This document shows, piece after piece, positions 1 through 64,000 of a DNA stretch of 64,000 nucleotides. The stretch's first letter is position 1; the number at the start of each line of letters is the position of its first letter. The DNA lies in the NCBI GenBank assembly GCA_045536935.1, contig JAZSOO010000027.1, positions 41,418 to 105,417 on the forward strand, read 5' to 3'. Origin of the DNA: Eubacteriales bacterium (GTDB lineage Bacteria; Bacillota; Clostridia; Oscillospirales; CAG-382). The position numbers were made by a program, and so were the translations under genes. The notes under the pieces were generated by a model, which was given only the letters and a program-made list of their open reading frames with translations, was not told the DNA's origin and made no database searches.

Positions 1-1
1 G

Positions 2-388
2 CAAGAGCTTGCCGAAGATATCGAAAAGGTTAAGTTTTCCATCAATCCTTATAACGTAAATGCGCTCACACAAGCAACAGGTACGGCCGTTTTGGAACAA
101 AACGATTACTATAAGAAAGCTGTTGCAGAAATTTGTGAAACCCGTGATGCATTTTCGGAAGAATTAAGAAATATCGGCTTTGAAGTTATTCCTTCTAATA
201 CTAATTTTGTTTTTGCTAAACACCCCACCGTATCGGGCAAATACATAACAAATGAATTGCGTAACCGTAAAATATTAATAAGACGTTTTGATAATGAACG
301 TATTTCCGAATACATTCGTATAACGATCGGAACTCCTCAGCAAATGGAAGTTGTTGCTAAAGCGCTGAAGGAAATCATCGGAGGTTAA
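2..388 (+). CDS. hisC: histidinol-phosphate aminotransferase, C-terminal fragment (5' end upstream of window)
   Basis: Frame 2 is open from the window edge (QELAEDIEKVKFSINPYNVNALTQATGTAVLEQ...) to the stop at 386-388. The ending IRITIGTPQQMEVV is aminotransferase-like, and the gene sits directly upstream of hisB-H-A-F-IE. Confidence 0.8.
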   Translation, partial: QELAEDIEKVKFSINPYNVNALTQATGTAVLEQNDYYKKAVAEICETRDAFSEELRNIGFEVIPSNTNFVFAKHPTVSGKYITNELRNRKILIRRFDNERISEYIRITIGTPQQMEVVAKALKEIIGG

Positions 389-389
389 G

Positions 390-977
390 ATGAGAATTTC
401 TGAAATTAAAAGAACGACAAAAGAAACAGATATAAAATTAACTCTTAATATCGACGGAACCGGCAAAAGCAATATAAATACGGGTGTGGGTTTTTTTGAC
501 CATATGCTAACGTTGTTTGCTTCGCACGGTATGTTTGATCTTGACGTTGAATGTAAAGGCGATCTTGAGGTCGATGCACACCACACTGTTGAAGACGTTG
601 GAATCTGCCTTGGCAAGGCTTTTGCAGAGGCTTTGGGCGATATGAAGGGCATTAAACGTTATGCAGACAAGATAATTCCTATGGACGAATCTCTTGTGCT
701 TTCTGCAATTGACATTTCGGGCAGACCTCATCTTTCGCTCGATCTTGAAGTTCCCGCAAAAAGAGTAGGTAATTTCGATACAGAATTGGTTGGTGAATTT
801 TTCGTTTCATTCGTGCGCAATGCAAAATTGACATTACACATAAAGAAACTTGCAGGTCGCAATACGCATCATATCATTGAAGGTTGCTTTAAAGCTTTCG
901 GCAGAACCCTTGACGAAGCAACGATGATAGATCCTCGCAGAGAGGGAGTTCTTCCTTCAACAAAAGGTGTATTATAA
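390..977 (+). CDS. hisB: imidazoleglycerol-phosphate dehydratase
   Basis: 195 aa with IGPD signatures: GVGFFDHMLTLFASHG, DAHHTVEDVGI, NTHHIIEGCFKAFGR. Confidence 0.95.
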   Translation: MRISEIKRTTKETDIKLTLNIDGTGKSNINTGVGFFDHMLTLFASHGMFDLDVECKGDLEVDAHHTVEDVGICLGKAFAEALGDMKGIKRYADKIIPMDESLVLSAIDISGRPHLSLDLEVPAKRVGNFDTELVGEFFVSFVRNAKLTLHIKKLAGRNTHHIIEGCFKAFGRTLDEATMIDPRREGVLPSTKGVL

Positions 978-1585
978 TGGTTGGTATTATTGATTACGGC
1001 GTGGGAAATTTGTTTTCCCTCAAATCATCGCTTAAGTATCTTGGTATTTCCGCGGAAATAGTTAACGATAAAAAGTCAATTCAAAGCTGTGAACGTCTTA
1101 TATTACCGGGCGTTGGTGCCTTTGGCGATGCGGCAAAGGCTCTTGCCGGCAGCGGTCTTGATAAGGTCGTTATTGCTGCCGCTAACGAAGGTAAGCCGCT
1201 CTTGGGTATTTGCCTTGGTATGCAGCTTTTGTTTGAAGAGGGGCTCGAATTTGGCTCTCACAAGGGCTTGGGATTGATTCCCGGCAAGGTTGTTTCGATA
1301 AAACCTCTTGTAGGTGATAACAAAATACCTCATATCGGCTGGAATCAGTTACATATGACCGAGAATAAAGGTGGTATATACAAATATACCGATAACGGAG
1401 AGTTTGTATATTTCGTTCATTCCTTCCATGCAGAATGTCCTGAAGAATTTATTACCGCAAAGACCGATTACGGCGCAATGTTGACTGCATCGGTGCAGAA
1501 TAAAAACGTTATGGGCGCTCAGTATCACCCTGAAAAAAGCGGTGAAGCAGGACTAATGATATTAAAGTCGTTTTGTGAAATATAG
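977..1585 (+). CDS. hisH: imidazole glycerol phosphate synthase, glutamine amidotransferase subunit
   Basis: 202 aa with PGVGAFG, nucleophile motif GICLGMQLL and QYHPEKS. Its start overlaps the hisB stop (ATAATG). Confidence 0.95.
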   Translation: MVGIIDYGVGNLFSLKSSLKYLGISAEIVNDKKSIQSCERLILPGVGAFGDAAKALAGSGLDKVVIAAANEGKPLLGICLGMQLLFEEGLEFGSHKGLGLIPGKVVSIKPLVGDNKIPHIGWNQLHMTENKGGIYKYTDNGEFVYFVHSFHAECPEEFITAKTDYGAMLTASVQNKNVMGAQYHPEKSGEAGLMILKSFCEI

Positions 1586-1594
1586 GTGGATTTT

Positions 1595-2311
1595 ATGCAG
1601 ATATTACCCGCAATAGATATTTTTGATAAAAAAGCAGTTCGCCTTTTCAAAGGCGATTATGCACAAATGACGGTTTACGGTAAACCTTTGGAGATAGCAA
1701 AAGGTTTTGTCAAAAAAGGCGCAAGCTATATTCATCTTGTCGACCTTGAAGGCGCAAAAAAAGGAGAGCCTACCAATTTCGAAACCGTTTCGTCTGTTAT
1801 AACTTCGGTTGGAGTTCCTTGCGAAATCGGCGGAGGAATTAGAAATATTAAAACTGTTGAAAAATATGCAACTGTTGGTGCAGATCGAATTATTCTCGGC
1901 ACTTCGGCTGTTTCGGATAAAGCTTTCTTGAAGGAGGCGGTCGCAGAGTTTGGTAAGAAAATAGCTGTCGGTGTTGACGCACGTGACGGTATTGTTTCGA
2001 TTAGCGGTTGGACACAGCAAAGCGGTATCCCGACACTTGATTTTATCGGCGAAATGCTTTCGCTGGGTATTGATACGATAATTTGTACCGATATTTCAAA
2101 AGACGGTGCGCTTTCGGGCACAAATACCGAGCTTTATAAAACAATTCTTTCTAAATACGAATTAAAGCTTATCGCATCAGGCGGTGTTACTTCTATCAAA
2201 GACATTAAAGAGCTTCGTGCAAGCGGAGTTTACGGTGCAATAGTAGGTAAGGCTATATATACAGGAAATATCGACCTTGTCGAAGCCATAAAGGTCGGGG
2301 AGGGGAATTGA
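1595..2311 (+). CDS. hisA: ProFAR isomerase (1-(5-phosphoribosyl)-5-[(5-phosphoribosylamino)methylideneamino]imidazole-4-carboxamide isomerase)
   Basis: MQILPAIDI..., GGGIRN and ASGGV are TIM-barrel HisA motifs. I prefer ATG 1595 (AGGTGG RBS at 1584-1589) over the tracked GTG at 1586. Confidence 0.9.
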   Translation: MQILPAIDIFDKKAVRLFKGDYAQMTVYGKPLEIAKGFVKKGASYIHLVDLEGAKKGEPTNFETVSSVITSVGVPCEIGGGIRNIKTVEKYATVGADRIILGTSAVSDKAFLKEAVAEFGKKIAVGVDARDGIVSISGWTQQSGIPTLDFIGEMLSLGIDTIICTDISKDGALSGTNTELYKTILSKYELKLIASGGVTSIKDIKELRASGVYGAIVGKAIYTGNIDLVEAIKVGEGN

Positions 2312-3081
2312 TGATAACAAAAAGAATTATCCCTTGCCTTGACGTCAGAGACGGCAGAGTTGTAAAAGGAAAAAATTTCCTTGGTCTTAACGACGTTGAT
2401 TCTCCTGTGAAGCTTGCCGCTGAATATAGCGAAAGCGGAGCTGACGAGCTTGTTTTTTACGATATAACCGCTTCGTTTGAACAGCGTAAGCTTTTTGCGG
2501 ATATCTTAAGAGAATCAGCTTCAAATGTATTTATTCCTTTAACCGTTGGCGGCGGTATAAACACGATCGACGATTTCACCCGTGTTCTCGAAAGCGGTGC
2601 CGATAAGGTCAGTGTCAATTCGGGAGCAATACGGAACCCGAAGTTGATCTATGAAGGTGCAAAAAAGTTTGGCAGCCAATGTGTTGTTCTTTCTGCCGAC
2701 ATAAAGCGTGTTGAGGGTCAGTTTCGTGTTTTCGCCAAGGGCGGAAGGGAAGATACGGGCATTGAAGCTATATCGTGGCTGAAAAACGGTGTCGATTCGG
2801 GTGCCGGTGAGCTGGTTGTAAATTCGATAGATACAGACGGTGTACGTGACGGATTCGACCTTGAACTTCTTAATGAAGTTTGCTCAGCGGTAAAAATACC
2901 GGTTATTGCATCGGGCGGTGCAGGTACGGTTCAGCATTTTATAGATCTTTTCAAAAATGTTCCCGATGTTGATGCAGGTCTTGCTGCTTCTGTATTCCAT
3001 TTTGGCGATATAAAAATATGCGACCTCAAAAAAGAATTAAAATCCAATGGGATTAACGTAAGGATAGGAAAACAAAAATGA
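2308..3081 (+). CDS. hisF: imidazole glycerol phosphate synthase, cyclase subunit
   Basis: 257 aa with [23 protein letters not shown] and ASGGAG. There is a 4-nt overlap with hisA. Confidence 0.95.
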
Positions 3082-3716
3082 ATTTGAACGAACTTAAATA
3101 TAATGAAAAGGGTTTGATTCCCGCTATTGTAACCGATTCACGTACTGGCAAAGTGTTGATGCTTGCGTATATGAATCAAGAAAGCCTTGAAATAACGATC
3201 AAAGAAGAACACACTTGCTTTTTCTCCCGTTCGAGAAACGAGCTTTGGAGAAAGGGGGAAACTTCCGGCAATATTCAGAAGGTTGTTTCGATTGCAACCG
3301 ATTGCGACAAGGATACGTTGTTGGTTAGCGTTATTCCTGCAGGCCCTGCGTGCCATACGGGAAGCGAAACCTGCTTCTTCAATATGATTACAGAGAATGC
3401 GGCACCCTTCACCATAGAGGGACTTATGGAGCTTATAAATGGTCGTAAAACCGATAAGAAAGAAGGCTCTTATACAACATACCTCTTTGAGAAGGGCAGA
3501 GATAAAATACTTAAAAAGGTTGGCGAAGAATCCACCGAAGTTATTATTGCGGGCAAAGCTGACGACAAAAAGGAAACTATTTACGAGCTTGCTGATTTGA
3601 TGTATCATGCTCTTGTTCTTATGGCTGATATGGAGATTTCCGTTGATGACGTGATGAAGGAACTTGCATCAAGGCATGTAATTGATAAAAAGGTCAAACA
3701 AGAAAAAATGGTTTAA
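3078..3716 (+). CDS. hisI: bifunctional phosphoribosyl-AMP cyclohydrolase / phosphoribosyl-ATP pyrophosphatase
   Basis: 212 aa. The N-terminal half is HisI-like (GLIPAIV..., [25 protein letters not shown]). The C-terminal half is HisE-like ([28 protein letters not shown]). Confidence 0.9.
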
Positions 3717-3749
3717 AGTATAAATTAAAAATTCAAAGGAGGTCTTGGT

Positions 3750-5114
3750 ATGAATTGTAATTATTGCGGTAAGCCGCTGAATGAGGACGATGTTTTTTGC
3801 AGTCAATGCGGTAATAAGGTAGAACCTATTGTCAACGATGAAGTTGTTCCTGAAGAAACTACCGTGCTTGCATCCGACGCACCCGTCGAAAATGCGGTAG
3901 AAGATGAAGCTTGTGAAGAGTGTATCTCTTGTGAAAGCGAAGTCGAAACCGAGTGTTTCGATTCGGAAGAAGACGAAGAAACGGGTATGCTTTCCTCCGA
4001 AACCGATGAAACAGAAGTCGTCGACGATGGCGTTTTAGACGAAACTGCAGTGTTTGTAAAAACAACCGATCCCGAAGATGAGATTTTTGAGGCCGAAGAC
4101 GAAGTTTGTGACGAGGAAACCGAAATTCCCGAAGAAACTCCTGTACAAACAGAAACTATAAAAAAGAAGCCTAAAAAGCTTGCTAAGATACATAAGCGTG
4201 GTTTCGGCGCACATTTAGGTGCTCTCGGGCTGAGTGTCCTTCTTGCGATACTCATGGTTGCAACGCTTGCTCTCTTTGTTGTGCGAAGTGCAATTACAGA
4301 GAATTCAATTAAAGAAATCTTCTCTTCGATAGAACTTGAAAAAATAACGATCGAAAGCAGCGCAGATAAAAGAGATCTTGAGGAATTGGGCATCAAATGC
4401 GATTCTGACAATGTTCTTGATATAATTTACGATAACATTGATCAAGAAGCTCTAAAAGAACCTCTTACTAAAGAGCAGTTTAGTGAGATCGTCAAGAATG
4501 ATGCTGTTTCTGAATATTTCGGCAATTTGATAGGCAAAAATCTCGAATCTGCCGTTAACGGTAAAAGCGTTTCTTTGATAACTACCGATGATATAATAGG
4601 ATTCATCGAAAAAGAAGAAGCATTGGTTACGGATATCTTGGGATATGAGCTAACCGAAGATCATAAAAACAATCTTCGTGTAACTCTTGATACAAACTTC
4701 GGTGATGCTTTCAAATCGCTTGAGATCAAAGAACTTAAAAGTGTAGTAGGCAAAGCACCTGCTATGATAATCAACGTCGTATTCTCTGATTGGCTCTTTA
4801 TAGGCTTGATCATAGTTTGTGCACTCCTGATTGTCTTGATCTTCCTTGTACTTCGTTCGTTCAGACTTGGATTTATGTATAACGGAATAACGTTGACCAT
4901 TGTCAATTTCGTATATTTGGTTTGCTCGCTTGCTCTTATGTTTGGTATTTTGGATCTTTTGCTTTCGGGCATCAATGCTGAGCTATTAACACAAGTGGTC
5001 AGCATAGTTCTTTGGGATCTTGTCATAATCACGTTCTCTGCCGTTTTTGCAGGTATAGTTATGATAGTAGTTTCAAGAATAATCAAAAAATATCTTGTTA
5101 GAAATAAGTCCTAA
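3750..5114 (+). CDS. zinc-ribbon / acidic-linker / multi-pass membrane protein, function unknown
   Basis: 454 aa. N-terminal CNYCGKPLNEDDVFCSQCGNK zinc ribbon, then ~130 aa of D/E/T-rich low complexity, then several hydrophobic helices. AGGAGG RBS at 3738-3743. Confidence 0.7.
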   Translation: MNCNYCGKPLNEDDVFCSQCGNKVEPIVNDEVVPEETTVLASDAPVENAVEDEACEECISCESEVETECFDSEEDEETGMLSSETDETEVVDDGVLDETAVFVKTTDPEDEIFEAEDEVCDEETEIPEETPVQTETIKKKPKKLAKIHKRGFGAHLGALGLSVLLAILMVATLALFVVRSAITENSIKEIFSSIELEKITIESSADKRDLEELGIKCDSDNVLDIIYDNIDQEALKEPLTKEQFSEIVKNDAVSEYFGNLIGKNLESAVNGKSVSLITTDDIIGFIEKEEALVTDILGYELTEDHKNNLRVTLDTNFGDAFKSLEIKELKSVVGKAPAMIINVVFSDWLFIGLIIVCALLIVLIFLVLRSFRLGFMYNGITLTIVNFVYLVCSLALMFGILDLLLSGINAELLTQVVSIVLWDLVIITFSAVFAGIVMIVVSRIIKKYLVRNKS

Positions 5115-5124
5115 ATAGCAAAAT

Positions 5125-5151
5125 AAAACCACCGGTCATCCGGTGGTTTTT
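5125..5151. terminator. bidirectional rho-independent terminator
   Basis: AAAACCACCGG-tcat-CCGGTGGTTTT is an 11-bp stem flanked by A/T runs. It overlaps the last codons of convergent rsmA. Confidence 0.75.
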
Positions 5152-5966
5152 ACTTTGTAAATTAAATCTGCAATTTTAGAAAAATCGTGTATATCCAATT
5201 CTTCGCCACGTACCGTTTCTGAAAAACCGTTTTCTATGAGCAGGGAAGCAAGTGTTTCTTTGGGTATAATGCTACCGAAAACGGAATTTAATGAGTTCAA
5301 AAGAGTTTTTCTTCTTTGAGAAAAAGCGGCTTTTATAACTTCAAAAAATGTTTTCTTGTCAATAGGTGAAACGGGAGGTGTTTTATGAACGTCAAACCTT
5401 ATAACGGCGCTATCAACCGTTGGTCTTGGGTCAAAAGAACCTGCCTTGACAGTAAAAAGACGCTTTACTGACGCATAATAATTGATTGAAGCGGTTACGG
5501 CACCATAAAGGGGAGTTCCTGCTTTTGCACAAAAACGTTCGGCAACTTCTTTTTGGACCATAACGGTTATCGTTTTGAATTTGTATTCGCCTTCCAAGAG
5601 TTTCATAACGATATCCGTAGTTATATAATAGGGCAGGTTTGCGCAAACACAAACGTCTTTGTCACCAAATTTTTCGGAAACAAGCTTCGGAATATCGATT
5701 TTTAAAATATCTTGGTTGATTATCTCAACGTTATCACAATCTTTAAGCTTTTCGGGCAAAATCTCCATAAGCTCGGTATCAATTTCGATAGCAACAACCT
5801 TGTCGGCAACAGCCGAAAGCTCACGTGTTAAAATGCCGAATCCGGGACCGATCTCAATAACGCAGTCATCGGGAGTTATGCCGCTTTCTGCGGCAATTCT
5901 TCTCGGGATCGCAACGTTTGTGAGGAAGTTTTGTCCGTAATGCTTTTTTTTCTTAAATTCTGCCAT
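5136..5966 (-). CDS. rsmA: 16S rRNA (adenine1518/1519-N6)-dimethyltransferase
   Basis: 276 aa with HYGQNFL near the N-terminus, SAM motif VIEIGPGFGILT and ANLPYYITT. Confidence 0.92.
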   Translation of the reverse strand: MAEFKKKKHYGQNFLTNVAIPRRIAAESGITPDDCVIEIGPGFGILTRELSAVADKVVAIEIDTELMEILPEKLKDCDNVEIINQDILKIDIPKLVSEKFGDKDVCVCANLPYYITTDIVMKLLEGEYKFKTITVMVQKEVAERFCAKAGTPLYGAVTASINYYASVKRLFTVKAGSFDPRPTVDSAVIRFDVHKTPPVSPIDKKTFFEVIKAAFSQRRKTLLNSLNSVFGSIIPKETLASLLIENGFSETVRGEELDIHDFSKIADLIYKVKTTG

Positions 5967-6523
5967 TATTCTTTATCAATTATCGTAAGGAATTTTGCGG
6001 TTTCGCTGATTGCAAACTGACCGTGCGGTATGGAGGGGAGAAAATATACAGAATCACCTGCGTTAAGCTCGATCGTTTTGTTACCAAGCGTTACGCCGAT
6101 TTTGCCTTCAAGAACATAGTTGAATTCCTGACCAGAGTGAGAAACAAGGTCAGACTTTTTGTCGGAGGATGAAAGTGTAACGATCATAGGCTCTTTGTCA
6201 CGACCGATGAAATTGTGTGCCAACGCTTCGAAGGAATAACCGGGGTATCTTTCTATCATTACACCTGCATTCTTGCGAGTTACGCAATATTCTGCCATTC
6301 TGGGCGCTTCACCTAAAAGAATTTCTGTGGGGTCAACACCGAGAACCGCTGCAACGGAATATATGATGCTTATAGGAATATCTTTTTCGCCGTTTTCGTA
6401 GGAGATATATTCATCAAGAGAAATAGAAAGTGCTTTTGCAACTTCTTCCTCGGGCATATCTAACGTATCACGAAGAAAGTTGATTCTTTGTGCTATTTGT
6501 TTTATTTGTTCGTTTACGTTCAT
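5966..6523 (-). CDS. XRE-family HTH + cupin-domain transcriptional regulator
   Basis: 185 aa. N-terminal HTH_3-like region (EEVAKALSISLDEYISYENGEKDIPISIIYSVAAVLGVDP). C-terminal cupin (HSGQEFNYVLEG...GDSVYF...PH). Confidence 0.85.
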   Translation of the reverse strand: MNVNEQIKQIAQRINFLRDTLDMPEEEVAKALSISLDEYISYENGEKDIPISIIYSVAAVLGVDPTEILLGEAPRMAEYCVTRKNAGVMIERYPGYSFEALAHNFIGRDKEPMIVTLSSSDKKSDLVSHSGQEFNYVLEGKIGVTLGNKTIELNAGDSVYFLPSIPHGQFAISETAKFLTIIDKE

Positions 6524-6599
6524 AATAGACTCTCCAAATAATTATAAACTTTTGTACGTTTGATTATAACATTAAAAGTATTTATAGTCAAGCGAGTGA

Positions 6600-7391
6600 T
6601 TATATAAAATCAATATTATCTAAAACAAGCTTTCGTCCCTTGTAAGCGAATGCGTATTTTTTGAAATCGTCATCTGAAAGAGAAAGTACAAATTCCTTAT
6701 CGATTTTCGGTATTCTTGTTTCTTTAAAGTAGGGAATGGGCGATATTTTTGCCGATTTGTTATGCGGACAAACGTTTTGACATGCATCGCAACCCCAAAC
6801 GATTTTGTGATTTTTCAGCAAAGCTTTTTCTTCGGCTGTTTTGTTTTTCTTTTGCGATATTCCCGAAAGACATTTGAACCTGTCAATGCCTTTTTCCATT
6901 ATTGCAGAGTTTGGACAAGCATCAATGCATTTTCCGCAATTATCACAAAATTCAATTTCTTGAGCGAGTTTGTCGGATTTGGCATCGGTTAAAATAGAAC
7001 CTATGAAGACGTAACTTCCGTAAATTTTATCAATAAAAAGTGAATTTTTGCCTATTACACCCAAACCGCATTTTGCTGCAGCAAGTTTTTCGTTTATGGG
7101 CGAATGGTCGCAGAAACCATAAAACTTATGTCCTGAATATTCTGAAAGTTTGTCAAGTATGCGTTCATATAGTAATTTACTGAATGTATGATAATCATAA
7201 ACACGGGCATATTCGGAAAAACCGTCGTTTGCGATCTCGGTTTGTGAACGGTAAGGGATTATAAATATAATTGCGCTGTTAATTCCGTTTGGCAATATTC
7301 TTTCGTTGATAATATCGCAGTCTGCAATATCTATCATTCCGACTCTTGATATTCCTTCGCCGTCAAGAATGCTTTTTAAATATTCTAACAT
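6600..7391 (-). CDS. queG: epoxyqueuosine reductase-like 4Fe-4S protein
   Basis: 263 aa with two ferredoxin-type clusters, CDNCGKCIDACP and WGCDACQNVCP. Overall QueG-like layout. Confidence 0.75.
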   Translation of the reverse strand: MLEYLKSILDGEGISRVGMIDIADCDIINERILPNGINSAIIFIIPYRSQTEIANDGFSEYARVYDYHTFSKLLYERILDKLSEYSGHKFYGFCDHSPINEKLAAAKCGLGVIGKNSLFIDKIYGSYVFIGSILTDAKSDKLAQEIEFCDNCGKCIDACPNSAIMEKGIDRFKCLSGISQKKNKTAEEKALLKNHKIVWGCDACQNVCPHNKSAKISPIPYFKETRIPKIDKEFVLSLSDDDFKKYAFAYKGRKLVLDNIDFI

Positions 7392-7420
7392 ATTAAACTC
7401 TCTTCATAGGTTTTTAAGAA

Positions 7421-7452
7421 AAAATGCGGACACCGTTAAGGGTCCGCATTTT
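7421..7452 (-). terminator. rho-independent terminator of the rpsF-ssb-rpsR operon
   Basis: ATGCGGAC...GTCCGCAT stem, followed on the minus strand by TTTTTT. Confidence 0.75.
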
Positions 7453-7470
7453 GTTATATACACTTGATGA

Positions 7471-7791
7471 TTAGTCAGTGATATAGGGAATAAGTGCAAG
7501 ATGTCTTGCTCTCTTAACAGCAATAGTAAGCTGTCTCTGGTGACGAGCACAGGTGCCGGTCACTCTGCGAGGAAGAATCTTAGCGCGTTCAGAAAGGCTC
7601 TTTCTGATGCGAGCGGTATCCTTATAATCGATATAGTCTACCTTATCTGCGCAGAATGCGCAAACTTTCTTTCTTCTTTTATTACGGAAGGGAGCTCTTT
7701 CACGCTGTTCATGGGGTTCTCTGGTTTCCTTAACCTCGTTCTGAGCAGGTGCAACAGCTTCTTCAGTAGCAACAATCTGTTCGTTTTCCAT
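7471..7791 (-). CDS. rpsR: 30S ribosomal protein S18 (with ~30-aa N-terminal extension)
   Basis: C-terminal 75 aa ([20 protein letters not shown]...[32 protein letters not shown]) is canonical S18. GGAGGA RBS. Confidence 0.95.
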
Positions 7792-7813
7792 GGTTTTCCT
7801 CCTTGTAGTTTAA

Positions 7814-8245
7814 TTAGAAGGGCAATTCGTCGTCTGCGGAAAGATCCTCAAAGCCCGAATCTGCCGTGGGTGTGCTGTAAGTAGGCATAGTGTTTTGGGG
7901 CATAGGTTGACCTTGACCGTCAGCTTTACGTTCAACGAAGGTAACTTCGTCAGCTACGATTTCGGTTGAGTAATGCTTAACGTTGTTATTATCGGTCCAA
8001 TTACGGTTTTGGAGAGTTCCCGAGATAAGGATAGGTCTTCCTTTAGTAAAGAAACGGGAAACGAATTCCGCAGTTTGACGCCAAGCAACAATATCGAAGA
8101 AATCGGTTTGAGGCTGTTCGCCTGCACGGGTGAATCTTCTGTTTACAGCGATGCGAAATCTTGTTACAGAAGTTCCGTTGGGAGTAGTCTTCAATTCAGG
8201 GTCGGCAACCAAGTTACCAACAAGTATTACTCTGTTGAATGCCAT
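7814..8245 (-). CDS. ssb: single-stranded DNA-binding protein
   Basis: MAFNRVILVGNLVADPELK... OB fold, with the acidic tail ending DDELPF. Confidence 0.95.
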   Translation of the reverse strand: MAFNRVILVGNLVADPELKTTPNGTSVTRFRIAVNRRFTRAGEQPQTDFFDIVAWRQTAEFVSRFFTKGRPILISGTLQNRNWTDNNNVKHYSTEIVADEVTFVERKADGQGQPMPQNTMPTYSTPTADSGFEDLSADDELPF

Positions 8246-8278
8246 AAATTATACCTTACCTTTCAGCAGATGAGTTTT

Positions 8279-8563
8279 TTACTGTTCGCACTTTACGATG
8301 AGCGAACGAAGAATGCCGTCGGTAATGTTATAAATTCTGCTCAATTCGCTCGGGAATTCGGGAGCCGATGCGAATTTAACGAGAACGTAATAACCTTCGG
8401 TCAAATCTTCGATGGGGTACGCGAATCTTCTGTTACCCCATTCATTGATCGTTTCGACTTCTGCGTTCGATGCAATGAGCGAGGTGAACTTTTCAACGAG
8501 CGCTTTGACGGATTCTTCGCCGAGAGTGCTGTTGACAACGAAAATTGTTTCGTACTTGTTCAT
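8279..8563 (-). CDS. rpsF: 30S ribosomal protein S6
   Basis: MNKYETIFVV...WGNRRFAYPI. The start is moved to ATG 8563, which has a GGAGGTG RBS 7 nt upstream. The tracked start at 8587 has none. Confidence 0.9.
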   Translation of the reverse strand: MNKYETIFVVNSTLGEESVKALVEKFTSLIASNAEVETINEWGNRRFAYPIEDLTEGYYVLVKFASAPEFPSELSRIYNITDGILRSLIVKCEQ

Positions 8564-8694
8564 CTTTATACACCTCCTTCTGGACATTGACTCCGATGTT
8601 TCACGGAGTAAGGAGAAAACTAAAAGTTTTCAAATCTAAAATATAATACTACAAAAATTCTGTTTTGTCAACATCTTTTTGTATATTTACGGAA

Positions 8695-9813
8695 TTAGTT
8701 ATTGCCTTGGTTGTGTCTCTTCAAAAGACGGCGGATTCTTGCAACGCTGTCGAGAAGCGGAGAAATGGATTCGTCGTTGTTAAGAGTGCAAAGTATCTTT
8801 GCGATGAACTTAGACATATCGACCTGTTCAAACCAAGGACGTTTCAACAATTCTTCAGGTGCGTATGTGAGGTTCGTGGAATAGAGTCTCTTGAGCTTAC
8901 CTTCTTCGTAAAGCTTATCAAACTTTTCAAGACCGCTTGTGAAGAATGCAAAAGAAACAGCAGCATAAACGTCGCTTACGTTCTGTTTCTGGATTTCATT
9001 GATAACGTCGATCACCGATTCGCCGGAAGCGATCATATCGTCGATGATAAGAACACGCTTGCCTTCAAGGGAACCGCCGATGTATTCGTGCTGAACGATA
9101 GGGTTCTTGCCGTTGACTATTCTGGAATGGTCTCTTCTCTTATAGAACATACCAACGTCAAGGCCGAGAACGTTAGCATAGTAAATAGCTCTGTCCATTG
9201 CACCGGTATCGGGGCTGATGACGGTCATATTATCTCTGAAAATGTCGTCGCCTTCATTTTGTACAAAGCGCTTGAGGATGGAATATGTAGGATAAATATT
9301 TTCAAAGGAAGTAGAGGGGATTGCGTTATAAATGGTGGAATCGTGTGCGTCGAAGGTGAGAATGCAATCTACGCCGAGATTCTGAAGTTCTTCAAGAGCC
9401 TGAGCGCAGTCGAGGGATTCTCTGCCTTTTCTTTTGTGCTGGCGGGAAGAATAGAGAAGAGGCATAAGAACGGTTATACGGCTTGCCTTACCGCCGATAG
9501 CCGAAAGAACACGCTTGATGTCACGGAAGTGGTCATCGGGGCTCATATGGTTTTCGTAACCGAAGAGATTGTAAGTGCAACTGTAGTTGCCGATATCGCA
9601 AAGAATGTAAATATCTCTGCCTCTGACGGAATCTTTGATCCTAACTTTGCCTTCGCCGTTGCTGAAGCGTACTTCTTCGATCGGAATAATATAGCTGTCG
9701 TCGCTGTTGTCATTTCTGAGCTGTTTGATGAATTGGTTAACTTTTGCGCCGAGATTAGAGCAACTCTGAAGGACGATAAGCCCCATTTTTCCGTGATTTT
9801 GATTCTGTGCCAT
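8695..9813 (-). CDS. prs: ribose-phosphate pyrophosphokinase family protein (long form)
   Basis: PRPP-binding loop VLIIDDMIASGESV and a Prs-like N-terminal domain. Start set at ATG 9813 (AAGGAG RBS 8 nt upstream). At 372 aa it is longer than typical ~315-aa Prs. Confidence 0.7.
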   Translation of the reverse strand: MAQNQNHGKMGLIVLQSCSNLGAKVNQFIKQLRNDNSDDSYIIPIEEVRFSNGEGKVRIKDSVRGRDIYILCDIGNYSCTYNLFGYENHMSPDDHFRDIKRVLSAIGGKASRITVLMPLLYSSRQHKRKGRESLDCAQALEELQNLGVDCILTFDAHDSTIYNAIPSTSFENIYPTYSILKRFVQNEGDDIFRDNMTVISPDTGAMDRAIYYANVLGLDVGMFYKRRDHSRIVNGKNPIVQHEYIGGSLEGKRVLIIDDMIASGESVIDVINEIQKQNVSDVYAAVSFAFFTSGLEKFDKLYEEGKLKRLYSTNLTYAPEELLKRPWFEQVDMSKFIAKILCTLNNDESISPLLDSVARIRRLLKRHNQGNN

Positions 9814-9995
9814 AGTAACACTCCTTGATTTTGAAAAATTCATACACATATATTTTAGTCATAAATGTTCATTTTGTATATTGACTAATTAAACAAAATG
9901 AATATCTTTTTTTCTATCTTTTGAAGAAAAATGTCAAAATTTATATATAATATTATATTACGTAAAGATACCTGTCAAACTTTTAAAAATATTGA

Positions 9996-10024
9996 TTGAC
10001 AATAAGATGAGGATATGTTATTAT
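9996..10024 (+). promoter_or_regulatory. sigma-A-type promoter of recA
   Basis: TTGACA (9996-10001), 17-nt spacer, TATTAT (10019-10024). Confidence 0.6.
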
Positions 10025-10038
10025 AAACTGAATAAATA

Positions 10039-10052
10039 AGAACAAAAGTTCG
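10039..10052 (+). promoter_or_regulatory. LexA operator (Cheo/SOS box)
   Basis: aGAACaaaaGTTCg matches the Firmicute GAAC-N4-GTTC consensus. It lies between the -10 element and the recA RBS. Confidence 0.8.
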
Positions 10053-10066
10053 AAAAGGAGAAAATC

Positions 10067-11113
10067 ATGGCGACAAAAGACAGTAAGAAAATAGCTCTTG
10101 AAACAGCGCTTGCACAGATAGAAAAACAATGCGGCAAAGGCTCTATAATGAGACTTGGCGAAAACGGCGGTATGGAGATTAAAAGTGTCTCGACAGGGTC
10201 GCTGTCTCTTGACGTTGCGTTGGGTATCGGCGGTGTTCCGAAGGGAAGAATCATAGAGATCTACGGTCCTGAATCTTCGGGTAAAACGACCCTTGCTCTT
10301 CATGTGATTGCAGAAGTTCAAAAAACGGGCGGAGAAGCCGCTTTTATTGATGCTGAACATGCTCTCGATCCTGTTTATGCAAGAGCTTTGGGTGTCGATA
10401 CGGATTCGCTGCTCGTTTCACAGCCCGACTATGGTGAACAAGCTCTTGAAATCACCGAAGCTCTTGTTCGTTCCGGTGCTGTCGAGGTCGTCGTTGTAGA
10501 CTCGGTTGCGGCACTTGTTCCCAAGAATGAAATTGACGGCGATATGGGTGATTCTCACGTTGGTTTGCATGCAAGACTTATGTCCCAAGCGCTAAGAAAG
10601 CTTTCCGGTGCTATCGCAAAATCCAGCTGTATAGTAATTTTTATCAACCAGCTTCGTGAAAAGGTCGGCGTAATTTACGGCAATCCCGAAACAACAACAG
10701 GCGGACGTGCATTGAAGTTCTATGCATCCGTCAGACTTGACGTTCGTAAATCCGAACAGCTTAAGAACGGAACCGAAATCATCGGCAACCACGTTAAATG
10801 TAAGGTTGTTAAGAATAAAGTTGCTCCTCCTTTCCGCACTGCCGAATTTGATATTATATACGGAAAAGGAATTTCCAAAGAAAGCGAAATTATAGAGCTT
10901 GGAATTAACTGCGGTGTCATTGATAAGAGCGGTTCTTGGCTTTCTTACAACGGAGAAAAACTCGGTCAAGGTAAAGACAAGGTTAGAATGCTCCTTGAAG
11001 AAAACAAAGAGCTTGCCGAAGAGCTTTCTGCAAAGATCCTTGCACACTACACTAATCTCGGCGGTGATGCGCCTCAAACAGCAAGTGTAGACGATCTTTT
11101 CAGCGAAGAATAA
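10067..11113 (+). CDS. recA: recombinase A
   Basis: 348 aa with Walker [10 protein letters not shown], the IDAEHALD motif and canonical RecA sequence throughout. Confidence 0.98.
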
Positions 11114-11116
11114 TTC

Positions 11117-11746
11117 ATGTATAAGATAGACGTTCTTCGCCGTGACGAAAACAGTAACGAGGTTTTGGTTATTTGTTGCGGCGAAAAATACAGAATAACT
11201 GTGCACGATCTCGAAGTTCTTGGCTTCGAAGACGGCGATTCTATTGACGAAAACGGAATCGAGCAGTTGGTTGAAGCAGGAGAAAGGCTGTCTTGTATAA
11301 AGAAGGCGTTTGATTTTCTGTCGTACGGGGATCTTTCCGAAAAGCAGCTGAGAGATAAATTGTCGAAAAAATTCGATAAATCTTTGGCTCAGGACGTTGC
11401 TGCGCTTTTTGTCGAAAGAGGGTACGTTAACGATCTTGATCTTGCACGAAGATATGCGGAAACGTTTTACGAATTTAAAAATATGGGGTTATCCCGTATC
11501 AGAAATGAACTTTTCCGCAGAGGAATATCCAAAGAAAATATCGAAGATGCATTAAGCAAATATGAGTATGAGGATCAATCGGAACGTATAAAAGCGTTTA
11601 TAACAAAGAAATACGATTTGTCCCGAATGAATGATATTAAATATCGCCAAAAGGTATATGCAGGTGCGATCCGAGCGGGATTTTCGGGCTTGGACGTAGG
11701 CGATATTATCAGAAATTTTGAAAGTGAGTTTGATTATGCCGATTAA
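11117..11746 (+). CDS. recX: RecA regulator RecX
   Basis: 209 aa starting 3 nt after recA. Repeated helical RecX-type segments (YGDLSEKQLRDKL, RGYVNDLDLARRYAE, GLSRIRNELFRRGI). Confidence 0.8.
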   Translation: MYKIDVLRRDENSNEVLVICCGEKYRITVHDLEVLGFEDGDSIDENGIEQLVEAGERLSCIKKAFDFLSYGDLSEKQLRDKLSKKFDKSLAQDVAALFVERGYVNDLDLARRYAETFYEFKNMGLSRIRNELFRRGISKENIEDALSKYEYEDQSERIKAFITKKYDLSRMNDIKYRQKVYAGAIRAGFSGLDVGDIIRNFESEFDYAD

Positions 11747-13061
11747 AGTGGGTTTTGTTTCTCTTGGATGCCCTAAAAATTTAATTAATACAGAAGTTAT
11801 GCTTTCCTTGCTTGTTAATGACGGTATGGAAATCGTTGCGGAAGACATTGAAGCAGACGTTATCGTTATTAACACTTGCGCCTTTATCGAGAGTGCCAAA
11901 AACGAGGCTATTGATAATATACTTGATATTGCATGGCTTAAAAAGAACCGTTCTTTAAAAGGCATAGTGGTTACGGGTTGTTTGCCCCAGCGTTATAAAG
12001 AAGAATTCTTAAAAGAGCTTCCCGAGGTCAACTGTATTCTCGGTACCGGTTCTGTCGAGGATATATGCGAAGCTGTTAAAGTCGCATATAAAGGCGGCAC
12101 GTACAGCAGCTTTAAAAATGTTGACGAAGCTCCTTTGGGCGGAGAACGTGTTATAACAACTCCCGAGCATTTTGCATACGTGCAAATTGCGGAGGGTTGC
12201 GACAACCGTTGTACCTATTGCGTTATCCCCGACATTAGAGGTAAATTCCGCAGCCGCAGTATGAACGATATTCTTGAAGAAGTCGAAAATCTTGCTTCTA
12301 TCGGCATCAAAGAAATTTGTCTTGTTGCTCAGGATACAACACGATACGGCGAAGATTTGTACGGTACTTATGCTTTGGATAGCCTGATTTCCGCTATTTC
12401 CGAAATTGACGGAATTGAATGGATAAGAGTCCTTTATTGCTATCCCGACAGAATTACCGACGGTTTGATAAACGAATTTAAAAACAACAAAAAACTTCTT
12501 AAGTATATTGATATGCCTATTCAGCATATCAACGATGAAATATTGAAGAATATGAATCGCAGGGACACTACCGAAAGCATTAAGAACGTTATTTCCAAGC
12601 TTCGTTCCGAAGTACCCGATATGGTTATAAGAAGTACGGTCATCGTTGGTTTTCCCGGCGAAACCGCAAAGCATTTTAATGAATTGCGTTCATTCTTAAA
12701 GGAAACTAAATTTGAACGTCTCGGTGTTTTTGAATATTCCAGAGAAGAAGGTACTCCTGCATACGATATGCCAAAGCAGGTTTCTGCCGATACGAAGAAA
12801 AAACGCTTGGATGCAATTATGAGTGACCAAAATCGTATTCATAATGATTTCAATGAGAGATTTGTGGATACTGAACTTAAAGTAATTTGCGAAGGATACG
12901 ACACCGTTTCCGAATGTTTCTACGGCCGTTCCTATGCAGATGCTCCTGATATTGACGGAAAAGTATATTTTACTGCACCTAAACGAATCCGTGAGGGTGA
13001 GTTTGTTGATGTTAAGATAACAGAAGTTCTTGATTACGATCTTTTTGGAAAAGTATGCTGA
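11736..13061 (+). CDS. rimO: ribosomal protein S12 methylthiotransferase
   Basis: MPIKVGFVSLGCPKN (UPF0004 domain), radical-SAM EGCDNRCTYC and a C-terminal TRAM domain. I prefer ATG 11736 to the upstream tracked start. Confidence 0.9.
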   Translation: MPIKVGFVSLGCPKNLINTEVMLSLLVNDGMEIVAEDIEADVIVINTCAFIESAKNEAIDNILDIAWLKKNRSLKGIVVTGCLPQRYKEEFLKELPEVNCILGTGSVEDICEAVKVAYKGGTYSSFKNVDEAPLGGERVITTPEHFAYVQIAEGCDNRCTYCVIPDIRGKFRSRSMNDILEEVENLASIGIKEICLVAQDTTRYGEDLYGTYALDSLISAISEIDGIEWIRVLYCYPDRITDGLINEFKNNKKLLKYIDMPIQHINDEILKNMNRRDTTESIKNVISKLRSEVPDMVIRSTVIVGFPGETAKHFNELRSFLKETKFERLGVFEYSREEGTPAYDMPKQVSADTKKKRLDAIMSDQNRIHNDFNERFVDTELKVICEGYDTVSECFYGRSYADAPDIDGKVYFTAPKRIREGEFVDVKITEVLDYDLFGKVC

Positions 13062-13082
13062 TTTTGATTCAAGAGGTGTTTT

Positions 13083-13700
13083 ATGAATCTTCCGAACAAA
13101 TTGACGTTAGGTAGGATAATCGTCATACCCTTCTTTGTGTTTTTTCTTGCCTACAATCTTTTTGAAAATCCCAACATAAGTCGTACGATATCTGCGTCAC
13201 TCTTTCTTTTGGCATCGTTTACAGATTTTCTTGATGGATATCTTGCGAGATCACGTAATTTGGTGACCGATTTCGGTAAGTTTATGGATCCTTTGGCAGA
13301 TAAGTTTCTTATCTTGGGCGCAATGTTTGCAATAATTTTCTCGGACTATATCTTTGATTATAGTGCGGTTGGTTTTCAAACGTATGTATCTGTTGAAATA
13401 ATAAAACACTTGTTTTTCTGGACGGCTATCGTAGTTGTTTTCCGTGAATTGGCGGTTACGTCAATGCGTTTGGTCGTTTCAAAATCAAGCGGTGCCGTAA
13501 TTGCGGCGAGTTATTTAGGCAAGATAAAAACGGTTACCCAGATAGTGGGTGTTTCCGCTGTAATGCTTGAACCCGTCATTTTCCCGTTTTTTGGAGGATG
13601 GTTGACGCTCGTTTCTACGGCAGTCATGCTTTTCTTTACGATTCTTTCCGGTGTTAACTACATAAAGACGTACTGGAAGTTTATCAATACGAACAAATAG
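13083..13700 (+). CDS. pgsA: CDP-diacylglycerol--glycerol-3-phosphate 3-phosphatidyltransferase
   Basis: CDP-alcohol phosphatidyltransferase motif DFLDGYLAR...G.FMDPLADK in a multi-TM protein. Confidence 0.85.
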   Translation: MNLPNKLTLGRIIVIPFFVFFLAYNLFENPNISRTISASLFLLASFTDFLDGYLARSRNLVTDFGKFMDPLADKFLILGAMFAIIFSDYIFDYSAVGFQTYVSVEIIKHLFFWTAIVVVFRELAVTSMRLVVSKSSGAVIAASYLGKIKTVTQIVGVSAVMLEPVIFPFFGGWLTLVSTAVMLFFTILSGVNYIKTYWKFINTNK

Positions 13701-13709
13701 GGTGAATTT

Positions 13710-15101
13710 ATGAAATTATTTAATACACTTACAAGACAAAAAGAAGAATTTGTAGTTCGAAACGGCGAAGTGAAAATGTACGTTTGCGGACCTACGGTAT
13801 ATAACTATTTCCATATCGGCAATGCACGTTGCTTCGTGGTTTTTGATATGTTAAGACGTTATCTTGAATATCGTGGAAATAAGGTTACCTTTGTACAGAA
13901 CTTTACCGACGTTGACGACAAGCTTATACGTGCTGCAAAAGAAACTAATACCACCGTTCCCGAAATAGCTGAAAAGTATATTAATGAATATTTTAAGGAT
14001 GCCCGTGGACTCGGTGTTAATGATGCAACGATTCATCCTCGTGCTACGGAAAATATTGATAAAATAATCGAAATCGTTGAAAAATTGATTGAGAACGGTC
14101 ATGCATACGTTTCGGGTAACGACGTATATTTCGATTCTCAAAGCGACAGCGAATACGGAAAGCTTTCTCGTCACAATATGGATGAGCTTGAAGCAGGTGC
14201 CAGGATCGACGTTAACGAAATAAAAAAGCACCCCTTCGATTTTGCACTTTGGAAAGGTAAAAAAGAAGAGGGCGAAATTTCTTGGCAATCTCCTTGGGGT
14301 GAAGGACGTCCCGGTTGGCATATTGAATGTTCGGCTATGGTAAACAGATATCTCGGAACCGATATTGATATTCACGGCGGCGGTGTTGACCTCATTTTCC
14401 CTCATCACGAGAATGAAATTGCTCAAAGTGAATGTGCGACGGGTTGCACGTTGGCAAGATTCTGGTTGCACAACGGTCATATAAACGTTGATAACAAAAA
14501 AATGAGCAAATCTGCAGGTAACTTTTTCCTTGTTCGTGATGCTGCAGGAAAGTTCGGATACAAGGCTGTAAGATTTTTCCTTTTGGCTTCTCATTACAGA
14601 AGTCCTATCAATTATACAAACGATACGCTTGAGCAGGCTCTTGCGGCTGTTGAACGTATTAATAACTGCTTGAATAATATTGATTTCGTTGCTAAAAACG
14701 CTTCGGGCGAGCTTACTGACCGTGAAAAAGAAAGTATAGAATTTCTTAATTCGAAAAAATCAAGCTTCATTGAAGCTATGGATGATGACCTTAACACCGC
14801 TGATGCTATCGGTTTCCTTTTTGAAATGACAAGAGATATTAACGTTGTTCTTTCGAACGGTGCTTCGAAAGCCTATATTGATGCAGTTGAGGAAATATAT
14901 GTTCCTTTGTGCGAACTTTTGGGCTTTGGCAGGGAAGAAGATGACGTTGATACGGCATATATTGAAGAGATGATTCAAAAACGTGCCGATGCGAAGAAAG
15001 CGAAGAATTATGCCGAAGCCGATGCTATCCGTAATCAATTGCGTGAACAGGGAATTATACTTGAAGATACTCCTCAGGGTGTTAAATGGAAAAAAGCTTA
15101 G
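13710..15101 (+). CDS. cysS: cysteine--tRNA ligase
   Basis: 463 aa with HIGN (HIGH motif), KMSKS and zinc ligands typical of CysRS. Confidence 0.97.
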   Translation: MKLFNTLTRQKEEFVVRNGEVKMYVCGPTVYNYFHIGNARCFVVFDMLRRYLEYRGNKVTFVQNFTDVDDKLIRAAKETNTTVPEIAEKYINEYFKDARGLGVNDATIHPRATENIDKIIEIVEKLIENGHAYVSGNDVYFDSQSDSEYGKLSRHNMDELEAGARIDVNEIKKHPFDFALWKGKKEEGEISWQSPWGEGRPGWHIECSAMVNRYLGTDIDIHGGGVDLIFPHHENEIAQSECATGCTLARFWLHNGHINVDNKKMSKSAGNFFLVRDAAGKFGYKAVRFFLLASHYRSPINYTNDTLEQALAAVERINNCLNNIDFVAKNASGELTDREKESIEFLNSKKSSFIEAMDDDLNTADAIGFLFEMTRDINVVLSNGASKAYIDAVEEIYVPLCELLGFGREEDDVDTAYIEEMIQKRADAKKAKNYAEADAIRNQLREQGIILEDTPQGVKWKKA

Positions 15102-15490
15102 AATTTATAAAGCGTAATTACAGTCCGTTGATTTTAGCATATCTCGGTGATTCATATTATGAAACGTTAGCGAGAGAATATGTCGTGTCCGACGGCGATT
15201 GCTTGGTTTCCAAAACCAATGAACGTATTAAAAGGTTTATAACGGCGGTATCACAAAGCAAAATTGTCGATATTCTGCTCCCTTTGCTTGATGATACGGA
15301 AACATGGTTTTACAAATCCGGAAGAAACGCAAGGAATACTCACCATTCCCGCAGTGCCGAGGCGGTGGAATATCGCAGAGCAACGGGTCTTGAATGCTTG
15401 TATGGATATTTCTATTTGTCAGGCAATCAGCAACGGGCGAAAGAACTCTTTTTAATAGCCGCAAAGCAACAAGAACAAGAAGAGGTTTAG
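15086..15490 (+). CDS. mrnC: mini-ribonuclease III
   Basis: 134 aa with LAYLGDSYYE (RNase III signature variant of Mini-III). Lies in the classical position directly after cysS and overlaps its end. Confidence 0.8.
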   Translation: MEKSLEFIKRNYSPLILAYLGDSYYETLAREYVVSDGDCLVSKTNERIKRFITAVSQSKIVDILLPLLDDTETWFYKSGRNARNTHHSRSAEAVEYRRATGLECLYGYFYLSGNQQRAKELFLIAAKQQEQEEV

Positions 15491-15493
15491 AAT

Positions 15494-16102
15494 ATGGTTA
15501 ATCTTACCGAAAAGGAAAAGGAAGTATACAAATTCATATCAGAATGTCTTGAAAAGAACGGCTATGCTCCCTCTGTAAGAGACGTTTGTGCCGCGGTTGG
15601 TATGAAATCAACTTCTTCCGTGCATGAATATATACGTCGTCTTGAGGCAAAGGGATATATAAAAAAATCTTCCGGTAAAAGCCGTGCATTGACTATAGAA
15701 GGCGGAGTGCAAAGTGAGTCCGCAAAAATGAAGAAAGTGCCGATTTTGGGAAGGGTAACTGCAGGTCAACCTATTTTAGCTGTCGAGAATTATGACGGTT
15801 ACGTTGACTTTCCTGCGACTATGGCAAAAGGCAAGGCTAATCTTTTTGCTCTGCGTGTTATGGGTGAAAGTATGATAGAAGCAGGTATTCTTGACGGAGA
15901 TATCGTTGTTGTTGAAAGCAAACAATATGCGGACAACGGTGAAATCGTTGTTGCTATGATCGATGACGAAGCAACCGTAAAACGCTTTTTCAGGGATAAC
16001 GGAAGAATACGTTTACAGCCTGCGAATCACACTATGGAACCGATATACAGCAAAGAAGTTACGGTTCTCGGTAAAGTTATTGCGAATTTTAGATTCTATT
16101 GA
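15494..16102 (+). CDS. lexA: LexA repressor
   Basis: 202 aa. N-terminal winged HTH, cleavage site VAGQP, and catalytic GESM ... ATVKRF Ser/Lys dyad. Confidence 0.95.
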   Translation: MVNLTEKEKEVYKFISECLEKNGYAPSVRDVCAAVGMKSTSSVHEYIRRLEAKGYIKKSSGKSRALTIEGGVQSESAKMKKVPILGRVTAGQPILAVENYDGYVDFPATMAKGKANLFALRVMGESMIEAGILDGDIVVVESKQYADNGEIVVAMIDDEATVKRFFRDNGRIRLQPANHTMEPIYSKEVTVLGKVIANFRFY

Positions 16103-16186
16103 TTTTATAATTATAGTCTGATTTCCGTGGAAATAATAATGCACAAATTTATTAGAGAAAAAGTTCATATTTTTTCTCTTTTGCTA

Positions 16187-16216
16187 TTGACATAGGGGTT
16201 AAGTTTGTGGTATGCT
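16187..16216 (+). promoter_or_regulatory. promoter of tRNA-Lys
   Basis: TTGACA (16187-16192), 18-nt spacer ending in TGg, then TATGCT (16211-16216), ~19 nt upstream of the tRNA 5' end. Confidence 0.5.
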
Positions 16217-16234
16217 ATTCAGGCGGTTGCAGAC

Positions 16235-16310
16235 GATCCATTAGCTCAGCCGGTAGAGCACATGACTTTTAATCATGGTGTCCGGAGTTCGATTCTCCGA
16301 TGGATCACCA
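16235..16310 (+). tRNA. tRNA-Lys (anticodon UUU)
   Basis: Acceptor GATCCAT/ATGGATC, D arm GCTC-AGCCGGTA-GAGC, anticodon stem CATGA/TCATG with loop CT-TTT-AA, TPsiC GGAGTTCGATTCTCC, encoded CCA. Confidence 0.92.
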
Positions 16311-16312
16311 GA

Positions 16313-16345
16313 AGCCGAACACTTCAAAAGAGTGTTCGGCTTTTT
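16313..16345 (+). terminator. rho-independent terminator after tRNA-Lys
   Basis: AGCCGAACACT-tcaaaag-AGTGTTCGGCT followed by TTTT. Confidence 0.8.
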
Positions 16346-16363
16346 CAATAAGTGAGGTTAATT

Positions 16364-16855
16364 ATGAATACATCAAAAATTATCAACGCTCAGATTACAA
16401 TGGAAAACGGCTCGGAGATCAAGCTTGAATTATATCCCGAGGTTGCACCCATTACTGTTGAAAACTTTGTCAAATTAGCAAATGAAGGTTTTTACGACGG
16501 TTTGATTTTTCACAGAGTAATCTCCGGATTTATGATTCAGGGCGGAGACCCTAACGGCACAGGTACAGGCGGTCCCGGATATTCCATAAAGGGTGAATTT
16601 GCAATTAACGGTGTGAAGAACGATCTTTCTCATAAGAGGGGTGTTATTTCTATGGCACGTTCTATGGGATATGATACGGCAGGAAGCCAGTTCTTCATTT
16701 GCCATGCAGACAGCACCTTCCTCGACGGACAGTATGCCGCTTTCGGTAAGGTTACGGAAGGCATCGAAGTTGTTGATGCTATTGCTTCCGTTGCTACCGA
16801 TTTTAGAGATATGCCGTACGAACCTCAGGTAATGAAAACCGTTAAGATTGTTTAA
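16364..16855 (+). CDS. ppiB: peptidyl-prolyl cis-trans isomerase (cyclophilin type)
   Basis: FHRVISGFMIQGGDP, SMAR...GSQFFI. Start moved to ATG 16364 behind a GAGG RBS. Confidence 0.9.
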   Translation: MNTSKIINAQITMENGSEIKLELYPEVAPITVENFVKLANEGFYDGLIFHRVISGFMIQGGDPNGTGTGGPGYSIKGEFAINGVKNDLSHKRGVISMARSMGYDTAGSQFFICHADSTFLDGQYAAFGKVTEGIEVVDAIASVATDFRDMPYEPQVMKTVKIV

Positions 16856-16879
16856 TACTTCAAATATAGGGTAACTATT

Positions 16880-18529
16880 ATGTTAGAAAAGTTTTTGCCG
16901 AGAATCGATTTTGATTCTTATGAAGATTTCAAAGCTAATTATAAAGTAAATATCCCTGACGGCTTCAATTTTGCCTATGATGTTGTTGATGCTTGGGCAG
17001 AGCAGGATGCAGAAAAGCCTGCTTTGTTGTATTGCAACGATTTTGGCGAACGCCGTATGTATACCTTTGCGGAGCTTAAGAATCTTTCTAACAGCGCCGC
17101 TAATTTCTTTATTTCCAAAGGAATAAAGAAGGGTGACAGAGTCATGCTTATGCTCAAGCAGAGAGTTGAAGCATGGATATGTATTTTAGCTCTTTGTAAG
17201 ATCGGAGCTGTTTGCATTCCCGCAACCTTCCAGTTGACTGAAAAAGATATCGTATATCGTTGCAACGCCGCAAAAGTTAAAATTATTGTTGCTGTTGACG
17301 ATTCTCATATTATCTCTGCGATCAATAGCTCTGTTTCACAATGTGAAACTCTTGAACATATCGCCATTGTAGGCGAAAATATTCCTGACGGATATATTGA
17401 TTTCAGAAAGGAATATGTTGAATTCAGTTCTGAACTTGAACGTATACCTAATAAATATACCGATCCGATGCTTTTGTATTTTTCTTCGGGTACTACGGGT
17501 ATGCCCAAGATGATATTACATAATTTTGCATATCCTATCGGTCATATTCTTACTGCAAAATATTGGCAACGTGTTGAAGAAGGAAAGCTTCATCTTACTA
17601 TGTCCGATTCCGGTTGGGCTAAATTTGCATGGGGTAAGATCTACGGTCAATGGATCTGCGGTGCCGTTATAGTTGCTTACGATAACGAGAAATTCGATGC
17701 AACAAATACCTTGGAACTCATCCAAGAAATTAAATTAACCACGTTCTGTGCACCTCCCACGATCTTTAGATTCCTCATTAAAGAAGATATTGCAAAATAT
17801 GATTTTTCTTCCATAAAGCATTGCTGTATTGCAGGCGAACCTTTGAATCCCGAAGTCTTTAATAAGTTCAAAGAACTCACCGGATTGACTTTAACGGAAG
17901 GTTTTGGTCAAACCGAAACACCCGTAATTCTTGCTAACTTTGAAGGTATTCCGATCAAACCCGGTTCTACCGGTAAACCTTCTCCCGATTTTGACGTTGA
18001 TATCGTGGATGAAAACGGCAACAGCTGTGAAGACGGTATTGTCGGTTCAATTGTAATTAAGAATCTTTCAAAGCATTATCCCGCCGGTCTTTTCCAGGGT
18101 TATCAGGAAGATGATGCGGCTAACGCAAGAGCATTTGTTAATGATTGCTATAACACCGGTGATACCGCATGGCGTGATGCTGACGGATATTATTGGTTTG
18201 TCGGCAGAAACGACGACGTTATTAAATGTTCGGGATATAGAATCGGTCCGTTTGAAGTTGAAAGTGCTTTGATGACCCATCCGTCTGTTCTTGAATGTGC
18301 AGTAACGGCAGCACCCGATCCCGTCAGAGGTCAGGTCGTAAAGGCAACGATCGTTCTTGCAAAGAATTACGTTGCAAGCGATGAACTCAAAAAGGAAATC
18401 CAAAATCACGTTAAAAAGGTGACCGCACCTTATAAATATCCCAGAATTGTAGAATTTGTAACAGAGCTTCCCAAGACCATAAGCGGCAAGATAAAACGCT
18501 CTACTATCAGAAAAAGCGATGATAATTGA
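16880..18529 (+). CDS. AMP-forming acyl-CoA synthetase (medium-chain / acetyl-CoA synthetase-like)
   Basis: 549 aa with AMP-binding motif YFSSGTTGMPKM, YNTGD, and C-terminal PKTISGKIKR. Confidence 0.85.
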   Translation: MLEKFLPRIDFDSYEDFKANYKVNIPDGFNFAYDVVDAWAEQDAEKPALLYCNDFGERRMYTFAELKNLSNSAANFFISKGIKKGDRVMLMLKQRVEAWICILALCKIGAVCIPATFQLTEKDIVYRCNAAKVKIIVAVDDSHIISAINSSVSQCETLEHIAIVGENIPDGYIDFRKEYVEFSSELERIPNKYTDPMLLYFSSGTTGMPKMILHNFAYPIGHILTAKYWQRVEEGKLHLTMSDSGWAKFAWGKIYGQWICGAVIVAYDNEKFDATNTLELIQEIKLTTFCAPPTIFRFLIKEDIAKYDFSSIKHCCIAGEPLNPEVFNKFKELTGLTLTEGFGQTETPVILANFEGIPIKPGSTGKPSPDFDVDIVDENGNSCEDGIVGSIVIKNLSKHYPAGLFQGYQEDDAANARAFVNDCYNTGDTAWRDADGYYWFVGRNDDVIKCSGYRIGPFEVESALMTHPSVLECAVTAAPDPVRGQVVKATIVLAKNYVASDELKKEIQNHVKKVTAPYKYPRIVEFVTELPKTISGKIKRSTIRKSDDN

Positions 18530-18932
18530 TAGAATCTATTCTAAATCGGCAATCATAATTAAGGTTATATTTGCCTTGATGTTAGCGCCGATGTACGTTT
18601 TGTTTTCATCGTTTATGAATATCGAAGACGGATTTTTGTATATAATACTTTCGGTAGTGCCGATAGCGTGTTTATATACATTGCCTTTTTGGGTGTCACT
18701 CGTATATATAAGAAAATATCCGTCGCCGTCGATAGGAAAATACATTCTTTTCGATTCTGTTTCCTGTCTTATTCCTGCTTTCTTTGGAATACTGATCACC
18801 GAGATTATAATAACCGTCATAAATGGAAAAACTCTTGCAGACGGAATAACAACGCTCATTTTCACGGCGATTTTCGCTATGATTTCGCTGATTTTTTGGC
18901 TGCTTTATTTTATATTTTCAAAAATGAGATAA
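18519..18932 (+). CDS. hypothetical integral membrane protein
   Basis: 137 aa with four hydrophobic helices. Overlaps the synthetase stop by 11 nt. No recognisable family. Confidence 0.5.
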   Translation: MIIDRIYSKSAIIIKVIFALMLAPMYVLFSSFMNIEDGFLYIILSVVPIACLYTLPFWVSLVYIRKYPSPSIGKYILFDSVSCLIPAFFGILITEIIITVINGKTLADGITTLIFTAIFAMISLIFWLLYFIFSKMR

Positions 18933-18935
18933 AAC

Positions 18936-19011
18936 CGCCCTTAGCTCAGCCGGATAGAGCAACGGATTCCGATTCCGTAGGCCGGGGGTTCAAATCCCTT
19001 AGGGCGGGCCA
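18936..19011 (+). tRNA. tRNA-Arg (anticodon CCG)
   Basis: Acceptor CCGCCCT/AGGGCGG, D arm GCTC-AGCCGGATA-GAGC, anticodon stem ACGGA/TCCGT with loop TT-CCG-AT, TPsiC GGGGGTTCAAATCCCTT, encoded CCA. Confidence 0.85.
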
Positions 19012-19013
19012 AC

Positions 19014-19054
19014 AAAGAAGGAACTTTTGTCTACCAAAAGTTCCTTCTTTGTTT
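19014..19054 (+). terminator. rho-independent terminator after tRNA-Arg
   Basis: Perfect 16-bp stem AAAGAAGGAACTTTTG / CAAAAGTTCCTTCTTT with a 5-nt loop, followed by GTTT. Confidence 0.8.
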
Positions 19055-19056
19055 AT

Positions 19057-19246
19057 CCAAGCCGCAGGCTTGGTATATCATCACGCGTCAGCGTGTATAT
19101 CATCGCCGTAGGCGCATATCATCAGCCGAAGGCTGTATTCTCTGCGGCTTGATGAGATACAACACTTCGTGTTGATGACATACCGCAACAAGTTGCGGAT
19201 GATATACAAGGCTTCGCCTTGATTTGTTTACGATAGGATGATATAA
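19057..19246. repeat. mini-hairpin array A: ~21-22-nt modules (TATATCATC box + GC-rich hairpin), four forward and four to five inverted
   Basis: Boxes TATATCATC at 19074 and 19096, CATATCATC at 19115. Inverted boxes GATGAGATA at 19151, GATGACATA at 19174, GATGATATA at 19198 and 19237. They alternate with hairpins at 19057-73, 19082-95, 19104-14, 19124-34, 19161-73, 19183-98 and 19208-20. Confidence 0.75.
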
Positions 19247-19404
19247 TAAACTGACCGATAAATATGAATTTGACTATTCATCGCTCAGCGCGTTGCAATA
19301 GATATATAACGGAAAGGATGATTGTTTATGAGAAAAAATATGAGCGGTGTCTGGAGGATGCACAAAAACTAATCCTCCAATACAATTTAACGGAGGTCAC
19401 AAAG

Positions 19405-19824
19405 ATGGATTTTGTGAAAATTAAAACAAAAAATTTTGAAGAACTAATGAAATTACAAAAGGCATACAAAGTAGAAATTGGAGAATGCATGCCTACCGAT
19501 GCAGAACTTGAAAGCTTAAGAAATGCGATTGAGAATGAACAGATACATTTTTATGGATGTATCTGTGATAACTCCCTCATAGCGTGTTGTTCAATATGCT
19601 TTACTTACTCAACTTTTAATTATGGTAAATCTGGAGTGTTTGAAGATTTTTACATTCAAGCAGAATATCGTCATAAGGGTATTGCACGAAAACTTGTTTC
19701 TTATGCGTATGAGCAAAGTGGTGTAGGTTCCCTTACAGTCGGATGTGCAGATTGCGATGTAGAAATGTATCAAGCGATTGGTTTTGAAATTCCATTAGGA
19801 AATATGTTGGCGTTTGTAGAATAA
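19405..19824 (+). CDS. GNAT-family N-acetyltransferase
   Basis: 139 aa from ATG 19405 (GGAGG RBS at 19392-19396). Acetyl-CoA motif A: YRHKGIARKLV. The tracked ORF start at 19264 has no RBS. Confidence 0.8.
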   Translation: MDFVKIKTKNFEELMKLQKAYKVEIGECMPTDAELESLRNAIENEQIHFYGCICDNSLIACCSICFTYSTFNYGKSGVFEDFYIQAEYRHKGIARKLVSYAYEQSGVGSLTVGCADCDVEMYQAIGFEIPLGNMLAFVE

Positions 19825-19847
19825 AACGGTACACTTTGGTTACTCTT

Positions 19848-19889
19848 AGTTGAAAAAAGCACTTGCTTTCGCAAGTGCTTTTTTCAACT
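19848..19889 (+). terminator. rho-independent terminator of the GNAT gene
   Basis: Perfect 19-bp stem AGTTGAAAAAAGCACTTGC / GCAAGTGCTTTTTTCAACT with loop TTTC. Confidence 0.8.
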
Positions 19890-19894
19890 AAATA

Positions 19895-19990
19895 AATCCC
19901 TTGCGGGATTTGTGAAATACGCTTTGCGTGTGAAATATTGCTTCGCAATGTGATATGCCTGCGGGCGTGAGTGGATTTATTTCATTTCAC
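19895..19990. repeat. mini-hairpin array B: four hairpins spaced by TGTGAAATA-type boxes
   Basis: Hairpins AATCCC-ttgc-GGGATT, ACGC-ttt-GCGT, ATTGC-ttc-GCAAT and GCC-tgcg-GGC are separated by TGTGAAATA, TGTGAAATA(T) and TGTGATATG. An inverted ATTTCAC copy lies at 19984-19990. Confidence 0.65.
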
Positions 19991-20053
19991 TTTTTAGGTA
20001 CAAATTTACAAAAAACGGACCACAATAAATTGTATTTTGACATAATCGTTCTA

Positions 20054-20082
20054 TTGACAATGCAATAAATATTGTATATAAT
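20054..20082 (+). promoter_or_regulatory. consensus sigma-A promoter of the pfl leader
   Basis: TTGACA (20054-20059), exactly 17 nt, TATAAT (20077-20082). Confidence 0.7.
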
Positions 20083-20095
20083 TATTATGCTGTAG

Positions 20096-20192
20096 CACAA
20101 CTGACGGAAGATGCGGTTTACCGCAGGGGAGTGTTATGGGTATAAGCCGACCGTCTGGGCAAATCAGCATCACTGATTTGTCCTTTTATTTT
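20096..20192 (+). promoter_or_regulatory. ZTP riboswitch (pfl motif) with intrinsic terminator expression platform
   Basis: CACAACUGACGGAAGA-UGCGG-UUUA-CCGCA-GGGGAGUG parallels the conserved GACUGGCG...GGGAG 5' subdomain. 3' CCGACCGUCUGGGCA parallels CCGCCUGGGCA. GACGG (20103-07) is complementary to CCGUC (20151-55), giving the pseudoknot. Terminator stem 20158-67 / 20173-82 plus a T-run shares the GGGC of the aptamer. Confidence 0.8.
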
Positions 20193-20212
20193 TACCTACC
20201 GGAGGAATAACT

Positions 20213-22444
20213 ATGGAACACAATAATTGGAATGGTTTTAAAGGCGAACTTTGGAAGAACGAAATTAACGTTCGTGACTTCATTCAAAATAACTATGAAG
20301 AATATTGCGGTGACGATAGCTTTTTGGCAGAAGCAACCGAACGCACAAAAACTCTCTTTAAAAAGCTTCAATCTCTCTTTGCTTTGGAACGACAGTTTGG
20401 CGGTGTTTTGGATATTGATACCGATACGGTTTCATCTCTTACGGCTTATGCTCCCGGATATTTAGATAAAGAAAATGAATTGATCGTTGGTTTGCAAACC
20501 AACCGACCTTTGAAGAGAGGTCTTAATCCCTTCGGCGGTATGCGTATGATGCAGCAGGCTTGCGAAGCGTACGGCTATAAAGTTAGCCGTAAGGTCAAGG
20601 AAGAATTTACTTTCAGAACAACACACAACGACGGTGTTTTCAGAACCTACACGGATGAAATGCGTGCAGCTCGTAAATGTCACGTTATAACCGGACTTCC
20701 TGATGCTTACGGTCGAGGAAGACTTATCGGCGACTATCGCAGAGTTGCTCTTTACGGCGTAGACAGACTTATCGAAGAGAAGAAAAAGGATAAAGCCGAC
20801 CTCACAAATAAAACCTTCAATACAGAAGTAATTCGTATTGATGAAGAGCTTTATAAGCAGATAACCTTTTTGGGCTATATGAAGGATATGGCTCAAATGT
20901 ACGGTTACGATATAAGCGGACCTGCTTCTAATGCACGTGAGGCTATTCAATGGACCTATTTTGCATATCTTGCTGCCATTAAGGAACAGAACGGTGCCGC
21001 AATGTCTTTGGGCAGAGTCAGCACTTTCTTTGATATTTACATTCAACGTGACATCAATAACGGTATTATTACCGAAGTCGAAGCGCAGGAATTGATTGAC
21101 GATTTCGTTATGAAGCTTCGCATGGCACGCCATTTGCGTACCCCCGAATATAACGAGCTTTTCGGCGGCGATCCCATGTGGATCACAGAAGCAGTCGGCG
21201 GTATGGGTGATGACGGCAGAACTCTTGTTACAAAGAGCAGCTATAGAATTCTTAATACTCTCTATACTCTCGGTTCTTCTCCCGAACCCAATTTGACAGT
21301 TCTTTGGTCGACTTCCTTGCCTGAAAACTTCAAGAAATTCTGTGCAAAGGTTTCTATCGATACCGACTCTATTCAGTACGAAAACGATGACGTTATGCGT
21401 CCTCTTTATGGCGACGATTATGCTATCGCTTGCTGTGTTTCCGCAATGAAAATCGGCAAGCAGATGCAGTTCTTCGGTGCAAGATGTAATATGCCCAAGC
21501 TTCTTCTTATTGCGCTTAACGGCGGTTACGATACCACCTGCGGTATGCATATCGGACCTCAAATGCCCGTTCTCGATACTGAAAAGCTTGATTATTCGGA
21601 AGTTTCGGAAAGATTCGACATATATTTGAAATGGCTTTGCGCTTTGTACGTAAACACAATGAATATAATTCATTATATGCATGATAAATATGCGTACGAA
21701 AAGGTTCAAATGGCTCTCCACGATACCTATGCAGAGCGTTTTATGGCGTTTGGTATTGCAGGCTTGTCGGTTATGGCCGATTCTATGAGCGCTATCAAAT
21801 ATGCAAACGTTCGTCCTATCAAGAATGAAAACGGATATATAGTTGATTTTGAAACCACGGGCGAATTTCCGAAATTCGGTAACGATGATGACCGTGTTGA
21901 CTTGATTGCAAAAGAAATGTCGCACAAAATGATTACCGAATTGCGCAAAACACCCACATACAGAAATTCGACACATACTCTCTCTGTTCTTACTATCACC
22001 TCGAACGTTATGTATGGCAAGAATACCGGCGCAACACCCGACGGAAGAAAAGCATCTGCACCCTATGCACCCGGCGCAAACCCTATGCATAACCGCGAAG
22101 AGAACGGTGCACTTGCTTCGCTTAACTCGGTTGCAAAGATCGATTATAACGATTGCCGTGACGGTATTTCCAATACCTTCTCGATAACTCCCGATGCGCT
22201 CGGCAGAGACGATTCGGAACGTGTTGTAAACCTTGTTTCCATACTCGACGGCTATTTCGCAAAGAAGGCGCATCATATTAACGTTAACGTTATGACTCGT
22301 GAGCTTCTTATGAAGGCTTATGAAAACCCCGAGGATTATCCTAACCTTACAATCCGTGTTTCGGGCTATGCAGTTAACTTTAACAAGCTTTCCCGTGAAC
22401 AGCAACGTGAAGTTATAAGCCGAACCTTCCACGAAGCAATATGA
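20213..22444 (+). CDS. pflB: formate C-acetyltransferase (pyruvate formate-lyase)
   Basis: 743 aa with glycyl-radical motif TIRVSGYAV near the C-terminus and the active-site CC pair (IACCVSAMK). Confidence 0.97.
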
Positions 22445-23154
22445 ACGAAATAATCTACGGTAAAATTAATTCGATACAGAGCCTCGGTACCTTAGACGGT
22501 CCCGGGGTTCGCTTCGTTGTATTTACACAAGGCTGTAACCTTCGCTGCGGTTGCTGCCATAACCCCGATACTTGGAATATTTCTGAAGGAACAGAAGTTT
22601 CTTCGGAAGAAATTATAAAAAAAGCCGTTCGTTTTAAGGAATACTTCGGAAAAGACGGAGGTATCACCGTTTCGGGCGGTGAACCGCTGTTACAGCCAAA
22701 TTTTGTAAGTGACGTTTTTATAAAAGCACATAAAGAGGGAATTAATACCTGTCTTGATACCTCGGGAAGTATATTGAACGACGATATAAAAATACTTCTT
22801 GAAAATACCGACAGAGTTTTGCTTGATATAAAATATACTAACGACGATGACTACAAAAAATACGTTGGTTGCAGTATCGCAAAGCCTTTGGAGTTTCTTG
22901 AATATCTTAATTCAAAAGGAATCCCCACAACAATTCGTCAGGTTATAATTCCAAGTCTTAACGATAACGATGAAAATATCGCTGAATTAAACGAAATCAA
23001 GAACAAGTTTTCATGTATAGAGAAAATCGAACTCTTGGCATTTAAAAAGATCTGTAAAGTGAAATATGATAAGCTTGGACTCGAATTTCCGTTTGAAATC
23101 CATGCAGCACCTTCAACAGAGTTAATGAAGGAATTACAAGAAAAGCTAAAATAA
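22441..23154 (+). CDS. pflA: pyruvate formate-lyase activating enzyme
   Basis: Radical-SAM cluster [13 protein letters not shown] and [13 protein letters not shown]. Overlaps the pflB stop. Confidence 0.95.
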
Positions 23155-23156
23155 AA

Positions 23157-23186
23157 AGAGAGGTTTAAATACCTCTCTATTTATTT
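23157..23186. terminator. bidirectional terminator between pflA and the LysR gene
   Basis: AGAGAGGT-ttaaat-ACCTCTCT flanked by A-run and T-run. Confidence 0.65.
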
Positions 23187-24074
23187 CGCAGTTTCTATCA
23201 TTTCAATTAATTTCGTAACTGCCGGTGTCAGCGGAATGTTTTTATGAGTACAAATACCTATGCTTCTTTTGGGCATATCAAAATCTGTTTTAAGCTTAAA
23301 AACGTTTATGTCTTCTAAATTTGAAGAATATTCTTCGGTAACACAAGCAATGCCAAGATTCTTGCTTGCGAAATCAAAAAGAAGGTCGTGCGAACCAAGT
23401 TCAAATTCGGGTTTTAATTTAATACCAAACGAGTTAAAAAAGTCATCTGTGACACGCCTTGTATTCGATTTAGGTTCGAGCATAACAAGCGGAAGGGAAG
23501 CTATGTCTTTTATGGAAAGAACTTTGTCTTTTAAATAAGAGTATTTGCTGCCTGCAATGAAAACTTCGTGAAGGTTTTCGATTTCACGGATAGAAATATC
23601 TTGATATTGGTTATCTTCAATAGGAAGATTGACAAATGCAACGTCGGTTTTACCTGCGCTTAATCTTTTGAGCGTTTCGCTTGTAACTCGATTTACTATC
23701 TCGATTTTAATATTGGGGTAGGTGTTGTGAAATCTTTCAAGAAAAGAGATAAGAAAGTGTCTTGTAAGAGTATCACCTGCACCGATTCGCAGGCTGCCTT
23801 CGTCAAGGGTTTTCATACGTTCAAAAAGACTTTCGGCATTCTCAATTTCGTCTAACGAACGCTTTGCGTAGCTATAAAGAAGTTCGCCGTGCGACGTTAG
23901 CTTTGCTCCCTTTCTGCCTCTTACAAAAAGTGCAATACCAAGCTCGTCTTCAAGAGAACGGATCTGTTGGCTTACTGCGCTTTGTGTTATAAAAAGACAC
24001 TTTGCGGCTTCGGAAAAGCTTCCGGCATCTGCGGCGACACAAAATATTTTGTATTGTTCGAGTTTAGTATTCAT
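23181..24074 (-). CDS. LysR-family transcriptional regulator
   Basis: 297 aa. N-terminal HTH (FSEAAKCLFITQSAVSQQIRSLEDELG) and a LysR substrate-binding domain. Confidence 0.9.
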   Translation of the reverse strand: MNTKLEQYKIFCVAADAGSFSEAAKCLFITQSAVSQQIRSLEDELGIALFVRGRKGAKLTSHGELLYSYAKRSLDEIENAESLFERMKTLDEGSLRIGAGDTLTRHFLISFLERFHNTYPNIKIEIVNRVTSETLKRLSAGKTDVAFVNLPIEDNQYQDISIREIENLHEVFIAGSKYSYLKDKVLSIKDIASLPLVMLEPKSNTRRVTDDFFNSFGIKLKPEFELGSHDLLFDFASKNLGIACVTEEYSSNLEDINVFKLKTDFDMPKRSIGICTHKNIPLTPAVTKLIEMIETAK

Positions 24075-24175
24075 AAGTATTCCTTATATATACCATTATT
24101 AATAATTGTTTGACTTATGCATGAGACTATAATATAATAGTTAAGTAAATTTGTCAATATATTTTGGAGGACAAA

Positions 24176-25369
24176 ATGGAAGAAAGACTTATTGGTACAA
24201 TTTCCCGTGGTGTTAGGGCTCCCATTATCAGACAGGGTGACGATATTGCCGCTATCGTTGCAGAAAGCGTACTTGCTGCCGCAGAGAGCGAAAACCTTGA
24301 AATTCGTGACCGTGACGTTGTTGCAGTTACAGAAGCTGTTGTTGCTCGTGCGCAGGGTAACTATGCTACCGTTGACCAAATTGCTGCAGACGTTCAGAAT
24401 AAATTCCCCGAAGGTACATTCGGTGTTATTTTCCCGATCCTTTCCCGTAACCGTTTTGCAATCTGCCTTAAGGGTATTGCACGAGGCGCAAAGAAAATCG
24501 TTCTTATGCTTTCCTATCCTTCCGACGAAGTCGGTAACCATTTGATAGATATTGATTCTCTTGATGCTGCAGGAATCAACCCTTGGACAGACGTTCTCAC
24601 CGAACAGAAATACCGTGAACTTTTCGGCATCGTAAAACATCCTTTTACGGGTGTTGACTATATTGAATATTACAGAGAACTTATCGAATCGCAGGATTGC
24701 GAAGTTGAAATCGTTCTCGCTAACGATTGCCGTAAGGTTCTTGACTATACCGATTCCGTTCTTACTTGCGATATTCATACCCGTGAACGTAGTAAGCGTC
24801 TTCTCCGTGCTGCAGGTGCAAAAAACGTTTTCGGTCTTGACGAAATCTTGAATAAATCGGTTAACGGTTCGGGTTACAACGAAAACTACGGTCTTCTCGG
24901 CAGTAACAAGGCTACCGAAGATTCTGTTAAGTTGTTCCCCCGTGACAGCCAGGTTGTTGTTGATAAAATAGCTTCGATTCTTAACGAAAAAACCGGCAAG
25001 AACGTTGAAGTTATGGTTTACGGCGACGGCGCATTCAAGGATCCCGTTGGAAAAATTTGGGAACTTGCAGACCCGGTTGTTTCTCCCGGTTTCACCAAAG
25101 GTCTTATCGGTCAGCCTAACGAAATCAAATTGAAATATCTTGCAGATAACGATTTTAAAGATCTTTCGGGTGATGCTCTTAAAGAAGCTATCAGCGACTA
25201 TATCCGCAAGAAGGATGATGACCTTGTCGGACAAATGGTTTCTCAGGGTACAACGCCCCGTAGATTGACCGACCTTATCGGTTCCTTGTGCGACCTCACT
25301 TCCGGTAGCGGTGATAAGGGTACTCCTATCGTTTGGATTCAGGGCTATTTTGATAACTATACCGCATAA
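24176..25369 (+). CDS. CofE-like (F420-0:gamma-glutamyl ligase family) protein, long form
   Basis: RGVRAPIIRQGDDIA...VAVTEAVVARAQGN resembles the CofE/FbiB ligase fold. Start set at ATG 24176 behind GGAGG (24166-24170). Confidence 0.65.
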   Translation: MEERLIGTISRGVRAPIIRQGDDIAAIVAESVLAAAESENLEIRDRDVVAVTEAVVARAQGNYATVDQIAADVQNKFPEGTFGVIFPILSRNRFAICLKGIARGAKKIVLMLSYPSDEVGNHLIDIDSLDAAGINPWTDVLTEQKYRELFGIVKHPFTGVDYIEYYRELIESQDCEVEIVLANDCRKVLDYTDSVLTCDIHTRERSKRLLRAAGAKNVFGLDEILNKSVNGSGYNENYGLLGSNKATEDSVKLFPRDSQVVVDKIASILNEKTGKNVEVMVYGDGAFKDPVGKIWELADPVVSPGFTKGLIGQPNEIKLKYLADNDFKDLSGDALKEAISDYIRKKDDDLVGQMVSQGTTPRRLTDLIGSLCDLTSGSGDKGTPIVWIQGYFDNYTA

Positions 25370-25375
25370 AATTTT

Positions 25376-25415
25376 AGAGCTGTTCAAGATGGTTGAACAG
25401 CTCTGTTTTATTTTT
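25376..25415 (+). terminator. rho-independent terminator
   Basis: AGAGCTGTTCAA-gatgg-TTGAACAGCTCT followed by GTTTTATTTTT. Confidence 0.75.
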
Positions 25416-25761
25416 GTCTGCTTTTAAAGAAGATAGTGAACAATAACGCAAAAATCAAAGCTGCACTTATTCCTGCCGCAGTAGATGCAAGACCTCCGTA
25501 TAATGCGCCGAATAAACCGTCTGAATCAACGGCTTGTTGAACACCTTTTGCCAACGAGAAGCCAAACCCTGTCAAAGGTACTGTAGCGCCCGCAGATGCA
25601 AATTCGGCAATGGGTTTATAAATTCCTATAGCGGTTAAAATAACGCCGCTAACAACGTATCCTGTCAATATACGGGCATTTGTGAGCTTTGTTTTATCTA
25701 AAAGTATTTGCGCAGGAATACAAAGCGCACCGCCGATTAGAAAAGCATACAGATAATTCAT
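25408..25761 (-). CDS. spoVAE: stage V sporulation protein AE
   Basis: 117-aa membrane protein with PLTGFG and a glycine-rich SpoVAE/AC-family pattern. Last gene of the spoVAC-AD-AE triad. Confidence 0.88.
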   Translation of the reverse strand: MNYLYAFLIGGALCIPAQILLDKTKLTNARILTGYVVSGVILTAIGIYKPIAEFASAGATVPLTGFGFSLAKGVQQAVDSDGLFGALYGGLASTAAGISAALIFALLFTIFFKSRQK

Positions 25762-26757
25762 TTATTCCTCCGTAGAAAGGTGAATTGCGTGAGCAATAGA
25801 AGGTATCGGCTTTTTTTGAAAAACGCTGTTTGGATTTAAAAGAGCTCCCGTTCCTATTGCAAGAATATTTTTTATCGTTCCTTCTTCAAGCATTTTGAAG
25901 AAATGCCCCGAGAGAACACTGCCTATACAACCACAGCCCGAACCGCCTGAATGTGTGTCTTGACTATATTTATCGTATATCAAGATTCCGCAGTCTGTAT
26001 AATTCTCCCCGATATTCATACCTTCAAGCGCAAACATTTCTTTTGCGATAGAGTGTCCTTCGTATCCAAGATCTCCCGTTGCAATGATATCAAAATCGTT
26101 AGGTTTAATCGCATTATCTTCAAAAAATCTTTTTATGGTATCAACGGCAGCACACGCCATGGCTGCGCCCATATTGTTGGCATCTGTAACACCTTTGTCG
26201 ATTATTCTGCCGATCACCGCACTTTTGACTTTGATTTTCGATGTTTTGTTTGATAATAAAAATGCACCTGTGCCCGTTACGGTATTTTGGCTGGTTGGTG
26301 TTCGTACACTACCGTATTCAAGAGGGAAGCGGTATTGTCTTTCTGCAGAGCAAAAATGTGACGAAGCAAAAGTTATTGCACTATTGACATAACCGCCGCT
26401 TATAAACGCAGAACCGCATATAAGCCCTTCGACTATCGTAGAACATGCGCCGTAAAGACCAAGGAAAGGGATTTTGGTATCAGATATTGCAAAGCTTGTT
26501 GCTGTACATTGATTAATGAGGTCTCCGCCAATTAACATATCAATGTTTTCAAAACTTATATTTGCTTTTCCCGTTAGCAGATTTAGATTCCTTCGGACCA
26601 TTTCGCTTTCTGCTTCTTCAAAGCTTTTGCATCCAAAATATTCATCTTTTTCATATCCGTCAAAGCGATTGCCGAGAGGTCCTTCAAATTCTTTTTTGCC
26701 TACAGTTGCAGAAGCAAAATTTGCATACACGTTGTTAAAAATCAATCTGTTCTTCAA
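25762..26757 (-). CDS. spoVAD: stage V sporulation protein AD
   Basis: 331-aa thiolase-fold protein (GLYGACST, SGGSGCGC) immediately between spoVAC and spoVAE. Confidence 0.9.
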   Translation of the reverse strand: MKNRLIFNNVYANFASATVGKKEFEGPLGNRFDGYEKDEYFGCKSFEEAESEMVRRNLNLLTGKANISFENIDMLIGGDLINQCTATSFAISDTKIPFLGLYGACSTIVEGLICGSAFISGGYVNSAITFASSHFCSAERQYRFPLEYGSVRTPTSQNTVTGTGAFLLSNKTSKIKVKSAVIGRIIDKGVTDANNMGAAMACAAVDTIKRFFEDNAIKPNDFDIIATGDLGYEGHSIAKEMFALEGMNIGENYTDCGILIYDKYSQDTHSGGSGCGCIGSVLSGHFFKMLEEGTIKNILAIGTGALLNPNSVFQKKPIPSIAHAIHLSTEE

Positions 26758-26764
26758 AGCGTTA

Positions 26765-27196
26765 TCACCTTATAAAATAATAAATAATTCCGTAAATAAT
26801 TGAAGCACTTGTTCCGTATACAATAACAGGACCTGCGATGGTGAACATCTTTGACGCCACACCCGTTACGTATCCCTCGCTTTTTGCTTCGATTGAAGGG
26901 GAAGTGACTGAGTTTGAAAAACCGGTGATGGGTACTAATGCACCTGCACCGCCGAATTTTGCAATTTTATCAAAAACACCTATACCCGTTAAAAGCGAAG
27001 CAATAAATATTAATGAAATCGAAGCATATAAAAGAGATTTTTCTTTTTCTGCACCTAACGTTATATATAATTGTGATAAACCTTCACCCAAAGTACATAT
27101 AGTTCCTCCGACAAAGAAGGCTTTGAAACAATTAACTATACAAGGGGAACGTTCTGAACGTTTTTCTATATATTCATTGTATTGTTTGTTAGTCAT
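26765..27196 (-). CDS. spoVAC: stage V sporulation protein AC
   Basis: 143-aa membrane protein with FGGAGALVPITGF. Paralogous to SpoVAE. Confidence 0.88.
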   Translation of the reverse strand: MTNKQYNEYIEKRSERSPCIVNCFKAFFVGGTICTLGEGLSQLYITLGAEKEKSLLYASISLIFIASLLTGIGVFDKIAKFGGAGALVPITGFSNSVTSPSIEAKSEGYVTGVASKMFTIAGPVIVYGTSASIIYGIIYYFIR

Positions 27197-27308
27197 AAAA
27201 ACACCCTTTTCTTTTGTTATATTTTTTGCTATGTTTTCGAAAATATTCCTATAGTCTTGACTTTTTTTAATATATAGGTATAATTATAGAGATGAAAGGA
27301 GTGTTATT

Positions 27309-29024
27309 TTGAAAGTACCAAAAATCAAAGGTAAATACAAAATGCCTGACAGCATTCGTGCTCTTATATGCGAAAGTGCTGAAAAATACGGTGATAAGAT
27401 TTTATACAAATATTATAATAACACTAATGAGATCGCAGAAATTTCTTATAAAAAGTTTTATGAGGATTTCAATTCGCTCGGAACGGCAATTTGTTCTTTA
27501 GGTCTGCAAAAGACTAAGATAGCGGTTCTCGGCGAAAACAGACCTGAATGGATCGCCGCCTATGCTTCTGTAATTAGCAGCGGTTCGATCATCGTTCCTC
27601 TTGATAAAGAGCTTTTGCCTTCTCAGATAGAAGCATTTCTCAATTATTCCGATGCGGAAGCGATCTTTTGCTCTTCCAAGTACGTTGAAAAAGTGTTGGA
27701 GATGAATGTTCCCAACATCAAATTTATAATCGACTTTGACGGAAACGGAAGCGACGATACTCGCTATCTTAGCTATCCTGAACTTATCGAAAAAGGAAAC
27801 GAACTTCTTGAAGAAGGCTATAATAAGTTCCTTCAGGCGAGATACGATTCTTCAAAGATGTGTGCATTGATCTTCACATCGGGTACGACGGGAACAAGCA
27901 AAGGTGTTATGCTCTCCGAAGATAATATTCTTGCAAGCATTACCGCTTCGTCGAATATGATAAACCTTCCCGAAGATACCGTTTTGATGAGCGTTCTTCC
28001 TATGCATCACACCTATGAATTGACCTGCGGTCAGCTTACGGCAATTCGTTTGGGTGTTACTATATGCATCAACAATAGCCTTAAATATTTGATGAAGAAC
28101 TTCAAGCTCTTCCGTCCGACGGCTATGGTTGTTGTTCCTCTGTACGTTTCGACTCTTAAAAAGAGAATTTCCGATGAGATAAGAAAACGCAATAAGGAAA
28201 ACGTCATCAACGTGGGTGTTAAGGCTACAAAGGCTCTCAGAAAGGTCGGTCTTGATACAAGAAGTCTTGTTTTCTCTGAAATACTTGCTTCTCTCGGCGG
28301 TAGATTGAAGGAAATCGTTTGCGGCGGCGCCGCAGCCGATCCCGAGGCTATTCAATGGTTTGAAAATATCGGCATTAACGTTTCTCAAGGCTACGGTATT
28401 ACCGAATGTTCTCCCCTTGTTGCAGTTAACCCGCTTGTTACCGTTCATTACGATTCAGTTGGTATCGCAATCCCCGGCAGTAAGATTAAGATTATTGCAG
28501 ACGAAGAGGACGGCGGAGAAGTTGATATGCCCAACGGCGAGATCGGCGAGATCTGCGTTAAGGGTCCTCACGTTATGATCGGCTATTATAAGGACGAAGA
28601 AGCAACAAAAGCTGTTTTCACCGAGGAAGGATATTTCCGTACAGGTGACTATGGTTATATGGACGATGACGGATTCCTTTATATTACCGGCAGAAAGAAG
28701 AATATAATTATTCTTGATAACGGTAAAAACGTTTATCCCGAAGAAATTGAAGAATATCTTGCAAAGATCGAATATATTAAAGAATGTGTCGTTATCGGCA
28801 GAGCAAACGAGAATGGCGAAGTTGTTATTACTGCGTTGATCTATCCCGATTATGATTTATTCAAGGGTTGCGAGGATTCCGAAATAATCAACAAAATGCG
28901 TTCCGAGGTTGCGAAGGTAAATAAGATACTTCCTACGTTCAAGCAGGTTCGCAATATCGAGCTTAAAAAGACAGAGTTCGAAAAAACAACAACTAAAAAA
29001 ATAATGAGATATAAACTCTCATAA
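27309..29024 (+). CDS. long-chain-fatty-acid--CoA/ACP ligase (FadD-like AMP-binding enzyme)
   Basis: 571 aa with FTSGTTGTSKGVMLS, YGITE, FRTGD and GRKKNIIIL. TTG start with an AAAGGAG RBS. Confidence 0.85.
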   Translation: MKVPKIKGKYKMPDSIRALICESAEKYGDKILYKYYNNTNEIAEISYKKFYEDFNSLGTAICSLGLQKTKIAVLGENRPEWIAAYASVISSGSIIVPLDKELLPSQIEAFLNYSDAEAIFCSSKYVEKVLEMNVPNIKFIIDFDGNGSDDTRYLSYPELIEKGNELLEEGYNKFLQARYDSSKMCALIFTSGTTGTSKGVMLSEDNILASITASSNMINLPEDTVLMSVLPMHHTYELTCGQLTAIRLGVTICINNSLKYLMKNFKLFRPTAMVVVPLYVSTLKKRISDEIRKRNKENVINVGVKATKALRKVGLDTRSLVFSEILASLGGRLKEIVCGGAAADPEAIQWFENIGINVSQGYGITECSPLVAVNPLVTVHYDSVGIAIPGSKIKIIADEEDGGEVDMPNGEIGEICVKGPHVMIGYYKDEEATKAVFTEEGYFRTGDYGYMDDDGFLYITGRKKNIIILDNGKNVYPEEIEEYLAKIEYIKECVVIGRANENGEVVITALIYPDYDLFKGCEDSEIINKMRSEVAKVNKILPTFKQVRNIELKKTEFEKTTTKKIMRYKLS

Positions 29025-29039
29025 AAGAAGAGGTACTTT

Positions 29040-29264
29040 ATGCTTTCCAAACTTAAAGAAATTCTTGTTGAAGAAATGGACATTTCCGCAGAACTTATTG
29101 TTCCCGAAGCAGAGCTTATGAATGACCTTGGTTTTAACTCTCTCGAGCTTGCAGACCTTGTTGTTCTCTGCGAAGAAAAATTCAACATAAGCTTCGATGA
29201 TAGCGTACTCCCGACACTTCTCACTGTCGGCGACGTTGTTGCTTATCTCGAACAGAACGCATAA
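29040..29264 (+). CDS. acyl carrier protein
   Basis: 74 aa. Phosphopantetheine-attachment helix LGFNSLELADLV, a variant of the DSL motif. Confidence 0.8.
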   Translation: MLSKLKEILVEEMDISAELIVPEAELMNDLGFNSLELADLVVLCEEKFNISFDDSVLPTLLTVGDVVAYLEQNA

Positions 29265-29282
29265 GTAAATAACAATATGAAA

Positions 29283-29311
29283 AGCACCTTGAAATATCAA
29301 GGTGCTTTTTG
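29283..29311 (+). terminator. rho-independent terminator of the ligase-ACP operon
   Basis: AGCACCTTGA-aata-TCAAGGTGCT followed by TTTTT. Confidence 0.85.
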
Positions 29312-29323
29312 TGTTAATTAATT

Positions 29324-29347
29324 GAACACATAAAAAAGACAAATCAT
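29324..29347 (+). repeat. left direct repeat of the islet
   Basis: GAACACATAAAAAAGACAAATCAT; 23 of 24 positions identical to 32240-32263. Confidence 0.8.
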
Positions 29348-29350
29348 AAG

Positions 29351-29458
29351 ATGCTATTCGCTATATCGAAATGTACAATTAACCTCTCTGAGCTCGCTCA
29401 TTTGTGTGATTTTAGTAGAACTACGATATATAAATACATTTTTCTTTTGGAACAATAA
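29351..29458 (+). pseudogene. possible relic of a recombinase/excisionase-type HTH (35 codons)
   Basis: Translates to MLFAISKCTINLSELAHLCDFSRTTIYKYIFLLEQ*. The LSELAHLCDFSRTTIYKYI segment resembles the C-terminal HTH of small serine recombinases and excisionases. No RBS and no catalytic domain. Confidence 0.3.
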
Positions 29459-29490
29459 AATCGGGAACATTTTGTTCCCGATTTTATTGT
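29452..29490. terminator. perfect 18-bp palindrome, bidirectional terminator at the end of the islet operon
   Basis: ACAATAAAATCGGGAACA-ttt-TGTTCCCGATTTTATTGT with T-runs inside the arms on both strands. Lies 5 nt downstream of the 49-aa ORF stop. Confidence 0.75.
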
Positions 29491-29494
29491 AAAA

Positions 29495-29644
29495 TTAAAC
29501 ATTAAATGCCAAGATTAAAGAGACTAAGACTATTGCAAAAAAAGCAGCACCAAAAGGACGTATTTCTTTATTTTCATTTGGAATTAAACAAACGATAATG
29601 CCAACTATACATCCTATTAATACGAACAAATACCAAAAATCCAT
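29495..29644 (-). CDS. 49-aa two-TM membrane peptide (below the ORF-track threshold)
   Basis: MDFWYLFVLIGCIVGIIVCLIPNENKEIRPFGAAFFAIVLVSLILAFNV*. GGAGGTG RBS 7 nt upstream of the ATG. Lies 33 nt after the 565-aa gene and ahead of the terminator. Confidence 0.6.
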   Translation of the reverse strand: MDFWYLFVLIGCIVGIIVCLIPNENKEIRPFGAAFFAIVLVSLILAFNV

Positions 29645-29677
29645 AAAATTTCACCTCCATTTTATTTAAATTGAATT

Positions 29678-31375
29678 TTATTTTAATGCAACCATAAATC
29701 CTAAGGCATTCGTTAGTTCTGCATTTACCTTTGAATAGTACGCTGTAACAGCACTATTATGAGCAATAACAGCAGTATTCTTTGAAATGTTATGCAAATA
29801 AACATTCATATCAGTGGTGTTCTTATTAATTGTATCTAACGAAGAAACGGCTTTTTCCATTGTGCTGTTTAGAGTGCTTAATGAATTATCAATATCTCTC
29901 AATTTATTATATATCATAAATTGATTTTCTTTGATTTCGTCAAGCTTCGTGATAATGGTGTTTAATCTTATTTCGTTTTCATAGATGTTATATGCGCCAT
30001 TTATTCCCTCGAGGGTTTCGCATCTGCCGGACATTAGATATTCATAGAATGTTGAAAGTGCTACAATGTTTCTATACTTATCAAACACAATGTTATAACT
30101 ATATAATTCGTTTCTACACTTGAACAGTTCTTTCAATGTATCTTCAACTGTTTTAATCTCCGAATCTAATAAGTGTTTTTCACCAAGTGCTTTTGTAGGA
30201 ATGCTATTTATATTACTAAGTTTTGAACCTAATTTATTTTGCGACTCAATTAATTCAGATGCGTATCTTCCGATTTTATCACTCAGCTGTTTTACTTGTT
30301 CGGATCTTTGTCCTTCTGCGGCTATCCTGAGTTTTTCATTGTCTGCATCACACTGTTTGATGTCTGAATTGTATTTATCTATAGCTATTTCGTAGTCACG
30401 TAGTGTTTGTGCGTTTTCTGCCTCTACCTTTTTCTTGTTAAAGAAATATGGTGTTCTTAGATTTGGATATTCGGGTTTTGAAGGATATTCTTTTTTCTTG
30501 AAGTTAATTGGTTGATTTTCAAAATCAGATAACTCTTTTTTTGAATTTTTCAGGCGAGAACTTTTTGATTCTATATCTTGCCTTAAATCGTACAAAGCAT
30601 AATTGTGCTCGAATACAACATCTTTATTGTTATATATTTGTTGGAAATACAACTGTTCTAAACGTTTTGATAAGCACATTATATTTGATTCTAAATTTAT
30701 TATATTTAAGACATATTCTTTTAAAGTATTTGTTTCGATTTGATTATTTAAACAGTTATGCGTATGCGGTTTTATATCTACATTTTGAATAAAAGAGAAA
30801 ACATTTTCGTTTGCCTTTGATTTACTAAAATCAGCAATTTCCTTATGCATTGCATTAATTTTAAAATCATATAATTTGTTAGTATAATATGCTTCATCGT
30901 TAGACAATTCAGCGTTACATATCAGACACCGTTTAGTATTACAGACTTTGTCTATTTCCTTTAAAACATCTTTATTGTTTTTTTCATGTTCTTTTATCAA
31001 TGCTTCGATTTTATTATAAAACGCTTGGCTATAACAACCCGTTGTGTAATAGTTCCAATAACCATTTACGTATTCACATTGCTGAACATCATCATCAAAA
31101 ATATCTGCTCTATAACCACCTCTAGCAACTTTTTCTAGTTTGTTATAGATATCAAGATATTTCCATTCTCCATAAAGTTCCGCGCCGCAATTAGGACAAA
31201 TAAAGAATACAGATTTATCACGTTCATGGATATTGACGCTTCTCCGTTTTCTTGCTTCGTCGGAGATTTTCTTTATCGTGTGTTCAGGACAATTTACTTT
31301 AGGTACTTTTTTAAAGAATTCTTCGCGTAGCGTTTTATGATCGATATTTCCTAATTTATTTAACTGAAATCTCAT
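29678..31375 (-). CDS. 565-aa zinc-ribbon + long coiled-coil protein, unknown function
   Basis: AAAGGAG RBS 7 nt upstream. CPEH(29-32)...CPNC(60-63) and CNTKRCLIC cysteine clusters, then ~400 aa of K/E/N/L-rich heptad-like sequence. No Walker, nuclease or other catalytic motif recognised. Confidence 0.85.
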   Translation of the reverse strand: MRFQLNKLGNIDHKTLREEFFKKVPKVNCPEHTIKKISDEARKRRSVNIHERDKSVFFICPNCGAELYGEWKYLDIYNKLEKVARGGYRADIFDDDVQQCEYVNGYWNYYTTGCYSQAFYNKIEALIKEHEKNNKDVLKEIDKVCNTKRCLICNAELSNDEAYYTNKLYDFKINAMHKEIADFSKSKANENVFSFIQNVDIKPHTHNCLNNQIETNTLKEYVLNIINLESNIMCLSKRLEQLYFQQIYNNKDVVFEHNYALYDLRQDIESKSSRLKNSKKELSDFENQPINFKKKEYPSKPEYPNLRTPYFFNKKKVEAENAQTLRDYEIAIDKYNSDIKQCDADNEKLRIAAEGQRSEQVKQLSDKIGRYASELIESQNKLGSKLSNINSIPTKALGEKHLLDSEIKTVEDTLKELFKCRNELYSYNIVFDKYRNIVALSTFYEYLMSGRCETLEGINGAYNIYENEIRLNTIITKLDEIKENQFMIYNKLRDIDNSLSTLNSTMEKAVSSLDTINKNTTDMNVYLHNISKNTAVIAHNSAVTAYYSKVNAELTNALGFMVALK

Positions 31376-31757
31376 GATGCAGCTCCTTTATCATATTCAA
31401 AAAAACATCAATTTTTTCTTCGTTGAATACATATACTTTTTCTTTACCCCATCCCGAGAACTCTCTGTTCTTTTCAATATAGCTTATCCCGTTTTTGCTA
31501 GTAAAGATGTCGTTTATGTTAGCTGAAAAATAATTCAAATTTCTAGCTTTTTTGTCATGTAATACCCAGACAAAATATAATTGTAGTTCTTTAGAATACC
31601 CGATAATAAATAATTGTTCTTCTTTTCTTGCTAAATGGCTCGATCTGCATTTGATTCTGTTGTTTTTCAAATTAGCACTATAAACAAAATTGAAAACTCT
31701 TTCAAAGTCTATATTTGTATTATTACAATGCAATATAAAGTTTTTTGCGTAATCCAT
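31356..31757 (-). CDS. 133-aa protein of unknown function, first gene of the islet operon
   Basis: AAGGAG RBS 6 nt upstream. Its last 20 nt overlap the start of the 565-aa gene (translational coupling). No recognisable family. Confidence 0.8.
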   Translation of the reverse strand: MDYAKNFILHCNNTNIDFERVFNFVYSANLKNNRIKCRSSHLARKEEQLFIIGYSKELQLYFVWVLHDKKARNLNYFSANINDIFTSKNGISYIEKNREFSGWGKEKVYVFNEEKIDVFLNMIKELHHEISVK

Positions 31758-31780
31758 AAGTAACTCCTTAAAAAGTATTT

Positions 31781-31810
31781 AAAATGATAAATTGTGTCAT
31801 AAATCATTTT
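31781..31810. promoter_or_regulatory. candidate operator: inverted repeat AAAATGAT-N14-ATCATTTT
   Basis: 8-bp perfect arms lying between the predicted -10 and the RBS of the islet operon. An extra GTCAT half-site-like copy sits inside the spacer. Confidence 0.4.
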
Positions 31811-31818
31811 ATAAACCT

Positions 31819-31847
31819 ATAATAACATTTATAAAACTGCGTGTCAA
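31819..31847 (-). promoter_or_regulatory. sigma-A-type promoter of the islet operon
   Basis: The minus strand reads TTGACA (31847-31842), 17 nt ending TGT, TATTAT (31824-31819). Confidence 0.55.
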
Positions 31848-31920
31848 GCAAAAACACATAATTAAGAAGTGCATCATACCTTTTAAATACGATATACTGT
31901 AGAAAAAAGGAGTTAAAGTA

Positions 31921-32232
31921 ATGACAGCAGAATTTGTAAGAGATAGAATAACTCAGTTAAGAATCCAAAAGGGTGTATCTGAATATAAAATGAGCTATGA
32001 TTTAGGTCATAGCAGGGGATATATCAACAATATTTCTTCCGGCAAAGCTTTGCCCTCTCTTGCTGAATTTTTTGCTATTTGTGAATATTTTGGTATAACT
32101 CCTATTGAATTTTTTGATATTGATAACCATAATCCCAAAATGACAAAGGATACTTTAGAAGGTTTAAATAAATTGAAGGGTTCCGATTTGGAGCTTGTTC
32201 AGTTGTTAGTTGATCGTTTATATAGAGAATAA
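31921..32232 (+). CDS. XRE-family helix-turn-helix transcriptional regulator
   Basis: 103 aa. RITQLRIQKGVSEYKMSYDLGHSRGYINNISSGKALPSLAEFFAICEYFGITPIEFF is a typical HTH_3 domain. AAGGAG RBS. Divergent from the islet operon. Confidence 0.85.
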   Translation: MTAEFVRDRITQLRIQKGVSEYKMSYDLGHSRGYINNISSGKALPSLAEFFAICEYFGITPIEFFDIDNHNPKMTKDTLEGLNKLKGSDLELVQLLVDRLYRE

Positions 32233-32239
32233 GTTCTAT

Positions 32240-32263
32240 GAACACATAAAAAAGACACATCAT
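32240..32263 (+). repeat. right direct repeat of the islet
   Basis: GAACACATAAAAAAGACACATCAT. It overlaps the left arm of the terminator hairpin at 32253-32290. Confidence 0.8.
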
Positions 32264-32297
32264 TAAGGATTTCTCCAAAATGATGTGTCTGATTTTT
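32253..32297. terminator. bidirectional rho-independent terminator
   Basis: AGACACATCATT / AATGATGTGTCT 12-bp stem (inner GGA/TCC extends it). Followed by GATTTTTT on the plus strand and TTTTTATG on the minus strand. Confidence 0.8.
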
Positions 32298-32303
32298 TAT
32301 TAT

Positions 32304-32337
32304 GGGGTCCCCGCAAAACCGTGTGTTTTGTGGGGGG
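32304..32337. repeat. GGGGT-CCCC...GGGG hairpin element, copy 1
   Basis: GGGGT then CCCCGCAAAAC-cgtgt-GTTTTGTGGGG (11-bp stem, one G.U). Same architecture as 48711-48744. Confidence 0.45.
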
Positions 32338-32396
32338 TATAAAAAGTTTTTGCTAAGCTTTTTTCAAAAAGCGTATAAAACTCTCGTTAAAACTGC

Positions 32397-33395
32397 TTAT
32401 TTGCTTGCTTCTTCGATAGCAACTGCACATGCAACAGTCATACCAACCATGGGGTTGTTACCTGCGCCGATCAAGCCCATCATTTCTACGTGAGCAGGAA
32501 CGGAAGAGGAACCAGCGAACTGTGCGTCGGAGTGCATTCTACCCATGGTGTCGGTCATACCGTAAGAGGAAGGACCTGCAGCCATATTATCGGGGTGGAG
32601 AGTACGGCCGGTACCGCCGCCGGAAGCAACGGAGAAGTATTCTCTGCCGTTTTCAACACACCACTTCTTGTAGGTGCCTGCAACGGGATGCTGGAAGCGG
32701 GTGGGGTTGGTGGAGTTACCGGTGATGGAAACGCCAACCTTTTCAAGCTTCATGATAGCAACGCCTTCGGGAACGTTATCAGAGCCGTAGCACTTAACGT
32801 CTGCACGGGGACCCTTGGAGAAGGGAATTTCCTTAACAACCTTAACTTCTTCGGTGTAAGGATCAAATTCGGTTTCAACGTAGGTGAAGCCGTTGATACG
32901 GGAGATGATATATGCAGCGTCTTTACCAAGACCGTTAAGGATAACACGGAGAGCGTTCTTACGAACCTTGTTTGCGTTGAGAGCAATCTTGATTGCGCCT
33001 TCAGCGGCAGCGAAGGATTCGTGTCCTGCGAGGAAGCAGAAGCAGTCGGTTTCTTCGGAAAGAAGCATCTTACCGAGGTTACCGTGGCCAAGACCAACCT
33101 TACGGTTTTCTGCAACAGAGCCAGGGATACAGAAGGACTGGAGACCGATACCGATAGCAGCAGCAGCGTCAGCAGCCTTGGTGCAACCCTTCTTAATAGC
33201 TATAGCAGAACCAACGGTGTATGCCCAAACAGCGTTTTCAAAGCAGATGGGCTGGGTGCTGCGGATAATCTTATCAACGTCAATACCTTTAGCGAGAGTG
33301 ATTTCTTTGCACTCCTCGATGGAGGAAATGCCGTATTCTTTAAGAACAGCGTTGATTTTCTCAACACGTCTTTCGTAACCTTCAAACAATGACAT
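32397..33395 (-). CDS. GGGtGRT-family protein (uncharacterised)
   Basis: 332 aa containing the eponymous SGGGTGRT motif (FSVASGGGTGRTLHPDN). GC-rich and strongly codon-biased. Confidence 0.85.
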   Translation of the reverse strand: MSLFEGYERRVEKINAVLKEYGISSIEECKEITLAKGIDVDKIIRSTQPICFENAVWAYTVGSAIAIKKGCTKAADAAAAIGIGLQSFCIPGSVAENRKVGLGHGNLGKMLLSEETDCFCFLAGHESFAAAEGAIKIALNANKVRKNALRVILNGLGKDAAYIISRINGFTYVETEFDPYTEEVKVVKEIPFSKGPRADVKCYGSDNVPEGVAIMKLEKVGVSITGNSTNPTRFQHPVAGTYKKWCVENGREYFSVASGGGTGRTLHPDNMAAGPSSYGMTDTMGRMHSDAQFAGSSSVPAHVEMMGLIGAGNNPMVGMTVACAVAIEEASK

Positions 33396-33412
33396 GGTAT
33401 TTACCTCCTTAA

Positions 33413-34108
33413 TTATTCATGACGGGGGTCAATATATTTGACCGCATCTTCAAATCTGCCGTAAGTGCCGATAGACTGGTTGTATGCTTCGTTGGGTTCC
33501 ATACCTTTTTTGATGAAATCGGTCATCTTGCCGAGAGATACGAATTCGTAACCGATAACTTCATCGTTTTCGTCAAGAGCCATACGAGTGCAATAGCCTT
33601 CGGTCATTTCGAGGTAGCGAACACCCTTTGCTTTGGAACCGTACATGGTACCAACCATGGAACGGGAGCCTTTACCAAGGTCTTCCATACCTGCGCCGAT
33701 AACGAGACCGCCTTCAGAGAAAGCAGACTGAGAACGACCGTAAACGATCTGGAGGAAGAGTTCACGCATTGCTGTGTTGATAGCATCGCAAACAAGGTCG
33801 GTGTTGAGAGCTTCGAGAATGGTCTTGCCGGGGAGAATTTCAGCAGCCATAGCTGCGGAATGAGTCATACCGGAGCAACCGATGGTTTCTACGAGAGCTT
33901 CTTCGATAATGCCGTCTTTGACATTAAGAGAGAGCTTGCATGCGCCCTGCTGAGGAGCACACCAGCCCACACCGTGAGTGTAAGCGGAAATGTCTTTGAT
34001 TTCCTTTGCCTGAACCCATTTGCCTTCTTCGGGAATAGGAGCAGGACCGTGCTTCGGGCCTTTAGCCACAACGCACATGTTTTCAACTTCTTTTGAATAC
34101 TGCAACAT
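33413..34108 (-). CDS. NifU/IscU-like iron-sulfur scaffold-domain protein
   Basis: 231 aa. The N-terminal half resembles the NifU_N fold, with Cys residues at GWCAPQQGACK and IGCSGMTHSA. Confidence 0.7.
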   Translation of the reverse strand: MLQYSKEVENMCVVAKGPKHGPAPIPEEGKWVQAKEIKDISAYTHGVGWCAPQQGACKLSLNVKDGIIEEALVETIGCSGMTHSAAMAAEILPGKTILEALNTDLVCDAINTAMRELFLQIVYGRSQSAFSEGGLVIGAGMEDLGKGSRSMVGTMYGSKAKGVRYLEMTEGYCTRMALDENDEVIGYEFVSLGKMTDFIKKGMEPNEAYNQSIGTYGRFEDAVKYIDPRHE

Positions 34109-34144
34109 TGAAAAAATCCTTTCGCTTTGTCTTTGTATTTTTAT

Positions 34145-34720
34145 TTATTTTATAATTTCAGCATAAACTTCGCCGCTGCAACCTGCTGCGTTGGCTTCAT
34201 CGGTGTCGATATGTATTGCAGGAGCAAAATTAGGATTAACTCTGACAACAACATCACCGAAAACGAGGGAACGGTCTGCTGTGCAAATCTTTGCAGAAAC
34301 GATCTGCTTATCGGAAACACCAAGCTCTTCTGCAGTAGCAGGATCGAGATGCATATGTCTTTTTGCTGCAATTGCACCTTCGGTGATCTCAACTTCACCT
34401 GCAGGACCGACAAGCTTCAAAGCGCCGCTTCCTGCGATGTCACCCGATTCACGTACGGGAACGGATATGCCGAGTGCACGAGCGTCGGTAAGGGAGATTT
34501 CAACCTGTGTAGCAGGTCTTGTAGGACCAAGAATTAGAACGTTGTTGATTGCGCCCTTGGGACCAACCAAGTTGATTCTTTCGTTGCTCGCAAACTGACC
34601 GGGCTGAGAAAGCATTTTTTTGACAGTAAGAGTTTGGCCTTTGCCAAGCAAGGTTTCCATATCTGCTTCCGTAAGGTGAACGTGACGGGCAGACGTTTCG
34701 ACGAGTATTTTCTTTTCCAT
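34145..34720 (-). CDS. pduL: PduL-type phosphate acyltransferase
   Basis: 191 aa with the duplicated PduL signature SARHVHL ... AKRHMHL and HIDTDEANA. Confidence 0.85.
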   Translation of the reverse strand: MEKKILVETSARHVHLTEADMETLLGKGQTLTVKKMLSQPGQFASNERINLVGPKGAINNVLILGPTRPATQVEISLTDARALGISVPVRESGDIAGSGALKLVGPAGEVEITEGAIAAKRHMHLDPATAEELGVSDKQIVSAKICTADRSLVFGDVVVRVNPNFAPAIHIDTDEANAAGCSGEVYAEIIK

Positions 34721-34756
34721 TGGTTATATACTGCCTTTCTTTTATTTTATCAATTT

Positions 34757-34785
34757 ATTATATATCAAAACTTTCCTTTTGTAAA
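34757..34785 (-). promoter_or_regulatory. promoter of the pduL/NifU-like/GGGtGRT operon
   Basis: The minus strand reads TTTACA (34785-34780), 17 nt, TATAAT (34762-34757). Confidence 0.45.
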
Positions 34786-34871
34786 TGGTATTTTGCAAAA
34801 AATTGTGTTGAAATAGCAAATGTTGTGTGTTATAATACAACTTATTGAATGGATAATAGGAGAATTTTGCC

Positions 34872-36044
34872 ATGGAATATATTTTTTCAAATAAAGTTAG
34901 GGATATGAAGCCCTCTGCAATAAGAGAAATTTTCAAATCGCTTTCCGATCCCAACGTTATTTCTTTTGCTGCAGGTAACCCCTCTCCGCTGTCTTTTCCT
35001 GTTGAAAAGATGCATACTGTTGCTGAAGAGATTTTTCAAAATGAAGCCTCGTTTGCTTTTCAGTACGGCATAACCGAAGGTTATCCCCGTTTGAGAGAAC
35101 AGATTGCTTTACGACTCAAAGAAAGATTCAATACAGGCTCCGATAATGACGATGTAATTATTACAACCGGCGGACAGCAGGGTATTGACCTTTGTGCTAA
35201 GGTTCTTTGCAATGAAGGGGACGTTGTTATTTGTGAAAACCCAAGCTTTATCGGTGCGCTTAATGCATTCCGTTCTTATAACACAAAGCTTGTCGGCATT
35301 GATCTTGAAAACGACGGTATGAATATTGAAGCGCTTGAGAATGCTCTTAAGGCAAACCCGAACGCAAAGATGATATACGTTATTCCCACGTTCCAAAACC
35401 CTGCAGGTATTACAACCTCTTTGGAAAAGAGAAAAGCAATTCTTGAATTAGCAAAGAAATACGACGTTATAATACTTGAAGATAACCCGTACGGCGAACT
35501 TCGCTTCTCAGGCGAAGACGTTCCTACGATAAAGAGTCTTGATACCGAAGGCAGAGTTGTTTATTGCTCGTCTTTCTCAAAGATTCTTTCCGCAGGTATG
35601 CGTATCGGTTTTGTGTGCGGTCCGAAAGAATTGGTACAGAAGATCGTTGTCGTAAAACAGGTCAACGACGTTCACACAAACCTTTTCTTCCAGATGGTTG
35701 CATCTAAATTTATCGATAAATACGGGCTTGACGATCATATTGATTTCATCAAAGACCTTTACCGTCAAAAATGCAATTTGATGCTTTCAGAGCTTGATAA
35801 GCATATTGCAGGTAAAGCAGAATATACACGTCCCGAAGGCGGTTTGTTCATTTGGCTTACCGTTAAGGGCGGTGACGGCGACGATATTGCTAAAAAGGCA
35901 ATAGCTAATAAGCTTGCGGTTGTTACAGGTTCAAGCTTTAATCCGATTCAGGGCGGCTATTCTCCTTCGGTCAGACTTAATTATTCAACTCCGTCCGATG
36001 AACAGATCGTTGAAGGCGTAAAACGTCTTGCGAGCGTATTATAA
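34872..36044 (+). CDS. PLP-dependent aminotransferase, class I/II
   Basis: 390 aa with FAAGNPSP, NPAG and the PLP-lysine motif SFSKILSAGMRIG. Confidence 0.85.
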   Translation: MEYIFSNKVRDMKPSAIREIFKSLSDPNVISFAAGNPSPLSFPVEKMHTVAEEIFQNEASFAFQYGITEGYPRLREQIALRLKERFNTGSDNDDVIITTGGQQGIDLCAKVLCNEGDVVICENPSFIGALNAFRSYNTKLVGIDLENDGMNIEALENALKANPNAKMIYVIPTFQNPAGITTSLEKRKAILELAKKYDVIILEDNPYGELRFSGEDVPTIKSLDTEGRVVYCSSFSKILSAGMRIGFVCGPKELVQKIVVVKQVNDVHTNLFFQMVASKFIDKYGLDDHIDFIKDLYRQKCNLMLSELDKHIAGKAEYTRPEGGLFIWLTVKGGDGDDIAKKAIANKLAVVTGSSFNPIQGGYSPSVRLNYSTPSDEQIVEGVKRLASVL

Positions 36045-36054
36045 GAGGTGTTTT

Positions 36055-37059
36055 ATGGAAAACCAAAATATTAAAAAGACGATTCTTTCGGGTGTACAGC
36101 CTTCGGGTACTTTAACTATCGGCAACTATCTCGGTGCACTTCGTAACTGGGCAACGTTGCAATATGACTATAACTGCTATTTTTGTGTTGCTGACCTGCA
36201 TGCTATAACTGTTCGTCAGGTTCCTGCAGATCTTCGCCAGAATTGCTTAAAAACGCTTGCACTCTATCTTGCGTCAGGTATTGATCCCGAAGCTAATGCA
36301 TTATTTCTTCAAAGCCACGTGCCTGCGCATGCAGAGCTTTCTTGGGTTCTTTCGTGCTATACAATGTTCGGCGAGCTTTCACGTATGACACAGTTTAAAG
36401 ATAAATCCGCAAAGCATTCCGATAATATCAATGCGGGTCTTTTCACATATCCCGTTCTTATGGCTGCGGATATTCTTCTTTATCAGCCCGATCTTGTGCC
36501 CGTTGGAAATGACCAAAAACAACATATCGAGCTTGCACGTGATATCGCAAACCGTTTTAACAACACATATTCGGAAACATTCAAGGTTCCCGAACCTTAT
36601 ATGCCTACCGCAGGCGCAAGAATAATGTCACTTTCCGATCCTACTTCGAAAATGAGCAAATCGGATTTCGGCGACGGAAGTATTTTCCTTCTTGATGATA
36701 AAGATACCGTTATACGCAAAATCAAACGTGCGGTAACCGATTCCGGCTCCGAAGTTAGGTTTGCAGAAGGAAAAGACGGCATTAATAACCTTATGTCTAT
36801 TTATTCTGCATTTACCGAAAAGAGCTTTGATGAAATCGAAAAGGAATTTGAAGGCAAGGGATACGGTGTATTCAAGCTTGCTGTTGCTGAGGTTGTCGCC
36901 GATGCACTTTCAAGCTTCCAAGAAAAATACAAGGTATTTATTTCCGATAAGGAACAGCTTAATAAGATTCTTATAGAGGGCGCTCAGAAGGCATCTTATA
37001 CCGCTGAAAAAACACTTAGAAAAGTTTATCGCAAGGTTGGTTTCTATTCCGTAAAATAA
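36055..37059 (+). CDS. trpS: tryptophan--tRNA ligase
   Basis: SGVQPSGTLTIGNYLG (HIGH-equivalent), KMSKSD. Start set at ATG 36055 behind an AGAGG RBS. Confidence 0.95.
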   Translation: MENQNIKKTILSGVQPSGTLTIGNYLGALRNWATLQYDYNCYFCVADLHAITVRQVPADLRQNCLKTLALYLASGIDPEANALFLQSHVPAHAELSWVLSCYTMFGELSRMTQFKDKSAKHSDNINAGLFTYPVLMAADILLYQPDLVPVGNDQKQHIELARDIANRFNNTYSETFKVPEPYMPTAGARIMSLSDPTSKMSKSDFGDGSIFLLDDKDTVIRKIKRAVTDSGSEVRFAEGKDGINNLMSIYSAFTEKSFDEIEKEFEGKGYGVFKLAVAEVVADALSSFQEKYKVFISDKEQLNKILIEGAQKASYTAEKTLRKVYRKVGFYSVK

Positions 37060-37099
37060 ATCAATCTATGTCCGAAAATAACGAAAAGGAAAATGATAC

Positions 37100-39082
37100 A
37101 TGGCTAAAAAAACAGTCGATTACGATAACCAGACAATTTCATCGCTAAAAGGCGCAGACAGAGTTCGTTTGCGTCCTGCTGTTATTTTCGGTTCTGACGG
37201 TATTGAAGGATGTCAACATTCCTTCTTTGAAATTCTTTCAAACTCTATCGACGAGTACCGTGAAGGCTACGGCAACCGTATTAACGTTACCGTTTATAAC
37301 GATAGAACTATGGAAGTTGAAGATTTCGGTCGTGGTGTTCCGCTTGATTGGAACGAAAAGGAACAAAAGTATAACTGGGAGCTTGTATATTGCGAGCTTT
37401 ATGCCGGCGGTAAATATAATAACGCCGAAGGCGGCGCATACGAATATTCTCTCGGTCTTAACGGACTCGGTGCTTGTGCTACTCAGTATGCATCGGAGTT
37501 TATGGACATTACTTCCTATCAACGCGGAACAAAATACAATATCAGCTTTAAAACAGGTGAGCCTGTAACCGAGCTTATAAAAGGGGAGTGTCCTAAGAAT
37601 AAGACGGGTACTGTTGTCCGTTGGAAGAGTGACAAGGCGGTATTTACCGAAACTGCTATTCCTCGTGAATATTTCAGCACAGTATTGAAAAAGCAGGCTG
37701 TTGTCAATGCGGGTCTGACCTTGACCTTGAAATGGCAAAAAGCAGATAATTCCTTTGAAACAGAGGAATATTGCTATAATAACGGCATTACCGACTATAT
37801 CAGAGAGATTGTCGGTGAGAATACTCTTTCTCCAATTGCCGATTATTCCGCTGAACGTGTCGGACGTGACAGCCCGGACAGAAGTGAATATAAAGTAAAA
37901 ATGCAATTTGCCTGCTGTTTTACAAATGAAGTTAATTTGATTGAGTATTATCACAATTCTTCATATCTTGAACACGGCGGTTCTCCCGATAAAGCTGCAA
38001 GAAGTGCTTTTGTATGGGCAATCGACCAATATGCAAAAAATAACGGCAAATATAATAAGAACGAAAGCAAGATTTTGTTTTCTGACGTTGAAGATTCGTT
38101 GGTTCTTGTAGTCAACTCTTTTTCAACTCAAACGTCGTACGCAAACCAAACTAAAAAAGCTATAAATAACGTTTTTATCGCAGAAGCGATGACGGAATTT
38201 TTCAAGCATTCTCTTGAAGTTTTCTTTGCGGAAAATCCTCAGGCTGCAGATAAAATCGTAACGCAGATACTTGTAAACAAGCGTGCAAGAGAATCCGCAG
38301 AGCATATGCGTGTTTCTTCGAAAAAGAAGCTAACTGCTACGCTCGATATAACAAATACTGTTGAGAAATTTGTCGGCTGTCGCCTTAGAGATCCCGACAG
38401 ATGCGAGCTTTACATCGTTGAAGGTGATTCGGCTCTTACAAGCTGTAAATTGGCAAGAGACTCTGAATTTCAGGCGATAATACCCGTACGTGGAAAAACA
38501 CTTAACTGTCTTAAGGCATCGTTTGACAGGATCATGAAAAGTGATATAATCCTTGATTTGATTAAGGTTATCGGTTGCGGTGTTGAAGCAAAACAGCTTC
38601 GTGTTAAGGGTGTTTCGGCATTTGACCTTTCGGCTTTGCGTTGGGACAAGATTATAATTTGTACCGATGCCGACGAAGACGGTTATCAGATTAGAACGTT
38701 GATCCTAACAATGTTTTACAGACTTCTTCCGACTTTGATCAAAGAAGGCCGTATTTATATTGCAGAAACTCCTCTTTATGAAATTACGTGCGGTAACGAT
38801 ACTCATTTTGCATACAGCGAAGCTGAAAAGGCAGAAATACTTGAAAAAATCGGCGACAAAAAGTTTACAATCCAACGTTCCAAGGGTTTGGGTGAAAACG
38901 ATGCCGATATGATGAGCCTGACAACAATGAACCCCGCTACAAGAAGGCTTATCAGGATTTCTCCCGAAGATGAAGAAAAGACGTACCAGATGTTTGACGT
39001 TCTTTTGGGTGATAATATTCTCGGAAGAAAAGACTTTATCGCTAAAAACGGCGCAAAATATCTTAATTTGGCAGATTATTAA
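37100..39082 (+). CDS. parE: type IIA topoisomerase ATPase subunit (topoisomerase IV ParE-like)
   Basis: 660 aa with a GHKL ATPase (EILSNSIDE, GLNGLG), Toprim EGDSA and PVRGK. Called ParE rather than GyrB only because of its partner (see parC). Confidence 0.7.
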   Translation: MAKKTVDYDNQTISSLKGADRVRLRPAVIFGSDGIEGCQHSFFEILSNSIDEYREGYGNRINVTVYNDRTMEVEDFGRGVPLDWNEKEQKYNWELVYCELYAGGKYNNAEGGAYEYSLGLNGLGACATQYASEFMDITSYQRGTKYNISFKTGEPVTELIKGECPKNKTGTVVRWKSDKAVFTETAIPREYFSTVLKKQAVVNAGLTLTLKWQKADNSFETEEYCYNNGITDYIREIVGENTLSPIADYSAERVGRDSPDRSEYKVKMQFACCFTNEVNLIEYYHNSSYLEHGGSPDKAARSAFVWAIDQYAKNNGKYNKNESKILFSDVEDSLVLVVNSFSTQTSYANQTKKAINNVFIAEAMTEFFKHSLEVFFAENPQAADKIVTQILVNKRARESAEHMRVSSKKKLTATLDITNTVEKFVGCRLRDPDRCELYIVEGDSALTSCKLARDSEFQAIIPVRGKTLNCLKASFDRIMKSDIILDLIKVIGCGVEAKQLRVKGVSAFDLSALRWDKIIICTDADEDGYQIRTLILTMFYRLLPTLIKEGRIYIAETPLYEITCGNDTHFAYSEAEKAEILEKIGDKKFTIQRSKGLGENDADMMSLTTMNPATRRLIRISPEDEEKTYQMFDVLLGDNILGRKDFIAKNGAKYLNLADY

Positions 39083-39093
39083 TGAGGTAAGGA

Positions 39094-41322
39094 ATGGCAA
39101 GAAAAAAGTCAAAAGTAATTGAACCGCAAATTATATCCGAGCCTATTGACGTTAATATAACAAACGTGCTTGAAACCAACTATATGCCCTATGCGATGAG
39201 CGTTATAGTTTCGAGAGCAATTCCCGAAATTGACGGCTTTAAGCCTGCACACAGAAAGCTCCTTTATACGATGTATAAAATGGGACTTTTGAACGGTCAA
39301 AAGCAAAAGAGTGCCAAGGTTGTCGGTCAAACGATGGTTTTGAACCCTCACGGCGATGCCGCTATCTATGAAACTCTAGTTCGTCTTACAACGGGCAAGG
39401 AATGCTTGTTGCACCCTTTTATAGAGTCAAAGGGAAGCTTTGGTAAGCAGTATTCCGATATGGCGTATGCTGCTTCACGTTATACCGAATGTAAATTGGC
39501 AAAATTCAGCGAGGAAATCTTTGACGGTATCGACAGAGATGCTGTTGATTTTGTTGATAACTATGACAGTACTACCACGGAGCCGGTTGTTTTACCGACG
39601 AGCTTTCCGAATATACTCGTTTCGCCGAATTCGGGTATTGCTGTCGGTATGGCAAGCGACATTTGTTCCTTTAACCTTCGTGAAGTTTGCGAGGTTACAG
39701 CTGCATACCTTCGTAACGAAAACATAACTACCGATGAGATCTTAGATATATTAAAAGCACCCGATTTTTCAACCGGCGGTTTGCTTATTTACGATAAGAA
39801 AAAGCTTTCCGAAATATACGAAACGGGAAGAGGTTCTGTTAAGGTCAGAGCAAAATACGTTTACGATAAAAGCGAAAACCGTATTGAAGTTTTACAGATA
39901 CCTTATACAACAACTCTTGAAAAGATACGTGAGAGCATGATCCAGCTTGCCAAAGAAGGCAAGATCAAAGACGTTTCCGACGTTCGTGATGAAATCGATA
40001 TAAACGGCTTTAAAATGGCTATAGATCTCAAGCGTGGCGCAGATCCTGAAAAGCTAATGCGTAAGCTTTTCAAGATGACAAAGCTTGAGGATGACTTCAA
40101 GTGTAATTTCAATATCCTCGTCGGCGGTGTTCCTCAGACTATGGGTATTAAGCAGATACTTGAGGAATGGTGTGCTTTCAGAATTGAATGTTTGCGCAGA
40201 ACGTATATTTTCGACCTTGGAAAGAAGAACGAGAAACTGCATCTTCTTTACGGTTTGAGGTCAATTCTTCTTGATATTGATAAAGCAATCGCAATAATCA
40301 GAGGTACGGAAAACGAAAAAGACGTTGTTCCTAATTTGATGAACGGTTTTTCGATTGATGAGATTCAAGCGGAATATGTCGCTGATATAAAGCTTCGTAA
40401 TCTTAACAAGCAATATATTCTTAAACGTATTGACGAAATCGGTCAGCTTGAAAAGGATATTGAAGAGCTCAAACTTTTGATTTCGAGTGAAAGAAGAATA
40501 AAAACCCGTATTATAAAGCAATTAAACGAAATAGCTAATAAATACGGTGTTCCAAGAAAAACCTATATAATCGACAGCTCGGAAATTAACGATGAGGATA
40601 CCGAAGAACCGATTCCCGATTATCCCTGCGAAGCTTTTCTTAGTGTTGAAGGCTATTTCAAGAAGTGTACACTTGCCTCGTTAAGAGGTAATGACGTACA
40701 GAAATTTAAAGAAAACGACTCTTTAAAAACGAAATTTGTCACAAAGAATAATGAAGAAGTTCTTTTCTTTACGTCCGATGCGCAGGTTTATAAATCCCGT
40801 CTTGATGACTTTGAAGATACAAAAGCAAGTGCGCTTGGCGAATATGTTCCCGGAAAGCTAAAATTCAACGATAACGAAAAGGTCGTTTCTGCGATCTGTT
40901 TAGGAGAATATAGCGGAAGAGTTGTACTTTTCTTTGAAAACGGTAAGGCTGTTTCTCTGCCTATTGACGTTTATGCAACAAAAACCAACCGTAAGAAATT
41001 AACAAACGCTTTCTTTGCGGGAAGTCCCCTTGTTGGTGCATTTATGGTTTCCGAAAAAGCGGAATATCTCGTTCGTTCCGATGACGGAAGAGCTTTGTTG
41101 ATCAAAAATAATCAGGTTATCGAAAAAACGACACGTACTTCTTCGGGAAGCACGCTCTTTACCTTGAAAAAGGGTAAGAAGATTGTTTCTGTGGACGTAT
41201 ATGACCGTGAAAAACAACCTTTATTGAAAGAATCTCGTTATCGCAAGAGCAAATTGCCTGCTTCCGGTGTTATTTTTGAGGATATTGATCCCGAAATAAC
41301 CCAGCAAACTCTTCTTGATTGA
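39094..41322 (+). CDS. parC: type IIA topoisomerase DNA-cleavage subunit (topoisomerase IV ParC-like)
   Basis: 742 aa with DGFKPAHRKLLY and the active-site region AASRYTECKL. Shorter than typical GyrA, and I saw no GyrA-box (QRRGGKG-like) in the C-terminal domain. Confidence 0.7.
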   Translation: MARKKSKVIEPQIISEPIDVNITNVLETNYMPYAMSVIVSRAIPEIDGFKPAHRKLLYTMYKMGLLNGQKQKSAKVVGQTMVLNPHGDAAIYETLVRLTTGKECLLHPFIESKGSFGKQYSDMAYAASRYTECKLAKFSEEIFDGIDRDAVDFVDNYDSTTTEPVVLPTSFPNILVSPNSGIAVGMASDICSFNLREVCEVTAAYLRNENITTDEILDILKAPDFSTGGLLIYDKKKLSEIYETGRGSVKVRAKYVYDKSENRIEVLQIPYTTTLEKIRESMIQLAKEGKIKDVSDVRDEIDINGFKMAIDLKRGADPEKLMRKLFKMTKLEDDFKCNFNILVGGVPQTMGIKQILEEWCAFRIECLRRTYIFDLGKKNEKLHLLYGLRSILLDIDKAIAIIRGTENEKDVVPNLMNGFSIDEIQAEYVADIKLRNLNKQYILKRIDEIGQLEKDIEELKLLISSERRIKTRIIKQLNEIANKYGVPRKTYIIDSSEINDEDTEEPIPDYPCEAFLSVEGYFKKCTLASLRGNDVQKFKENDSLKTKFVTKNNEEVLFFTSDAQVYKSRLDDFEDTKASALGEYVPGKLKFNDNEKVVSAICLGEYSGRVVLFFENGKAVSLPIDVYATKTNRKKLTNAFFAGSPLVGAFMVSEKAEYLVRSDDGRALLIKNNQVIEKTTRTSSGSTLFTLKKGKKIVSVDVYDREKQPLLKESRYRKSKLPASGVIFEDIDPEITQQTLLD

Positions 41323-41371
41323 CAAGGTTTATAAATAATGGTATAATTAATCAGTTTGGAGGCGATAAACA

Positions 41372-43414
41372 ATGAAGACGATCAAACGATTTTTTCGAAG
41401 ATATTTATTTGAATTGACGGGCATTGCAATTTTCTTGGCCGTTTCTTTCCTTTTGATGTCTTTCAATCGCACGGCGGGTATAATCTCTCTATCTGGTTTA
41501 TTGTTATATACGGTATTTGTTTTCGTGCTATTTAACAGAACAAACAGCCGTATAATTCGTGACCGTGACGGTAGCGGTTTTTATAAGATGATCTCCGGTC
41601 TAATGGAAAAAATCGATTCTCCCGTTATGGTTGTTAATGAACTTAATAAAATCGTTTGGTGTAACGATGAATTTTGTTCTTTGGAAGAGGTTGGTGAAAA
41701 ACACATTTCTGTCGGTGCAGCAAAGCTTTTCGGCGGAAGTGTTTCCTATTCCAATCTTTCTGCCGCTTATGAAGAATATGCAGATTTTGTCCCTGTAACA
41801 ACAGGCGAATCGTTCTATGAATTGCGTGTATTTCCGCTTGAATACGGTAAGCAGAAGCTTTTTGCTACCGTTTGGTACAGTAAAGACAAGGAAGTTAGCT
41901 TAAAACAACAGCTTGACGATACAGCACTTCGTGTTGCGTATATAGTTATTGATAATACGAATGAAGTTACGCAAGAGGTTCAGGAAAACCGTCGTTTCGG
42001 TTCTGCTACGGTCAACAAGCTTCTTTCGGAATGGGCTGCTGAATTTGATGCGATCCTTACCGAATACGATCGTGACAAATATGTTATGCAGTTTGAAAAC
42101 CGCCATTTGAAGGTTATGACCGATGCTAAATTTGATATTCTTGATAGGGTAGTTGAGGCTTCTTTGGATGAATCGCCGATCCCGATAACTATTTCTATCG
42201 GTGTTTCAAGCGGTGATGGCACACTTATCGAAAAACGTGAATCCGCACAGAATGCTTTGCGTTCTGCTTTACAACGTGGTGGCTCGCTTGCGGTCGTGCG
42301 TACACCCGACGGTGACATAAGCTACGGTGGACGTACAAAGGCTGTTCAACGTCAAACGAAGATCCGTTCAAGACTTTGTCGTGATTTGCTTGCAGATCAG
42401 CTTCCGAAATGTTCAAACGTTATCATAATGGGGCATTTGCGCCCCGACTTTGACTCTATTGCATCTAATATCGGTATTGCAAAATTGGTGCAGACTTATG
42501 ATAAGGATTATTGTATCGTCGCAGATAAAAACGATAGGAATATTTCCAAGGTTATTGAATCGATAATTGATTTTCCCGAATATGAAAGTGTTTTTGTAGA
42601 TGCAGAATATGCTCAGGAAATGCTTACTCCCGACACACTTGTTATCATTACCGATGCATCAAACCCCGAAATATTCTCTGCACGTGACGTGTATGAAAAT
42701 GCAAGCAAGGTTATCGTTATCGACCACCATGCAATAAAAGAAACTTTGGGCGAACAGGTTCTACAGCCTTCCAATATTGACCCGACAGCTTCCAGTGCAT
42801 CTGAACTTGTTTGTGAAATTCTCGAACTTTCGCTTAACCCGAGTGCATTGCGCCCCGAAGAGGCACAGATTCTTCTTGCTGGTATTTTGTTGGATACGCA
42901 ATTCTTCTCACGTGATACCGGTACGAGAACTTATTCTGCGTGTATTTTCCTTAAAAATGCAGGCGCAGAAGCTGTTAAGGCGAAAAATCTTTTCAAATCT
43001 GATATGAAACAGTTCCGTTCGGTTAGTTCGATTGAACATAGAATGACTGTGTATAAAGATAAATACGCTATTTCGTATTTCGATGAAGGCGTAAGCTCTG
43101 AAAATAAGGTTATTGCATCAAAAGCAGCAGACCGTCTTGTTGATATTGACGGCATATCCGCATCCTTTGTCTTGTATTCTCTTGACAACGGAATTAATCT
43201 TTCTGCAAGAAGCGATGGAACCGTTAACGTTATCAATATCGCCAAGCTGCTTGGCGGCGGCGGACATTTTCAGTCTGCAGGTGCATTGATAAGACGTTTT
43301 GACGGCAGAGATTTCGGCGGTGCTGTGTTTGATATGGACGAAGCTGAAGCAATATTAAAAGAAGCCATTGATGAATACATTGGCGACATTGTGAAAGAAG
43401 GTAAAACAGTATGA
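41372..43414 (+). CDS. gdpP: GdpP-like DHH/DHHA1 phosphodiesterase (cyclic-di-AMP phosphodiesterase family)
   Basis: 680 aa. Two N-terminal TM helices, a PAS/degenerate GGDEF-like middle, DHH motifs GHLRPDFDSIAS and VIVIDHH, DHHA1 GGGGH. Classical position upstream of rplI-dnaB. Confidence 0.8.
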   Translation: MKTIKRFFRRYLFELTGIAIFLAVSFLLMSFNRTAGIISLSGLLLYTVFVFVLFNRTNSRIIRDRDGSGFYKMISGLMEKIDSPVMVVNELNKIVWCNDEFCSLEEVGEKHISVGAAKLFGGSVSYSNLSAAYEEYADFVPVTTGESFYELRVFPLEYGKQKLFATVWYSKDKEVSLKQQLDDTALRVAYIVIDNTNEVTQEVQENRRFGSATVNKLLSEWAAEFDAILTEYDRDKYVMQFENRHLKVMTDAKFDILDRVVEASLDESPIPITISIGVSSGDGTLIEKRESAQNALRSALQRGGSLAVVRTPDGDISYGGRTKAVQRQTKIRSRLCRDLLADQLPKCSNVIIMGHLRPDFDSIASNIGIAKLVQTYDKDYCIVADKNDRNISKVIESIIDFPEYESVFVDAEYAQEMLTPDTLVIITDASNPEIFSARDVYENASKVIVIDHHAIKETLGEQVLQPSNIDPTASSASELVCEILELSLNPSALRPEEAQILLAGILLDTQFFSRDTGTRTYSACIFLKNAGAEAVKAKNLFKSDMKQFRSVSSIEHRMTVYKDKYAISYFDEGVSSENKVIASKAADRLVDIDGISASFVLYSLDNGINLSARSDGTVNVINIAKLLGGGGHFQSAGALIRRFDGRDFGGAVFDMDEAEAILKEAIDEYIGDIVKEGKTV

Positions 43415-43854
43415 AAGTAATTCTACTTGCAGACGTTAAAGGTCAGGGTAAAAAAGGTGAACTTATAAATACTTCCGATGGATATGCGAGAAATTTTCTT
43501 CTTCCTCGCAAACTTGCTAAAATAGCGGATTCGGGTTCCATTAAAGAAATCGAAACGAAGAAGGAAAGCGCAGCATTTCATCTTGCGGAAGAAAAGAAAA
43601 AAGCAAACGAAACAAAGGATTTTCTTTCCGATAAACAGCTTGTTTTCCAAACTACCGGCGGCGCAGACGGAAGATTGTACAGCGCTGTTACCAACAAGGA
43701 TATAAGCGAAAAAATCGAAACCGAATTTGGTATAAAGATAGATAAGAGAAACATTACAATTTCCGAAACAATCAAAACTGTCGGTGAATACGTTGTTAAA
43801 ATTAAACTTTTCCAAGGTATCACCGCTGATCTCAAACTTATTGTTAAAGCATAA
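43411..43854 (+). CDS. rplI: 50S ribosomal protein L9
   Basis: MKVILLADVKGQGKKGELINTSDGYARNFLLPRKLA is canonical L9. Confidence 0.95.
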   Translation: MKVILLADVKGQGKKGELINTSDGYARNFLLPRKLAKIADSGSIKEIETKKESAAFHLAEEKKKANETKDFLSDKQLVFQTTGGADGRLYSAVTNKDISEKIETEFGIKIDKRNITISETIKTVGEYVVKIKLFQGITADLKLIVKA

Positions 43855-43887
43855 TTAATCCCAAATATAAAGAACAGGGGAATCGAA

Positions 43888-45255
43888 ATGGCAGAACTGG
43901 ATATTAAAAAAATGCCGTTTTCGCTTGAAGCGGAACAGGCAATACTCGGAACAGTAATCGTAGATTCCGAAAAGTTTGCCGAAATTGCCACATTAAAGGC
44001 GGAAGATTTTTATCTTCAACAGCACAAAGAAATATTTTCCGCAATGCGTGATATGTTTTCAAAGAACAGAGTTATCGACCCGGTAACTCTTATTGACACG
44101 CTCACACATTTGGGTACATACACCGAAGGTGATGCTGCAAAATATATCAAGCTGCTTGTCGATCTTGCCTCTGATGCTACTAATATCGAAGAATATACGC
44201 AAATCATACGTGATAAAGCTATGTTGCGTTCGCTTATTGATGCTTCTCGTGATATTTCCGACCTCGCTTATAGCGAAAAAGGTGAAGTCAGCGATGCAAT
44301 CAATTATGCCGAACACCGAATATACTCGATTTCTCAGGCCAAATATAAGGATGGCTTTGATAAAATTTCTGACGTTATTGCAGGATATTCTCAAACGTTG
44401 ACCATGCTTAAAAACGATCCCGATATGCTTTCGGGTACTAAGACACGTTTTGATAAGCTTGACAGACTCCTTGTAGGTATGGGAAAAGGTGACCTTATCG
44501 TTGTCGGCGGTCGTCCCGGTATGGGTAAAACAAGCTTTTGTATGAACGTTGCCACTAACGTTGCAAAATCTACTGACAAAAACATTGCCGTTTTCTCTCT
44601 TGAAATGTCGTCTGAACAGCTTGTTTCGAGAATGATAAGCAGCGAAGCTCTTATCGACAGCTCGAGCATGAGAACGGGTAAGCTTTCGGATAAGGATTGG
44701 GAAAAGTTTGCCGAAGCGGGAAGTATTCTTGCAAAAACCAACATTTATATCGACCCTAATCCTAATATAACCCCTACTGAAATGAAGTCAAAATTACGCA
44801 GACTCGGTAATCTTGGGCTTGTTGTTATCGACTATCTTCAGCTTATGCATCCCGACGTTACAACCAATAATCCCGTTCAGGATATAGCAAGCATAACACG
44901 TTCTATCAAGCTTATGGCAAAAGAATTTGAAATTCCGATAATTCTTTGCTCTCAGCTTTCACGTGCAACCGATAAGCGTGGCCAGAAGGAACGCCAACCT
45001 ATGCTTTCCGACCTTCGTGATTCCGGTGCAATCGAGCAGGACGCAGATATAGTTTTGTTTATCTACCGGAGTGACTATTACGAAAGCAAAGACGGAGAAG
45101 CACCGCAACCGCAGGACACAAATTCAGACTTTATCGTTGCTGAATGCAACGTTGCAAAGAACCGTCACGGCGGTACAGGTACCGTTCAATTAAACTGGAT
45201 AGGTAAATTCTTCAAATTTACAGGAATTGATAATTCTGAAAATGAACCGATTTAG
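43888..45255 (+). CDS. dnaB: replicative DNA helicase
   Basis: 455 aa with PFSLEAEQAILG, Walker A GGRPGMGKTSF, and DYLQLM. Confidence 0.96.
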   Translation: MAELDIKKMPFSLEAEQAILGTVIVDSEKFAEIATLKAEDFYLQQHKEIFSAMRDMFSKNRVIDPVTLIDTLTHLGTYTEGDAAKYIKLLVDLASDATNIEEYTQIIRDKAMLRSLIDASRDISDLAYSEKGEVSDAINYAEHRIYSISQAKYKDGFDKISDVIAGYSQTLTMLKNDPDMLSGTKTRFDKLDRLLVGMGKGDLIVVGGRPGMGKTSFCMNVATNVAKSTDKNIAVFSLEMSSEQLVSRMISSEALIDSSSMRTGKLSDKDWEKFAEAGSILAKTNIYIDPNPNITPTEMKSKLRRLGNLGLVVIDYLQLMHPDVTTNNPVQDIASITRSIKLMAKEFEIPIILCSQLSRATDKRGQKERQPMLSDLRDSGAIEQDADIVLFIYRSDYYESKDGEAPQPQDTNSDFIVAECNVAKNRHGGTGTVQLNWIGKFFKFTGIDNSENEPI

Positions 45256-46621
45256 TGCTGAATTTTTAAATAAAATCAAAGATTACTTCAAACTCTTGCC
45301 TTTTGAAATAAAAGGCAAGAATTTGTGTGTATGCCTTTCGGGTGGGGCAGACTCGGTTTCGTTGCTTCGAGCTATGCATTTTTTAAGCGATGAATTGCAA
45401 TTTGAATTGACTGCATGCCATTTTAATCATATGATTCGTGGACAAGAAGCCGACGAGGACGAGAATTTTTGTAAGAATCTTTGTAATACGTTAGGTATAA
45501 AGATATATTGCGGCAGAGACGATGTGCCGCTCTATGCAAAAACCGAGAAAAAGTCTATTGAAGAAGCTGCCAGAGAGTGCAGGTATTCTTTTTTTCAACG
45601 TATTTCCGAAAAAAAGAATATAGATTATTGTCTTACGGCACATAATATGAACGACGATGCCGAAACATTGTTGTTTAATCTTATCAGAGGCTCGGGTTCT
45701 AACGGAGCATCTTCGATTTCTTTATACAAAGGGACTGTCTTGCGGCCGCTTTTAAAGGTAAGCCGTGAAGAAATTGAAGCATTTCTGGCTGATTTATCCC
45801 AAGAATACGTAACCGACAGCACAAATTTGTCGGTTGATTATACAAGAAATTTCATAAGACGTGTATTGATGCCCGAAATCGAAAAAATCAATCCATTGTC
45901 GGTCAAATCACTTTCCCGATATGCGGATTCTGTTCGTGCCGACAGAGATTATTTTGACGAGATCGTATCCTTAAATCTTGATACAGATCTAAGAACTCTG
46001 CCCGAAGCTATCAGAAGACGTGTTCTTATAAGAAAATTTAATGATTTTTCTTGCGGTCATTTGAATTATGAAATTATAAAAGAAATCGATAAGCTGATTT
46101 TTGAAGATAAGCGTAGTGTGATTGCGGTTTATTCGCAATATGAAGCTGTTATTTTTGAAGGCAAGATCAGTTTTTATAACAAATCAGACAATATAGAATA
46201 TGTCTTTGAACCAATCGATCTATCTTTCGGAGAAAATAGCATCTTTAACGGAAGAGTTGAAATTATAGTTGATAGGCAAGAAAATACTCAATCGAAGAAT
46301 TTTAACAAATTATCCATAGCTGACAAATTTTCTTTTGATAATATTGTTGGTAAGCTTCGTGTTAGAAACCGTTCCGTTGGTGATAAAATTTGTATTCACG
46401 GTATTAATAAGAGCTTAAAAAAGCTGTTTATTGACAAGAAAATACCAAAAGAATATAGAAATATTATTCCGGTTCTGTATGACGATTCAGGGATAGTTTA
46501 TGTGCCATTCGTTGGTATTGCAGACCGTGTATTCCCAAAGAATCCGAAAGAAAAAGTATATATTACAACAACATTTAATACCATAGACAAAGAAAGGTGG
46601 AAAAACGCCTATGAAAAATAA
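45242..46621 (+). CDS. tilS: tRNA(Ile)-lysidine synthase
   Basis: PP-loop CLSGGADSVSL and a TilS C-terminal domain. Start set at ATG 45242, overlapping the dnaB stop. Confidence 0.88.
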   Translation: MNRFSAEFLNKIKDYFKLLPFEIKGKNLCVCLSGGADSVSLLRAMHFLSDELQFELTACHFNHMIRGQEADEDENFCKNLCNTLGIKIYCGRDDVPLYAKTEKKSIEEAARECRYSFFQRISEKKNIDYCLTAHNMNDDAETLLFNLIRGSGSNGASSISLYKGTVLRPLLKVSREEIEAFLADLSQEYVTDSTNLSVDYTRNFIRRVLMPEIEKINPLSVKSLSRYADSVRADRDYFDEIVSLNLDTDLRTLPEAIRRRVLIRKFNDFSCGHLNYEIIKEIDKLIFEDKRSVIAVYSQYEAVIFEGKISFYNKSDNIEYVFEPIDLSFGENSIFNGRVEIIVDRQENTQSKNFNKLSIADKFSFDNIVGKLRVRNRSVGDKICIHGINKSLKKLFIDKKIPKEYRNIIPVLYDDSGIVYVPFVGIADRVFPKNPKEKVYITTTFNTIDKERWKNAYEK

Positions 46622-48671
46622 AGGTCCCGGAAAGATCTTACTGTTTTATTTGGTTTTCTTTTTGATAATCATTTTCATTGCGAATGCTTTCGCAGGTGCT
46701 AATAATAAGCAAGAAGAAATCGAATACAGTAAAGTCGTCAAAATGTTCCAAAACGAGGAAGTAAAAAGGTATTATATTGACAATACAGGAATCCTTTATT
46801 TGTCCTCGAAGGAAAACGACAGCGGAAAAATTGATGTAAAAACCTTTGAATATATGCATTCGCTTGCTGATATCGAGCAGTTCAGAACTGATTTGGGCGA
46901 ATTGATCATTGCTCAAACCGAAAAGGGAACGTTGCAAAGATATGACTATCAAGCTCCGGCAGTGCTTCCTTGGTGGGCTGCATATCTGCCGTATTTGATC
47001 GTTATTATAATCTTGCTTGTCGTATTTTGGCTCTTTATTTCTCGTACCTCTAAGAATAGCAACGGCGGCGGTGGTTTTGGTCTCGGCGGAAAGATGAATT
47101 CCTTTAGTAAAGCGAGAACAAGACTCGGAAGTGACGAAAAGAAAAAAGTTTTGTTTACTGATGTCGCAGGTGCAGACGAAGAAAAGGAAGAGCTTGAGGA
47201 AGTTGTTGAATTTCTTCGCAACCCCAATAAATTTTCCGATCTCGGCGCAAGAATCCCCAGAGGTGTTCTTCTCGTAGGTTCTCCCGGTACGGGTAAAACT
47301 TTGTTGGCTAAAGCTGTTGCGGGTGAAAGCGGTGTGCCTTTCTATTCGATCTCCGGTTCGGACTTTGTAGAAATGTACGTCGGTGTTGGCGCATCAAGAG
47401 TTAGAGACCTTTTTGAAACGGCAAAAAAGACAGCTCCTTGTATAATCTTCATTGACGAAATCGACGCAGTCGGTCGTCACAGGGGTGCAGGACTTGGCGG
47501 CGGTCACGATGAACGTGAACAGACATTGAACCAGCTTCTTGTTGAAATGGACGGATTTGGCGTTAACGACGGTGTTATCGTTATTGCCGCAACCAACCGT
47601 CCTGATATACTCGACCCTGCATTGTTGCGTCCCGGCAGATTTGACAGACAGATAACCGTCAATCTTCCCGATATTAAAGGCAGAGAAGAGATTCTTAAGG
47701 TGCACTCGAGAGGTAAGCCTATCGGAGCAGACGTTGATTTGGCAGTAATTGCAAAATCCACCTCCGGTTTCAGCGGTGCAGACCTTGCAAATCTTCTTAA
47801 CGAAGCTGCTCTTCTTGCGGCAAGAAAGAAAAAGACCGTCATCAACGTTGATGACATCGAAGAAGCTACGATCAAGGTTATCGTTGGACCTCAAAAGAAA
47901 TCTTTGATCATCACACCCGATGAAAAGCTTAAGACCGCTTATCACGAAGCCGGTCATGCGATAGTCACCAAATTGGTGGGAACTCAAGATCCCGTTCATC
48001 AAATTTCGATAATTCCCAGCGGACGTGCGCTTGGTTATACCTTGTCCTTGCCCGAAAAGGATAAGACAAGTGTTTATAAGATCGAGTTACTTGATAATAT
48101 CTGCACACTCCTTGGAGGTCGTGCGGCTGAAAAGCTTATGTGTGACGATATTTCGGGCGGTGCATCTAATGATATCGAACGTGCGACCGATATCGCTCGT
48201 AAGATGGTTACGAAATTCGGTATGAGCGACGTTCTTGGTCCTGTGGTTTACTCCGCAGAGAATTCCGAAGTCTTCCTTGGTAAAGATTTCGGTACAACAA
48301 AGAACTATTCCGAAAAAATCGCAGAGCAGATCGATGCTGAAATTTATAATTTTGTAAATTCCGGATATGAACGTGCGATTAAGATACTTGAAGAAAACAA
48401 AGAAATTCTTACTTTTATTGCAAATTATCTTGTTAAGAACGAGATTATGGATGCAGAGCAGTTCGAACTTTGTTTTATTGAGGGTGTAACCGAAGAAATG
48501 CTCGATGAAGTTGCTGACAGAAAGAAAAAAGCAGCAGAAATCGAAAACCAAAAGAGAAGAGAACTTCTTGAGGAATCTAAAAAAGAGAAAAAGGCAAAAA
48601 TAGATTCAGATAACAACGGACAGACCTCTGTTGAAGAAGTTATTTTTTCCGACGATATATTAAACAATTAA
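46611..48671 (+). CDS. ftsH: ATP-dependent zinc metalloprotease FtsH
   Basis: 686 aa. Two TM helices, AAA+ Walker A GSPGTGKT, Walker B IIFIDEID, zinc site HEAGHA. Confidence 0.97.
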
Positions 48672-48677
48672 AAAAAT

Positions 48678-48709
48678 CTCTGTCGCAATTTTTGCGACAG
48701 AGCATTTTT
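48678..48709 (+). terminator. rho-independent terminator of ftsH
   Basis: CTCTGTCGC-aattttt-GCGACAGAG followed by CATTTTT. Confidence 0.75.
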
Positions 48710-48710
48710 C

Positions 48711-48744
48711 GGGGTCCCCAAGAAGTTGTTAGACTTCTTGGGGT
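48711..48744. repeat. GGGGT-CCCC...GGGG hairpin element, copy 2
   Basis: GGGGT then CCCCAAGAAG-ttgttaga-CTTCTTGGGG (10-bp stem) followed by TG. Compare 32304-32337. Confidence 0.45.
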
Positions 48745-48807
48745 GATTCTGTATAAACTCCTATTATTGCGTCAAACATCTTTATAAATGATAGGAGGTT
48801 GTACATT

Positions 48808-50010
48808 TTGGAATTGAACGAAAAAAAATTAACTAAACGCTTTGTATGGATAGTTTCGGCGGTTATATTTGTCGTCGCAGCCTTGTTTTTAACGGTGTTA
48901 TCACTTATATTAAACAATGAACCGACAGATGAAGAATTCTCTGACACAACGTCGCTTAACGAAGTAAGTACAAAAGATGTTTTTGCAGAGAAGGAAGAGA
49001 ATTCCTTCGACAGCAATAGTTTTGACAGCTCGATAGAAGATGTTTCGGACGACAATTCTATTAATGATGAAGAGCTGATCACTCACGGCTGGGTAATTAA
49101 CGAATATGGATATACCTATCTATACGACGCTGCGGGATATGAACAATTTACGTATTCCAACTTTACGTTAAATAGGTTTATTGACAGTATAAATACCTGT
49201 TCTGATATATTTTCCGAAGGCACAAACATATATAATATGGTTGTTCCTGTGAGCGGTACGTTTGTTTCGATCCCGAGAGAAGTATATACCGAAGATGAGT
49301 TTTATAACAAATCGCAAACAACTTTTGTTTCGACAATTTCTTCAAAGCTTGATTCTAAAATTAAAAATATACCTATCGTATCTTTACTTGAAGAAAAATA
49401 CGATAACGGCGAGTATGTATATTTCAGAACGGACAGGAATTGGACCCCATTAGGCGCATATTATGCGTATACTCAATTTTGCCGAGAGCTTGATATTGTT
49501 CCTCTCGAATTAGATGAATTTGAGCAACAGTCAATTTCTGATTTTCTCGGAAGCTATTATAACGCAACGGGTTCGGATATCTTATATGATAATCCTGACG
49601 AAATGGTATTTTATTCATTGCCCGATTCAATTGAAACCGAATTGACGGTATATGATTCGGACGTAATGTATTTTGATTACACACTTTGCGATAATTACGT
49701 GTATTCTAATACGGCATATAATGTTTTTTTGGGTAGGGAAGCTGAGAGATATGAAATTACGACAAATTCGGAAGGCGGTCGTCTTTTGATTGTCGGTGAC
49801 AGTTCTGTGTTTCCGATAATACCGTTCCTTTCTTGTCATTACAGTAAGATCGATTTCATATATCCCGAAAAATTCAACGGTGATTTTAAAGAATTTGCAA
49901 TTGAAAAAGAATATAACGATGTTTTGTTGATGTGCTATTCTACAAATGCCGTTAACGGCAATTATATTCCGTCTTTAAATAATATTTCAGGAGTTCAAAC
50001 CAATGGATAA
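48808..50010 (+). CDS. DHHW-family (SGNH/AlgX-like) protein with variant motif
   Basis: N-terminal TM anchor and an acidic linker. YFRTDRNWTPLGAYYAY aligns with the family's TDHHWT..GAY.AY signature but reads DRNW. Start probably TTG 48808, 9 nt after AGGAGG. Confidence 0.65.
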   Translation: MELNEKKLTKRFVWIVSAVIFVVAALFLTVLSLILNNEPTDEEFSDTTSLNEVSTKDVFAEKEENSFDSNSFDSSIEDVSDDNSINDEELITHGWVINEYGYTYLYDAAGYEQFTYSNFTLNRFIDSINTCSDIFSEGTNIYNMVVPVSGTFVSIPREVYTEDEFYNKSQTTFVSTISSKLDSKIKNIPIVSLLEEKYDNGEYVYFRTDRNWTPLGAYYAYTQFCRELDIVPLELDEFEQQSISDFLGSYYNATGSDILYDNPDEMVFYSLPDSIETELTVYDSDVMYFDYTLCDNYVYSNTAYNVFLGREAERYEITTNSEGGRLLIVGDSSVFPIIPFLSCHYSKIDFIYPEKFNGDFKEFAIEKEYNDVLLMCYSTNAVNGNYIPSLNNISGVQTNG

Positions 50011-50770
50011 AACTATATTAAGCGGGTTTGTTTCGGTAAAGAGCGTTATCGAAACGAAAAGCCGAGAGATCTACAAGATCTATATTGAAAAAGACCGTTA
50101 TGACAAGGTTATGCGTTCAGATCTTCGTGTGCCCGAACAGCGTCAATACAATGCTTTGTTGAATTCGGGCGCCGAATGTTGTTTTATCAACTCCGAAGAA
50201 TTTGAAGCTTTGGTTAGTAATTCAAATGCAGGCGGTATTGCGGCTGAAGTAGGGGAGAGAATATTTACTCCTGCCGAAGAGGTCTATGCTCTTCGGAACG
50301 GTTACATAGCGATGCTTGACGGCATTGAGGATCCTTTTAATTTTGCGTATGCGTTGCGTTCACTTTATGCAGCGGGCGTTGATGCGGTGATTTTGCCCGA
50401 ACGAAACTTTTTCACAGCAAGCGATACCGTAATACGTTCTTCTGCAGGTGCATCGGAATTGATAAAAGCTTGTTGTGTTCCTGATTTAGCGGAAGCTTGC
50501 AGAATTTTAAAGTCAAAAGGTTATGAAATCGCCTCTACTGCAAAGAATGCAAAGGCCAAAGATCTTTATCGTTGCAAGATCAAAAAACCTCTCTGCGTTG
50601 TTTTTGGCGGTGAGAAGAGGGGGATCAAGCAAGAGATACTTGATCTGTCCGATCAATGCATAAAAATTAAATATCCTCGCAATTGCCACTATTCTTTGCC
50701 CGCTTGCAGTGCAATTTCAATTATTGCATTTGAATGTGCAAAGAAGTTTGAATCATCCGGCAGGAGGTAG
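50003..50770 (+). CDS. TrmH/SpoU-family RNA 2'-O-methyltransferase
   Basis: 255 aa with SPOUT C-terminal motifs VVFGGEKRGI ... IKIKYP ... SLPACSAISIIAFE. Confidence 0.8.
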   Translation: MDKTILSGFVSVKSVIETKSREIYKIYIEKDRYDKVMRSDLRVPEQRQYNALLNSGAECCFINSEEFEALVSNSNAGGIAAEVGERIFTPAEEVYALRNGYIAMLDGIEDPFNFAYALRSLYAAGVDAVILPERNFFTASDTVIRSSAGASELIKACCVPDLAEACRILKSKGYEIASTAKNAKAKDLYRCKIKKPLCVVFGGEKRGIKQEILDLSDQCIKIKYPRNCHYSLPACSAISIIAFECAKKFESSGRR

Positions 50771-51364
50771 AATTATTTCGGGTATTTCTCCGACGATCAT
50801 AGTTTCTGCAATAATTAATGTATTTTCCAATTCGCACGTCAAGTTTTGAAACGGGGACATACAGTTTACTTTTGTATAGAAAGTCACTATGATCCTGTGG
50901 ATAGTTTGATTGATTCCGCCGCTTATTAATTGACTTTCTATTTTATAATCTACGGCACCGCTTTTTATGATATTTACTGACAGTTTCGGGCCTTTTCCGG
51001 CAAAAAACTTTGAGCCCATAATATTTGTAACAGGTATTCCGTATTTGTTTTCCGATTCACGTATAACTTCGTGGACAGATATCGTTATATCGCTTGCTAT
51101 GAAGTTTAGCTTTTGAGTATCAACTCGGATTGCTGATATTTTACCGTCATTTAAGTAATTATAAGATACGATTTCTTTGAATGAAATATTCTTCTTTTGA
51201 ATATCATTTATTATTCTTTTGTTTATATCTTCGTTAAGTTCACCTTTGATTGTATTATTTAAATATTTTTCCGATTCGGTAAAATAATTATTGCTGAAAA
51301 GTACTATAAGAATCACCGAAAATATAACCAGAGGAATTAATATATAAAATAGTAGCTTTTTCAT
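50753..51364 (-). CDS. yunB: sporulation protein YunB
   Basis: 203 aa with an N-terminal signal anchor. The layout (...GKISAIRVDT...GIPVTNIMGS.F..G.GPK....I...G) matches my recollection of YunB. Confidence 0.65.
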   Translation of the reverse strand: MKKLLFYILIPLVIFSVILIVLFSNNYFTESEKYLNNTIKGELNEDINKRIINDIQKKNISFKEIVSYNYLNDGKISAIRVDTQKLNFIASDITISVHEVIRESENKYGIPVTNIMGSKFFAGKGPKLSVNIIKSGAVDYKIESQLISGGINQTIHRIIVTFYTKVNCMSPFQNLTCELENTLIIAETMIVGEIPEIILPPAG

Positions 51365-51460
51365 TTTTTCACCCCGATATATTATATTACTTAAGTTATA
51401 TAAATTTTCTTTTATATTAATACCACATAAAAAGAGAAGATATTAAATACGAGGGTTGTT

Positions 51461-52063
51461 ATGAATTATTTACTTGTTCTTACATACGGAATAAGTCTTT
51501 CAATGGATGCATTTGCCATAGCTATATGCAAAGGCATTGCTCTTGGAAGAGCCAGAATGATCGATGCTGTGAAGGTTGGATTGTATTTTGGTATTTTCCA
51601 AGGTTTAATGCCGTTGATAGGATATGCATTGGCGAATTCATTTCGAAGTTACATAGAGAATTTTGATCATTGGGTTGCATTTTTGTTGCTTTTCTATATT
51701 GGTTTTAATATGATCAAAGAAAGCCTTGACGGCGAAGATGAACCAAGTGACGGGGCGCTCTGTTTTAAGAAGATGATAGTAATGGCTATTGCGACAAGTA
51801 TTGATGCGTTGGCGGTTGGTATTGCATTTTCGTGCGATGGTATGCCCACGAGATCCAGCGGTGTATTGCTTGGCATATATGCATCGTGTATCTTGATCTG
51901 TTTGACTACATTTGTATTATCGGCTATTGGTGTTAAACTTGGTAAAATATTAGAGAATAAATTCAAATCAAGAGCAGAATTTGTTGGTGGTATTGTATTG
52001 ATTCTCTTGGGCGTTAAAATTCTTATTGAACATTTAACGGGAATATCAATATTCGGTATATAG
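51461..52063 (+). CDS. mntP: manganese efflux pump MntP
   Basis: 200 aa with the duplicated DUF204 motif SMDAFAIAI ... SIDALAVGIAFS, and six TM helices. Confidence 0.85.
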   Translation: MNYLLVLTYGISLSMDAFAIAICKGIALGRARMIDAVKVGLYFGIFQGLMPLIGYALANSFRSYIENFDHWVAFLLLFYIGFNMIKESLDGEDEPSDGALCFKKMIVMAIATSIDALAVGIAFSCDGMPTRSSGVLLGIYASCILICLTTFVLSAIGVKLGKILENKFKSRAEFVGGIVLILLGVKILIEHLTGISIFGI

Positions 52064-52074
52064 AATTAAAACAA

Positions 52075-52110
52075 AAAGAAAAAACGGGCTAAATGCCCGT
52101 TTTTATTTAT
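52075..52110. terminator. bidirectional terminator
   Basis: AAAACGGGC-taaat-GCCCGTTTT flanked by A-run and T-run. Sits between convergent mntP and the lipoprotein gene. Confidence 0.8.
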
Positions 52111-52122
52111 GGGATTATAAGC

Positions 52123-54531
52123 TTATGCCGGTTCACCGAAGATCTTGTAGTAAACTGCTTTCACCTTATCTTCGAAAACAAATTCATACCAAGTTTCGTA
52201 TTTGGGTTCACGAATGATTTCGGTTTTGGGTTCTTCATCGGTTTCGCCTTCGGAAGTTTCTGTATCGCTTTCAACTTCAACTTCTTTTTCTACAAGGTAA
52301 CCGATCTGAAGAAGTATGTTTTCTTCGTCAAGTGCAAGGAGTTCTTTGTTTTCCTTAATGAAGTCGTTTACAGAAGATTCGAGAGCTTTGTTGATATCTT
52401 CATACATCTTTTCGGTGTAAGTTCCGATTTCTTCGGAAATCTTTTCATCAACCTTTGCAAGAATCTTTGCGGGAGCATCATATTGGATGCGGTCATTAAG
52501 GTCTTTCTGATATTTGTCAGAGCTTACGAGTTTGGAATATTCTTTGTTGTACTCGGAGGTGCCTATGATCTTTTCAACTGCATCGGAAATTTCGATTTCG
52601 ATAAGGCTTTCATAAACGCTGTTTACGAGTTCATTGAATGCTTCTTCGGGATAGAATCTATCGAAGTTTTCGTCAATGTATTCGTCGGTCATCGTATCTT
52701 CTACCATTTGAGTGATTTCATTTTCGGTCGCAAGCGGATTTTCGAAAGTGAATTTTTCGGTTAATTCTGTAATAAGAGAATTAAGAACGTTATTGTAACA
52801 TTCTTCGTAAGTGCTTTCTTCTGCATCTTGTTTGAGTTGTTCGGATTTAGAAGCAATTACACTGTCACGAACCTTGTTAGCAAACATGGGTTTAAGAACG
52901 TTTTCAACGTAGTGGTTGTTGAGTTCTTCGGTTATCTGCTTTTCAACTTCGCTTTTTGCATTAGAATACAATGCATTATAGTCAAACTGAACAGCGGTAC
53001 CTGCCATAAGGGAAGGATAGTATTTATCAACAACGCTGTTTATAATTGCGTAATAATCGGGTTCGGCAATTTCTTTTCTGACAGTAGTCGTTATTTTTTT
53101 ATCGGGATCGTCAGGATCTTCAACTTCGATGTCTGTGGTATAATAGAACTTCTTGGGAGAAGATGTAAATCCGAGAGAAGGAGAAACGATAGCTTCTGTA
53201 TTCTGGTTTGTTGCTTCTAACCATTTATTGGGATTTTCTCCCTTGAGAGTATATGTGATGAAGCGGTTGCCGACGTAGTCGGGGTTGATGAAATATGTGC
53301 AATCATCGGTTCTTTCAACCTGGTCATCATCGTTAAGAGTATAGTGTTCGTTTTCTATACCGTAGGTGAGAAGATTCATAAGCTGAGAATCGGTGTTGAT
53401 CGCAGTAATGATCTTCATAACGTCGGTAAGTTCGTTGGAAACAACGTATTTAGAAACGCAGAAGATGTTATCTATAGCGGTTTCGTTTGTAGCAACAGGA
53501 AGGGAATAGAGGCTGTAATCATACTTGTAGCCGGTTCCTTCAAGACGCTTTTCGATTTCATCGGTAGTGCCGGTTTCAATACGAACTGCATAACGAGTTT
53601 TGTCGTCTGCTTTATCGTCTGCGTTTGCATCGGCAAGATATCCGAGAGCCTTATATCTTGCAATCATCGAAAAATAGTTCTTGAGTTTGTTGTTCTTGTA
53701 TGCATCGTAAACGGTCTTGTTAGAAACAAGAGCAGGGAATCCTTCGTTTGCGAGGAATTGAATGTCTGTGGATGCTTTCGTATTCTTAAGAGGAACAACG
53801 TTGGGTTCGTTTGCTTTTATGGTTTCAAGATAACCCTGAAGGTCTTCAAGCGATCTGATGGTTTTGGGGTCGATAGAATATTTTTCAAGGAGTTCTGCAT
53901 CAAAAGCAAGGTAAGTATATTCGCCGATAGCGTTATTTACGGGGATACCGTAAGTTTTGTTATCAACCTTAGAACCGGTGAAAAGGGTGGAGTGAATATA
54001 AGATTTAAGCTGTTTAGCTTCGTTTTCAAGCTTTTCATCAAGTGCGGTAAGCTTACCCTGAGAAGCGAGTTCATAATACTTGTCGTAACCTCTTACAAGG
54101 AAGATGTCAAGGCGAGGTTCGTCCATAGGAACGTCCTTGCCTTCTTCAAGTATGTCGAGGATACGGTCGCCCGTCATGATCTCTTCGGATGTATCGGAAC
54201 CGTCGCTGCTTTCGGAAAGAACAAGAGTGTTGTTTTTCTTTGCAGCCTGATATTCTTCCATTTCTTCGAATTTTGCGGAAATGAGCTTGTCATATTCAGC
54301 TTCGGTAACCATTTCGAGATTGAGAATAACGTGCAGACGGTAGAAAAGGATACGGTTGAGGGCGAGTTCTACCTGATTGATTGCTTCAGGTGTGGTTTTT
54401 TCGTCAACAATCGTATAAAGGGTATATATGCTTGCTTCTGTACCGGTAAGGTCAGCTTCTTGCGAACAGGATGCGAACATCGGCGCAAGCAAAAGAAGTG
54501 ACAGAAGAATACATAAAATGCCTTTTTTCAT
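52123..54531 (-). CDS. large (802-aa) secreted lipoprotein, possibly solute-binding-like
   Basis: Signal peptide plus lipobox MKKGILCILLSLLLLAPMFASC. The rest is acidic and rich in E/D/K/Y/N. No partner permease genes are adjacent. Confidence 0.7.
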   Translation of the reverse strand: MKKGILCILLSLLLLAPMFASCSQEADLTGTEASIYTLYTIVDEKTTPEAINQVELALNRILFYRLHVILNLEMVTEAEYDKLISAKFEEMEEYQAAKKNNTLVLSESSDGSDTSEEIMTGDRILDILEEGKDVPMDEPRLDIFLVRGYDKYYELASQGKLTALDEKLENEAKQLKSYIHSTLFTGSKVDNKTYGIPVNNAIGEYTYLAFDAELLEKYSIDPKTIRSLEDLQGYLETIKANEPNVVPLKNTKASTDIQFLANEGFPALVSNKTVYDAYKNNKLKNYFSMIARYKALGYLADANADDKADDKTRYAVRIETGTTDEIEKRLEGTGYKYDYSLYSLPVATNETAIDNIFCVSKYVVSNELTDVMKIITAINTDSQLMNLLTYGIENEHYTLNDDDQVERTDDCTYFINPDYVGNRFITYTLKGENPNKWLEATNQNTEAIVSPSLGFTSSPKKFYYTTDIEVEDPDDPDKKITTTVRKEIAEPDYYAIINSVVDKYYPSLMAGTAVQFDYNALYSNAKSEVEKQITEELNNHYVENVLKPMFANKVRDSVIASKSEQLKQDAEESTYEECYNNVLNSLITELTEKFTFENPLATENEITQMVEDTMTDEYIDENFDRFYPEEAFNELVNSVYESLIEIEISDAVEKIIGTSEYNKEYSKLVSSDKYQKDLNDRIQYDAPAKILAKVDEKISEEIGTYTEKMYEDINKALESSVNDFIKENKELLALDEENILLQIGYLVEKEVEVESDTETSEGETDEEPKTEIIREPKYETWYEFVFEDKVKAVYYKIFGEPA

Positions 54532-54729
54532 TGGGCGGTCCTCCTAAAAATCGGTTATTTATACACCTCGTATTATACAACTTTCTATGTCTTATGTCAA
54601 GGATAATGTAATAATTTTACCTATTAAATATCATATTTATTAAAAGTTTTTTTATAAACATAAAAAGTGGTTTTTCGCTATTGAATTTTAAGAATTTTAA
54701 AGATATAATAACTGCCTGAGGTGTGATTT

Positions 54730-55299
54730 ATGAATGAACGAAAAATCAGGAAAATGATAATGAATTCCATTCCGCTTATTAGCGATAGAATTATGTTAAG
54801 ATACATTGAGATTTCCGATGCGTACGATATGTATGAATATGCTTCCATCCCCGAGGTCTCCGAGTATTTATTGTGGAGCCCGCATATTAATCTTACCGCT
54901 ACGAAAGGTTATATAGAATTTCTTTGCCAGAGATATAAAAAAGGACTTTATGCCGACTGGGCATTGGTCCTTAAAGAAACGGGAAAGATGATCGGAACCT
55001 GTGGATTTGCTTCTCTCGATTTGAAGCAAAATGAAGGTGAGATCGGATACGTACTTTCGCCTTTTTACCGTAAAAAGGGATATATGACAGAAGCGGTTGA
55101 TATGCTTTTGTGTTTTTCGTTTGAAAATATCGGTCTTGAAAAAATAAAGCTTAGAATTATGAGCGAAAACGCCGATTCTATAAGGCTTGCGGAAAGATTC
55201 GGATTTACGAAAAAAGAAGTGACGTATATGAACGTAAAAGACGTTGAACGAGAGATCGTTCATTACGAATTACTCGCAAACGAATACAAACAAAAATAA
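54730..55299 (+). CDS. GNAT-family N-acetyltransferase (RimJ/RimL-like)
   Basis: 189 aa with LRYIEISDAYDMYEYAS, GEIGYVLSPFYRKKGYMTEA, and NADSIRLAERFGF. Confidence 0.8.
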   Translation: MNERKIRKMIMNSIPLISDRIMLRYIEISDAYDMYEYASIPEVSEYLLWSPHINLTATKGYIEFLCQRYKKGLYADWALVLKETGKMIGTCGFASLDLKQNEGEIGYVLSPFYRKKGYMTEAVDMLLCFSFENIGLEKIKLRIMSENADSIRLAERFGFTKKEVTYMNVKDVEREIVHYELLANEYKQK

Positions 55300-55342
55300 A
55301 AAAATGAAGCAACCTTTTGGCTGCTTCTTTTTTCGTGTTTGA

Positions 55343-55531
55343 TTAAACGGCTCTGTTAACCTTGCCGCTTCTAAGGCAACGAGAGCAAACGTTAACGTGC
55401 TTTACAGTGCCATTGAGATTAGCCTTAACTTTTCTGATGTTAGGCTTCCAAGTTCTGTTGGTTTTTCTGTGGGAGTGAGAAACGTTACAACCGAAAGTAA
55501 CGCCCTTTCCGCATACTGAACATTTTGCCAT
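55343..55531 (-). CDS. rpmB: 50S ribosomal protein L28
   Basis: MAKCSVCGKGVTFGCNVSHSHRKTNRTWKPNI... is canonical L28. Confidence 0.95.
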   Translation of the reverse strand: MAKCSVCGKGVTFGCNVSHSHRKTNRTWKPNIRKVKANLNGTVKHVNVCSRCLRSGKVNRAV

Positions 55532-55638
55532 CTATTCCACCTCCAAAAGATTTTGCGTAAAAATTCGAACACCTTAATATATAACACTTTTTTGCATTTG
55601 TCAAGTGTTTTTTTGATTTTTAAACAAAATAATGTGTA

Positions 55639-57000
55639 TTAGATGCTGTTTGCCAATTTAGTTATATCACCAGCGCCCATAATTAAGAGCAAATCACCTG
55701 ATTTTAGTTCATTTTTGAGGAATTCTTTGATTTCGTCGAACGTTTCAAAATACAAAGAACCACTAATTTCTTCCGAGAGCTTTTTAGAGGAAACTTCGGT
55801 TCCGCAGGCTTCTCTTGCGGCATAAAGAGGGCAGAGTATGAGTATATCGGCATCATCGAACGATGTTTTAAACTCGTCAAAAAGGTCTTTCAATCTCGAA
55901 TAGTTATGGGGTTGGAAAACGCATACAACACGATTACGTGTGATTCGTTTTGCAGCGTCCAAAGTAACTTTTATTTCGTCGGGGTGGTGGGCATAGTCAT
56001 CATAAACGTCGGCACCGCAAAAACTGCCCTTGTATTCAAATCGTCTTCCTACACCTGCAAAGCTTACAATGCCTTTTACCATATCTTCTTTTGTGATTCC
56101 GATCAAATCACAAACTGCAATAACCGCAAGCGAGTTTGCAATGTTATGTTCGCCCGGAGCCGATAACTTCAGTGATAGGAAGAACTGGTTGTTCTTATAA
56201 ACGTCAAAAGACGCATATCCGCCGACGATTGATATATTCTTTGCGTAATAGTTTGCTTTTTCATTGCCTTTGGCGCTGAAAGTGATTTTTTTGCCAACAT
56301 AGTCCTCGGCAGAGATGTTACAGTTTTCACAATCGAAATTGTAGATAGCGCATCCGTCTTTACCTGTGTTGTTCATATATTGAGTAAAGGATCTACGCAT
56401 ATGCTCAATACCCGTGAAATAGTCGGTATGGTCAAGTGAAATATTCAGAACAACGGCAATATTAGGGAAGAAAGACAGAAAACTGTCTTTATATTCACAT
56501 GCTTCGTAAACAAAATTATCGTCATGACCGATGCGATATGTAGAGCCTACGTCACGCATAACTGCGCCGACAACTATCGTAGGGTCACATCCGAGAGCAT
56601 TTAGGAGAACGTGTCCGAGCATTCCGCTTGTTGTGGATTTACCGTGTGTACCTGCTATTGCGACAGACGTTTTATAAAGGTTCGCCAATGCGCCAAGAAC
56701 TTCTGCACGAGAATAAAGCTGTTTACCGGATTTTACGATTTCTTTCATCATGGGATGGTCGGGACCAAAAGCGGCTGAATAGATGACGGCACCGCAATTT
56801 TCAAGTTGCGAAGCGTCGAATTCAGAATAAACCTTTATGTTATTCTTTTCTAATTTATCGGTAACGTCGCTTAACGTGCGGTCATAGCCTGATATTGAAT
56901 ATCCTTTTTCGGCAAGTATCATAGCAATGGCAGACATACTTATTCCGCCGATGCCAAGAAAATATAAACCGGAATCAAGTTTAAGTTCGTTAATATTCAA
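55639..57000 (-). CDS. murC: UDP-N-acetylmuramate--L-alanine ligase
   Basis: 453 aa with GIGGISMSAIA and the Mur-ligase P-loop GTHGKSTT. Confidence 0.95.
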   Translation of the reverse strand: MNINELKLDSGLYFLGIGGISMSAIAMILAEKGYSISGYDRTLSDVTDKLEKNNIKVYSEFDASQLENCGAVIYSAAFGPDHPMMKEIVKSGKQLYSRAEVLGALANLYKTSVAIAGTHGKSTTSGMLGHVLLNALGCDPTIVVGAVMRDVGSTYRIGHDDNFVYEACEYKDSFLSFFPNIAVVLNISLDHTDYFTGIEHMRRSFTQYMNNTGKDGCAIYNFDCENCNISAEDYVGKKITFSAKGNEKANYYAKNISIVGGYASFDVYKNNQFFLSLKLSAPGEHNIANSLAVIAVCDLIGITKEDMVKGIVSFAGVGRRFEYKGSFCGADVYDDYAHHPDEIKVTLDAAKRITRNRVVCVFQPHNYSRLKDLFDEFKTSFDDADILILCPLYAAREACGTEVSSKKLSEEISGSLYFETFDEIKEFLKNELKSGDLLLIMGAGDITKLANSI

Positions 57001-57179
57001 AACAAAATACCTTCCAAATCACAGCAGATTTTGTTATTATTCAATGTATTATATCACTTTTGTGAGATAAAATAAAGACAAAATTACACCTATGATAAAT
57101 ATTATTCATTTTGCACATTGCACAATGCTTCTTTTTGTGTATAATTTTTAAATGTAGTAATGTTTATTAGAGGTGGATC

Positions 57180-57776
57180 ATGAAATCGAAAATCTCGCAA
57201 TTTACATCAATATCAATATTAATCGCTGTTACCGTTGTTTTACAAACACTTGGCGCTGTTTTTCCTATCAAGGTTGCAGGTATTTCCATATCTCTTGTTA
57301 TGATTCCTATAACGGTTGCAGCTTGCTTTTTTGGAATTAAGGGAGGTGCAATAATCGGTGCTGCTTTTGGGTTGACCGTTTTTGTTCACAGTATCATCGG
57401 TCTTGATGCTGCAGGAGCTACAATATTTGCTATAAGTCCTTTTTTCACATTTTGTATTACCGCTGTTCGTGGAATGCTTGCAGGCGTATTAACTGCAGTT
57501 ATATTTAAACTTGTGAAAAATATCAAAGCATCTTGGTTGAAATATATGATAACAGGTTTGTGTTCTACGATTTTAAATACAGGCATTTTTATCGCCTTTT
57601 ACGTTCTTCTTTTTAAAGAACTTTTGGTTTCCGCAGCCGAAGCAGGCGGATATGCAAATAACGTTTTCGGATTTATAATTGTTGCAGTTGTGGGAATCAA
57701 TTTTATCTTCGAAGCACTCACAACTCTTTTGCTTTCTCCTGCAGTATGCAAAGCGGTAGAAAAGACGCAGAAATAA
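57180..57776 (+). CDS. putative ECF-transporter S component / integral membrane protein
   Basis: 198 aa with 5-6 TM helices. The N-terminus FTSISILIAVTVVLQ is typical of ECF substrate-capture subunits. Substrate unknown. Confidence 0.55.
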   Translation: MKSKISQFTSISILIAVTVVLQTLGAVFPIKVAGISISLVMIPITVAACFFGIKGGAIIGAAFGLTVFVHSIIGLDAAGATIFAISPFFTFCITAVRGMLAGVLTAVIFKLVKNIKASWLKYMITGLCSTILNTGIFIAFYVLLFKELLVSAAEAGGYANNVFGFIIVAVVGINFIFEALTTLLLSPAVCKAVEKTQK

Positions 57777-57800
57777 GATTGAATTAATTGAGGATATATA

Positions 57801-59648
57801 ATGGTTAGAGAAGATCTTAGAAATATTGCTATCATTGCACACGTTGACCACGGCAAAACAACACTTGTTGACGAAATGCTTAAGCAGGGCGGTGTTTTTC
57901 GTGAAAATCAAGTGACGGAAGACCGTGTTATGGATAATAATGCGCTTGAGCGTGAACGTGGCATTACTATTCTTGCAAAAAATACGGCAATCCATTACAA
58001 AGACGTTAAGATAAACGTTATAGACACCCCCGGCCACGCAGACTTTGGCGGTGAAGTTGAACGTATTTTGAAAATGGTTAATGGTGTTATACTTCTCGTT
58101 GACGCTGCTGAAGGTCCCATGCCTCAGACAAGATTCGTTCTTCAAAGAGCATTGGAACTTAACCACAAGGTTATCGTTGTTGTTAATAAAATTGACAGAG
58201 CCGATGCAAGAATCGAAGAAGTTATGGACGAAGTTCTCGAGCTTCTCTTTGATCTTGACGCAAGCGACGAACAGCTTGAAAGTCCCACGCTTTTCTGTTC
58301 GGGCAGAGCAGGTACCGCTTCTATCTCTCCTTATGAACAAGGTAAAGATCTTCAACCCCTCTTTGATACTATACTTTCCCATATTCCTGCACCCGAAGGT
58401 GATCCCGACGGTGAATTGCAGTTGCTCGTTTCTTCAATCGACTACAATGAATATGTAGGCAGAATCGGTATCGGAAGAATTGAACGTGGTCAGATAAAAC
58501 AGGGTCAAGAAGTTTTGATGACGAACTATCACTCTCAAGCCGAGCCTACAAAGACAAAAATAGTTTCGCTTTACCAAATCGACGGACTTAACCGTGTTCC
58601 CGTGCAATCTGCATCTGTGGGCGACATTGTTTGTTTTTCGGGTGCTGAAAATATTACTATCGGTGATACGATTACATCTTTGCAGTGTCCCGAACCTCTT
58701 GAATTTGTCAAGGTTGGCGAACCCACAATGGAAATGACCTTCTCGGTTAACGATTCTCCCTTTGCGGGCAGAGAAGGTAAGTTTGTAACCTCTCGTCAGC
58801 TTCGTGACAGGCTCTTTAAAGAGCTCCTCAAGGACGTTTCGCTCCGTGTTTCGGAAGGCGACACGACAGACTCCTTCAAGGTTGCCGGCAGAGGCGAAAT
58901 GCACCTTTCGATCCTTATTGAAACGATGAGACGTGAAGGATTTGAGCTTTGCTGTTCTACACCGAGAGTTCTTTTTAAGGACATCGACGGGGTTAAATGC
59001 GAACCGTTTGAGCTTGTTTCTGCAGACGTTCCCAATGATTACGTCGGAACTGTCGTTGAAGAATTGAGCAGAAGAAAAGGTGAACTTCTGCAAATGAACC
59101 CCAACGGTAACGGCACTCGTATGAAAATTGAATATTCGATTCCTGCACGCTGCTTGCTCGGGTATCGCAGTATGTTTATGTCTGCGACACGTGGCGAAGG
59201 TATTTTGAACAGCATTTTCGAAGGATATAAACCTTATAAGGGTGATATACAGATTCGCTTTACCGGTTCTCTTGTTGCAAGTGAAACCGGCGAAACAACA
59301 TCGTACGGTTGCTATAATTCGCAAGAACGAGGAAACCTTTTTGTTTCACCTGCTATGGAGATATATGAAGGTATGGTCGTCGGTATCAATCCCAAGGCAG
59401 AAGATATCGCAATTAACCCTTGTAAAAAGAAACAGCTTACCGCCATCAGATCTGCAGGTGCAGACGAAAAACTGATTTTAACTCCTCCTATTATAATGTC
59501 ACTTGAAGAAGCAATAGAGTTTATTGCCGAGGACGAGCTGATCGAAGTGACTCCGAAATCTTTAAGGATCCGCAAACGTATTCTTAATAAAGAACTACGT
59601 ATGAAGGCGGAAAGCAAAGCTAAAAAAGCAGCCTTTGCTTCAAAATAA
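57801..59648 (+). CDS. typA: translational GTPase TypA/BipA
   Basis: 615 aa with G1 [10 protein letters not shown]3 DTPGHADF, G4 NKID, and EF-G-like domains. Confidence 0.95.
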
Positions 59649-59650
59649 GA

Positions 59651-59679
59651 AAAAAGCCTAACTTATGTTAGGCTTTTTT
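59651..59679. terminator. bidirectional terminator
   Basis: AAAAAGCCTAAC-ttat-GTTAGGCTTTTT. Confidence 0.8.
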
Positions 59680-60496
59680 AATCGTCAATTTTTGATGATA
59701 TAATATTGTTTATTTCGGCACCGAGGAACAGTATATACATACAGGTGTACAGCCAAAGCATTAAAACGATAATTGCGGTAAGACTACCGTAAATATTGGC
59801 ATAATTCCCGAAATTTTCAACGAAGAAAGAGAACAATATTGAGAAGGAAACCCAACCTGCACTTGAAATTACAGCACCGGGGATTTGATCTAAAAATCTT
59901 TGCTTACCGCTCGGGAGCGACTTATATAGAATCGAGAAGAAGAAAACTAATATCAAAAAACCAAGTATGAAGCGCAATGAGGTGATAATGTATACCAATC
60001 CTTTAAGATTCGGGAAGAGGGAATAGAGAAATCCGCTTAAAGTATCACCGAACACGAGCAAAATCAGCGCAGCGATGATAATAAATATAAATGAAATCGT
60101 ATAGAAAATAGCAAGTAATCTGACCAAAAAATAGTTTCTGCTTTCTTTGATCTCATAAACAGAGTTCAAACCACCAATAATGGCAAAAACACCTCTTGAT
60201 GCAGACCAAAGTAGAACTAATGCAGACGCAATGGTTAATGAGAGATTGCTTGTAGTAATGATTTCATCTACGTACGTATTGAAAAAAGAACTTACAAATT
60301 CGGGAGCAAACTCTTTAGCGACGCTCGCAAAGGAATCGGTTGCTGCACCGATTTGTTGCAACAACGAAAGTAATAACATTACCAAAGGGATCAAAGAAAG
60401 GAACATAAAGAATGCTGTCTGTGCGGAATATGCGCTAATTCTGCTTGCTGCAGCTTTTCTCGTGAGATATTTAATGCTTTTAATAAGATTATTCAC
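59678..60496 (-). CDS. YihY/BrkB (ribonuclease BN-like) family membrane protein
   Basis: 272 aa with six TM helices. N-terminal SAYSAQTAFFMFLSLIPL and C-terminal YGSLTAIIVLMLWLY...FLGAE are characteristic. Confidence 0.8.
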   Translation of the reverse strand: MNNLIKSIKYLTRKAAASRISAYSAQTAFFMFLSLIPLVMLLLSLLQQIGAATDSFASVAKEFAPEFVSSFFNTYVDEIITTSNLSLTIASALVLLWSASRGVFAIIGGLNSVYEIKESRNYFLVRLLAIFYTISFIFIIIAALILLVFGDTLSGFLYSLFPNLKGLVYIITSLRFILGFLILVFFFSILYKSLPSGKQRFLDQIPGAVISSAGWVSFSILFSFFVENFGNYANIYGSLTAIIVLMLWLYTCMYILFLGAEINNIISSKIDD

Positions 60497-60608
60497 TCGC
60501 TAACATTCCTTTCTTAAGATTTTTTATAAATGCGTTTTATATGTCGCAGATTGACTTGGAAATTCAAATATGCTATAATACCTTTAACATTGATTTTGGA
60601 GTTTGAAA

Positions 60609-61115
60609 ATGGTACGTTATACCAGTAATTTCACAAAAAAAGACCTGATGCAACGTTGGGACGAATATACGTCTCCTGCGAGATTTGCAGGTGCAGACGA
60701 AACGCTCGACCTTATCTTTAGTGCAAAACGCAACGGAGATTCTGTTAAACTTATGCGGAGAACAAAGCTTTCTCGAGATCCGTTTTCTCCGATTTTTCAC
60801 GGAAAAATTAAAAGTACAAAGCAGGGAAGTGAGATAGTTGGCTTTTATACGAAATCTATAATCGATTATCTTCTCGTTGGATTTGTCATGGGCTTGCTCT
60901 TTTGTATGCGTTCTTTTATAATTGAGCGTGGTGAATCGCTTAATACGATTAATTCCCTTTTAATTATCGGAATAATCGGCAGTTTTATACTATTAAAAAA
61001 CACACGTGTATCTAAGCGTAAATTCTCGGAACTGATTTTTAAGATCACCGATATCGAAATGCCTTTATTCTTAAACCGCAAAGCAACCAAAGAACTCGAG
61101 AACAAAGACGAATAA
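60609..61115 (+). CDS. hypothetical membrane protein
   Basis: 168 aa from ATG 60609 (GGAG RBS 7 nt upstream; TTGACT-17-TATAAT promoter at 60552-60580). Two central TM helices. No family recognised. Confidence 0.5.
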   Translation: MVRYTSNFTKKDLMQRWDEYTSPARFAGADETLDLIFSAKRNGDSVKLMRRTKLSRDPFSPIFHGKIKSTKQGSEIVGFYTKSIIDYLLVGFVMGLLFCMRSFIIERGESLNTINSLLIIGIIGSFILLKNTRVSKRKFSELIFKITDIEMPLFLNRKATKELENKDE

Positions 61116-61299
61116 TACTCACTAAAAAGAGTCGGCGATATGATTTCGTCGGCTTTTATTATGCTTCATAGAGTATTAATTTCATACATTATATCATATA
61201 ATTAATATATTTTCAATGCATTTATAAATATTTACTTGCAAGAAGAAAAATAATGTGTTATCATATTAATACAAAATACCGTTTGAAAGGGGTAATAGT

Positions 61300-61917
61300 A
61301 TGCGTAAAATTATTACAATCGGAAGACAGTTTGGAACGTTGGGTTCCGAAATCGGAAAAAAGCTTTCTGAAATAACGGGAATTCCTTGTTATGACAGAGA
61401 TGCATTGGTTAAGATCGCCACCGACCATGGAATTCCCCTTGAAACGTTTGAAAAGGCAGACGAACAGGCAACGTCAAGTTTTCTTTATTCGCTCGCAATG
61501 ACAAGTTATAACGGTAATGTTGCTCATTACGGAATGAATGATTATATTTATACCGATCGTGTTTTTAATATACAGTCGGCAGAAATGAAGAAGATTGCAG
61601 ATAACGGCGATTGTATATTTATCGGTCGTTGTGCAGACGACGTTCTTTCGGATTGTGAAGGTCTTTTGAAGATTTTTATTCACGCTCCTATGGAGTACCG
61701 TGTACAGGTTATGAAAGCACACGGTATGGAAGACGAAAATGCCGCAAAGAAATATATTGCAAAGTCTGACAAAAAACGTGCATCTTATTACAATTTCTAT
61801 ACAGGCAAAGGTTGGGGCGATCCTAAAAACTATCATATGAACATTGACAGCAGTCTTCTTGGCGTTGACGGTACTGCAATGATGATCAAACACCTTATTG
61901 ATGAATTTTATAAATAA
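61300..61917 (+). CDS. cytidylate kinase-like family protein
   Basis: MRKIITIGRQFGTLGSEIGKKLSEITGIPCYDRD matches the N-terminal signature of this AAA-type small kinase-like family. Confidence 0.7.
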   Translation: MRKIITIGRQFGTLGSEIGKKLSEITGIPCYDRDALVKIATDHGIPLETFEKADEQATSSFLYSLAMTSYNGNVAHYGMNDYIYTDRVFNIQSAEMKKIADNGDCIFIGRCADDVLSDCEGLLKIFIHAPMEYRVQVMKAHGMEDENAAKKYIAKSDKKRASYYNFYTGKGWGDPKNYHMNIDSSLLGVDGTAMMIKHLIDEFYK

Positions 61918-61930
61918 AATTCAATAAAAT

Positions 61931-61968
61931 AAGTCCGCAGGAATGATTCCTGCGGACTTTCTTTTTGT
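61931..61968. terminator. bidirectional terminator
   Basis: AAGTCCGCAGGAA-tga-TTCCTGCGGACTT followed by TCTTTTTG. Confidence 0.8.
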
Positions 61969-61974
61969 TTTAAA

Positions 61975-63096
61975 TTAGTGTGCGATGATCTGTTCGGTAT
62001 CTTTATCGAAGATGTGGATACGAGTTGTATCAACTGCAATCTTGATAGTGTCGCCTGCTCTTGCAGAGGACTGAGAAGATACTCTGGAAACGAGAGTTGT
62101 TTCTTCGCCAACCTTGAGGTAGAGATAAATTTCTGCACCCATAAGTTCGGTGAATTCAACCTGAGCTTCAATGATGGTGTCCTTGAATTTTTCCATGTAA
62201 ACGGGTTCGTCATGGAGAAGTTCGGGACGAAGACCTGCGATAACTTCTTTGCCTACATAATCAGCGAGGTTGTTATCTTCGAATTTTGCAGGATCAAGCT
62301 TGAAGGAAACATTTTCGAATTCGAGGAAGCAATCGTCCTGTCCCTTGGGCTTGGTGATCTTTGCATTTACGAAGTTCATCTGAGGAGTTCCGATGAAGCC
62401 TGCAACGAAAATGTTGCAAGGGAAGTCGTAAAGGTTCTGAGGAGTATCAACCTGTTGGATGATACCGTCCTTCATAACGACGATACGGGTAGCCATGGTC
62501 ATAGCTTCGACCTGGTCGTGGGTAACGTAGATGAAGGTTGTTTGGAGCTTCTGGTGAAGCTTTGTAAGCTCGGTTCTCATGGTAGCACGGAGCTTTGCGT
62601 CGAGGTTGGAAAGCGGTTCGTCAAGAAGGAATACCTTCGGTTCACGAACGATTGCACGACCGAGCGCAACACGCTGCTTCTGACCACCGGAGAGAGCCTT
62701 CGGCTTTCTGTCGAGAAGGTGAGTAATATCAAGAATTCTTGCAGCTTCTTCAACACGACGTTTGATTTCTTCTTTTCTTACTTTACGAAGCTTAAGACCG
62801 AATGCCATGTTGTCGAAAACAGACATGTGGGGATAAAGAGCGTAGTTCTGGAAAACCATCGCGATATCTCTGTCCTTAGGCGCAACGTCGTTAACTCTCT
62901 TGTTATCAATGAAGAGTTCGCCTTCGGTAATTTCTTCAAGACCTGCGATCATTCTAAGGGTGGTGGTTTTACCGCAACCAGAAGGACCAACGAAGATGAT
63001 GAATTCCTTATCCTTGATATCAAGGGTGAAATCGGATACAGCAGTTACACCGCCGGGATACCTTTTGTAAAGGTGTTTGAACAATACACTTGCCAT
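61975..63096 (-). CDS. msmX: sugar ABC-transporter ATP-binding protein (MsmX/MalK/UgpC type)
   Basis: 373 aa with Walker A GPSGCGKTT, signature LSGGQKQR, Walker B VFLLDEPLS and a C-terminal TOBE-like regulatory domain. Confidence 0.88.
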   Translation of the reverse strand: MASVLFKHLYKRYPGGVTAVSDFTLDIKDKEFIIFVGPSGCGKTTTLRMIAGLEEITEGELFIDNKRVNDVAPKDRDIAMVFQNYALYPHMSVFDNMAFGLKLRKVRKEEIKRRVEEAARILDITHLLDRKPKALSGGQKQRVALGRAIVREPKVFLLDEPLSNLDAKLRATMRTELTKLHQKLQTTFIYVTHDQVEAMTMATRIVVMKDGIIQQVDTPQNLYDFPCNIFVAGFIGTPQMNFVNAKITKPKGQDDCFLEFENVSFKLDPAKFEDNNLADYVGKEVIAGLRPELLHDEPVYMEKFKDTIIEAQVEFTELMGAEIYLYLKVGEETTLVSRVSSQSSARAGDTIKIAVDTTRIHIFDKDTEQIIAH

Positions 63097-63224
63097 TTGT
63101 AACCTCCATAATGAGTGTGTAACATCTCATTTTTATCAATACAATAATACCAAAAAAAGATAATAAATGTAAGTGTTTAATTATCCAAAAATTATATGCT
63201 GTGTTTATCTATTTTGCATAATAT

Positions 63225-63695
63225 TTACGATTTCCTGAAACCGTGAACAAACCCTTCTCCCGATGTCGAAGAAACGTCACCTGCGATTACTCTTCCGTTT
63301 CTGATAAAGAGTGTGGCAAACACTTCGCCTTCGGCGTCATAATTTGTAATTTTGAACACGTACGCACTTGCGGTTTTTCCGGAATATCTTTTAAGGTTTA
63401 AGCCTTGAGCTCTTTGGATCTCGTTGTATTTTTCATAAACGGCGTTGAATTCCTCGGGTATCTCGATTTCGTAGATTTCACAAGCTTTTTGCTCGGTTTC
63501 ATACCCAAATTGACCAATAAATTTCACCATATCTTCTTCTGAAGAAATATTTTTGAAATCGGTCGTAACGCTTGCTGCGTCGGACGCCGCACTTATAGCA
63601 GGCAATACACCTATTGCAGTTACCAACAGTGCAACCGACAGGGCAATTACGGCAAAAAATTTTAACCCGGAGGCTTTCATTGTGTATACGAACAT
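63225..63695 (-). CDS. DUF4830-like secreted/anchored protein
   Basis: 156 aa with a signal anchor. GYETEQKACEIYEIEIPEEFNAVYEKYNEIQRAQGLNL...G fits my recollection of DUF4830. Confidence 0.6.
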   Translation of the reverse strand: MFVYTMKASGLKFFAVIALSVALLVTAIGVLPAISAASDAASVTTDFKNISSEEDMVKFIGQFGYETEQKACEIYEIEIPEEFNAVYEKYNEIQRAQGLNLKRYSGKTASAYVFKITNYDAEGEVFATLFIRNGRVIAGDVSSTSGEGFVHGFRKS

Positions 63696-63753
63696 TTGTT
63701 ATCGCTCCTTAAATAATTCTTGATAAATTATATAGGGAGAATTTTGGAAATAT

Positions 63754-64000
63754 TCATTCTTTATACGAATTGATTATTTCCTCGAGACGTTCGAGTTCCT
63801 GATACAATTCGTCTATACGGTTTTCGATATTTCTTTCTTTTTCGTATAGCTCGTTAAGAGCGACGTAATTTGTAAGAATTTCGGGTTCGTTTTCTTTGTT
63901 TTTTAATGTAGATAATTCGTTTTCCAGCGTTGCTATTTCTTTTTCTGCAGAAGCATATTTAGTAACGGCTGAACGATATTGATTTTTGCGTTGTTTTGCT
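63754..64000 (-). CDS. C-terminal end of a coiled-coil protein, probably an ABC-F ATPase (5' part outside window)
   Basis: The minus-strand frame is open from the window edge and reads ...KQRKNQYRSAVTKYASAEKEIATLENELSTLKNKENEPEILTNYVALNELYEKERNIENRIDELYQELERLEEIINSYKE*, with the stop at 63754-63756. This style is typical of ABC-F C-terminal extensions. Confidence 0.45.
   Translation of the reverse strand, partial: AKQRKNQYRSAVTKYASAEKEIATLENELSTLKNKENEPEILTNYVALNELYEKERNIENRIDELYQELERLEEIINSYKE

Follow-up and report, generated by a model that had tools for sequence, protein, structure and literature searches.

The window (the whole 64-kb stretch of DNA analyzed) contains array A in a housekeeping neighborhood comprising an acyl-CoA synthetase-type AMP-binding enzyme, a tRNA, a GNAT acetyltransferase, and pflB/pflA. 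The tRNA-Arg(CCG) gene (plus strand, 18935–19011; ARAGORN and Rfam tRNA) is followed by a 19-bp perfect hairpin, T0 (19011–19053), the A-rich and T-rich arms of which are 100% complementary and which qualifies by structure as a bidirectional intrinsic terminator. The array A element occupies ~170 bp (19055–19224). Its distal end overlaps a predicted sigma-70-type promoter (plus strand, 19219–19247), downstream of which are the GNAT acetyltransferase gene (plus strand, 19405–19824; Pfam) and, right after the GNAT terminator and 700 nt from the array, a bona fide copy of the Gut-1 RNA motif (plus strand, 19885–19961; Rfam RF01706, 76.2 bits versus a gathering score of 50).

The element opens with ATCC and a terminal hairpin, H7 (plus strand, 19055–19073; H7 is CCAAGCC-GCA-GGCTTGG, 19057–19073). 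The tRNA-proximal half (plus strand, 19074–19135) then alternates linkers and hairpins: TATATCAT (19074–19081) and H6 (19082–19095), a second linker (19096–19103) and H5 (19104–19114), and CATATCAT (19115–19122) and H4 (19123–19135). A degenerate linker, TATTCT, leads into the central segment X′ (CTGCGGCTTG, 19142–19151; both on the plus strand within 19136–19151). In the distal half (19152–19221), assigned to the minus strand, ATGAGATA (19152–19159) precedes H3 (19160–19174), ATGACATA (19175–19182) precedes H2 (19183–19198), and ATGATATA (19199–19206) precedes H1 (19207–19221); read on the minus strand, this half is again hairpin plus YATNTCAT, and the two halves are, as the original prediction had it, inverted copies of one module type. 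All predicted hairpins and boxes were found at their coordinates, the boxes lying on the minus strand (GATGATAT(A/G)) at 19074–19082, 19096–19104, and 19115–19123 and on the plus strand at 19151–19159, 19174–19182, 19198–19206, and 19237–19245. The isolated last box, which overlaps the TG-extended −10 of the promoter, is no module, and the “degenerate box” preceding it likewise lies inside the promoter, which explains this “fifth box” and is a gain for annotation.

The array is far beyond chance, as shown by three analyses of the window and by the presence of the same architecture in more than 100 unrelated genomes, and is one copy of a widespread, unnamed element family. The window has two occurrences of the three-box pattern, each within the array, and 0 of 100 dinucleotide shuffles have any; short GC hairpins reach their highest density of the 64 kb in the array’s 200 nt (10, compared with at most 5 elsewhere); and the array folds stably on both strands (z-scores of −5.3, plus, and −7.6, minus). 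No further array was found in the 64-kb window, the runner-up hairpin-dense region (62.5 kb) being coding sequence.

Genome scans identified at least ~110 true loci in metagenome-assembled genomes of gut Clostridia (Oscillospiraceae, Acutalibacteraceae, and relatives), metagenomes contributed 60 more, and 103 unique canonical elements were collected; the counts given below rest on different subsets, namely 41 aligned sequences, 40 parsed members, 83 evaluable copies, and 97 flanks. The layout is fixed: a bidirectional terminator with its T-run, ATCC, H7 and three YATNTCAT modules (four hairpins with YATNTCAT linkers), the central 10-mer X′, three ATGANATR-plus-hairpin modules, and ATT. The window copy parses as a canonical member with this full order, its X′ being exactly complementary to the H7 5′ arm and loop. 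Module numbers vary among loci (2+1, 3+3, 4+3, 3+5), unidirectional arrays occur in other contexts, and modules are shuffled between the two copies of one locus (L211). Hairpin identity at a given position is nevertheless kept across species, and H1–H3 and H7 of the window copy are identical to those of another locus (L143). A viral scan with a loose three-box pattern returned almost exclusively coding tandem repeats of giant viruses, whereas a tighter pattern returned two real cases. The sole phage context is one unidirectional array that lies between RusA and TerS, in L018 and in two contigs identical to it. A phage origin was rejected because this context stands alone and two further candidates, L130 and L138, proved to be host DNA beyond a prophage att site.

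The element is attached behind a bidirectional intrinsic terminator, and the operon closed by this terminator is most often a tRNA, tmRNA, or rRNA-tRNA operon. A co-directional tRNA or tmRNA ends 31–43 nt before the element in 49 of 83 evaluable copies (59%), a T-run of at least four precedes ATCC in 71 of the 83, and an upstream A-run is present in 76. Arrays follow at least 14 tRNA identities as well as tmRNA, and those behind tRNA-Arg(CCG) are retained in several species. With a strong terminator before the proximal half, sense RNA would arise from read-through only.

At the other end, the −35 TTGATT (19219–19224) is composed of the H1 3′ arm and the conserved ATT, and is separated by 17 nt, ending in TGA, from the −10 TATAAT (19242–19247); the promoter has 10 of 12 consensus matches and is predicted to drive the downstream GNAT gene. 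The same TTGATT-17-TATAAT geometry is present in 14 of 40 parsed members, and −10-like hexamers peak sharply exactly 17 nt past TTGATT (28 of 97 flanks). The distal end thus appears often to supply the −35 box of the next promoter, arrays in effect donating −35 elements to neighboring genes. An opposite-strand −10-like hexamer overlaps the sense −10 in 26 of 97 flanks, in each case lacking a −35, and no convincing antisense promoter was seen in the 97 flanks.

Comparison of the family members supports the proposal that box-plus-variable-hairpin modules are genuine, conserved units in which pairing is kept by compensatory change. Each module consists of a GC hairpin, whose closing pair is C-G and whose loop is usually GNA or GNRA, followed by a fixed 8-nt linker, YAUNUCAU. 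The stems covary strongly, their sequence being free and their pairing conserved: 126 different hairpins are present among 41 elements, the linkers alone are invariant, and YAUNUCAU is nearly so across more than 100 species. ATCC is invariant (41 of 41 sequences). The H7 helix is 99% paired with three pairs altered on both sides, and its loops on the tRNA-sense strand are mainly GAAA (21), GACA (9), and GCA (5). Read on the folding strand, GNA and GNNA loops together account for 60 of 126, C-GNA-G triloops being the commonest loop class (36 of 126).

Wobble pairs are rare (about 1% of pairs) and show a bias of 20 versus 3. Non-Watson-Crick pairs counted on the sense strand are predominantly G·T in H7–H4 (23, versus 5 A·C) and predominantly A·C in H3–H1 (15, versus 4 G·T), a half-versus-half contrast with p = 5.5e-5 (Fisher test). 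The mismatch bias flips between the halves; as judged from these mismatches, the folding strand under selection is the plus (tRNA-sense) strand for the proximal half and the minus strand for the distal half. Such a strand-specific bias implies that a folded single strand is under selection rather than the duplex. The combination of C-GNA-G triloops with ~1% wobble means that DNA hairpins would also fit.

Two sets of exact complements in the window had been noted, and they fared differently in the family. X′ (19142–19151) pairs with the H7 5′ arm and loop (19058–19067), and the equivalent pairing extends over 11–12 contiguous pairs in 34 of 41 copies, in several covarying sequence types; its seven core pairs are 99% paired, four of the seven are compensated, and the score was reached by 0 of 500 shuffles. 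The proximal half can therefore, to judge by this covariation, be closed by a 10–12-bp long-range helix. The nested box-box pairing is accurate insofar as 19096–19104 and 19198–19206 are exact complements, but the serial four-way junctions drawn from it were rejected since there is almost no compensation at variable box positions: columns 60/177 are unpaired in 16 of 41 sequences and columns 101/148 in 19 of 41 (two compensated), and C4:T5 occurs 26 times versus twice for C4:G5. RNAalifold does draw nested box-box helices, and 24 of 41 outer pairs are perfect 8-mers; this complementarity reflects the presence of the same conserved motif in two orientations, and nothing more.

The closest described relative is Gut-1, which has been cataloged since 2010 as a probable RNA without an assigned role (Weinberg et al., 2010; PMC2864571); a full-text literature search found nothing on it beyond that catalog. 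The array family is absent from Rfam, and the same kind of search turned up no description of the array. The original statement that this is not a described family is half right: the array is a sub-threshold relative of Gut-1 RF01706, a sister family that is nonetheless distinct. The best RF01706 match on the array (26.9 bits, E 0.003–0.009, gathering score 50) lies on the minus strand at 19070–19144 and spans only half of the array’s length; no array in 18 other loci reached the threshold, which Gut-1-type arrays did. Both families have tandem GC hairpins with covarying, mutually different stems, inverted halves, and a central half-copy of the terminal hairpin, and in gut Clostridia both immediately follow an intrinsic terminator, in many cases a tRNA terminator; the Gut-1 seed alignment has terminators and a tRNA annotated. 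The linkers, GUGAAAU or GUGAUAU in Gut-1 and AUGAUAUA/YAUNUCAU in the array, are in both cases A/U-rich and 7–8 nt long, and are related but distinct. Module polarity relative to the terminator and closing helix is reversed (“---+++” in array A, “++++----” in Gut-1-type arrays), which is not predicted by a simple “first-encountered half” model. The strand wobble test on Gut-1-type arrays gave 1 versus 1, too few informative pairs. As Gut-1 has no assigned function or partner, the comparison leaves the mechanism unexplained.

The recurrent neighbors in ~110 flanks are a four-helix-bundle gene and an ABC transporter only. The former encodes a PF05635/TIGR02436 protein and in many relatives takes the place of the GNAT gene. 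On the basis of gene adjacency, the array appears tightly linked to this small Avd-like protein, which is 115 aa long and encoded, for example, at 1502–1845 of L311: 60 of 64 evaluable metagenomic loci encoding a PF05635/TIGR02436 protein have an array ≤330 nt upstream, these protein-linked arrays follow at least 12 different tRNAs, and the order array, promoter, PF05635 gene is found in 10 of 14 genome-scan loci. Viewed from the array, a PF05635 gene adjoins only about 10 of the at least ~110 genome-scan arrays, and none is present in the 64-kb window. A PDB relative is 2RLD, an entry that contains five chains of this sequence. The list of homologs for the array-linked protein was filled by sequences more than 79% identical, too close for a comparison of distant subfamilies with linker type, and PADLOC gave no meaningful match that would link it to a defense system.

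PF05635 resembles Avd, and members of the family ride in stable-RNA operons as 23S intervening sequences (PMC10053308). The Avd pentamer binds an RNA stem-loop by holding bases that flip out of the RNA between its protomers (bioRxiv 10.1101/2023.10.23.563531). Avd of the diversity-generating retroelements and the array-linked protein belong to the same family, but no reverse transcriptase, template repeat, or variable repeat lies near the arrays in the locus flanks, and whereas Avd is a pentameric barrel on an RNA stem-loop, the putative ligand here is a repeated linker-hairpin array.

Our best guess, drawn from sequence comparison, is that array A is a protein-bound, strand-symmetric boundary element. 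The complete explanation, in which folded single strands bound by protein would constitute a two-way boundary, is the one we favor, but we hold it tentatively and at somewhat less than even probability. The element would act as folded single strands, not as duplex DNA. These would most likely be RNAs, with read-through out of the stable-RNA operon on one strand and transcription toward that operon on the other. The hairpins may serve as clamps that display three or four single-stranded linkers side by side, whatever the hairpin length, and a multimeric protein may bind the displayed linkers. Among candidates for this role, the strongest is the Avd-like pentameric four-helix-bundle protein (PF05635/TIGR02436), the gene for which lies immediately behind one such array. 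The likely outcome would be that transcripts which run past the end of a very highly transcribed operon are stopped, processed, or sequestered, and that the adjacent promoter would thereby be insulated. Against this reading stand the strong terminator ahead of the proximal half, the lack of a convincing antisense promoter in the 97 flanks, the poor U-tract of YAUNUCAU, the triloops and rare wobble pairs that DNA hairpins would also fit, the small share of genome-scan arrays that adjoin a PF05635 gene, and the reversed module polarity of Gut-1-type arrays.

TRAP on the trp leader and CsrA on CsrB/RsmZ are multimeric RNA-binding proteins that engage many short single-stranded motifs at regular intervals, leading to termination or sequestration. 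The resemblance is one of working principle only: the motifs, proteins, and contexts are unrelated to those of the array, and in these systems the spacers are not known to be obligatory hairpins and only one strand is used.

The alternative that survives best, though we consider it unlikely, is an ssDNA element of the REP/BIME/REPIN kind, in which the modules would be recognized on the lagging-strand template or other transient ssDNA by an HUH/Y1-type or four-helix-bundle protein; the inverted halves would ensure a functional copy for either fork direction, and copies would be spread or homogenized as DNA. In proteobacteria, the palindromes of REP/BIME/REPIN elements keep their sequence from copy to copy, and the elements are associated with RAYT (Y1 transposase) genes. 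Like the array, they are multi-copy, extragenic palindromic units with a conserved motif, arranged in inverted mosaics at the 3′ ends of transcription units, each unit being functional on its own strand. The mosaic structure, the position after terminators behind many different tRNAs, the use of opposite strands without an obvious antisense promoter, and the rarity of wobble pairs are all consistent with ssDNA, as is the prevalence of C-GNA-G triloops, which form exceptionally stable DNA mini-hairpins. The array’s palindromes, however, differ within and between copies, unlike those of REPs, only the linker being conserved, and the linked gene encodes a four-helix-bundle protein; no transposase, RAYT, or integrase is recurrent in ~110 flanks of 8 kb, where no transposase-like cluster recurs either. 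Moreover, position-specific hairpin identities are conserved across species, as expected of an orthologous functional element, GNRA tetraloops dominate H7, and there is no general target-site duplication. The original suggestion of a REP/BIME-like element or structured RNA pointed in the right direction.

We judge it improbable that the array encodes one discrete Gut-1-like sRNA, made from a single strand and acting in trans (e.g., by sponging up an RNA-binding protein), the second half pairing with or masking the first. Gut-1 is cataloged as an sRNA and its model matches the minus strand of the array, the predicted folds are very stable, on the minus strand a good terminator would close the element, and an inward −10-like hexamer is present in some flanks. 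Against this, the flip in wobble bias means that no strand carries both halves in selected form, the box-box pairing is uncompensated, the one clear promoter, at the distal end, is directed outward, and unidirectional arrays exist in other contexts. An antisense sRNA gene running from the right-hand extended −10 to the T0 terminator was also rejected as the sole explanation, because the promoter fits better when read on the plus strand, on which the proximal half is selected. Reading UGAUGA as a k-turn or C/D box was rejected as well: the Rfam matches were at chance level only (archaeal sR1, sR10, and sR14; E 0.1–2.8), and there is no partner CUGA strand.

Similarly improbable is a protein-independent fail-safe, in which stacked weak terminators or 3′-exonuclease blocks would back up the main terminator of a very strong operon, whichever way transcription runs. 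The array and bidirectional intrinsic terminators are alike in marking transcription-unit boundaries with symmetric GC hairpins and A/U-rich tracts, T0 itself belonging to the unit, and a GC hairpin followed by an AU-rich 8-mer is met on each strand behind stable-RNA operons and beside promoters. In a simple scan of the plus strand, though, H4 and H1 only were terminator-like among the modules, and YAUNUCAU is a poor U-tract. Unlike intrinsic terminators, the modules have an invariant linker, are grouped by three or four, and are accompanied by a covarying long-range helix; AU-richness would not hold YAUNUCAU nearly invariant across so many species, and neither the long-range helix nor the tight coupling to one protein gene is explained.

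A MITE-like mobile or integrative element that inserts at the T-run behind tRNA terminators, with the inverted halves as terminal repeats, is very unlikely. It would account for the 8-bp direct repeat TTTGTTTA on both sides of the window copy (19048–19055 and 19223–19230), the same unit after many different tRNAs, the T-arm-like remnants that trail some copies, and the prophage att fragment that adjoins the L130 array. A MITE with an 8-bp target duplication was rejected because the duplication is not general among copies: to the left of the element lies the terminator T-run, and to its right the sequence diverges past the conserved ATT(T), which belongs to the element and the −35 box. No mobilizing gene is recurrent, and arrays behind tRNA-Arg(CCG) have been kept in several species.

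Finally, protein binding to duplex DNA, as at an iteron, centromere, or operator array, has hardly any standing, nor has a cruciform ladder of serial four-way junctions, and on the sequence comparisons both appear largely refuted: the mutually complementary boxes of the two halves, with their RNAalifold helices, and the three boxes upstream of a promoter would suit such readings, but the predicted 21–22-nt period is not a family property (box-to-box spacing is 19, 22, 23, and 24 nt in the window copy and 19–40 nt in the family, which is incompatible with duplex phasing and irrelevant once the hairpins fold), variable box positions are uncompensated, hairpin covariation and strand-specific wobble go unexplained, unidirectional arrays have no partner boxes, and rep or par genes are neither near the array in the window nor recurrent across the flanks of ~110 loci.

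Returning to the element itself, it is a very common yet unannotated feature, and it lies at an important site, the 3′ boundary of stable-RNA operons. The selection of the halves of one 170-bp element on opposite strands is an unusual signature, and raises the question of whether convergent RNAs or transient ssDNA are involved. Within the very large PF05635/TIGR02436 four-helix-bundle family, Avd of diversity-generating retroelements is the one member that is understood. Genes of one PF05635 subfamily lie almost obligatorily beside the arrays, and this provides a handle on two orphans, Gut-1 and PF05635/TIGR02436. It is possible, albeit doubtful at present, that array A and the Gut-1 arrays are cognate ligands of free-standing Avd-like pentamers. 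Arrays and pentamers would then make up a new RNP or ssDNA-protein system, a transcriptional boundary acting both ways, in which each strand is marked where the tRNA, tmRNA, and rRNA operons of gut Clostridia end. If true, this would be the first function for the large PF05635/TIGR02436 family outside diversity-generating retroelements.

Comparison across loci establishes Array A (19055–19224, ~170 bp) as one copy of a conserved element that occurs many times and is attached to a terminator. Selection on the hairpins acts on the single-stranded form, with the two halves using opposite strands. The family also has a covarying closing helix, invariant linkers, and often a promoter merged into one end; an Avd-like gene is tightly linked to it. 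In the window Array A lies downstream of tRNA-Arg(CCG) (18935–19011), from which it is separated by a 19-bp perfect hairpin (19011–19053). A conserved ATCC tetramer (19055–19058) opens the tRNA-proximal half, which comprises H7 (CCAAGCC-GCA-GGCTTGG, 19057–19073), linker TATATCAT (19074–19081), H6 (19082–19095), a further TATATCAT (19096–19103), H5 (19104–19114), linker CATATCAT (19115–19122), and H4 (19123–19135). A short spacer (19136–19141) leads to X′ (CTGCGGCTTG, 19142–19151), a segment complementary to the H7 5′ arm and loop, and then to the distal half: linker ATGAGATA (19152–19159), H3 (19160–19174), linker ATGACATA (19175–19182), H2 (19183–19198), linker ATGATATA (19199–19206), and H1 (19207–19221). 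The original prediction's description of the array matches the sequence at 18700–19600, and the array is real. A three-box pattern has a single match per strand in the window, both at Array A (0/100 shuffles), short-GC-hairpin density reaches its window maximum there, and either strand is predicted to fold much more stably than shuffled controls; the array is thus not a product of chance. No second array of this kind was found in the 64-kb window.

A scan of one genome per species with the strict three-box pattern gave at least 120 matches. Among the matches listed, all but ~8 are true arrays, hosted by Clostridia MAGs from human, ruminant, and other guts (Acutalibacteraceae, Oscillospiraceae, Ruminococcaceae, and unclassified Eubacteriales); box order ‘---+++’ (three in one orientation, then three inverted) prevails, and its reverse was never found. 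Regular-expression parsing yielded at least 43 canonical elements, or at least 103 unique ones with metagenomic loci added, and the part order of every one is identical to that of the window copy. In an alignment made with MAFFT and analyzed with RNAalifold, the linkers are invariant and the hairpin stems covary heavily, with changes on both sides of a pair; hairpin identities are position-specific across species (e.g. CAATTCC...GGAATTG at H2), despite which the hairpins of one element differ among themselves. Near-identical loci that encode a four-helix-bundle protein (L308, L315, and L309, upstream of 1501) have shortened arrays of 2+1 modules, or H1 alone fused to another gene, implying that module number changes quickly, probably by deletion between repeated linkers. 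At L180, two arrays lie 350 nt apart (304–398 and 658–753); the second is intact and H5 of the first is split by unrelated sequence, which suggests insertion into a hairpin loop. A ~50-nt conserved stretch containing T-arm-like GAGTTCGAA or GAGTTCAAGTCC, plus AAAATATCTTTTTTG, follows H1 in one subfamily (L149 200–260, L221 2960–2995, L148, L166, L188, L195, and L204), and could be a decayed tRNA/tmRNA 3′ copy (att remnant) or another small element. Viral contigs provided two distinct cases. One array (L130) lies in host DNA beside a tRNA-borne prophage att site; the other (L018 8630–8790, also L122 and L127) is the sole phage context found, a six-hairpin unidirectional array with ATGATATG linkers that ends in GATTTGG and a strong terminator, with a RusA-like resolvase gene and a small Cys-rich ORF on one side and small and large terminase genes on the other.

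The boxes had been proposed to pair into serial four-way junctions. Box-box helices are indeed drawn by RNAalifold, but the paired boxes are invariant motifs; at the sole variable positions, nested partners are unpaired in 16/41 sequences at one column pair and 19/41 at another, compensation occurs twice, and at the variable box position C stands opposite T 26 times versus C:G twice. Stacked junctions gain no support from these counts, and the box-to-box spacing of 19–40 nt in the family rules out the suggested helical phasing; spacing is irrelevant if the hairpins fold, since folding joins neighboring linkers whatever the hairpin length. The complementarity between 19058–19067 and 19142–19151 is real, with 11–12 contiguous pairs in 34/41 elements and several covarying types, including the single-base variants CAAGTC/GACTTG and CAAACC/GGTTTG. 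This long-range helix, which reaches into the H7 loop, is 99% paired with 4/7 pairs compensated (0/500 shuffles as good); the local H7 hairpin, also 99% paired, competes with it as an alternative.

When elements are read box then hairpin, the stems contain 20 C·A/A·C mismatches versus 3 G·T, implying that the wobble-tolerant strand reads hairpin (GNA or GNRA loop) and then YATNTCAT. Counts on the tRNA-sense strand of canonical elements, oriented by their terminator, gave 23 G·T and 5 A·C in H7–H4, and 4 G·T and 15 A·C in H3–H1 (Fisher's test, p = 5.5e-5); for the distal half, a small earlier replicate had given an ambiguous result, and the pooled position-specific count was decisive. The reversed wobble bias indicates selection for folding of one half on one strand and of the other half on its complement, making it unlikely that one RNA, such as a single sRNA, carries both functional halves, or that Array A is recognized purely as a duplex. 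Among 126 folding-strand loops there are 36 GNA triloops and 24 GNNA tetraloops; H7 loops are GAAA, GACA, or GCA.

Most genome-scan arrays, among the matches listed, lie just past a tRNA that closes its operon, or past tmRNA. A co-directional tRNA or tmRNA ends 31–43 nt before ATCC in 49/83 evaluable canonical elements, the preceding tRNAs representing at least 14 amino-acid identities, and a hairpin fills the interval to ATCC, preceded by an A-run in 76/83 and followed by a T-run in 71/83, features of a predicted bidirectional intrinsic terminator. The H7 end invariably points toward this terminator. Array A is flanked on both sides by TTTGTTTA (19048–19055 and 19223–19230), an exact 8-bp direct repeat that resembles a target-site duplication. 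The flanks have no match to each other in other family members, so the repeat probably consists of the terminator T-run on one side and the conserved ATTT end on the other; a MITE is among the lesser rivals. At the distal end, TTGATT arises from the last three bases of H1 and a conserved ATT. A TAnnnT hexamer, mostly TATAAT, lies 16–18 nt downstream in 14/40 parsed elements (exactly 17 nt in 12), and such hexamers peak sharply at the same position across 97 distinct flanks, in which the −10-like signal for antisense transcription is weak. The window copy has TTGATT (19219), a 17-nt spacer, and a TG-extended TATAAT (to 19247); the supposed degenerate and fifth boxes are parts of this predicted promoter, which would serve the GNAT gene (19405–19824).

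Rfam at gathering thresholds places no annotation on Array A; at relaxed thresholds, the minus strand at 19070–19144 matches the Gut-1 motif (RF01706) over its full length with 26.9 bits, where the gathering threshold is 50. A bona fide Gut-1 (RF01706, 76.2 bits), with short inverted ATTTCAT/TTTCAC boxes after its fourth hairpin, lies at 19885–19961 (+), directly 3′ of the GNAT terminator, so that GNAT is bracketed by two sister array types. Farther along are a ZTP (pfl) riboswitch (20087–20167, +) with a near-consensus promoter upstream of pflB (20213–22444) and pflA (22441–23154), an ordinary, known arrangement, and a tandem repeat between ORFs (31561–31625, 33 nt × 1.9 copies, AATACCCAGACAAAAAATAATTGTACTTCTTTAG). 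Hairpins of the Gut-1 consensus are joined by GUGAAAU; the 2010 seed alignment includes a tRNA, a terminator, and GUGAUAU-linked hairpins, then inverted AUAUCAC modules, and the source paper states only occurrence in human-gut sequences (PMC2864571). Like the Gut-1-type arrays at the examined loci, Array A has inverted halves, half a copy of its terminal hairpin at the center, and a post-terminator position, but the Gut-1-type module polarity (‘++++----’) is opposite, and thus Array A appears to stand beside Gut-1 as a sister and not within it. Polarity is not strictly tied to linker type, as ATGATATA-type modules at L206 (6990–7037) and L200 (5888–6011) follow a tRNA or gene terminator directly in Gut-1-like polarity, box then hairpin. 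A full-text literature search found nothing further on Array A or Gut-1. On these comparisons the family is a conserved variant of the Gut-1 kind that is absent from Rfam; the original prediction was mostly wrong in its structural speculation but right in sensing an undescribed repeat or RNA family.

Clustering of all ORFs in array flanks identified, among the loci listed, only two widely recurrent neighbors, an ABC transporter (12 loci) and a 115-residue protein (14 loci) assigned to PF05635 (“23S rRNA intervening sequence protein”, E 2.9e-18) and TIGR02436 (“four helix bundle protein”), with a PDB relative, 2RLD, whose entry has five chains of its sequence. Its gene starts ~60–90 nt after the array in 10/14 loci, where the array-fused promoter is predicted to drive it. 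Conversely, among 64 metagenomic loci retrieved via the protein and having enough upstream sequence, 60 have an array within 330 nt upstream, 59 of these with two-orientation architecture, and the remaining four have degenerate or truncated arrays. At least 12 different tRNAs precede these units, so simple synteny with one tRNA does not account for the adjacency. This is a very large and highly conserved subfamily, with 3743 homologues, the best 120 of which are ≥79% identical. At L311 the gene (1502–1845) overlaps the next ORF (1843–2276; ATGA overlap), whose N terminus looks pyroglutamyl-peptidase-like, suggesting a two-gene operon behind the array. No PF05635 gene was found in the window; its Array A is an orphan copy with GNAT in the four-helix-bundle position, and its promoter region is similar to the one at L189, which does have the four-helix-bundle gene downstream.

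PF05635 resembles Avd of diversity-generating retroelements (PMC10053308), and cryo-EM shows an RNA stem-loop gripped by all five Avd protomers, with flipped-out bases between protomers (bioRxiv 10.1101/2023.10.23.563531). We tentatively propose that the folded strands, which are most likely RNAs transcribed across the operon boundary from one side or the other, would present three to four linkers to a candidate partner, the pentameric Avd-like protein, and so form a two-way boundary. The main rival, a REP/BIME-like element acting as single-stranded DNA, would account for the two-strand symmetry without an antisense promoter and for the GNA triloops, but is without any candidate enzyme, and we consider it unlikely. 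A protein-free terminator stack, a single sRNA, a MITE, and a duplex array or four-way junctions are the other rivals. Of the new leads from the analysis of Array A, its link to PF05635 is the most valuable.

Follow-up and report, generated by a model that had tools for sequence, protein, structure and literature searches.

A 49-codon reading frame at the 3' end of a predicted operon in the 64,000 nucleotides of Eubacteriales DNA analysed here (the window) is, judged from how its sequence has diverged between two cassettes, a genuine, selected gene for a micro-protein with two transmembrane (TM) helices. Length cut-offs hide real micro-protein genes such as this one; the evolutionary evidence for it is strong and comes from a single diverged copy. 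As to its role, our preferred reading, to which we give a probability of roughly 40%, is that the peptide serves the 565-aa protein encoded directly upstream as a membrane partner and would supply a TM hairpin in trans. The find itself is modest, being narrow in distribution and of a familiar kind, a small membrane protein at the end of an operon. It also points to a protein family without a Pfam match that comes in TM-fused and TM-less forms and is carried by small integrative islets that insert where a GGGtGRT gene terminates. The pair of peptide and 565-aa protein would be the most tractable entry to the function of this family, provided that the two do cooperate at the membrane.

The peptide reading frame and its signals

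The features at the end of the operon are as follows.

29495-29644 (stop codon counted), minus strand: 49-aa reading frame of the two-TM hairpin peptide, supported by translation, hydropathy and purifying selection relative to locus L010
29652-29658, minus strand: Shine-Dalgarno sequence GGAGGTG, 7 nt before the ATG of the peptide frame
29452-29490, minus strand: 18-bp hairpin terminator, common to the operon and a convergent recombinase remnant, starting 4 nt past the peptide stop
29678-31375, minus strand: 565-aa gene, whose product has a Zn-ribbon/CxxC N-terminus, a long coiled-coil stretch and, at residues ~396-565, a conserved C-terminal domain of helices

A sequence-only reading of the window had proposed a 49-aa frame preceded by GGAGGTG, two hydrophobic helices around a short polar loop and an operon terminator just past the frame, and all three are borne out. 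The ATG occupies positions 29644-29642 and the TAA positions 29497-29495 of the minus strand, the translation (MDFWYLFVLIGCIVGIIVCLIPNENKEIRPFGAAFFAIVLVSLILAFNV) matches the earlier one exactly, and the 7-nt distance of the Shine-Dalgarno sequence, which is strong and unoccluded in the window, agrees as well. Hydropathy places the two hydrophobic segments at residues 3-21 and 31-47, joined by the loop PNENKEIRP. The frame starts 33 nt past the stop of the 565-aa gene.

The peptide is very hydrophobic (GRAVY 1.59), and the summed Hessa apparent free energy in 17-residue windows is -4.0 for the first segment and -2.7 for the second. Two basic residues (K26 and R29, both in the inter-helix loop) and three acidic ones give a net charge of about -1; all charges except D2 sit in the loop, and the C-terminus (...SLILAFNV) has no charged residue past the second TM helix. 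The helices contain small-residue motifs of the GxxxG type, namely G11xxxG15 and G32/A33/A37. At the local GC content, ~1.6% of 49-codon stretches are expected to be open by chance. Automatic gene finders have already called the gene, which stands in the protein collection as the nameless entry P0001 (NCBI and Logan sources).

Substitution pattern between copies of the peptide gene

Three copies of the peptide gene are known, one in the window and one each at loci L009 and L010, and two of the three are nearly identical. L009 belongs to a sister strain and encodes the same peptide from a GTG instead of an ATG start codon, with an identical Shine-Dalgarno sequence. L010 stems from another metagenome and carries the same four-gene cassette in a different genomic background; relative to the window, its big protein is 66% identical, its 133-aa protein 73% and its helix-turn-helix (HTH) regulator 93%. 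At the equivalent site L010 has a 49-codon frame encoding MDFWYLFILIGCIVGIIGCLIPNQNKEIRPFGAAFFAIVLICLILAFNV, and upstream of its ATG lie a different spacer and only a weaker AAGGA ~12 nt away.

Over the 150 nt of the frame, the window and L010 differ at 23 positions with no indels, and the differences fall on first, second and third codon positions in the numbers 3, 2 and 18. They comprise 18 synonymous changes and five conservative replacements (V8I, V18G, E24Q, V41I and S42C), giving a dS of 1.10, a dN of 0.044 and a dN/dS of about 0.04 (binomial P = 8e-9 under neutrality). At the same divergence, dN/dS is 0.16 for the whole 565-aa gene and 0.15 for the 133-aa gene, and the C-terminal domain of the 565-aa protein taken by itself has a dS of 1.14 and a dN/dS of 0.028. 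Synonymous divergence and constraint of the peptide gene are thus close to those of the C-terminal domain, which argues that the peptide is as old as the cassette and constrained like the most conserved domain of its neighbour.

It is highly improbable that the frame arose by chance in AT-rich DNA between genes, or that it is an element conserved for a non-coding role. Such an explanation could draw on the extreme shortness of the frame, on its lack of a family and on long-form relatives of the 565-aa gene that go without it. Against it stand the concentration of differences at third positions (18 of 23), the absence of indels and the low dN/dS with its P value, a protein that is better kept (90% identity) than the DNA encoding it (85%), a start codon retained as either ATG or GTG, and the lack of any Rfam match. 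By these comparisons, a chance frame is effectively refuted. Conservation of the frame downstream of homologues of the 565-aa gene, which the sequence-only reading had named as a check, was found in part: the frame is kept in L010, whereas no small frame of any kind follows the majority of 565-aa homologues.

Operon structure and regulation

Upstream of the 565-aa gene, the operon and its control region contain the following features.

31356-31757, minus strand: 133-aa gene, the first cistron; its end and the start of the 565-aa gene share 20 nt
31819-31847, minus strand: promoter-like site with TTGACA, a 17-nt spacer, TATTAT and an extended-10 TG (11 of 12 consensus matches)
31921-32232, plus strand: divergent XRE-family HTH regulator of 103 aa (HTH_19, E 4e-9), 93% identical in L010

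The 133-aa gene comes first, followed by the 565-aa gene and then the peptide gene. Over its 163 nt, the control region matches that of L010 with 92% identity despite saturated synonymous sites. Between the 565-aa gene and the peptide frame we found no terminator and no usable promoter, the sole promoter-like match (9/12) ending at the ribosome-binding site (RBS), so that it is reasonable to infer co-transcription of the peptide gene as the last cistron. The terminator that follows has a perfect 18-bp stem (dG -24.5 kcal/mol, z = -6.9), and none of 200 shuffled sequences folds as well; a simple consensus terminator scanner missed the hairpin because its T-run lies within the stem.

The 133-aa protein has only six homologues and one recurrent, sub-threshold match, to MTaX1. 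Its AF2 model is mediocre (pLDDT 67), and a fold search with this model returned nothing. At L056 (4524-6199) the pair of HTH gene and 133-aa-family gene precedes a BspA-type LRR protein and not a 565-aa gene, an arrangement that suggests a regulator/adaptor front end with exchangeable cargo. In other branches, at L001 (5615-5833) and also at L062, L063 and L066, a conserved Cys-rich protein of ~73 aa (…KKNGC…VKC+xCFK…) precedes the big gene and takes the place of the 133-aa protein.

The islet and its insertion site

The operon lies on an islet of 2.9 kb with 26-33% GC (40-52% in the flanks), which contains the XRE repressor, the 133-aa, 565-aa and peptide genes and a serine-recombinase remnant. 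Its ends are marked by the following features.

29323-29347, strand not applicable: direct repeat copy 1, at the islet end, identical to copy 2 at 24 of 25 positions
32239-32263, strand not applicable: direct repeat copy 2, which shares sequence with the 3' arm and T-run of the hairpin (32254-32289) that terminates the GGGtGRT gene
29378-29458, plus strand: what is left of the 3' end of a serine recombinase (resolvase) gene running towards the operon, its stop inside the terminator stem

The 25-nt direct repeats look like an att-site duplication left by site-specific integration. Directly past the operon terminator, positions 29378-29455 of the plus strand translate to INLSELAHLCDFSRTTIYKYIFLLEQ. 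An intact resolvase at L060, encoded beside a relative of the big gene in convergent orientation, ends in a helix-turn-helix with whose 26 aa this stretch shares 69% identity. The stop codon of the remnant within the stem of the operon terminator suggests that the hairpin once terminated transcription from both sides, between two convergent genes. Taken together, the low GC content, the direct repeats and the resolvase remnant argue that the islet is a decayed site-specific integrative element.

The insertion site recurs. L010 and L063 have the palindromic element of the direct repeats at either end of the islet, and short duplicated bits of the GGGtGRT 3' end are found in L012, L014, L062 and L063. 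Relatives of the big gene adjoin a GGGtGRT (PF14057) gene in the window, L001, L012, L062 and L066, that is, in different organisms and in either orientation, and this pattern marks the 3' end and terminator of the GGGtGRT gene as a probable insertion hot spot.

The sister strain carries flanking core genes that are 91% identical to those of the window and an islet that is 99.2% identical. It is also without ~86 nt (window 29315-29400), the lower direct repeat among them, with the junction near window 29314-29401. The contrast between islet and flanks, together with this loss, points to a recent transfer or recombination of the islet that may have been followed by further decay.

Searches for the origin and contents of the islet gave little. 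Islet DNA, the peptide and the 565-aa family had no match in the phage and IMG/VR collections, PHROG gave no match, and the plasmid collections likewise returned no match for the islet. PADLOC found no match for the peptide, the 133-aa protein or the 565-aa protein, and its matches to the HTH protein were to generic regulator models only (capH, E 0.009). Rfam detected no RNA in the islet, and no bacteriocin, transporter or kinase gene lies near the peptide.

Distribution and gain of the peptide gene

A word-seeded search of 5.8 billion clusters and an exhaustive phmmer search of 1.84 billion representative proteins recovered no relatives of the peptide beyond its own two-member cluster, made up of the variants from the window and from L010. 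Nothing significant was found in IMG/VR, JGI metagenomes, GenBank phages (tblastn), PDB or the rest of the window, and comparison with Pfam, NCBIfam, PHROGs and PDB gave sub-threshold noise only (HlyIII, E 0.0097; DctA, 0.014). A tblastn match in L047/L048 (E 0.013) was rejected as a gapped chance alignment within an unrelated 178-aa frame.

We inspected about 60 loci with relatives of the 565-aa gene, and only L009 and L010 have the peptide; in more than 20 loci of the long form, the big gene is not followed by a small TM gene. Where the peptide occurs, it adjoins the 565-aa gene (three of three occurrences: window, L009 and L010). In the close homologues L013 and L014, the terminator hairpin follows the big gene directly, with no small frame (AAATCGGGAAC...GTTCCCGATTT), and L014 also matches the window over ~75 nt past the hairpin. 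The alignment of these loci delimits one segment.

29491-29677, minus strand: 187-nt segment (spacer, RBS and peptide frame), present in the window, L009 and L010; L014 has 4 nt (TATA) instead

No paralogue of the segment exists elsewhere in the window. By parsimony, the ancestor shared by the window and L010 cassettes would have acquired these 187 nt between its 565-aa gene and the terminator. Because L013, L014 and most homologues of the 565-aa gene go without a small frame, the peptide is, on present locus comparisons, an optional, lineage-specific add-on and not a conserved member of the operon.

Two other small frames were considered as downstream partners and discarded. The 83-aa two-TM frame after the L012 homologue, a candidate for a recurrent partner, lies beyond an att-like hairpin and a GGGtGRT fragment and so belongs to the flank. 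The 119-aa four-TM frame in L034 is uninterpretable, the gene upstream of it being cut by the contig end.

The 565-aa protein and its relatives

The 565-aa protein belongs to a family of at least 195 nameless proteins without a Pfam match, which so far come only from uncultured gut and rumen Clostridia; a divergent XRE regulator stands beside many of the family genes. Its AF2 model (pLDDT 80.7, pTM 0.72) combines an N-terminus that resembles a beta Zn-ribbon with very long helices and, at the C-terminus, a helical domain. Four cysteines are invariant and form two CxxC pairs (C59/C62 and C149/C152), which might make up a four-Cys ribbon or else a hook-like site of dimerisation. Two long helices enclose the second pair (149-152), for which a profile search returned a marginal match to the Rad50 zinc hook (1l8d, E 0.047). 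The protein has no match in Pfam, PADLOC, PHROG, NCBIfam, PDB or BFVD, and Foldseek of the model against PDB and BFVD returned only coiled-coil noise.

Counterparts of residues ~396-565 are found in about 30 shorter proteins, 260-390 aa long, and the C-terminal domains of long and short forms are homologous (hhalign probability 100%, E 7e-52). The short forms have two to three predicted TM helices right before this domain, whereas the long forms have no TM segment; a short N-terminal helix of the short forms resembles residues 213-245 of the long form. GAYNIYENEIR is the family motif of the domain (L004-L008, L026 and L028-L055). Tandem paralogues of the C-domain family occur in L035 and L039.

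The peptide as a possible membrane partner of the 565-aa protein

Our preferred reading takes the peptide as a TM hairpin provided in trans because the C-terminal domain is tethered to the membrane in cis in relatives of the 565-aa protein. A 2.9-kb islet would have been acquired horizontally and inserted at the terminator of the GGGtGRT gene, later losing its serine recombinase, and its XRE-controlled operon (133-aa, 565-aa and peptide genes) would be transcribed with the peptide gene last. The peptide would have been gained before the L010 and window cassettes split and then kept under purifying selection. As anchor, adaptor or membrane-acting end, it may tether or couple the C-terminal domain of the 565-aa protein to the membrane, the hairpin in trans replacing the one that is fused in cis before the C-terminal domain in ~30 shorter relatives. 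These short forms (for example L004, L005 and L048) resemble the arrangement in the window in the size of their hairpin, in its short loop and Gly-rich helices and often in a neighbouring divergent XRE gene; they differ in that the hairpin is part of the same polypeptide, whereas the peptide is a separate gene product.

A partnership is favoured by the constraint on the peptide, which equals that on the C-terminal domain, and by its invariable place beside the 565-aa gene. Several observations speak against it. The many long-form loci without a small TM gene imply that the long form needs no such partner in general. Comparison of the peptide with the cis hairpins of the short forms by hhalign gave a probability of 40% over 16 columns, which amounts to no demonstrable homology. 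Moreover, 90% identity is unusually high for a simple anchor, and the peptide is represented by three sequences only, two of them nearly identical.

Comparison with known small membrane proteins

The nearest kind appears to be the small membrane-protein subunit encoded downstream of its partner, a likeness in size and gene position only. A small membrane protein whose gene follows that of its partner is commonly a subunit of this partner, as with CydX and KdpF; CioY is another operon-end subunit, and AcrZ is a 49-aa modulator (PMC12648545). Like the peptide, these proteins have fewer than 50 aa, are hydrophobic and helical, lie just downstream of a larger gene and are often missed by annotation; they are also co-transcribed with that gene (PMC12648545), as is predicted for the peptide. 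Proteins of the CydX/KdpF kind, however, have a single TM helix that binds polytopic membrane enzymes or pumps, whereas the peptide has two TM helices and its presumed partner is a soluble-looking coiled-coil protein; no sequence relationship connects them.

The sequence-only reading had instead likened the peptide to holins and type I toxins, a membership that the comparison does not sustain: the peptide has no charged tail, no endolysin or phage context, no promoter of its own and no detectable antisense RNA. Type I toxins consist of a hydrophobic N-terminal helix and a positively charged, lysine-rich tail, and are expressed from their own promoter and countered by an antisense RNA antitoxin (PMC7699646). 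Those of Firmicutes (C. difficile CD0977.1/CD0956.2, Fst and TxpA) share with the peptide a length of ~50 aa, hydrophobicity, a mobile element and a good RBS (PMC7699646), but they have one N-terminal TM helix and the lysine-rich tail where the peptide has two TM helices and no tail. The strand opposite the peptide frame offers no better promoter candidate than a 9/12 match, and promoter-like sites are no commoner in the islet region than in shuffled sequences.

Holins typically have 65-150 aa and a charged C-terminal domain, and their genes belong to phage lysis cassettes, where an endolysin gene is adjacent. With class II holins and pinholins (e.g. S21) the peptide shares its small size and two-TM hairpin. 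At 49 aa it is shorter, however, and is without the charged C-terminal domain, and in place of a lysis cassette it is accompanied by genes for the HTH protein, the 133-aa protein and the 565-aa coiled-coil protein and by the resolvase remnant.

Alternative roles

A membrane-damaging effector in the style of a holin, a type I toxin or an abortive-infection pore, made upon derepression of the XRE-controlled promoter, oligomerising through the GxxxG-type motifs and depolarising or permeabilising the membrane, is a role that we regard as rather unlikely. It would account well for a very hydrophobic two-helix hairpin bearing G11xxxG15 and G32/A33/A37, for a strong promoter opposite a divergent and highly conserved XRE repressor and for the mobile, accessory nature of the cassette, and the very strong constraint fits a specific packing of helices in an oligomer. 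It agrees poorly with the missing positively charged tail, a trait of type I toxins (PMC7699646) and also of holins, and with a setting devoid of endolysin or phage context and of phage, IMG/VR, plasmid or PADLOC matches. The islet, moreover, has no Rfam RNA and no excess of promoter-like sites over shuffles, the RBS in the window is strong and unoccluded, and sister cassettes (L013 and L014) exist without the peptide.

The peptide might instead be independent, moron-like cargo that acts on a membrane protein of the host or confers immunity or exclusion, unlinked to the 565-aa protein; this we consider unlikely. A discrete gain of 187 nt with its own RBS, missing from all other cassettes, is what such cargo would leave, the module of HTH and 133-aa genes does take other cargo (the LRR protein of L056), and many small membrane proteins modulate transporters or kinases (PMC12648545). 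Yet the peptide never occurs apart from the 565-aa gene, though in three cases only, it has no promoter of its own, its constraint matches that of the adjacent C-terminal domain, and no bacteriocin, transporter or kinase gene is nearby. A bolder extension of the membrane-partner reading, which we likewise consider unlikely, is that the peptide is the detachable membrane module of an undescribed cassette family of gut Clostridia, XRE-controlled and mobilised by a serine recombinase. The conserved C-terminal domain of the family would work at the membrane with TM helices in cis or in trans, and the cassettes themselves would serve in defence, exclusion or addiction as a new kind of conflict system, in which the hairpin would act on the membrane.

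Other features of the window

Outside the islet, the window contains a Gut-1 RNA (76 bits, 19885-19961, plus strand), followed by a ZMP/ZTP riboswitch (57 bits, 20087-20167, plus strand) that lies just upstream of a 743-aa reading frame (20213-22444). Two tRNAs are located at 16235-16307 and 18935-19008.

Follow-up and report, generated by a model that had tools for sequence, protein, structure and literature searches.

Fe-S assembly systems are usually induced, not repressed, by iron limitation. Fe-S hydro-lyases with iron-free isozymes, exemplified by class I fumarase (FumA/B, versus FumC) and the two-subunit L-serine dehydratase, are abundant in anaerobes, switched off under iron limitation and in some cases built from two subunits. 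In PduL phosphotransacylases the dimetal ligands have been assigned; those of rPduL are His48, His50 and Glu109, together with His157, His159 and His204 (PMC4784909). Across the literature searched, GGGtGRT proteins (PF14057) are given no function and papers from 2025-2026 still call them unknown; the description of the family as uncharacterised in a sequence-only reading of the DNA analysed here is borne out.

Published expression and genetic data are available for GGGtGRT and its 'NifU' neighbour. The Bacteroides thetaiotaomicron genes BT0173-74 are repressed 11-12.8-fold in low iron and are listed alongside hcp in the low-iron response (PMC10434189). In C. pasteurianum, the protein is 7.1-fold higher in iron-replete cells, parallel to hydrogenase-1 in the same table, and pyruvate:ferredoxin oxidoreductase (PFOR) is up-regulated under iron excess in the same study (PMC5395762). 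High in vivo expression of the pair has also been reported (PMC11204068; PMC7035244). The B. thetaiotaomicron glucose-signalling screen that found PfkA also yielded transposon insertions in BT0173-4; these insertions modestly relieve glucose-dependent Cur inhibition, and the mutants grow normally on glucose, with only a 2-fold signalling effect (bioRxiv 10.64898/2026.04.10.717545).

A three-gene transcription unit

The locus lies in a 64-kb stretch of DNA, the whole of which was analysed and is referred to as the window. Its features are:

34808..34836, plus strand: promoter-like site, back to back with the operon promoter and facing an aminotransferase gene
34757..34785, minus strand: sigma-70-type promoter, TTTACA-17 nt-TATAAT, 11/12 consensus matches
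34720..34145, minus strand: pduL, ORF of 191 aa
34108..33413, minus strand: NifU-like gene, ORF of 231 aa
33395..32397, minus strand: GGGtGRT (PF14057) gene, ORF of 332 aa
32247..32290, minus strand: strong intrinsic terminator, 12-bp hairpin stem (AGACACATCATT/AATGATGTGTCT) and then a TTTTTT run
34191..34598, plus strand: antisense shadow ORF, codon-usage by-product
33419..34096, plus strand: antisense shadow ORF, codon-usage by-product
32490..33392, plus strand: antisense shadow ORF, codon-usage by-product

The ORF coordinates and the promoter match confirm the earlier description of three minus-strand genes 17-36 nt apart behind a TTTACA-17-TATAAT promoter, the gaps being 36 nt (pduL/NifU-like) and 17 nt (NifU-like/GGGtGRT). 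The identities claimed for all three genes were also right (Pfam PTAC, NifU_N just under its cut-off, and PF14057), and SARHVHL, AKRHMHL and SGGGTGRT can be read letter for letter in the translations. Each gene is preceded by a ribosome-binding site: GAAAGG 13 nt 5' of the pduL start codon, GAAAGGA 8 nt upstream of the NifU-like gene and AAGGAGG 8 nt upstream of the GGGtGRT gene. The terminator region (32235-32400) has an RNA fold of -49.2 kcal/mol (z=-6.35), and no Rfam elements were found in 31500-35500. By this arrangement of signals, the promoter, pduL, the NifU-like gene, the GGGtGRT gene and the terminator make up a single transcription unit, and the three-gene operon is real and probably highly expressed.

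GC content is 0.48-0.50 in all three operon genes, the highest among the window's long ORFs (0.31-0.46 in the others). The strong codon bias previously ascribed to the cluster holds for GGGtGRT, whose effective number of codons (ENC) of 32.3 is the lowest of 52 ORFs in the window, and for the NifU-like gene (37.1), but not for PduL, which at 42.4 is no outlier. High expression, which had been deduced from this bias, is accepted on the basis of the GGGtGRT value, of a GAAAGGAG ribosome-binding site present in about half of the loci and of the published expression of the family. The full-length antisense ORFs had likewise been put down to codon bias, correctly: the ORFs opposite the operon (300, 225 and 135 aa) stay open because each gene holds only about one TTA, CTA or TCA codon. 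An equivalent antisense ORF was seen in 24 other homologous loci and is therefore a family-wide feature rather than a gene. The GC content of the pair tracks that of the host (r=0.88), which marks the two genes as resident and under purifying selection, and recent horizontal transfer as the source of the high GC is rejected.

The NifU-like and GGGtGRT genes form a conserved module

The gene neighbourhood was surveyed in 80 genome loci, 75 of which have enough upstream DNA to judge. The NifU-like gene lies immediately upstream of GGGtGRT in all of these (75/75), as it does in the window itself. This adjacency spans Clostridia, Bacteroidota, Kiritimatiellae, Treponema and Erysipelotrichales, with 75-91% GGGtGRT identity across phyla, and a 50%-identity library contains essentially two full-length GGGtGRT clusters. 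The closest relatives come from Oscillospiraceae, Acutalibacteraceae and unclassified Clostridia MAGs. The window instance is an ordinary member of the family, its local peculiarity being only its operon joining with pduL.

PduL was found within 6 kb of the pair in 10/80 loci. Nine of the ten, like the window, belong to a single subclade and have pduL upstream; in the tenth (L063) PduL lies downstream, an independent event. Since the pair is adjacent in 75/75 loci but PduL is near it in 10/80, the conserved unit is a two-gene module, not a three-gene pathway, and this module is self-contained and very strongly conserved. Synteny of the trio outside this genome, specified beforehand as a check, was found within its own lineage and not elsewhere.

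A divergent clade of six distinct loci retains the same NifU-like to GGGtGRT arrangement. The two genes overlap there by 8-11 nt, which indicates translational coupling, and all six loci carry ApgM and a His_Phos_1 protein beside the pair. ApgM scored above the phosphoglycerate mutase equivalog cut-off in the two loci tested (L087 and L099); GpmI is also present in one locus and a phosphoglycolate-type phosphatase in one. L001-6 has pyruvate kinase as a divergent neighbour. Of all the context signals, that of the divergent clade is the most consistent, and it points to phosphoglycerate-type phospho-metabolites, not to acyl-CoA.

The NifU-like protein

The NifU-like protein scores 21.7 bits against NifU_N (Pfam cut-off 22), with 58 of 127 profile positions covered, and 26 and 23 against the NCBIfam models NifU_clost (cut-off 188) and iscU (cut-off 192). 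Its IscU-like core comprises residues ~50-110, and C50, C57, C78, C107 and H45 are invariant in 76 sequences. C78 and C107 align with IscU ligands, and the position of the first IscU cysteine is occupied by a Gln with C50 and C57 on either side. For the C-terminal half (~115-231), PDB searches by sequence and by profile gave no relatives. The LPPVK chaperone-binding motif is absent from the sequence, and no IscS tblastn match (E<1e-5) to a cysteine desulfurase (IscS/NifS/SufS) was found in the 64-kb window or in ~100 loci (~6-8 kb around the pair). On these counts, this partner is not a canonical IscU scaffold.

One alternative, unlikely but not negligible, is that the pair is an Fe-S cluster biogenesis, carrier or storage system, with the NifU-like protein as scaffold or carrier and GGGtGRT as its nucleotide-binding partner, serving either as a desulfurase-independent route for sulfide-rich anaerobic habitats or as an Fe-S or iron buffer. 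The core is IscU-like and its cysteines are invariant, but the protein falls under the Pfam and NCBIfam NifU/IscU thresholds, and the displaced first cysteine and fourth invariant cysteine argue for a stable, not a transferable, cluster. Restriction of the pair to strict anaerobes agrees with this alternative, as does the glycine-rich loop of GGGtGRT, which in the structural model could bind nucleotide; the missing LPPVK motif and the lack of a nearby desulfurase weigh against it. The iron response bears on both sides: expression of the pair drops in low iron, like that of iron-storage proteins, which is the opposite of the usual behaviour of assembly systems. Abundance at the level of glycolytic enzymes would also be unusual for a scaffold.

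The GGGtGRT protein and its regulation

The GGGtGRT protein matches PF14057 over the whole profile (643.5 bits, E=7e-194, positions 1-327 of 327). Its GGGTGRT loop (residues 259-265) is invariant in 93 sequences, and C202 is its only invariant cysteine. An AF2 model built from the 93-sequence alignment (pLDDT 89; single-sequence AF2 gave pLDDT 38) predicts a helical bundle and a Rossmann-like domain, in which strand 254-257 leads straight into the glycine-rich loop. Foldseek against the PDB returned nothing significant for this model (best E=0.023, TM<=0.28); its partial, non-significant matches fall on Rossmann domains that bind nucleotides or phosphate. Searching the PDB by sequence and by profile gave no relative either, PF14057 was the only family recovered when sub-segments were scanned against Pfam at E<=10, and the GxGxxG dinucleotide-binding fingerprint is absent. 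As the protein has no detectable relative in sequence or fold, a phosphate-binding role of its loops is an analogy.

Two candidate origins were rejected. A PFK-like origin had been suggested by MGR and GGxG motifs, Foldseek PFK matches and the shared transposon screen (hhalign probability vs PfkA, 0.2%), and an HCP/CODH-like origin by weak Foldseek matches and shared short motifs (hhalign probability vs Hcp, 0.7%). Natural fusions gave no usable Rosetta-stone evidence; all longer GGGtGRT proteins are metagenome assembly chimeras, in which the protein is either duplicated internally or fused to ABC ATPase, Tex or SusD.

Rex is an NADH-sensing repressor. Rex-operator-like sites (<=2 mismatches) occur upstream of the pair in 5/69 loci, compared with 1/362 GC-matched control windows; no such site lies upstream of pduL in the window, and the DNA preceding the pair shows no enrichment of Fur, PerR or cre operator motifs. 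The Rex sites speak for the pair as a redox, electron-transfer or stress-protection protein, for example an NAD(P)H oxidoreductase linked to ferredoxin or an enzyme detoxifying O2 or NO, with a status like that of hybrid-cluster protein or rubrerythrin. Four-cysteine clusters are typical electron carriers, and the iron response, parallel to hydrogenase-1 in a study in which PFOR is up under iron excess and listed with hcp in low iron, is in keeping with this. We nonetheless regard such a role as improbable. The Rex signal is weak, comes from a minority of loci and is missing upstream of the window pduL, and PerR and Fur boxes show no enrichment. The modelled Rossmann-like domain could bind a dinucleotide, but GxGxxG is lacking and the comparison with Hcp is negative; such a role also leaves unexplained why phosphoglycerate mutases and phosphatases accompany the pair in the divergent clade.

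PduL and the acyl-phosphate branch

PduL belongs to Pfam PTAC (PF06130; 251.4 bits vs cut-off 25, E=6e-75, profile positions 2-175 of 176) and NCBIfam PRK15070 (243.8 vs cut-off 209), and aligns with Rhodopseudomonas palustris PduL (5CUO) at 147 bits. This alignment shows that the six dimetal ligands are conserved, as H13, H15, E74, H122, H124 and H170. Against EutD_Gpos, the model for Gram-positive EutD, PduL reaches 242 and stays below the cut-off (315). The protein begins 4 residues ahead of the conserved core and has no N-terminal encapsulation peptide, and tblastn with PduA found no microcompartment shell genes (PF00936/PF03319) in the 64-kb window or any locus. A metabolosome PduL/EutD is rejected on these three grounds. 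By its profile matches and ligands, the pduL product is predicted to be a complete, non-microcompartment PduL phosphotransacylase (acyl-CoA + Pi <-> acyl-phosphate + CoA). Its role is probably that of a housekeeping phosphotransacetylase, and it may be the cell's phosphotransacetylase downstream of the pyruvate formate-lyase (PFL) encoded in the same window (20213..22441). No acetate kinase or other acyl-kinase gene was found in the window or any locus.

The sequence-only reading had coupled the phosphotransacylase to the two other proteins in a step generating acyl-phosphate or acyl-CoA. The operon here and the ranking of PduL as the top and only enriched neighbour family of the pair favour that claim, whereas its presence near 10/80 loci and the phosphoglycerate context of the divergent clade do not. 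A dedicated pathway in which the pair would make an acyl-CoA or acyl-phosphate for processing by PduL is quite improbable: against one operon shared by the window and nine related loci, the independent downstream PduL in L063 and an SGNH acyl-hydrolase gene between pduL and the pair in four loci stand the about 88% of sampled loci, including all outside Clostridia, without PduL nearby, the confinement of every upstream-PduL case to one subclade, a PduL codon bias far weaker than that of the pair, the lack of an acyl-kinase gene, and a divergent-clade context of phosphomutases and phosphatases, not CoA enzymes. The enrichment of PduL possibly reflects a loose link to the acetyl-CoA/acetyl-phosphate node.

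Proposed function of the pair

The reading that we favour, tentatively and at somewhat less than an even chance, is that the pair is an abundant, heteromeric Fe-S enzyme within fermentative central metabolism whose substrates are phosphorylated intermediates in lower glycolysis or at the acetyl-phosphate node. A link to phospho-metabolites is suggested by the neighbours of the divergent-clade pair, by pyruvate kinase beside L001-6, by the enrichment of PduL and by the recovery of BT0173-4 in the screen that found PfkA. The NifU-like and GGGtGRT proteins would form a stoichiometric heteromer in which the NifU-like subunit holds a permanently bound Fe-S cluster on its four invariant cysteines; this cluster would be a redox or Lewis-acid centre and would have no part in scaffolding cluster assembly. 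The substrate site would come from the GGGtGRT subunit, with its helical bundle and Rossmann-like domain. By analogy, this site may consist of two glycine-rich anion-binding loops (TGNSTNP and SGGGTGRT), along with a nearly invariant ~65-residue stretch rich in His, Arg and Asp and the invariant Cys202. The substrate would be a small phosphorylated acid, from phosphoglycerate through PEP and pyruvate to acetyl-phosphate. We propose that the enzyme is repressed under iron scarcity because the cell has an iron-free route, and that in this lineage co-expression with the acetate/ATP branch may be why the module came to lie behind pduL.

Several observations count against an Fe-S enzyme of phospho-metabolites. 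Main-clade loci have no conserved metabolic neighbour except the minority PduL link; the phosphoglycerate mutase link is limited to a small divergent clade, which could represent a specialised paralogue; and four-cysteine coordination suits electron transfer as well as catalysis. The normal growth of the B. thetaiotaomicron mutants on glucose and the small size of their signalling effect also weigh against it, and phosphate binding by the GGGtGRT loops is an analogy.

A more specific version, which is speculative and improbable as it stands, is that the pair is a new lower-glycolysis Fe-S enzyme present in most saccharolytic gut anaerobes, used under iron-rich conditions and replaced by iron-free enzymes under iron-poor ones. 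Examples would be an Fe-S phosphoglycerate hydro-lyase (an iron-dependent enolase counterpart) or a ferredoxin-linked phosphoglycerate oxidoreductase, with a fold that has no solved relative.

In gut and rumen anaerobes the pair ranks with the most highly conserved proteins, as its identity across phyla attests, and also with the most abundant, and it is strongly iron-responsive. The problem is narrowed here: the unit is the pair, not the trio; the partner is no canonical IscU; and the divergent clade leads to phosphoglycerate mutases and phosphatases. This narrowing yields a definite set of candidate substrates and, in BT0173-74, a genetic system for testing. If the central-metabolism Fe-S reading is true, models of the carbon and iron economy of the gut microbiota would change.

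Comparison with known systems

Iron-repressed Fe-S hydro-lyases (FumA/B and L-serine dehydratase) resemble the pair by functional analogy only. No sequence or fold relationship to the pair was detected, and the hydro-lyases use three cysteines and a free iron site, whereas four cysteines are invariant in the NifU-like protein.

IscU/NifU scaffolds (PF01592; PDB 4EB5 chain C and 2KQK) align with the NifU-like protein over ~60 residues around GC(S/G)G and the C-terminal cysteine (E about 1e-4 to 1e-3). The NifU-like protein differs from them in scoring under the family thresholds (PF01592, TIGR01999 and TIGR03419), in its displaced first cysteine, invariant fourth cysteine and missing LPPVK, in an extra, homologue-less C-terminal domain of about 115 aa, and in being encoded never beside a desulfurase and always beside GGGtGRT.

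The window PduL differs from R. palustris PduL (PDB 5CUO/5CUP; PF06130) in having neither an encapsulation peptide nor shell genes nearby; the whole core aligns, with the RHxH duplication and the six Zn ligands retained. For BT0173-BT0174 of B. thetaiotaomicron (GGGtGRT and 'NifU'), the cited papers describe the two genes alone, with no mention of PduL, and these two genes are the same adjacent pair as in the window.

Operon structure and composition

The operon and the identities of its genes can be taken as practically certain. Three minus-strand genes, separated by 36 nt (pduL/NifU-like) and 17 nt (NifU-like/GGGtGRT), lie behind a TTTACA-17-TATAAT promoter as the sequence-only reading had claimed, and GAAAGGA and AAGGAGG ribosome-binding sites stand 8 nt ahead of the NifU-like and GGGtGRT start codons, respectively.

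Features of the operon
34720..34145, minus strand: pduL, ORF of 191 aa
34108..33413, minus strand: NifU-like gene, ORF of 231 aa
33395..32397, minus strand: GGGtGRT gene, ORF of 332 aa
34785..34757, minus strand: promoter TTTACA-17-TATAAT, 11/12 consensus positions
32290..32247, minus strand: terminator closing the operon, 12-bp hairpin then T6

For the operon 3' region the folding energy is -49.2 kcal/mol (z = -6.35), and an Rfam scan of window positions 31500-35500 returned no RNA element. Divergent from the operon, within 34808-36044, is a class I/II aminotransferase gene (390 aa) whose promoter (TTGAAA-17-TATAAT with a TG extension) is back to back with that of the operon; beyond it lie ORFs resembling trpS and gyrB/parE, called by eye from translations. 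A low-GC island just downstream of the operon (29350-31900; GC 0.25-0.33 versus about 0.41 elsewhere) is possibly an insertion of mobile or defence type; in it lie 565-aa and 133-aa ORFs without a Pfam match, and an XRE-type HTH gene (31921..32232, plus strand) comes next.

GC is higher in the three operon genes than in all other long ORFs of the window. The strong codon bias and open antisense frames noticed from the sequence were upheld for the last two genes, GGGtGRT having the lowest effective number of codons (ENC) of 52 window ORFs (32.3; NifU-like, 37.1); PduL is unremarkable in bias (42.4). The in-register antisense frames are open because TTA, CTA and TCA codons together number about one per gene; 24 homologous loci share the equivalent open antisense frame. 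GC of the NifU-like/GGGtGRT pair is above that of its surroundings in 72/75 loci (median excess, 6.6 points) and tracks host GC (r = 0.88; range 0.35-0.66, 75 loci); composition therefore stems from the amino acids that these resident genes encode and from translational selection on them, and recent transfer was rejected as its source. Two other long, low-ENC ORFs have no Pfam match (61978-63099, plus strand; 24074-25387, minus strand). Their translations abound in Phe, Asn, Val and Cys, and they resemble shadow frames lying antisense to genes of strong codon bias on the opposite strand.

Conservation of the NifU-like/GGGtGRT pair

One genome per GTDB species was scanned and the best 80 loci were kept, drawn from Clostridia families, Alistipes, Bacteroidaceae, Kiritimatiellae, Treponema and Erysipelotrichales. 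In tblastn searches with the window's pduL, NifU-like and GGGtGRT products, the NifU-like gene was directly upstream of GGGtGRT in 75/75 loci with enough upstream DNA, whereas PduL was within about 6 kb of the pair in only 10 of the best 80. The pair is therefore the conserved unit, and neighbourhood conservation, which the sequence-only reading had proposed as a check on all three genes, holds for these two but not for pduL. The PduL link is confined to one lineage: in a neighbour-joining tree of the concatenated pair, loci with an upstream PduL all fall in a single subclade, the window's own, and the downstream PduL of locus L063 is a separate event. A close relative (89% identity) has pyruvate kinase as divergent neighbour in place of pduL. 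Among 129 flanking genes, PTAC was the top Pfam family with 5 members; no other exceeded 4, and the remainder were generic (for example, integrases and AraC regulators).

Four relatives have a four-gene cluster in which pduL is separated from the NifU-like gene by an SGNH/GDSL acyl-hydrolase gene.

SGNH/GDSL hydrolase insertions, by locus
L012, 4498-5166
L036, 4608-5231
L045, 1139-1903
L060, 4603-5297

We note that in the tree of the pair L050 (Kiritimatiellae), L076 (Treponema) and L080 (Bacteroidaceae) are placed at odds with taxonomy, for instance a Bacteroidaceae MAG being sister to Christensenella and the L050 MAG lying within the window's Clostridia subclade. Sequences from L014 (Collinsella), L049 (Alistipes) and P0372 (Methanobacteriaceae) are 75-89% identical to the Clostridia protein. 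Such discordant or unusually close sequences could reflect horizontal transfer or MAG mis-binning.

The NifU-like and GGGtGRT proteins

The pair is probably a heteromeric Fe-S protein. H45, C50, C57, C78 and C107 of the NifU-like protein are invariant in 76 sequences; an IscU-like fold is predicted from sequence, and ligation by four Cys suggests a cluster that stays bound. Likeness to IscU is limited to residues ~50-110 (E about 1e-3), the NifU_N match is marginal (21.7 bits versus a cut-off of 22; residues ~57-114 only), and no relatives of the C-terminal half were found. Unlike IscU scaffolds, the protein has Gln at the first Cys position, with Cys on both sides, and lacks the LPPVK motif, and neither the window nor any of about 100 loci has an IscS/NifS homologue; it therefore does not qualify for the assembly-scaffold family. 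The NifU/IscU-like identity assigned earlier stands for the IscU-like core. A pair serving as Fe-S scaffold or store is unlikely.

The third gene is a full-length GGGtGRT member (PF14057, 643 bits), as its motif had indicated, and the family is indeed uncharacterised: no function is assigned in the literature searched, and a 2025 paper describes its role as unclear. Identity across phyla is 75-91%, and a library clustered at 50% identity contains essentially two full-length clusters. C202 is the sole invariant Cys in 93 sequences, alongside many invariant His, Arg, Lys, Asp, Glu and Gly, chiefly at residues ~254-318. An AF2 model built with this alignment (pLDDT 89.2, pTM 0.90) predicts a helical bundle (7-112) plus a Rossmann-like alpha/beta domain; the GGGTGRT loop directly follows strand 254-257, with lower confidence over roughly residues 260-290. 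Foldseek found nothing significant in the PDB (best E = 0.023, TM <= 0.28), the partial matches being Rossmann domains, and neither sequence nor profile searches there gave a hit. Kinship to PFK and to hybrid-cluster protein was tested and rejected in each case. As a member of this catalogued family the window copy is ordinary.

Over-long GGGtGRT proteins are assembly chimeras, not natural fusions. They are numerous in public metagenome protein sets (P0001-P0005, P0121, P0132, P0149, P0201), some with internal duplications and others joined to unrelated proteins, and likely arose by collapse of this very highly conserved gene during mixed-strain assembly.

Regulation and metabolic context

Low iron represses BT0173-BT0174, the pair of Bacteroides thetaiotaomicron, by 11-12.8-fold (PMC10434189). 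In Clostridium pasteurianum, iron excess raises the GGGtGRT protein 7.1-fold, parallel to hydrogenase-1, and PFOR is up-regulated under the same condition (PMC5395762). Transposon insertions in BT0173-4 and pfkA came from one glucose-signalling screen, with a 2-fold effect for BT0173-4 and growth unaffected (bioRxiv 10.64898/2026.04.10.717545). A redox or stress protein is a distinctly improbable reading of the pair. Rex-operator-like sites (<=2 mismatches) upstream of the pair are modestly enriched (5/69 loci versus 1/362 GC-matched control windows), Fur, PerR and cre sites upstream show no enrichment, and no Rex-like site precedes pduL in the window. The five are near-consensus palindromes, TTGTTAAnnnnTTAACAA, with 1-2 mismatches.

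Rex-like sites relative to the NifU-like gene, by locus
L079, -122
L063, -165
L066, -34
L055, -149
L047, -109

The most consistent functional clue is the context of a divergent GGGtGRT clade (47-55% identity; six distinct loci sampled), where the pair is always among phosphoryl-transfer genes; it points to small phosphorylated acids. Gene order is ApgM, NifU-like, GGGtGRT, membrane protein and His_Phos_1 protein, and 8-11 nt NifU-like/GGGtGRT overlaps indicate translational coupling. In L087 and L099, the two loci tested, ApgM exceeded the phosphoglycerate mutase equivalog threshold of NCBIfam; the predicted two-TM membrane protein (315-332 aa) has no Pfam match. GpmI occurs in one locus and a phosphoglycolate-type HAD phosphatase in another. 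An XRE-type regulator often adjoins the operon.

Divergent-clade operons, by locus
L087, 5997-10606
L089, 2572-8580
L091, 391-6859
L093, 6006-10548
L099, 842-6141
L101, 301-5405

Our best reading overall is plausible at somewhat below an even chance: the pair would be a heteromeric, abundant, iron-sparing-regulated Fe-S enzyme whose substrate may be a phosphorylated intermediate of the segment running from phosphoglycerate to acetyl-phosphate, and which in the window's lineage would be co-transcribed with a housekeeping PduL. Placement in that metabolic stretch is, taken singly, tentative and rather doubtful.

PduL and its relation to known phosphotransacylases

A pyruvate formate-lyase gene at 20213..22441 argues for a housekeeping phosphotransacetylase role for PduL, the simplest inference; the window PduL has no encapsulation peptide, and microcompartment shell genes are absent from the window and every related locus. 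With the upstream PduL link limited to one subclade, the dedicated three-gene acyl pathway of the sequence-only reading is very unlikely.

The formate-lyase (743 aa, within 20213-23151) has PFL-like and glycine-radical domains, and the 237-aa ORF after it is, by position, a candidate activating enzyme. Elsewhere (27309-29264), a 571-aa AMP-binding acyl-CoA ligase-like ORF is followed by a 74-aa ORF resembling acyl carrier protein, both by eye from translation.

The PduL-type identity of the first gene product is well supported by homology: the PTAC domain is full length (251 bits), and NCBIfam PRK15070 scores 243.8 against a cut-off of 209. The match to Rhodopseudomonas palustris PduL (5CUO) is 147 bits. 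The six zinc ligands of the 5CUO structure (His48, His50, Glu109, His157, His159 and His204; PMC4784909) correspond to H13, H15, E74, H122, H124 and H170, so that the window protein, like R. palustris PduL, keeps all six.
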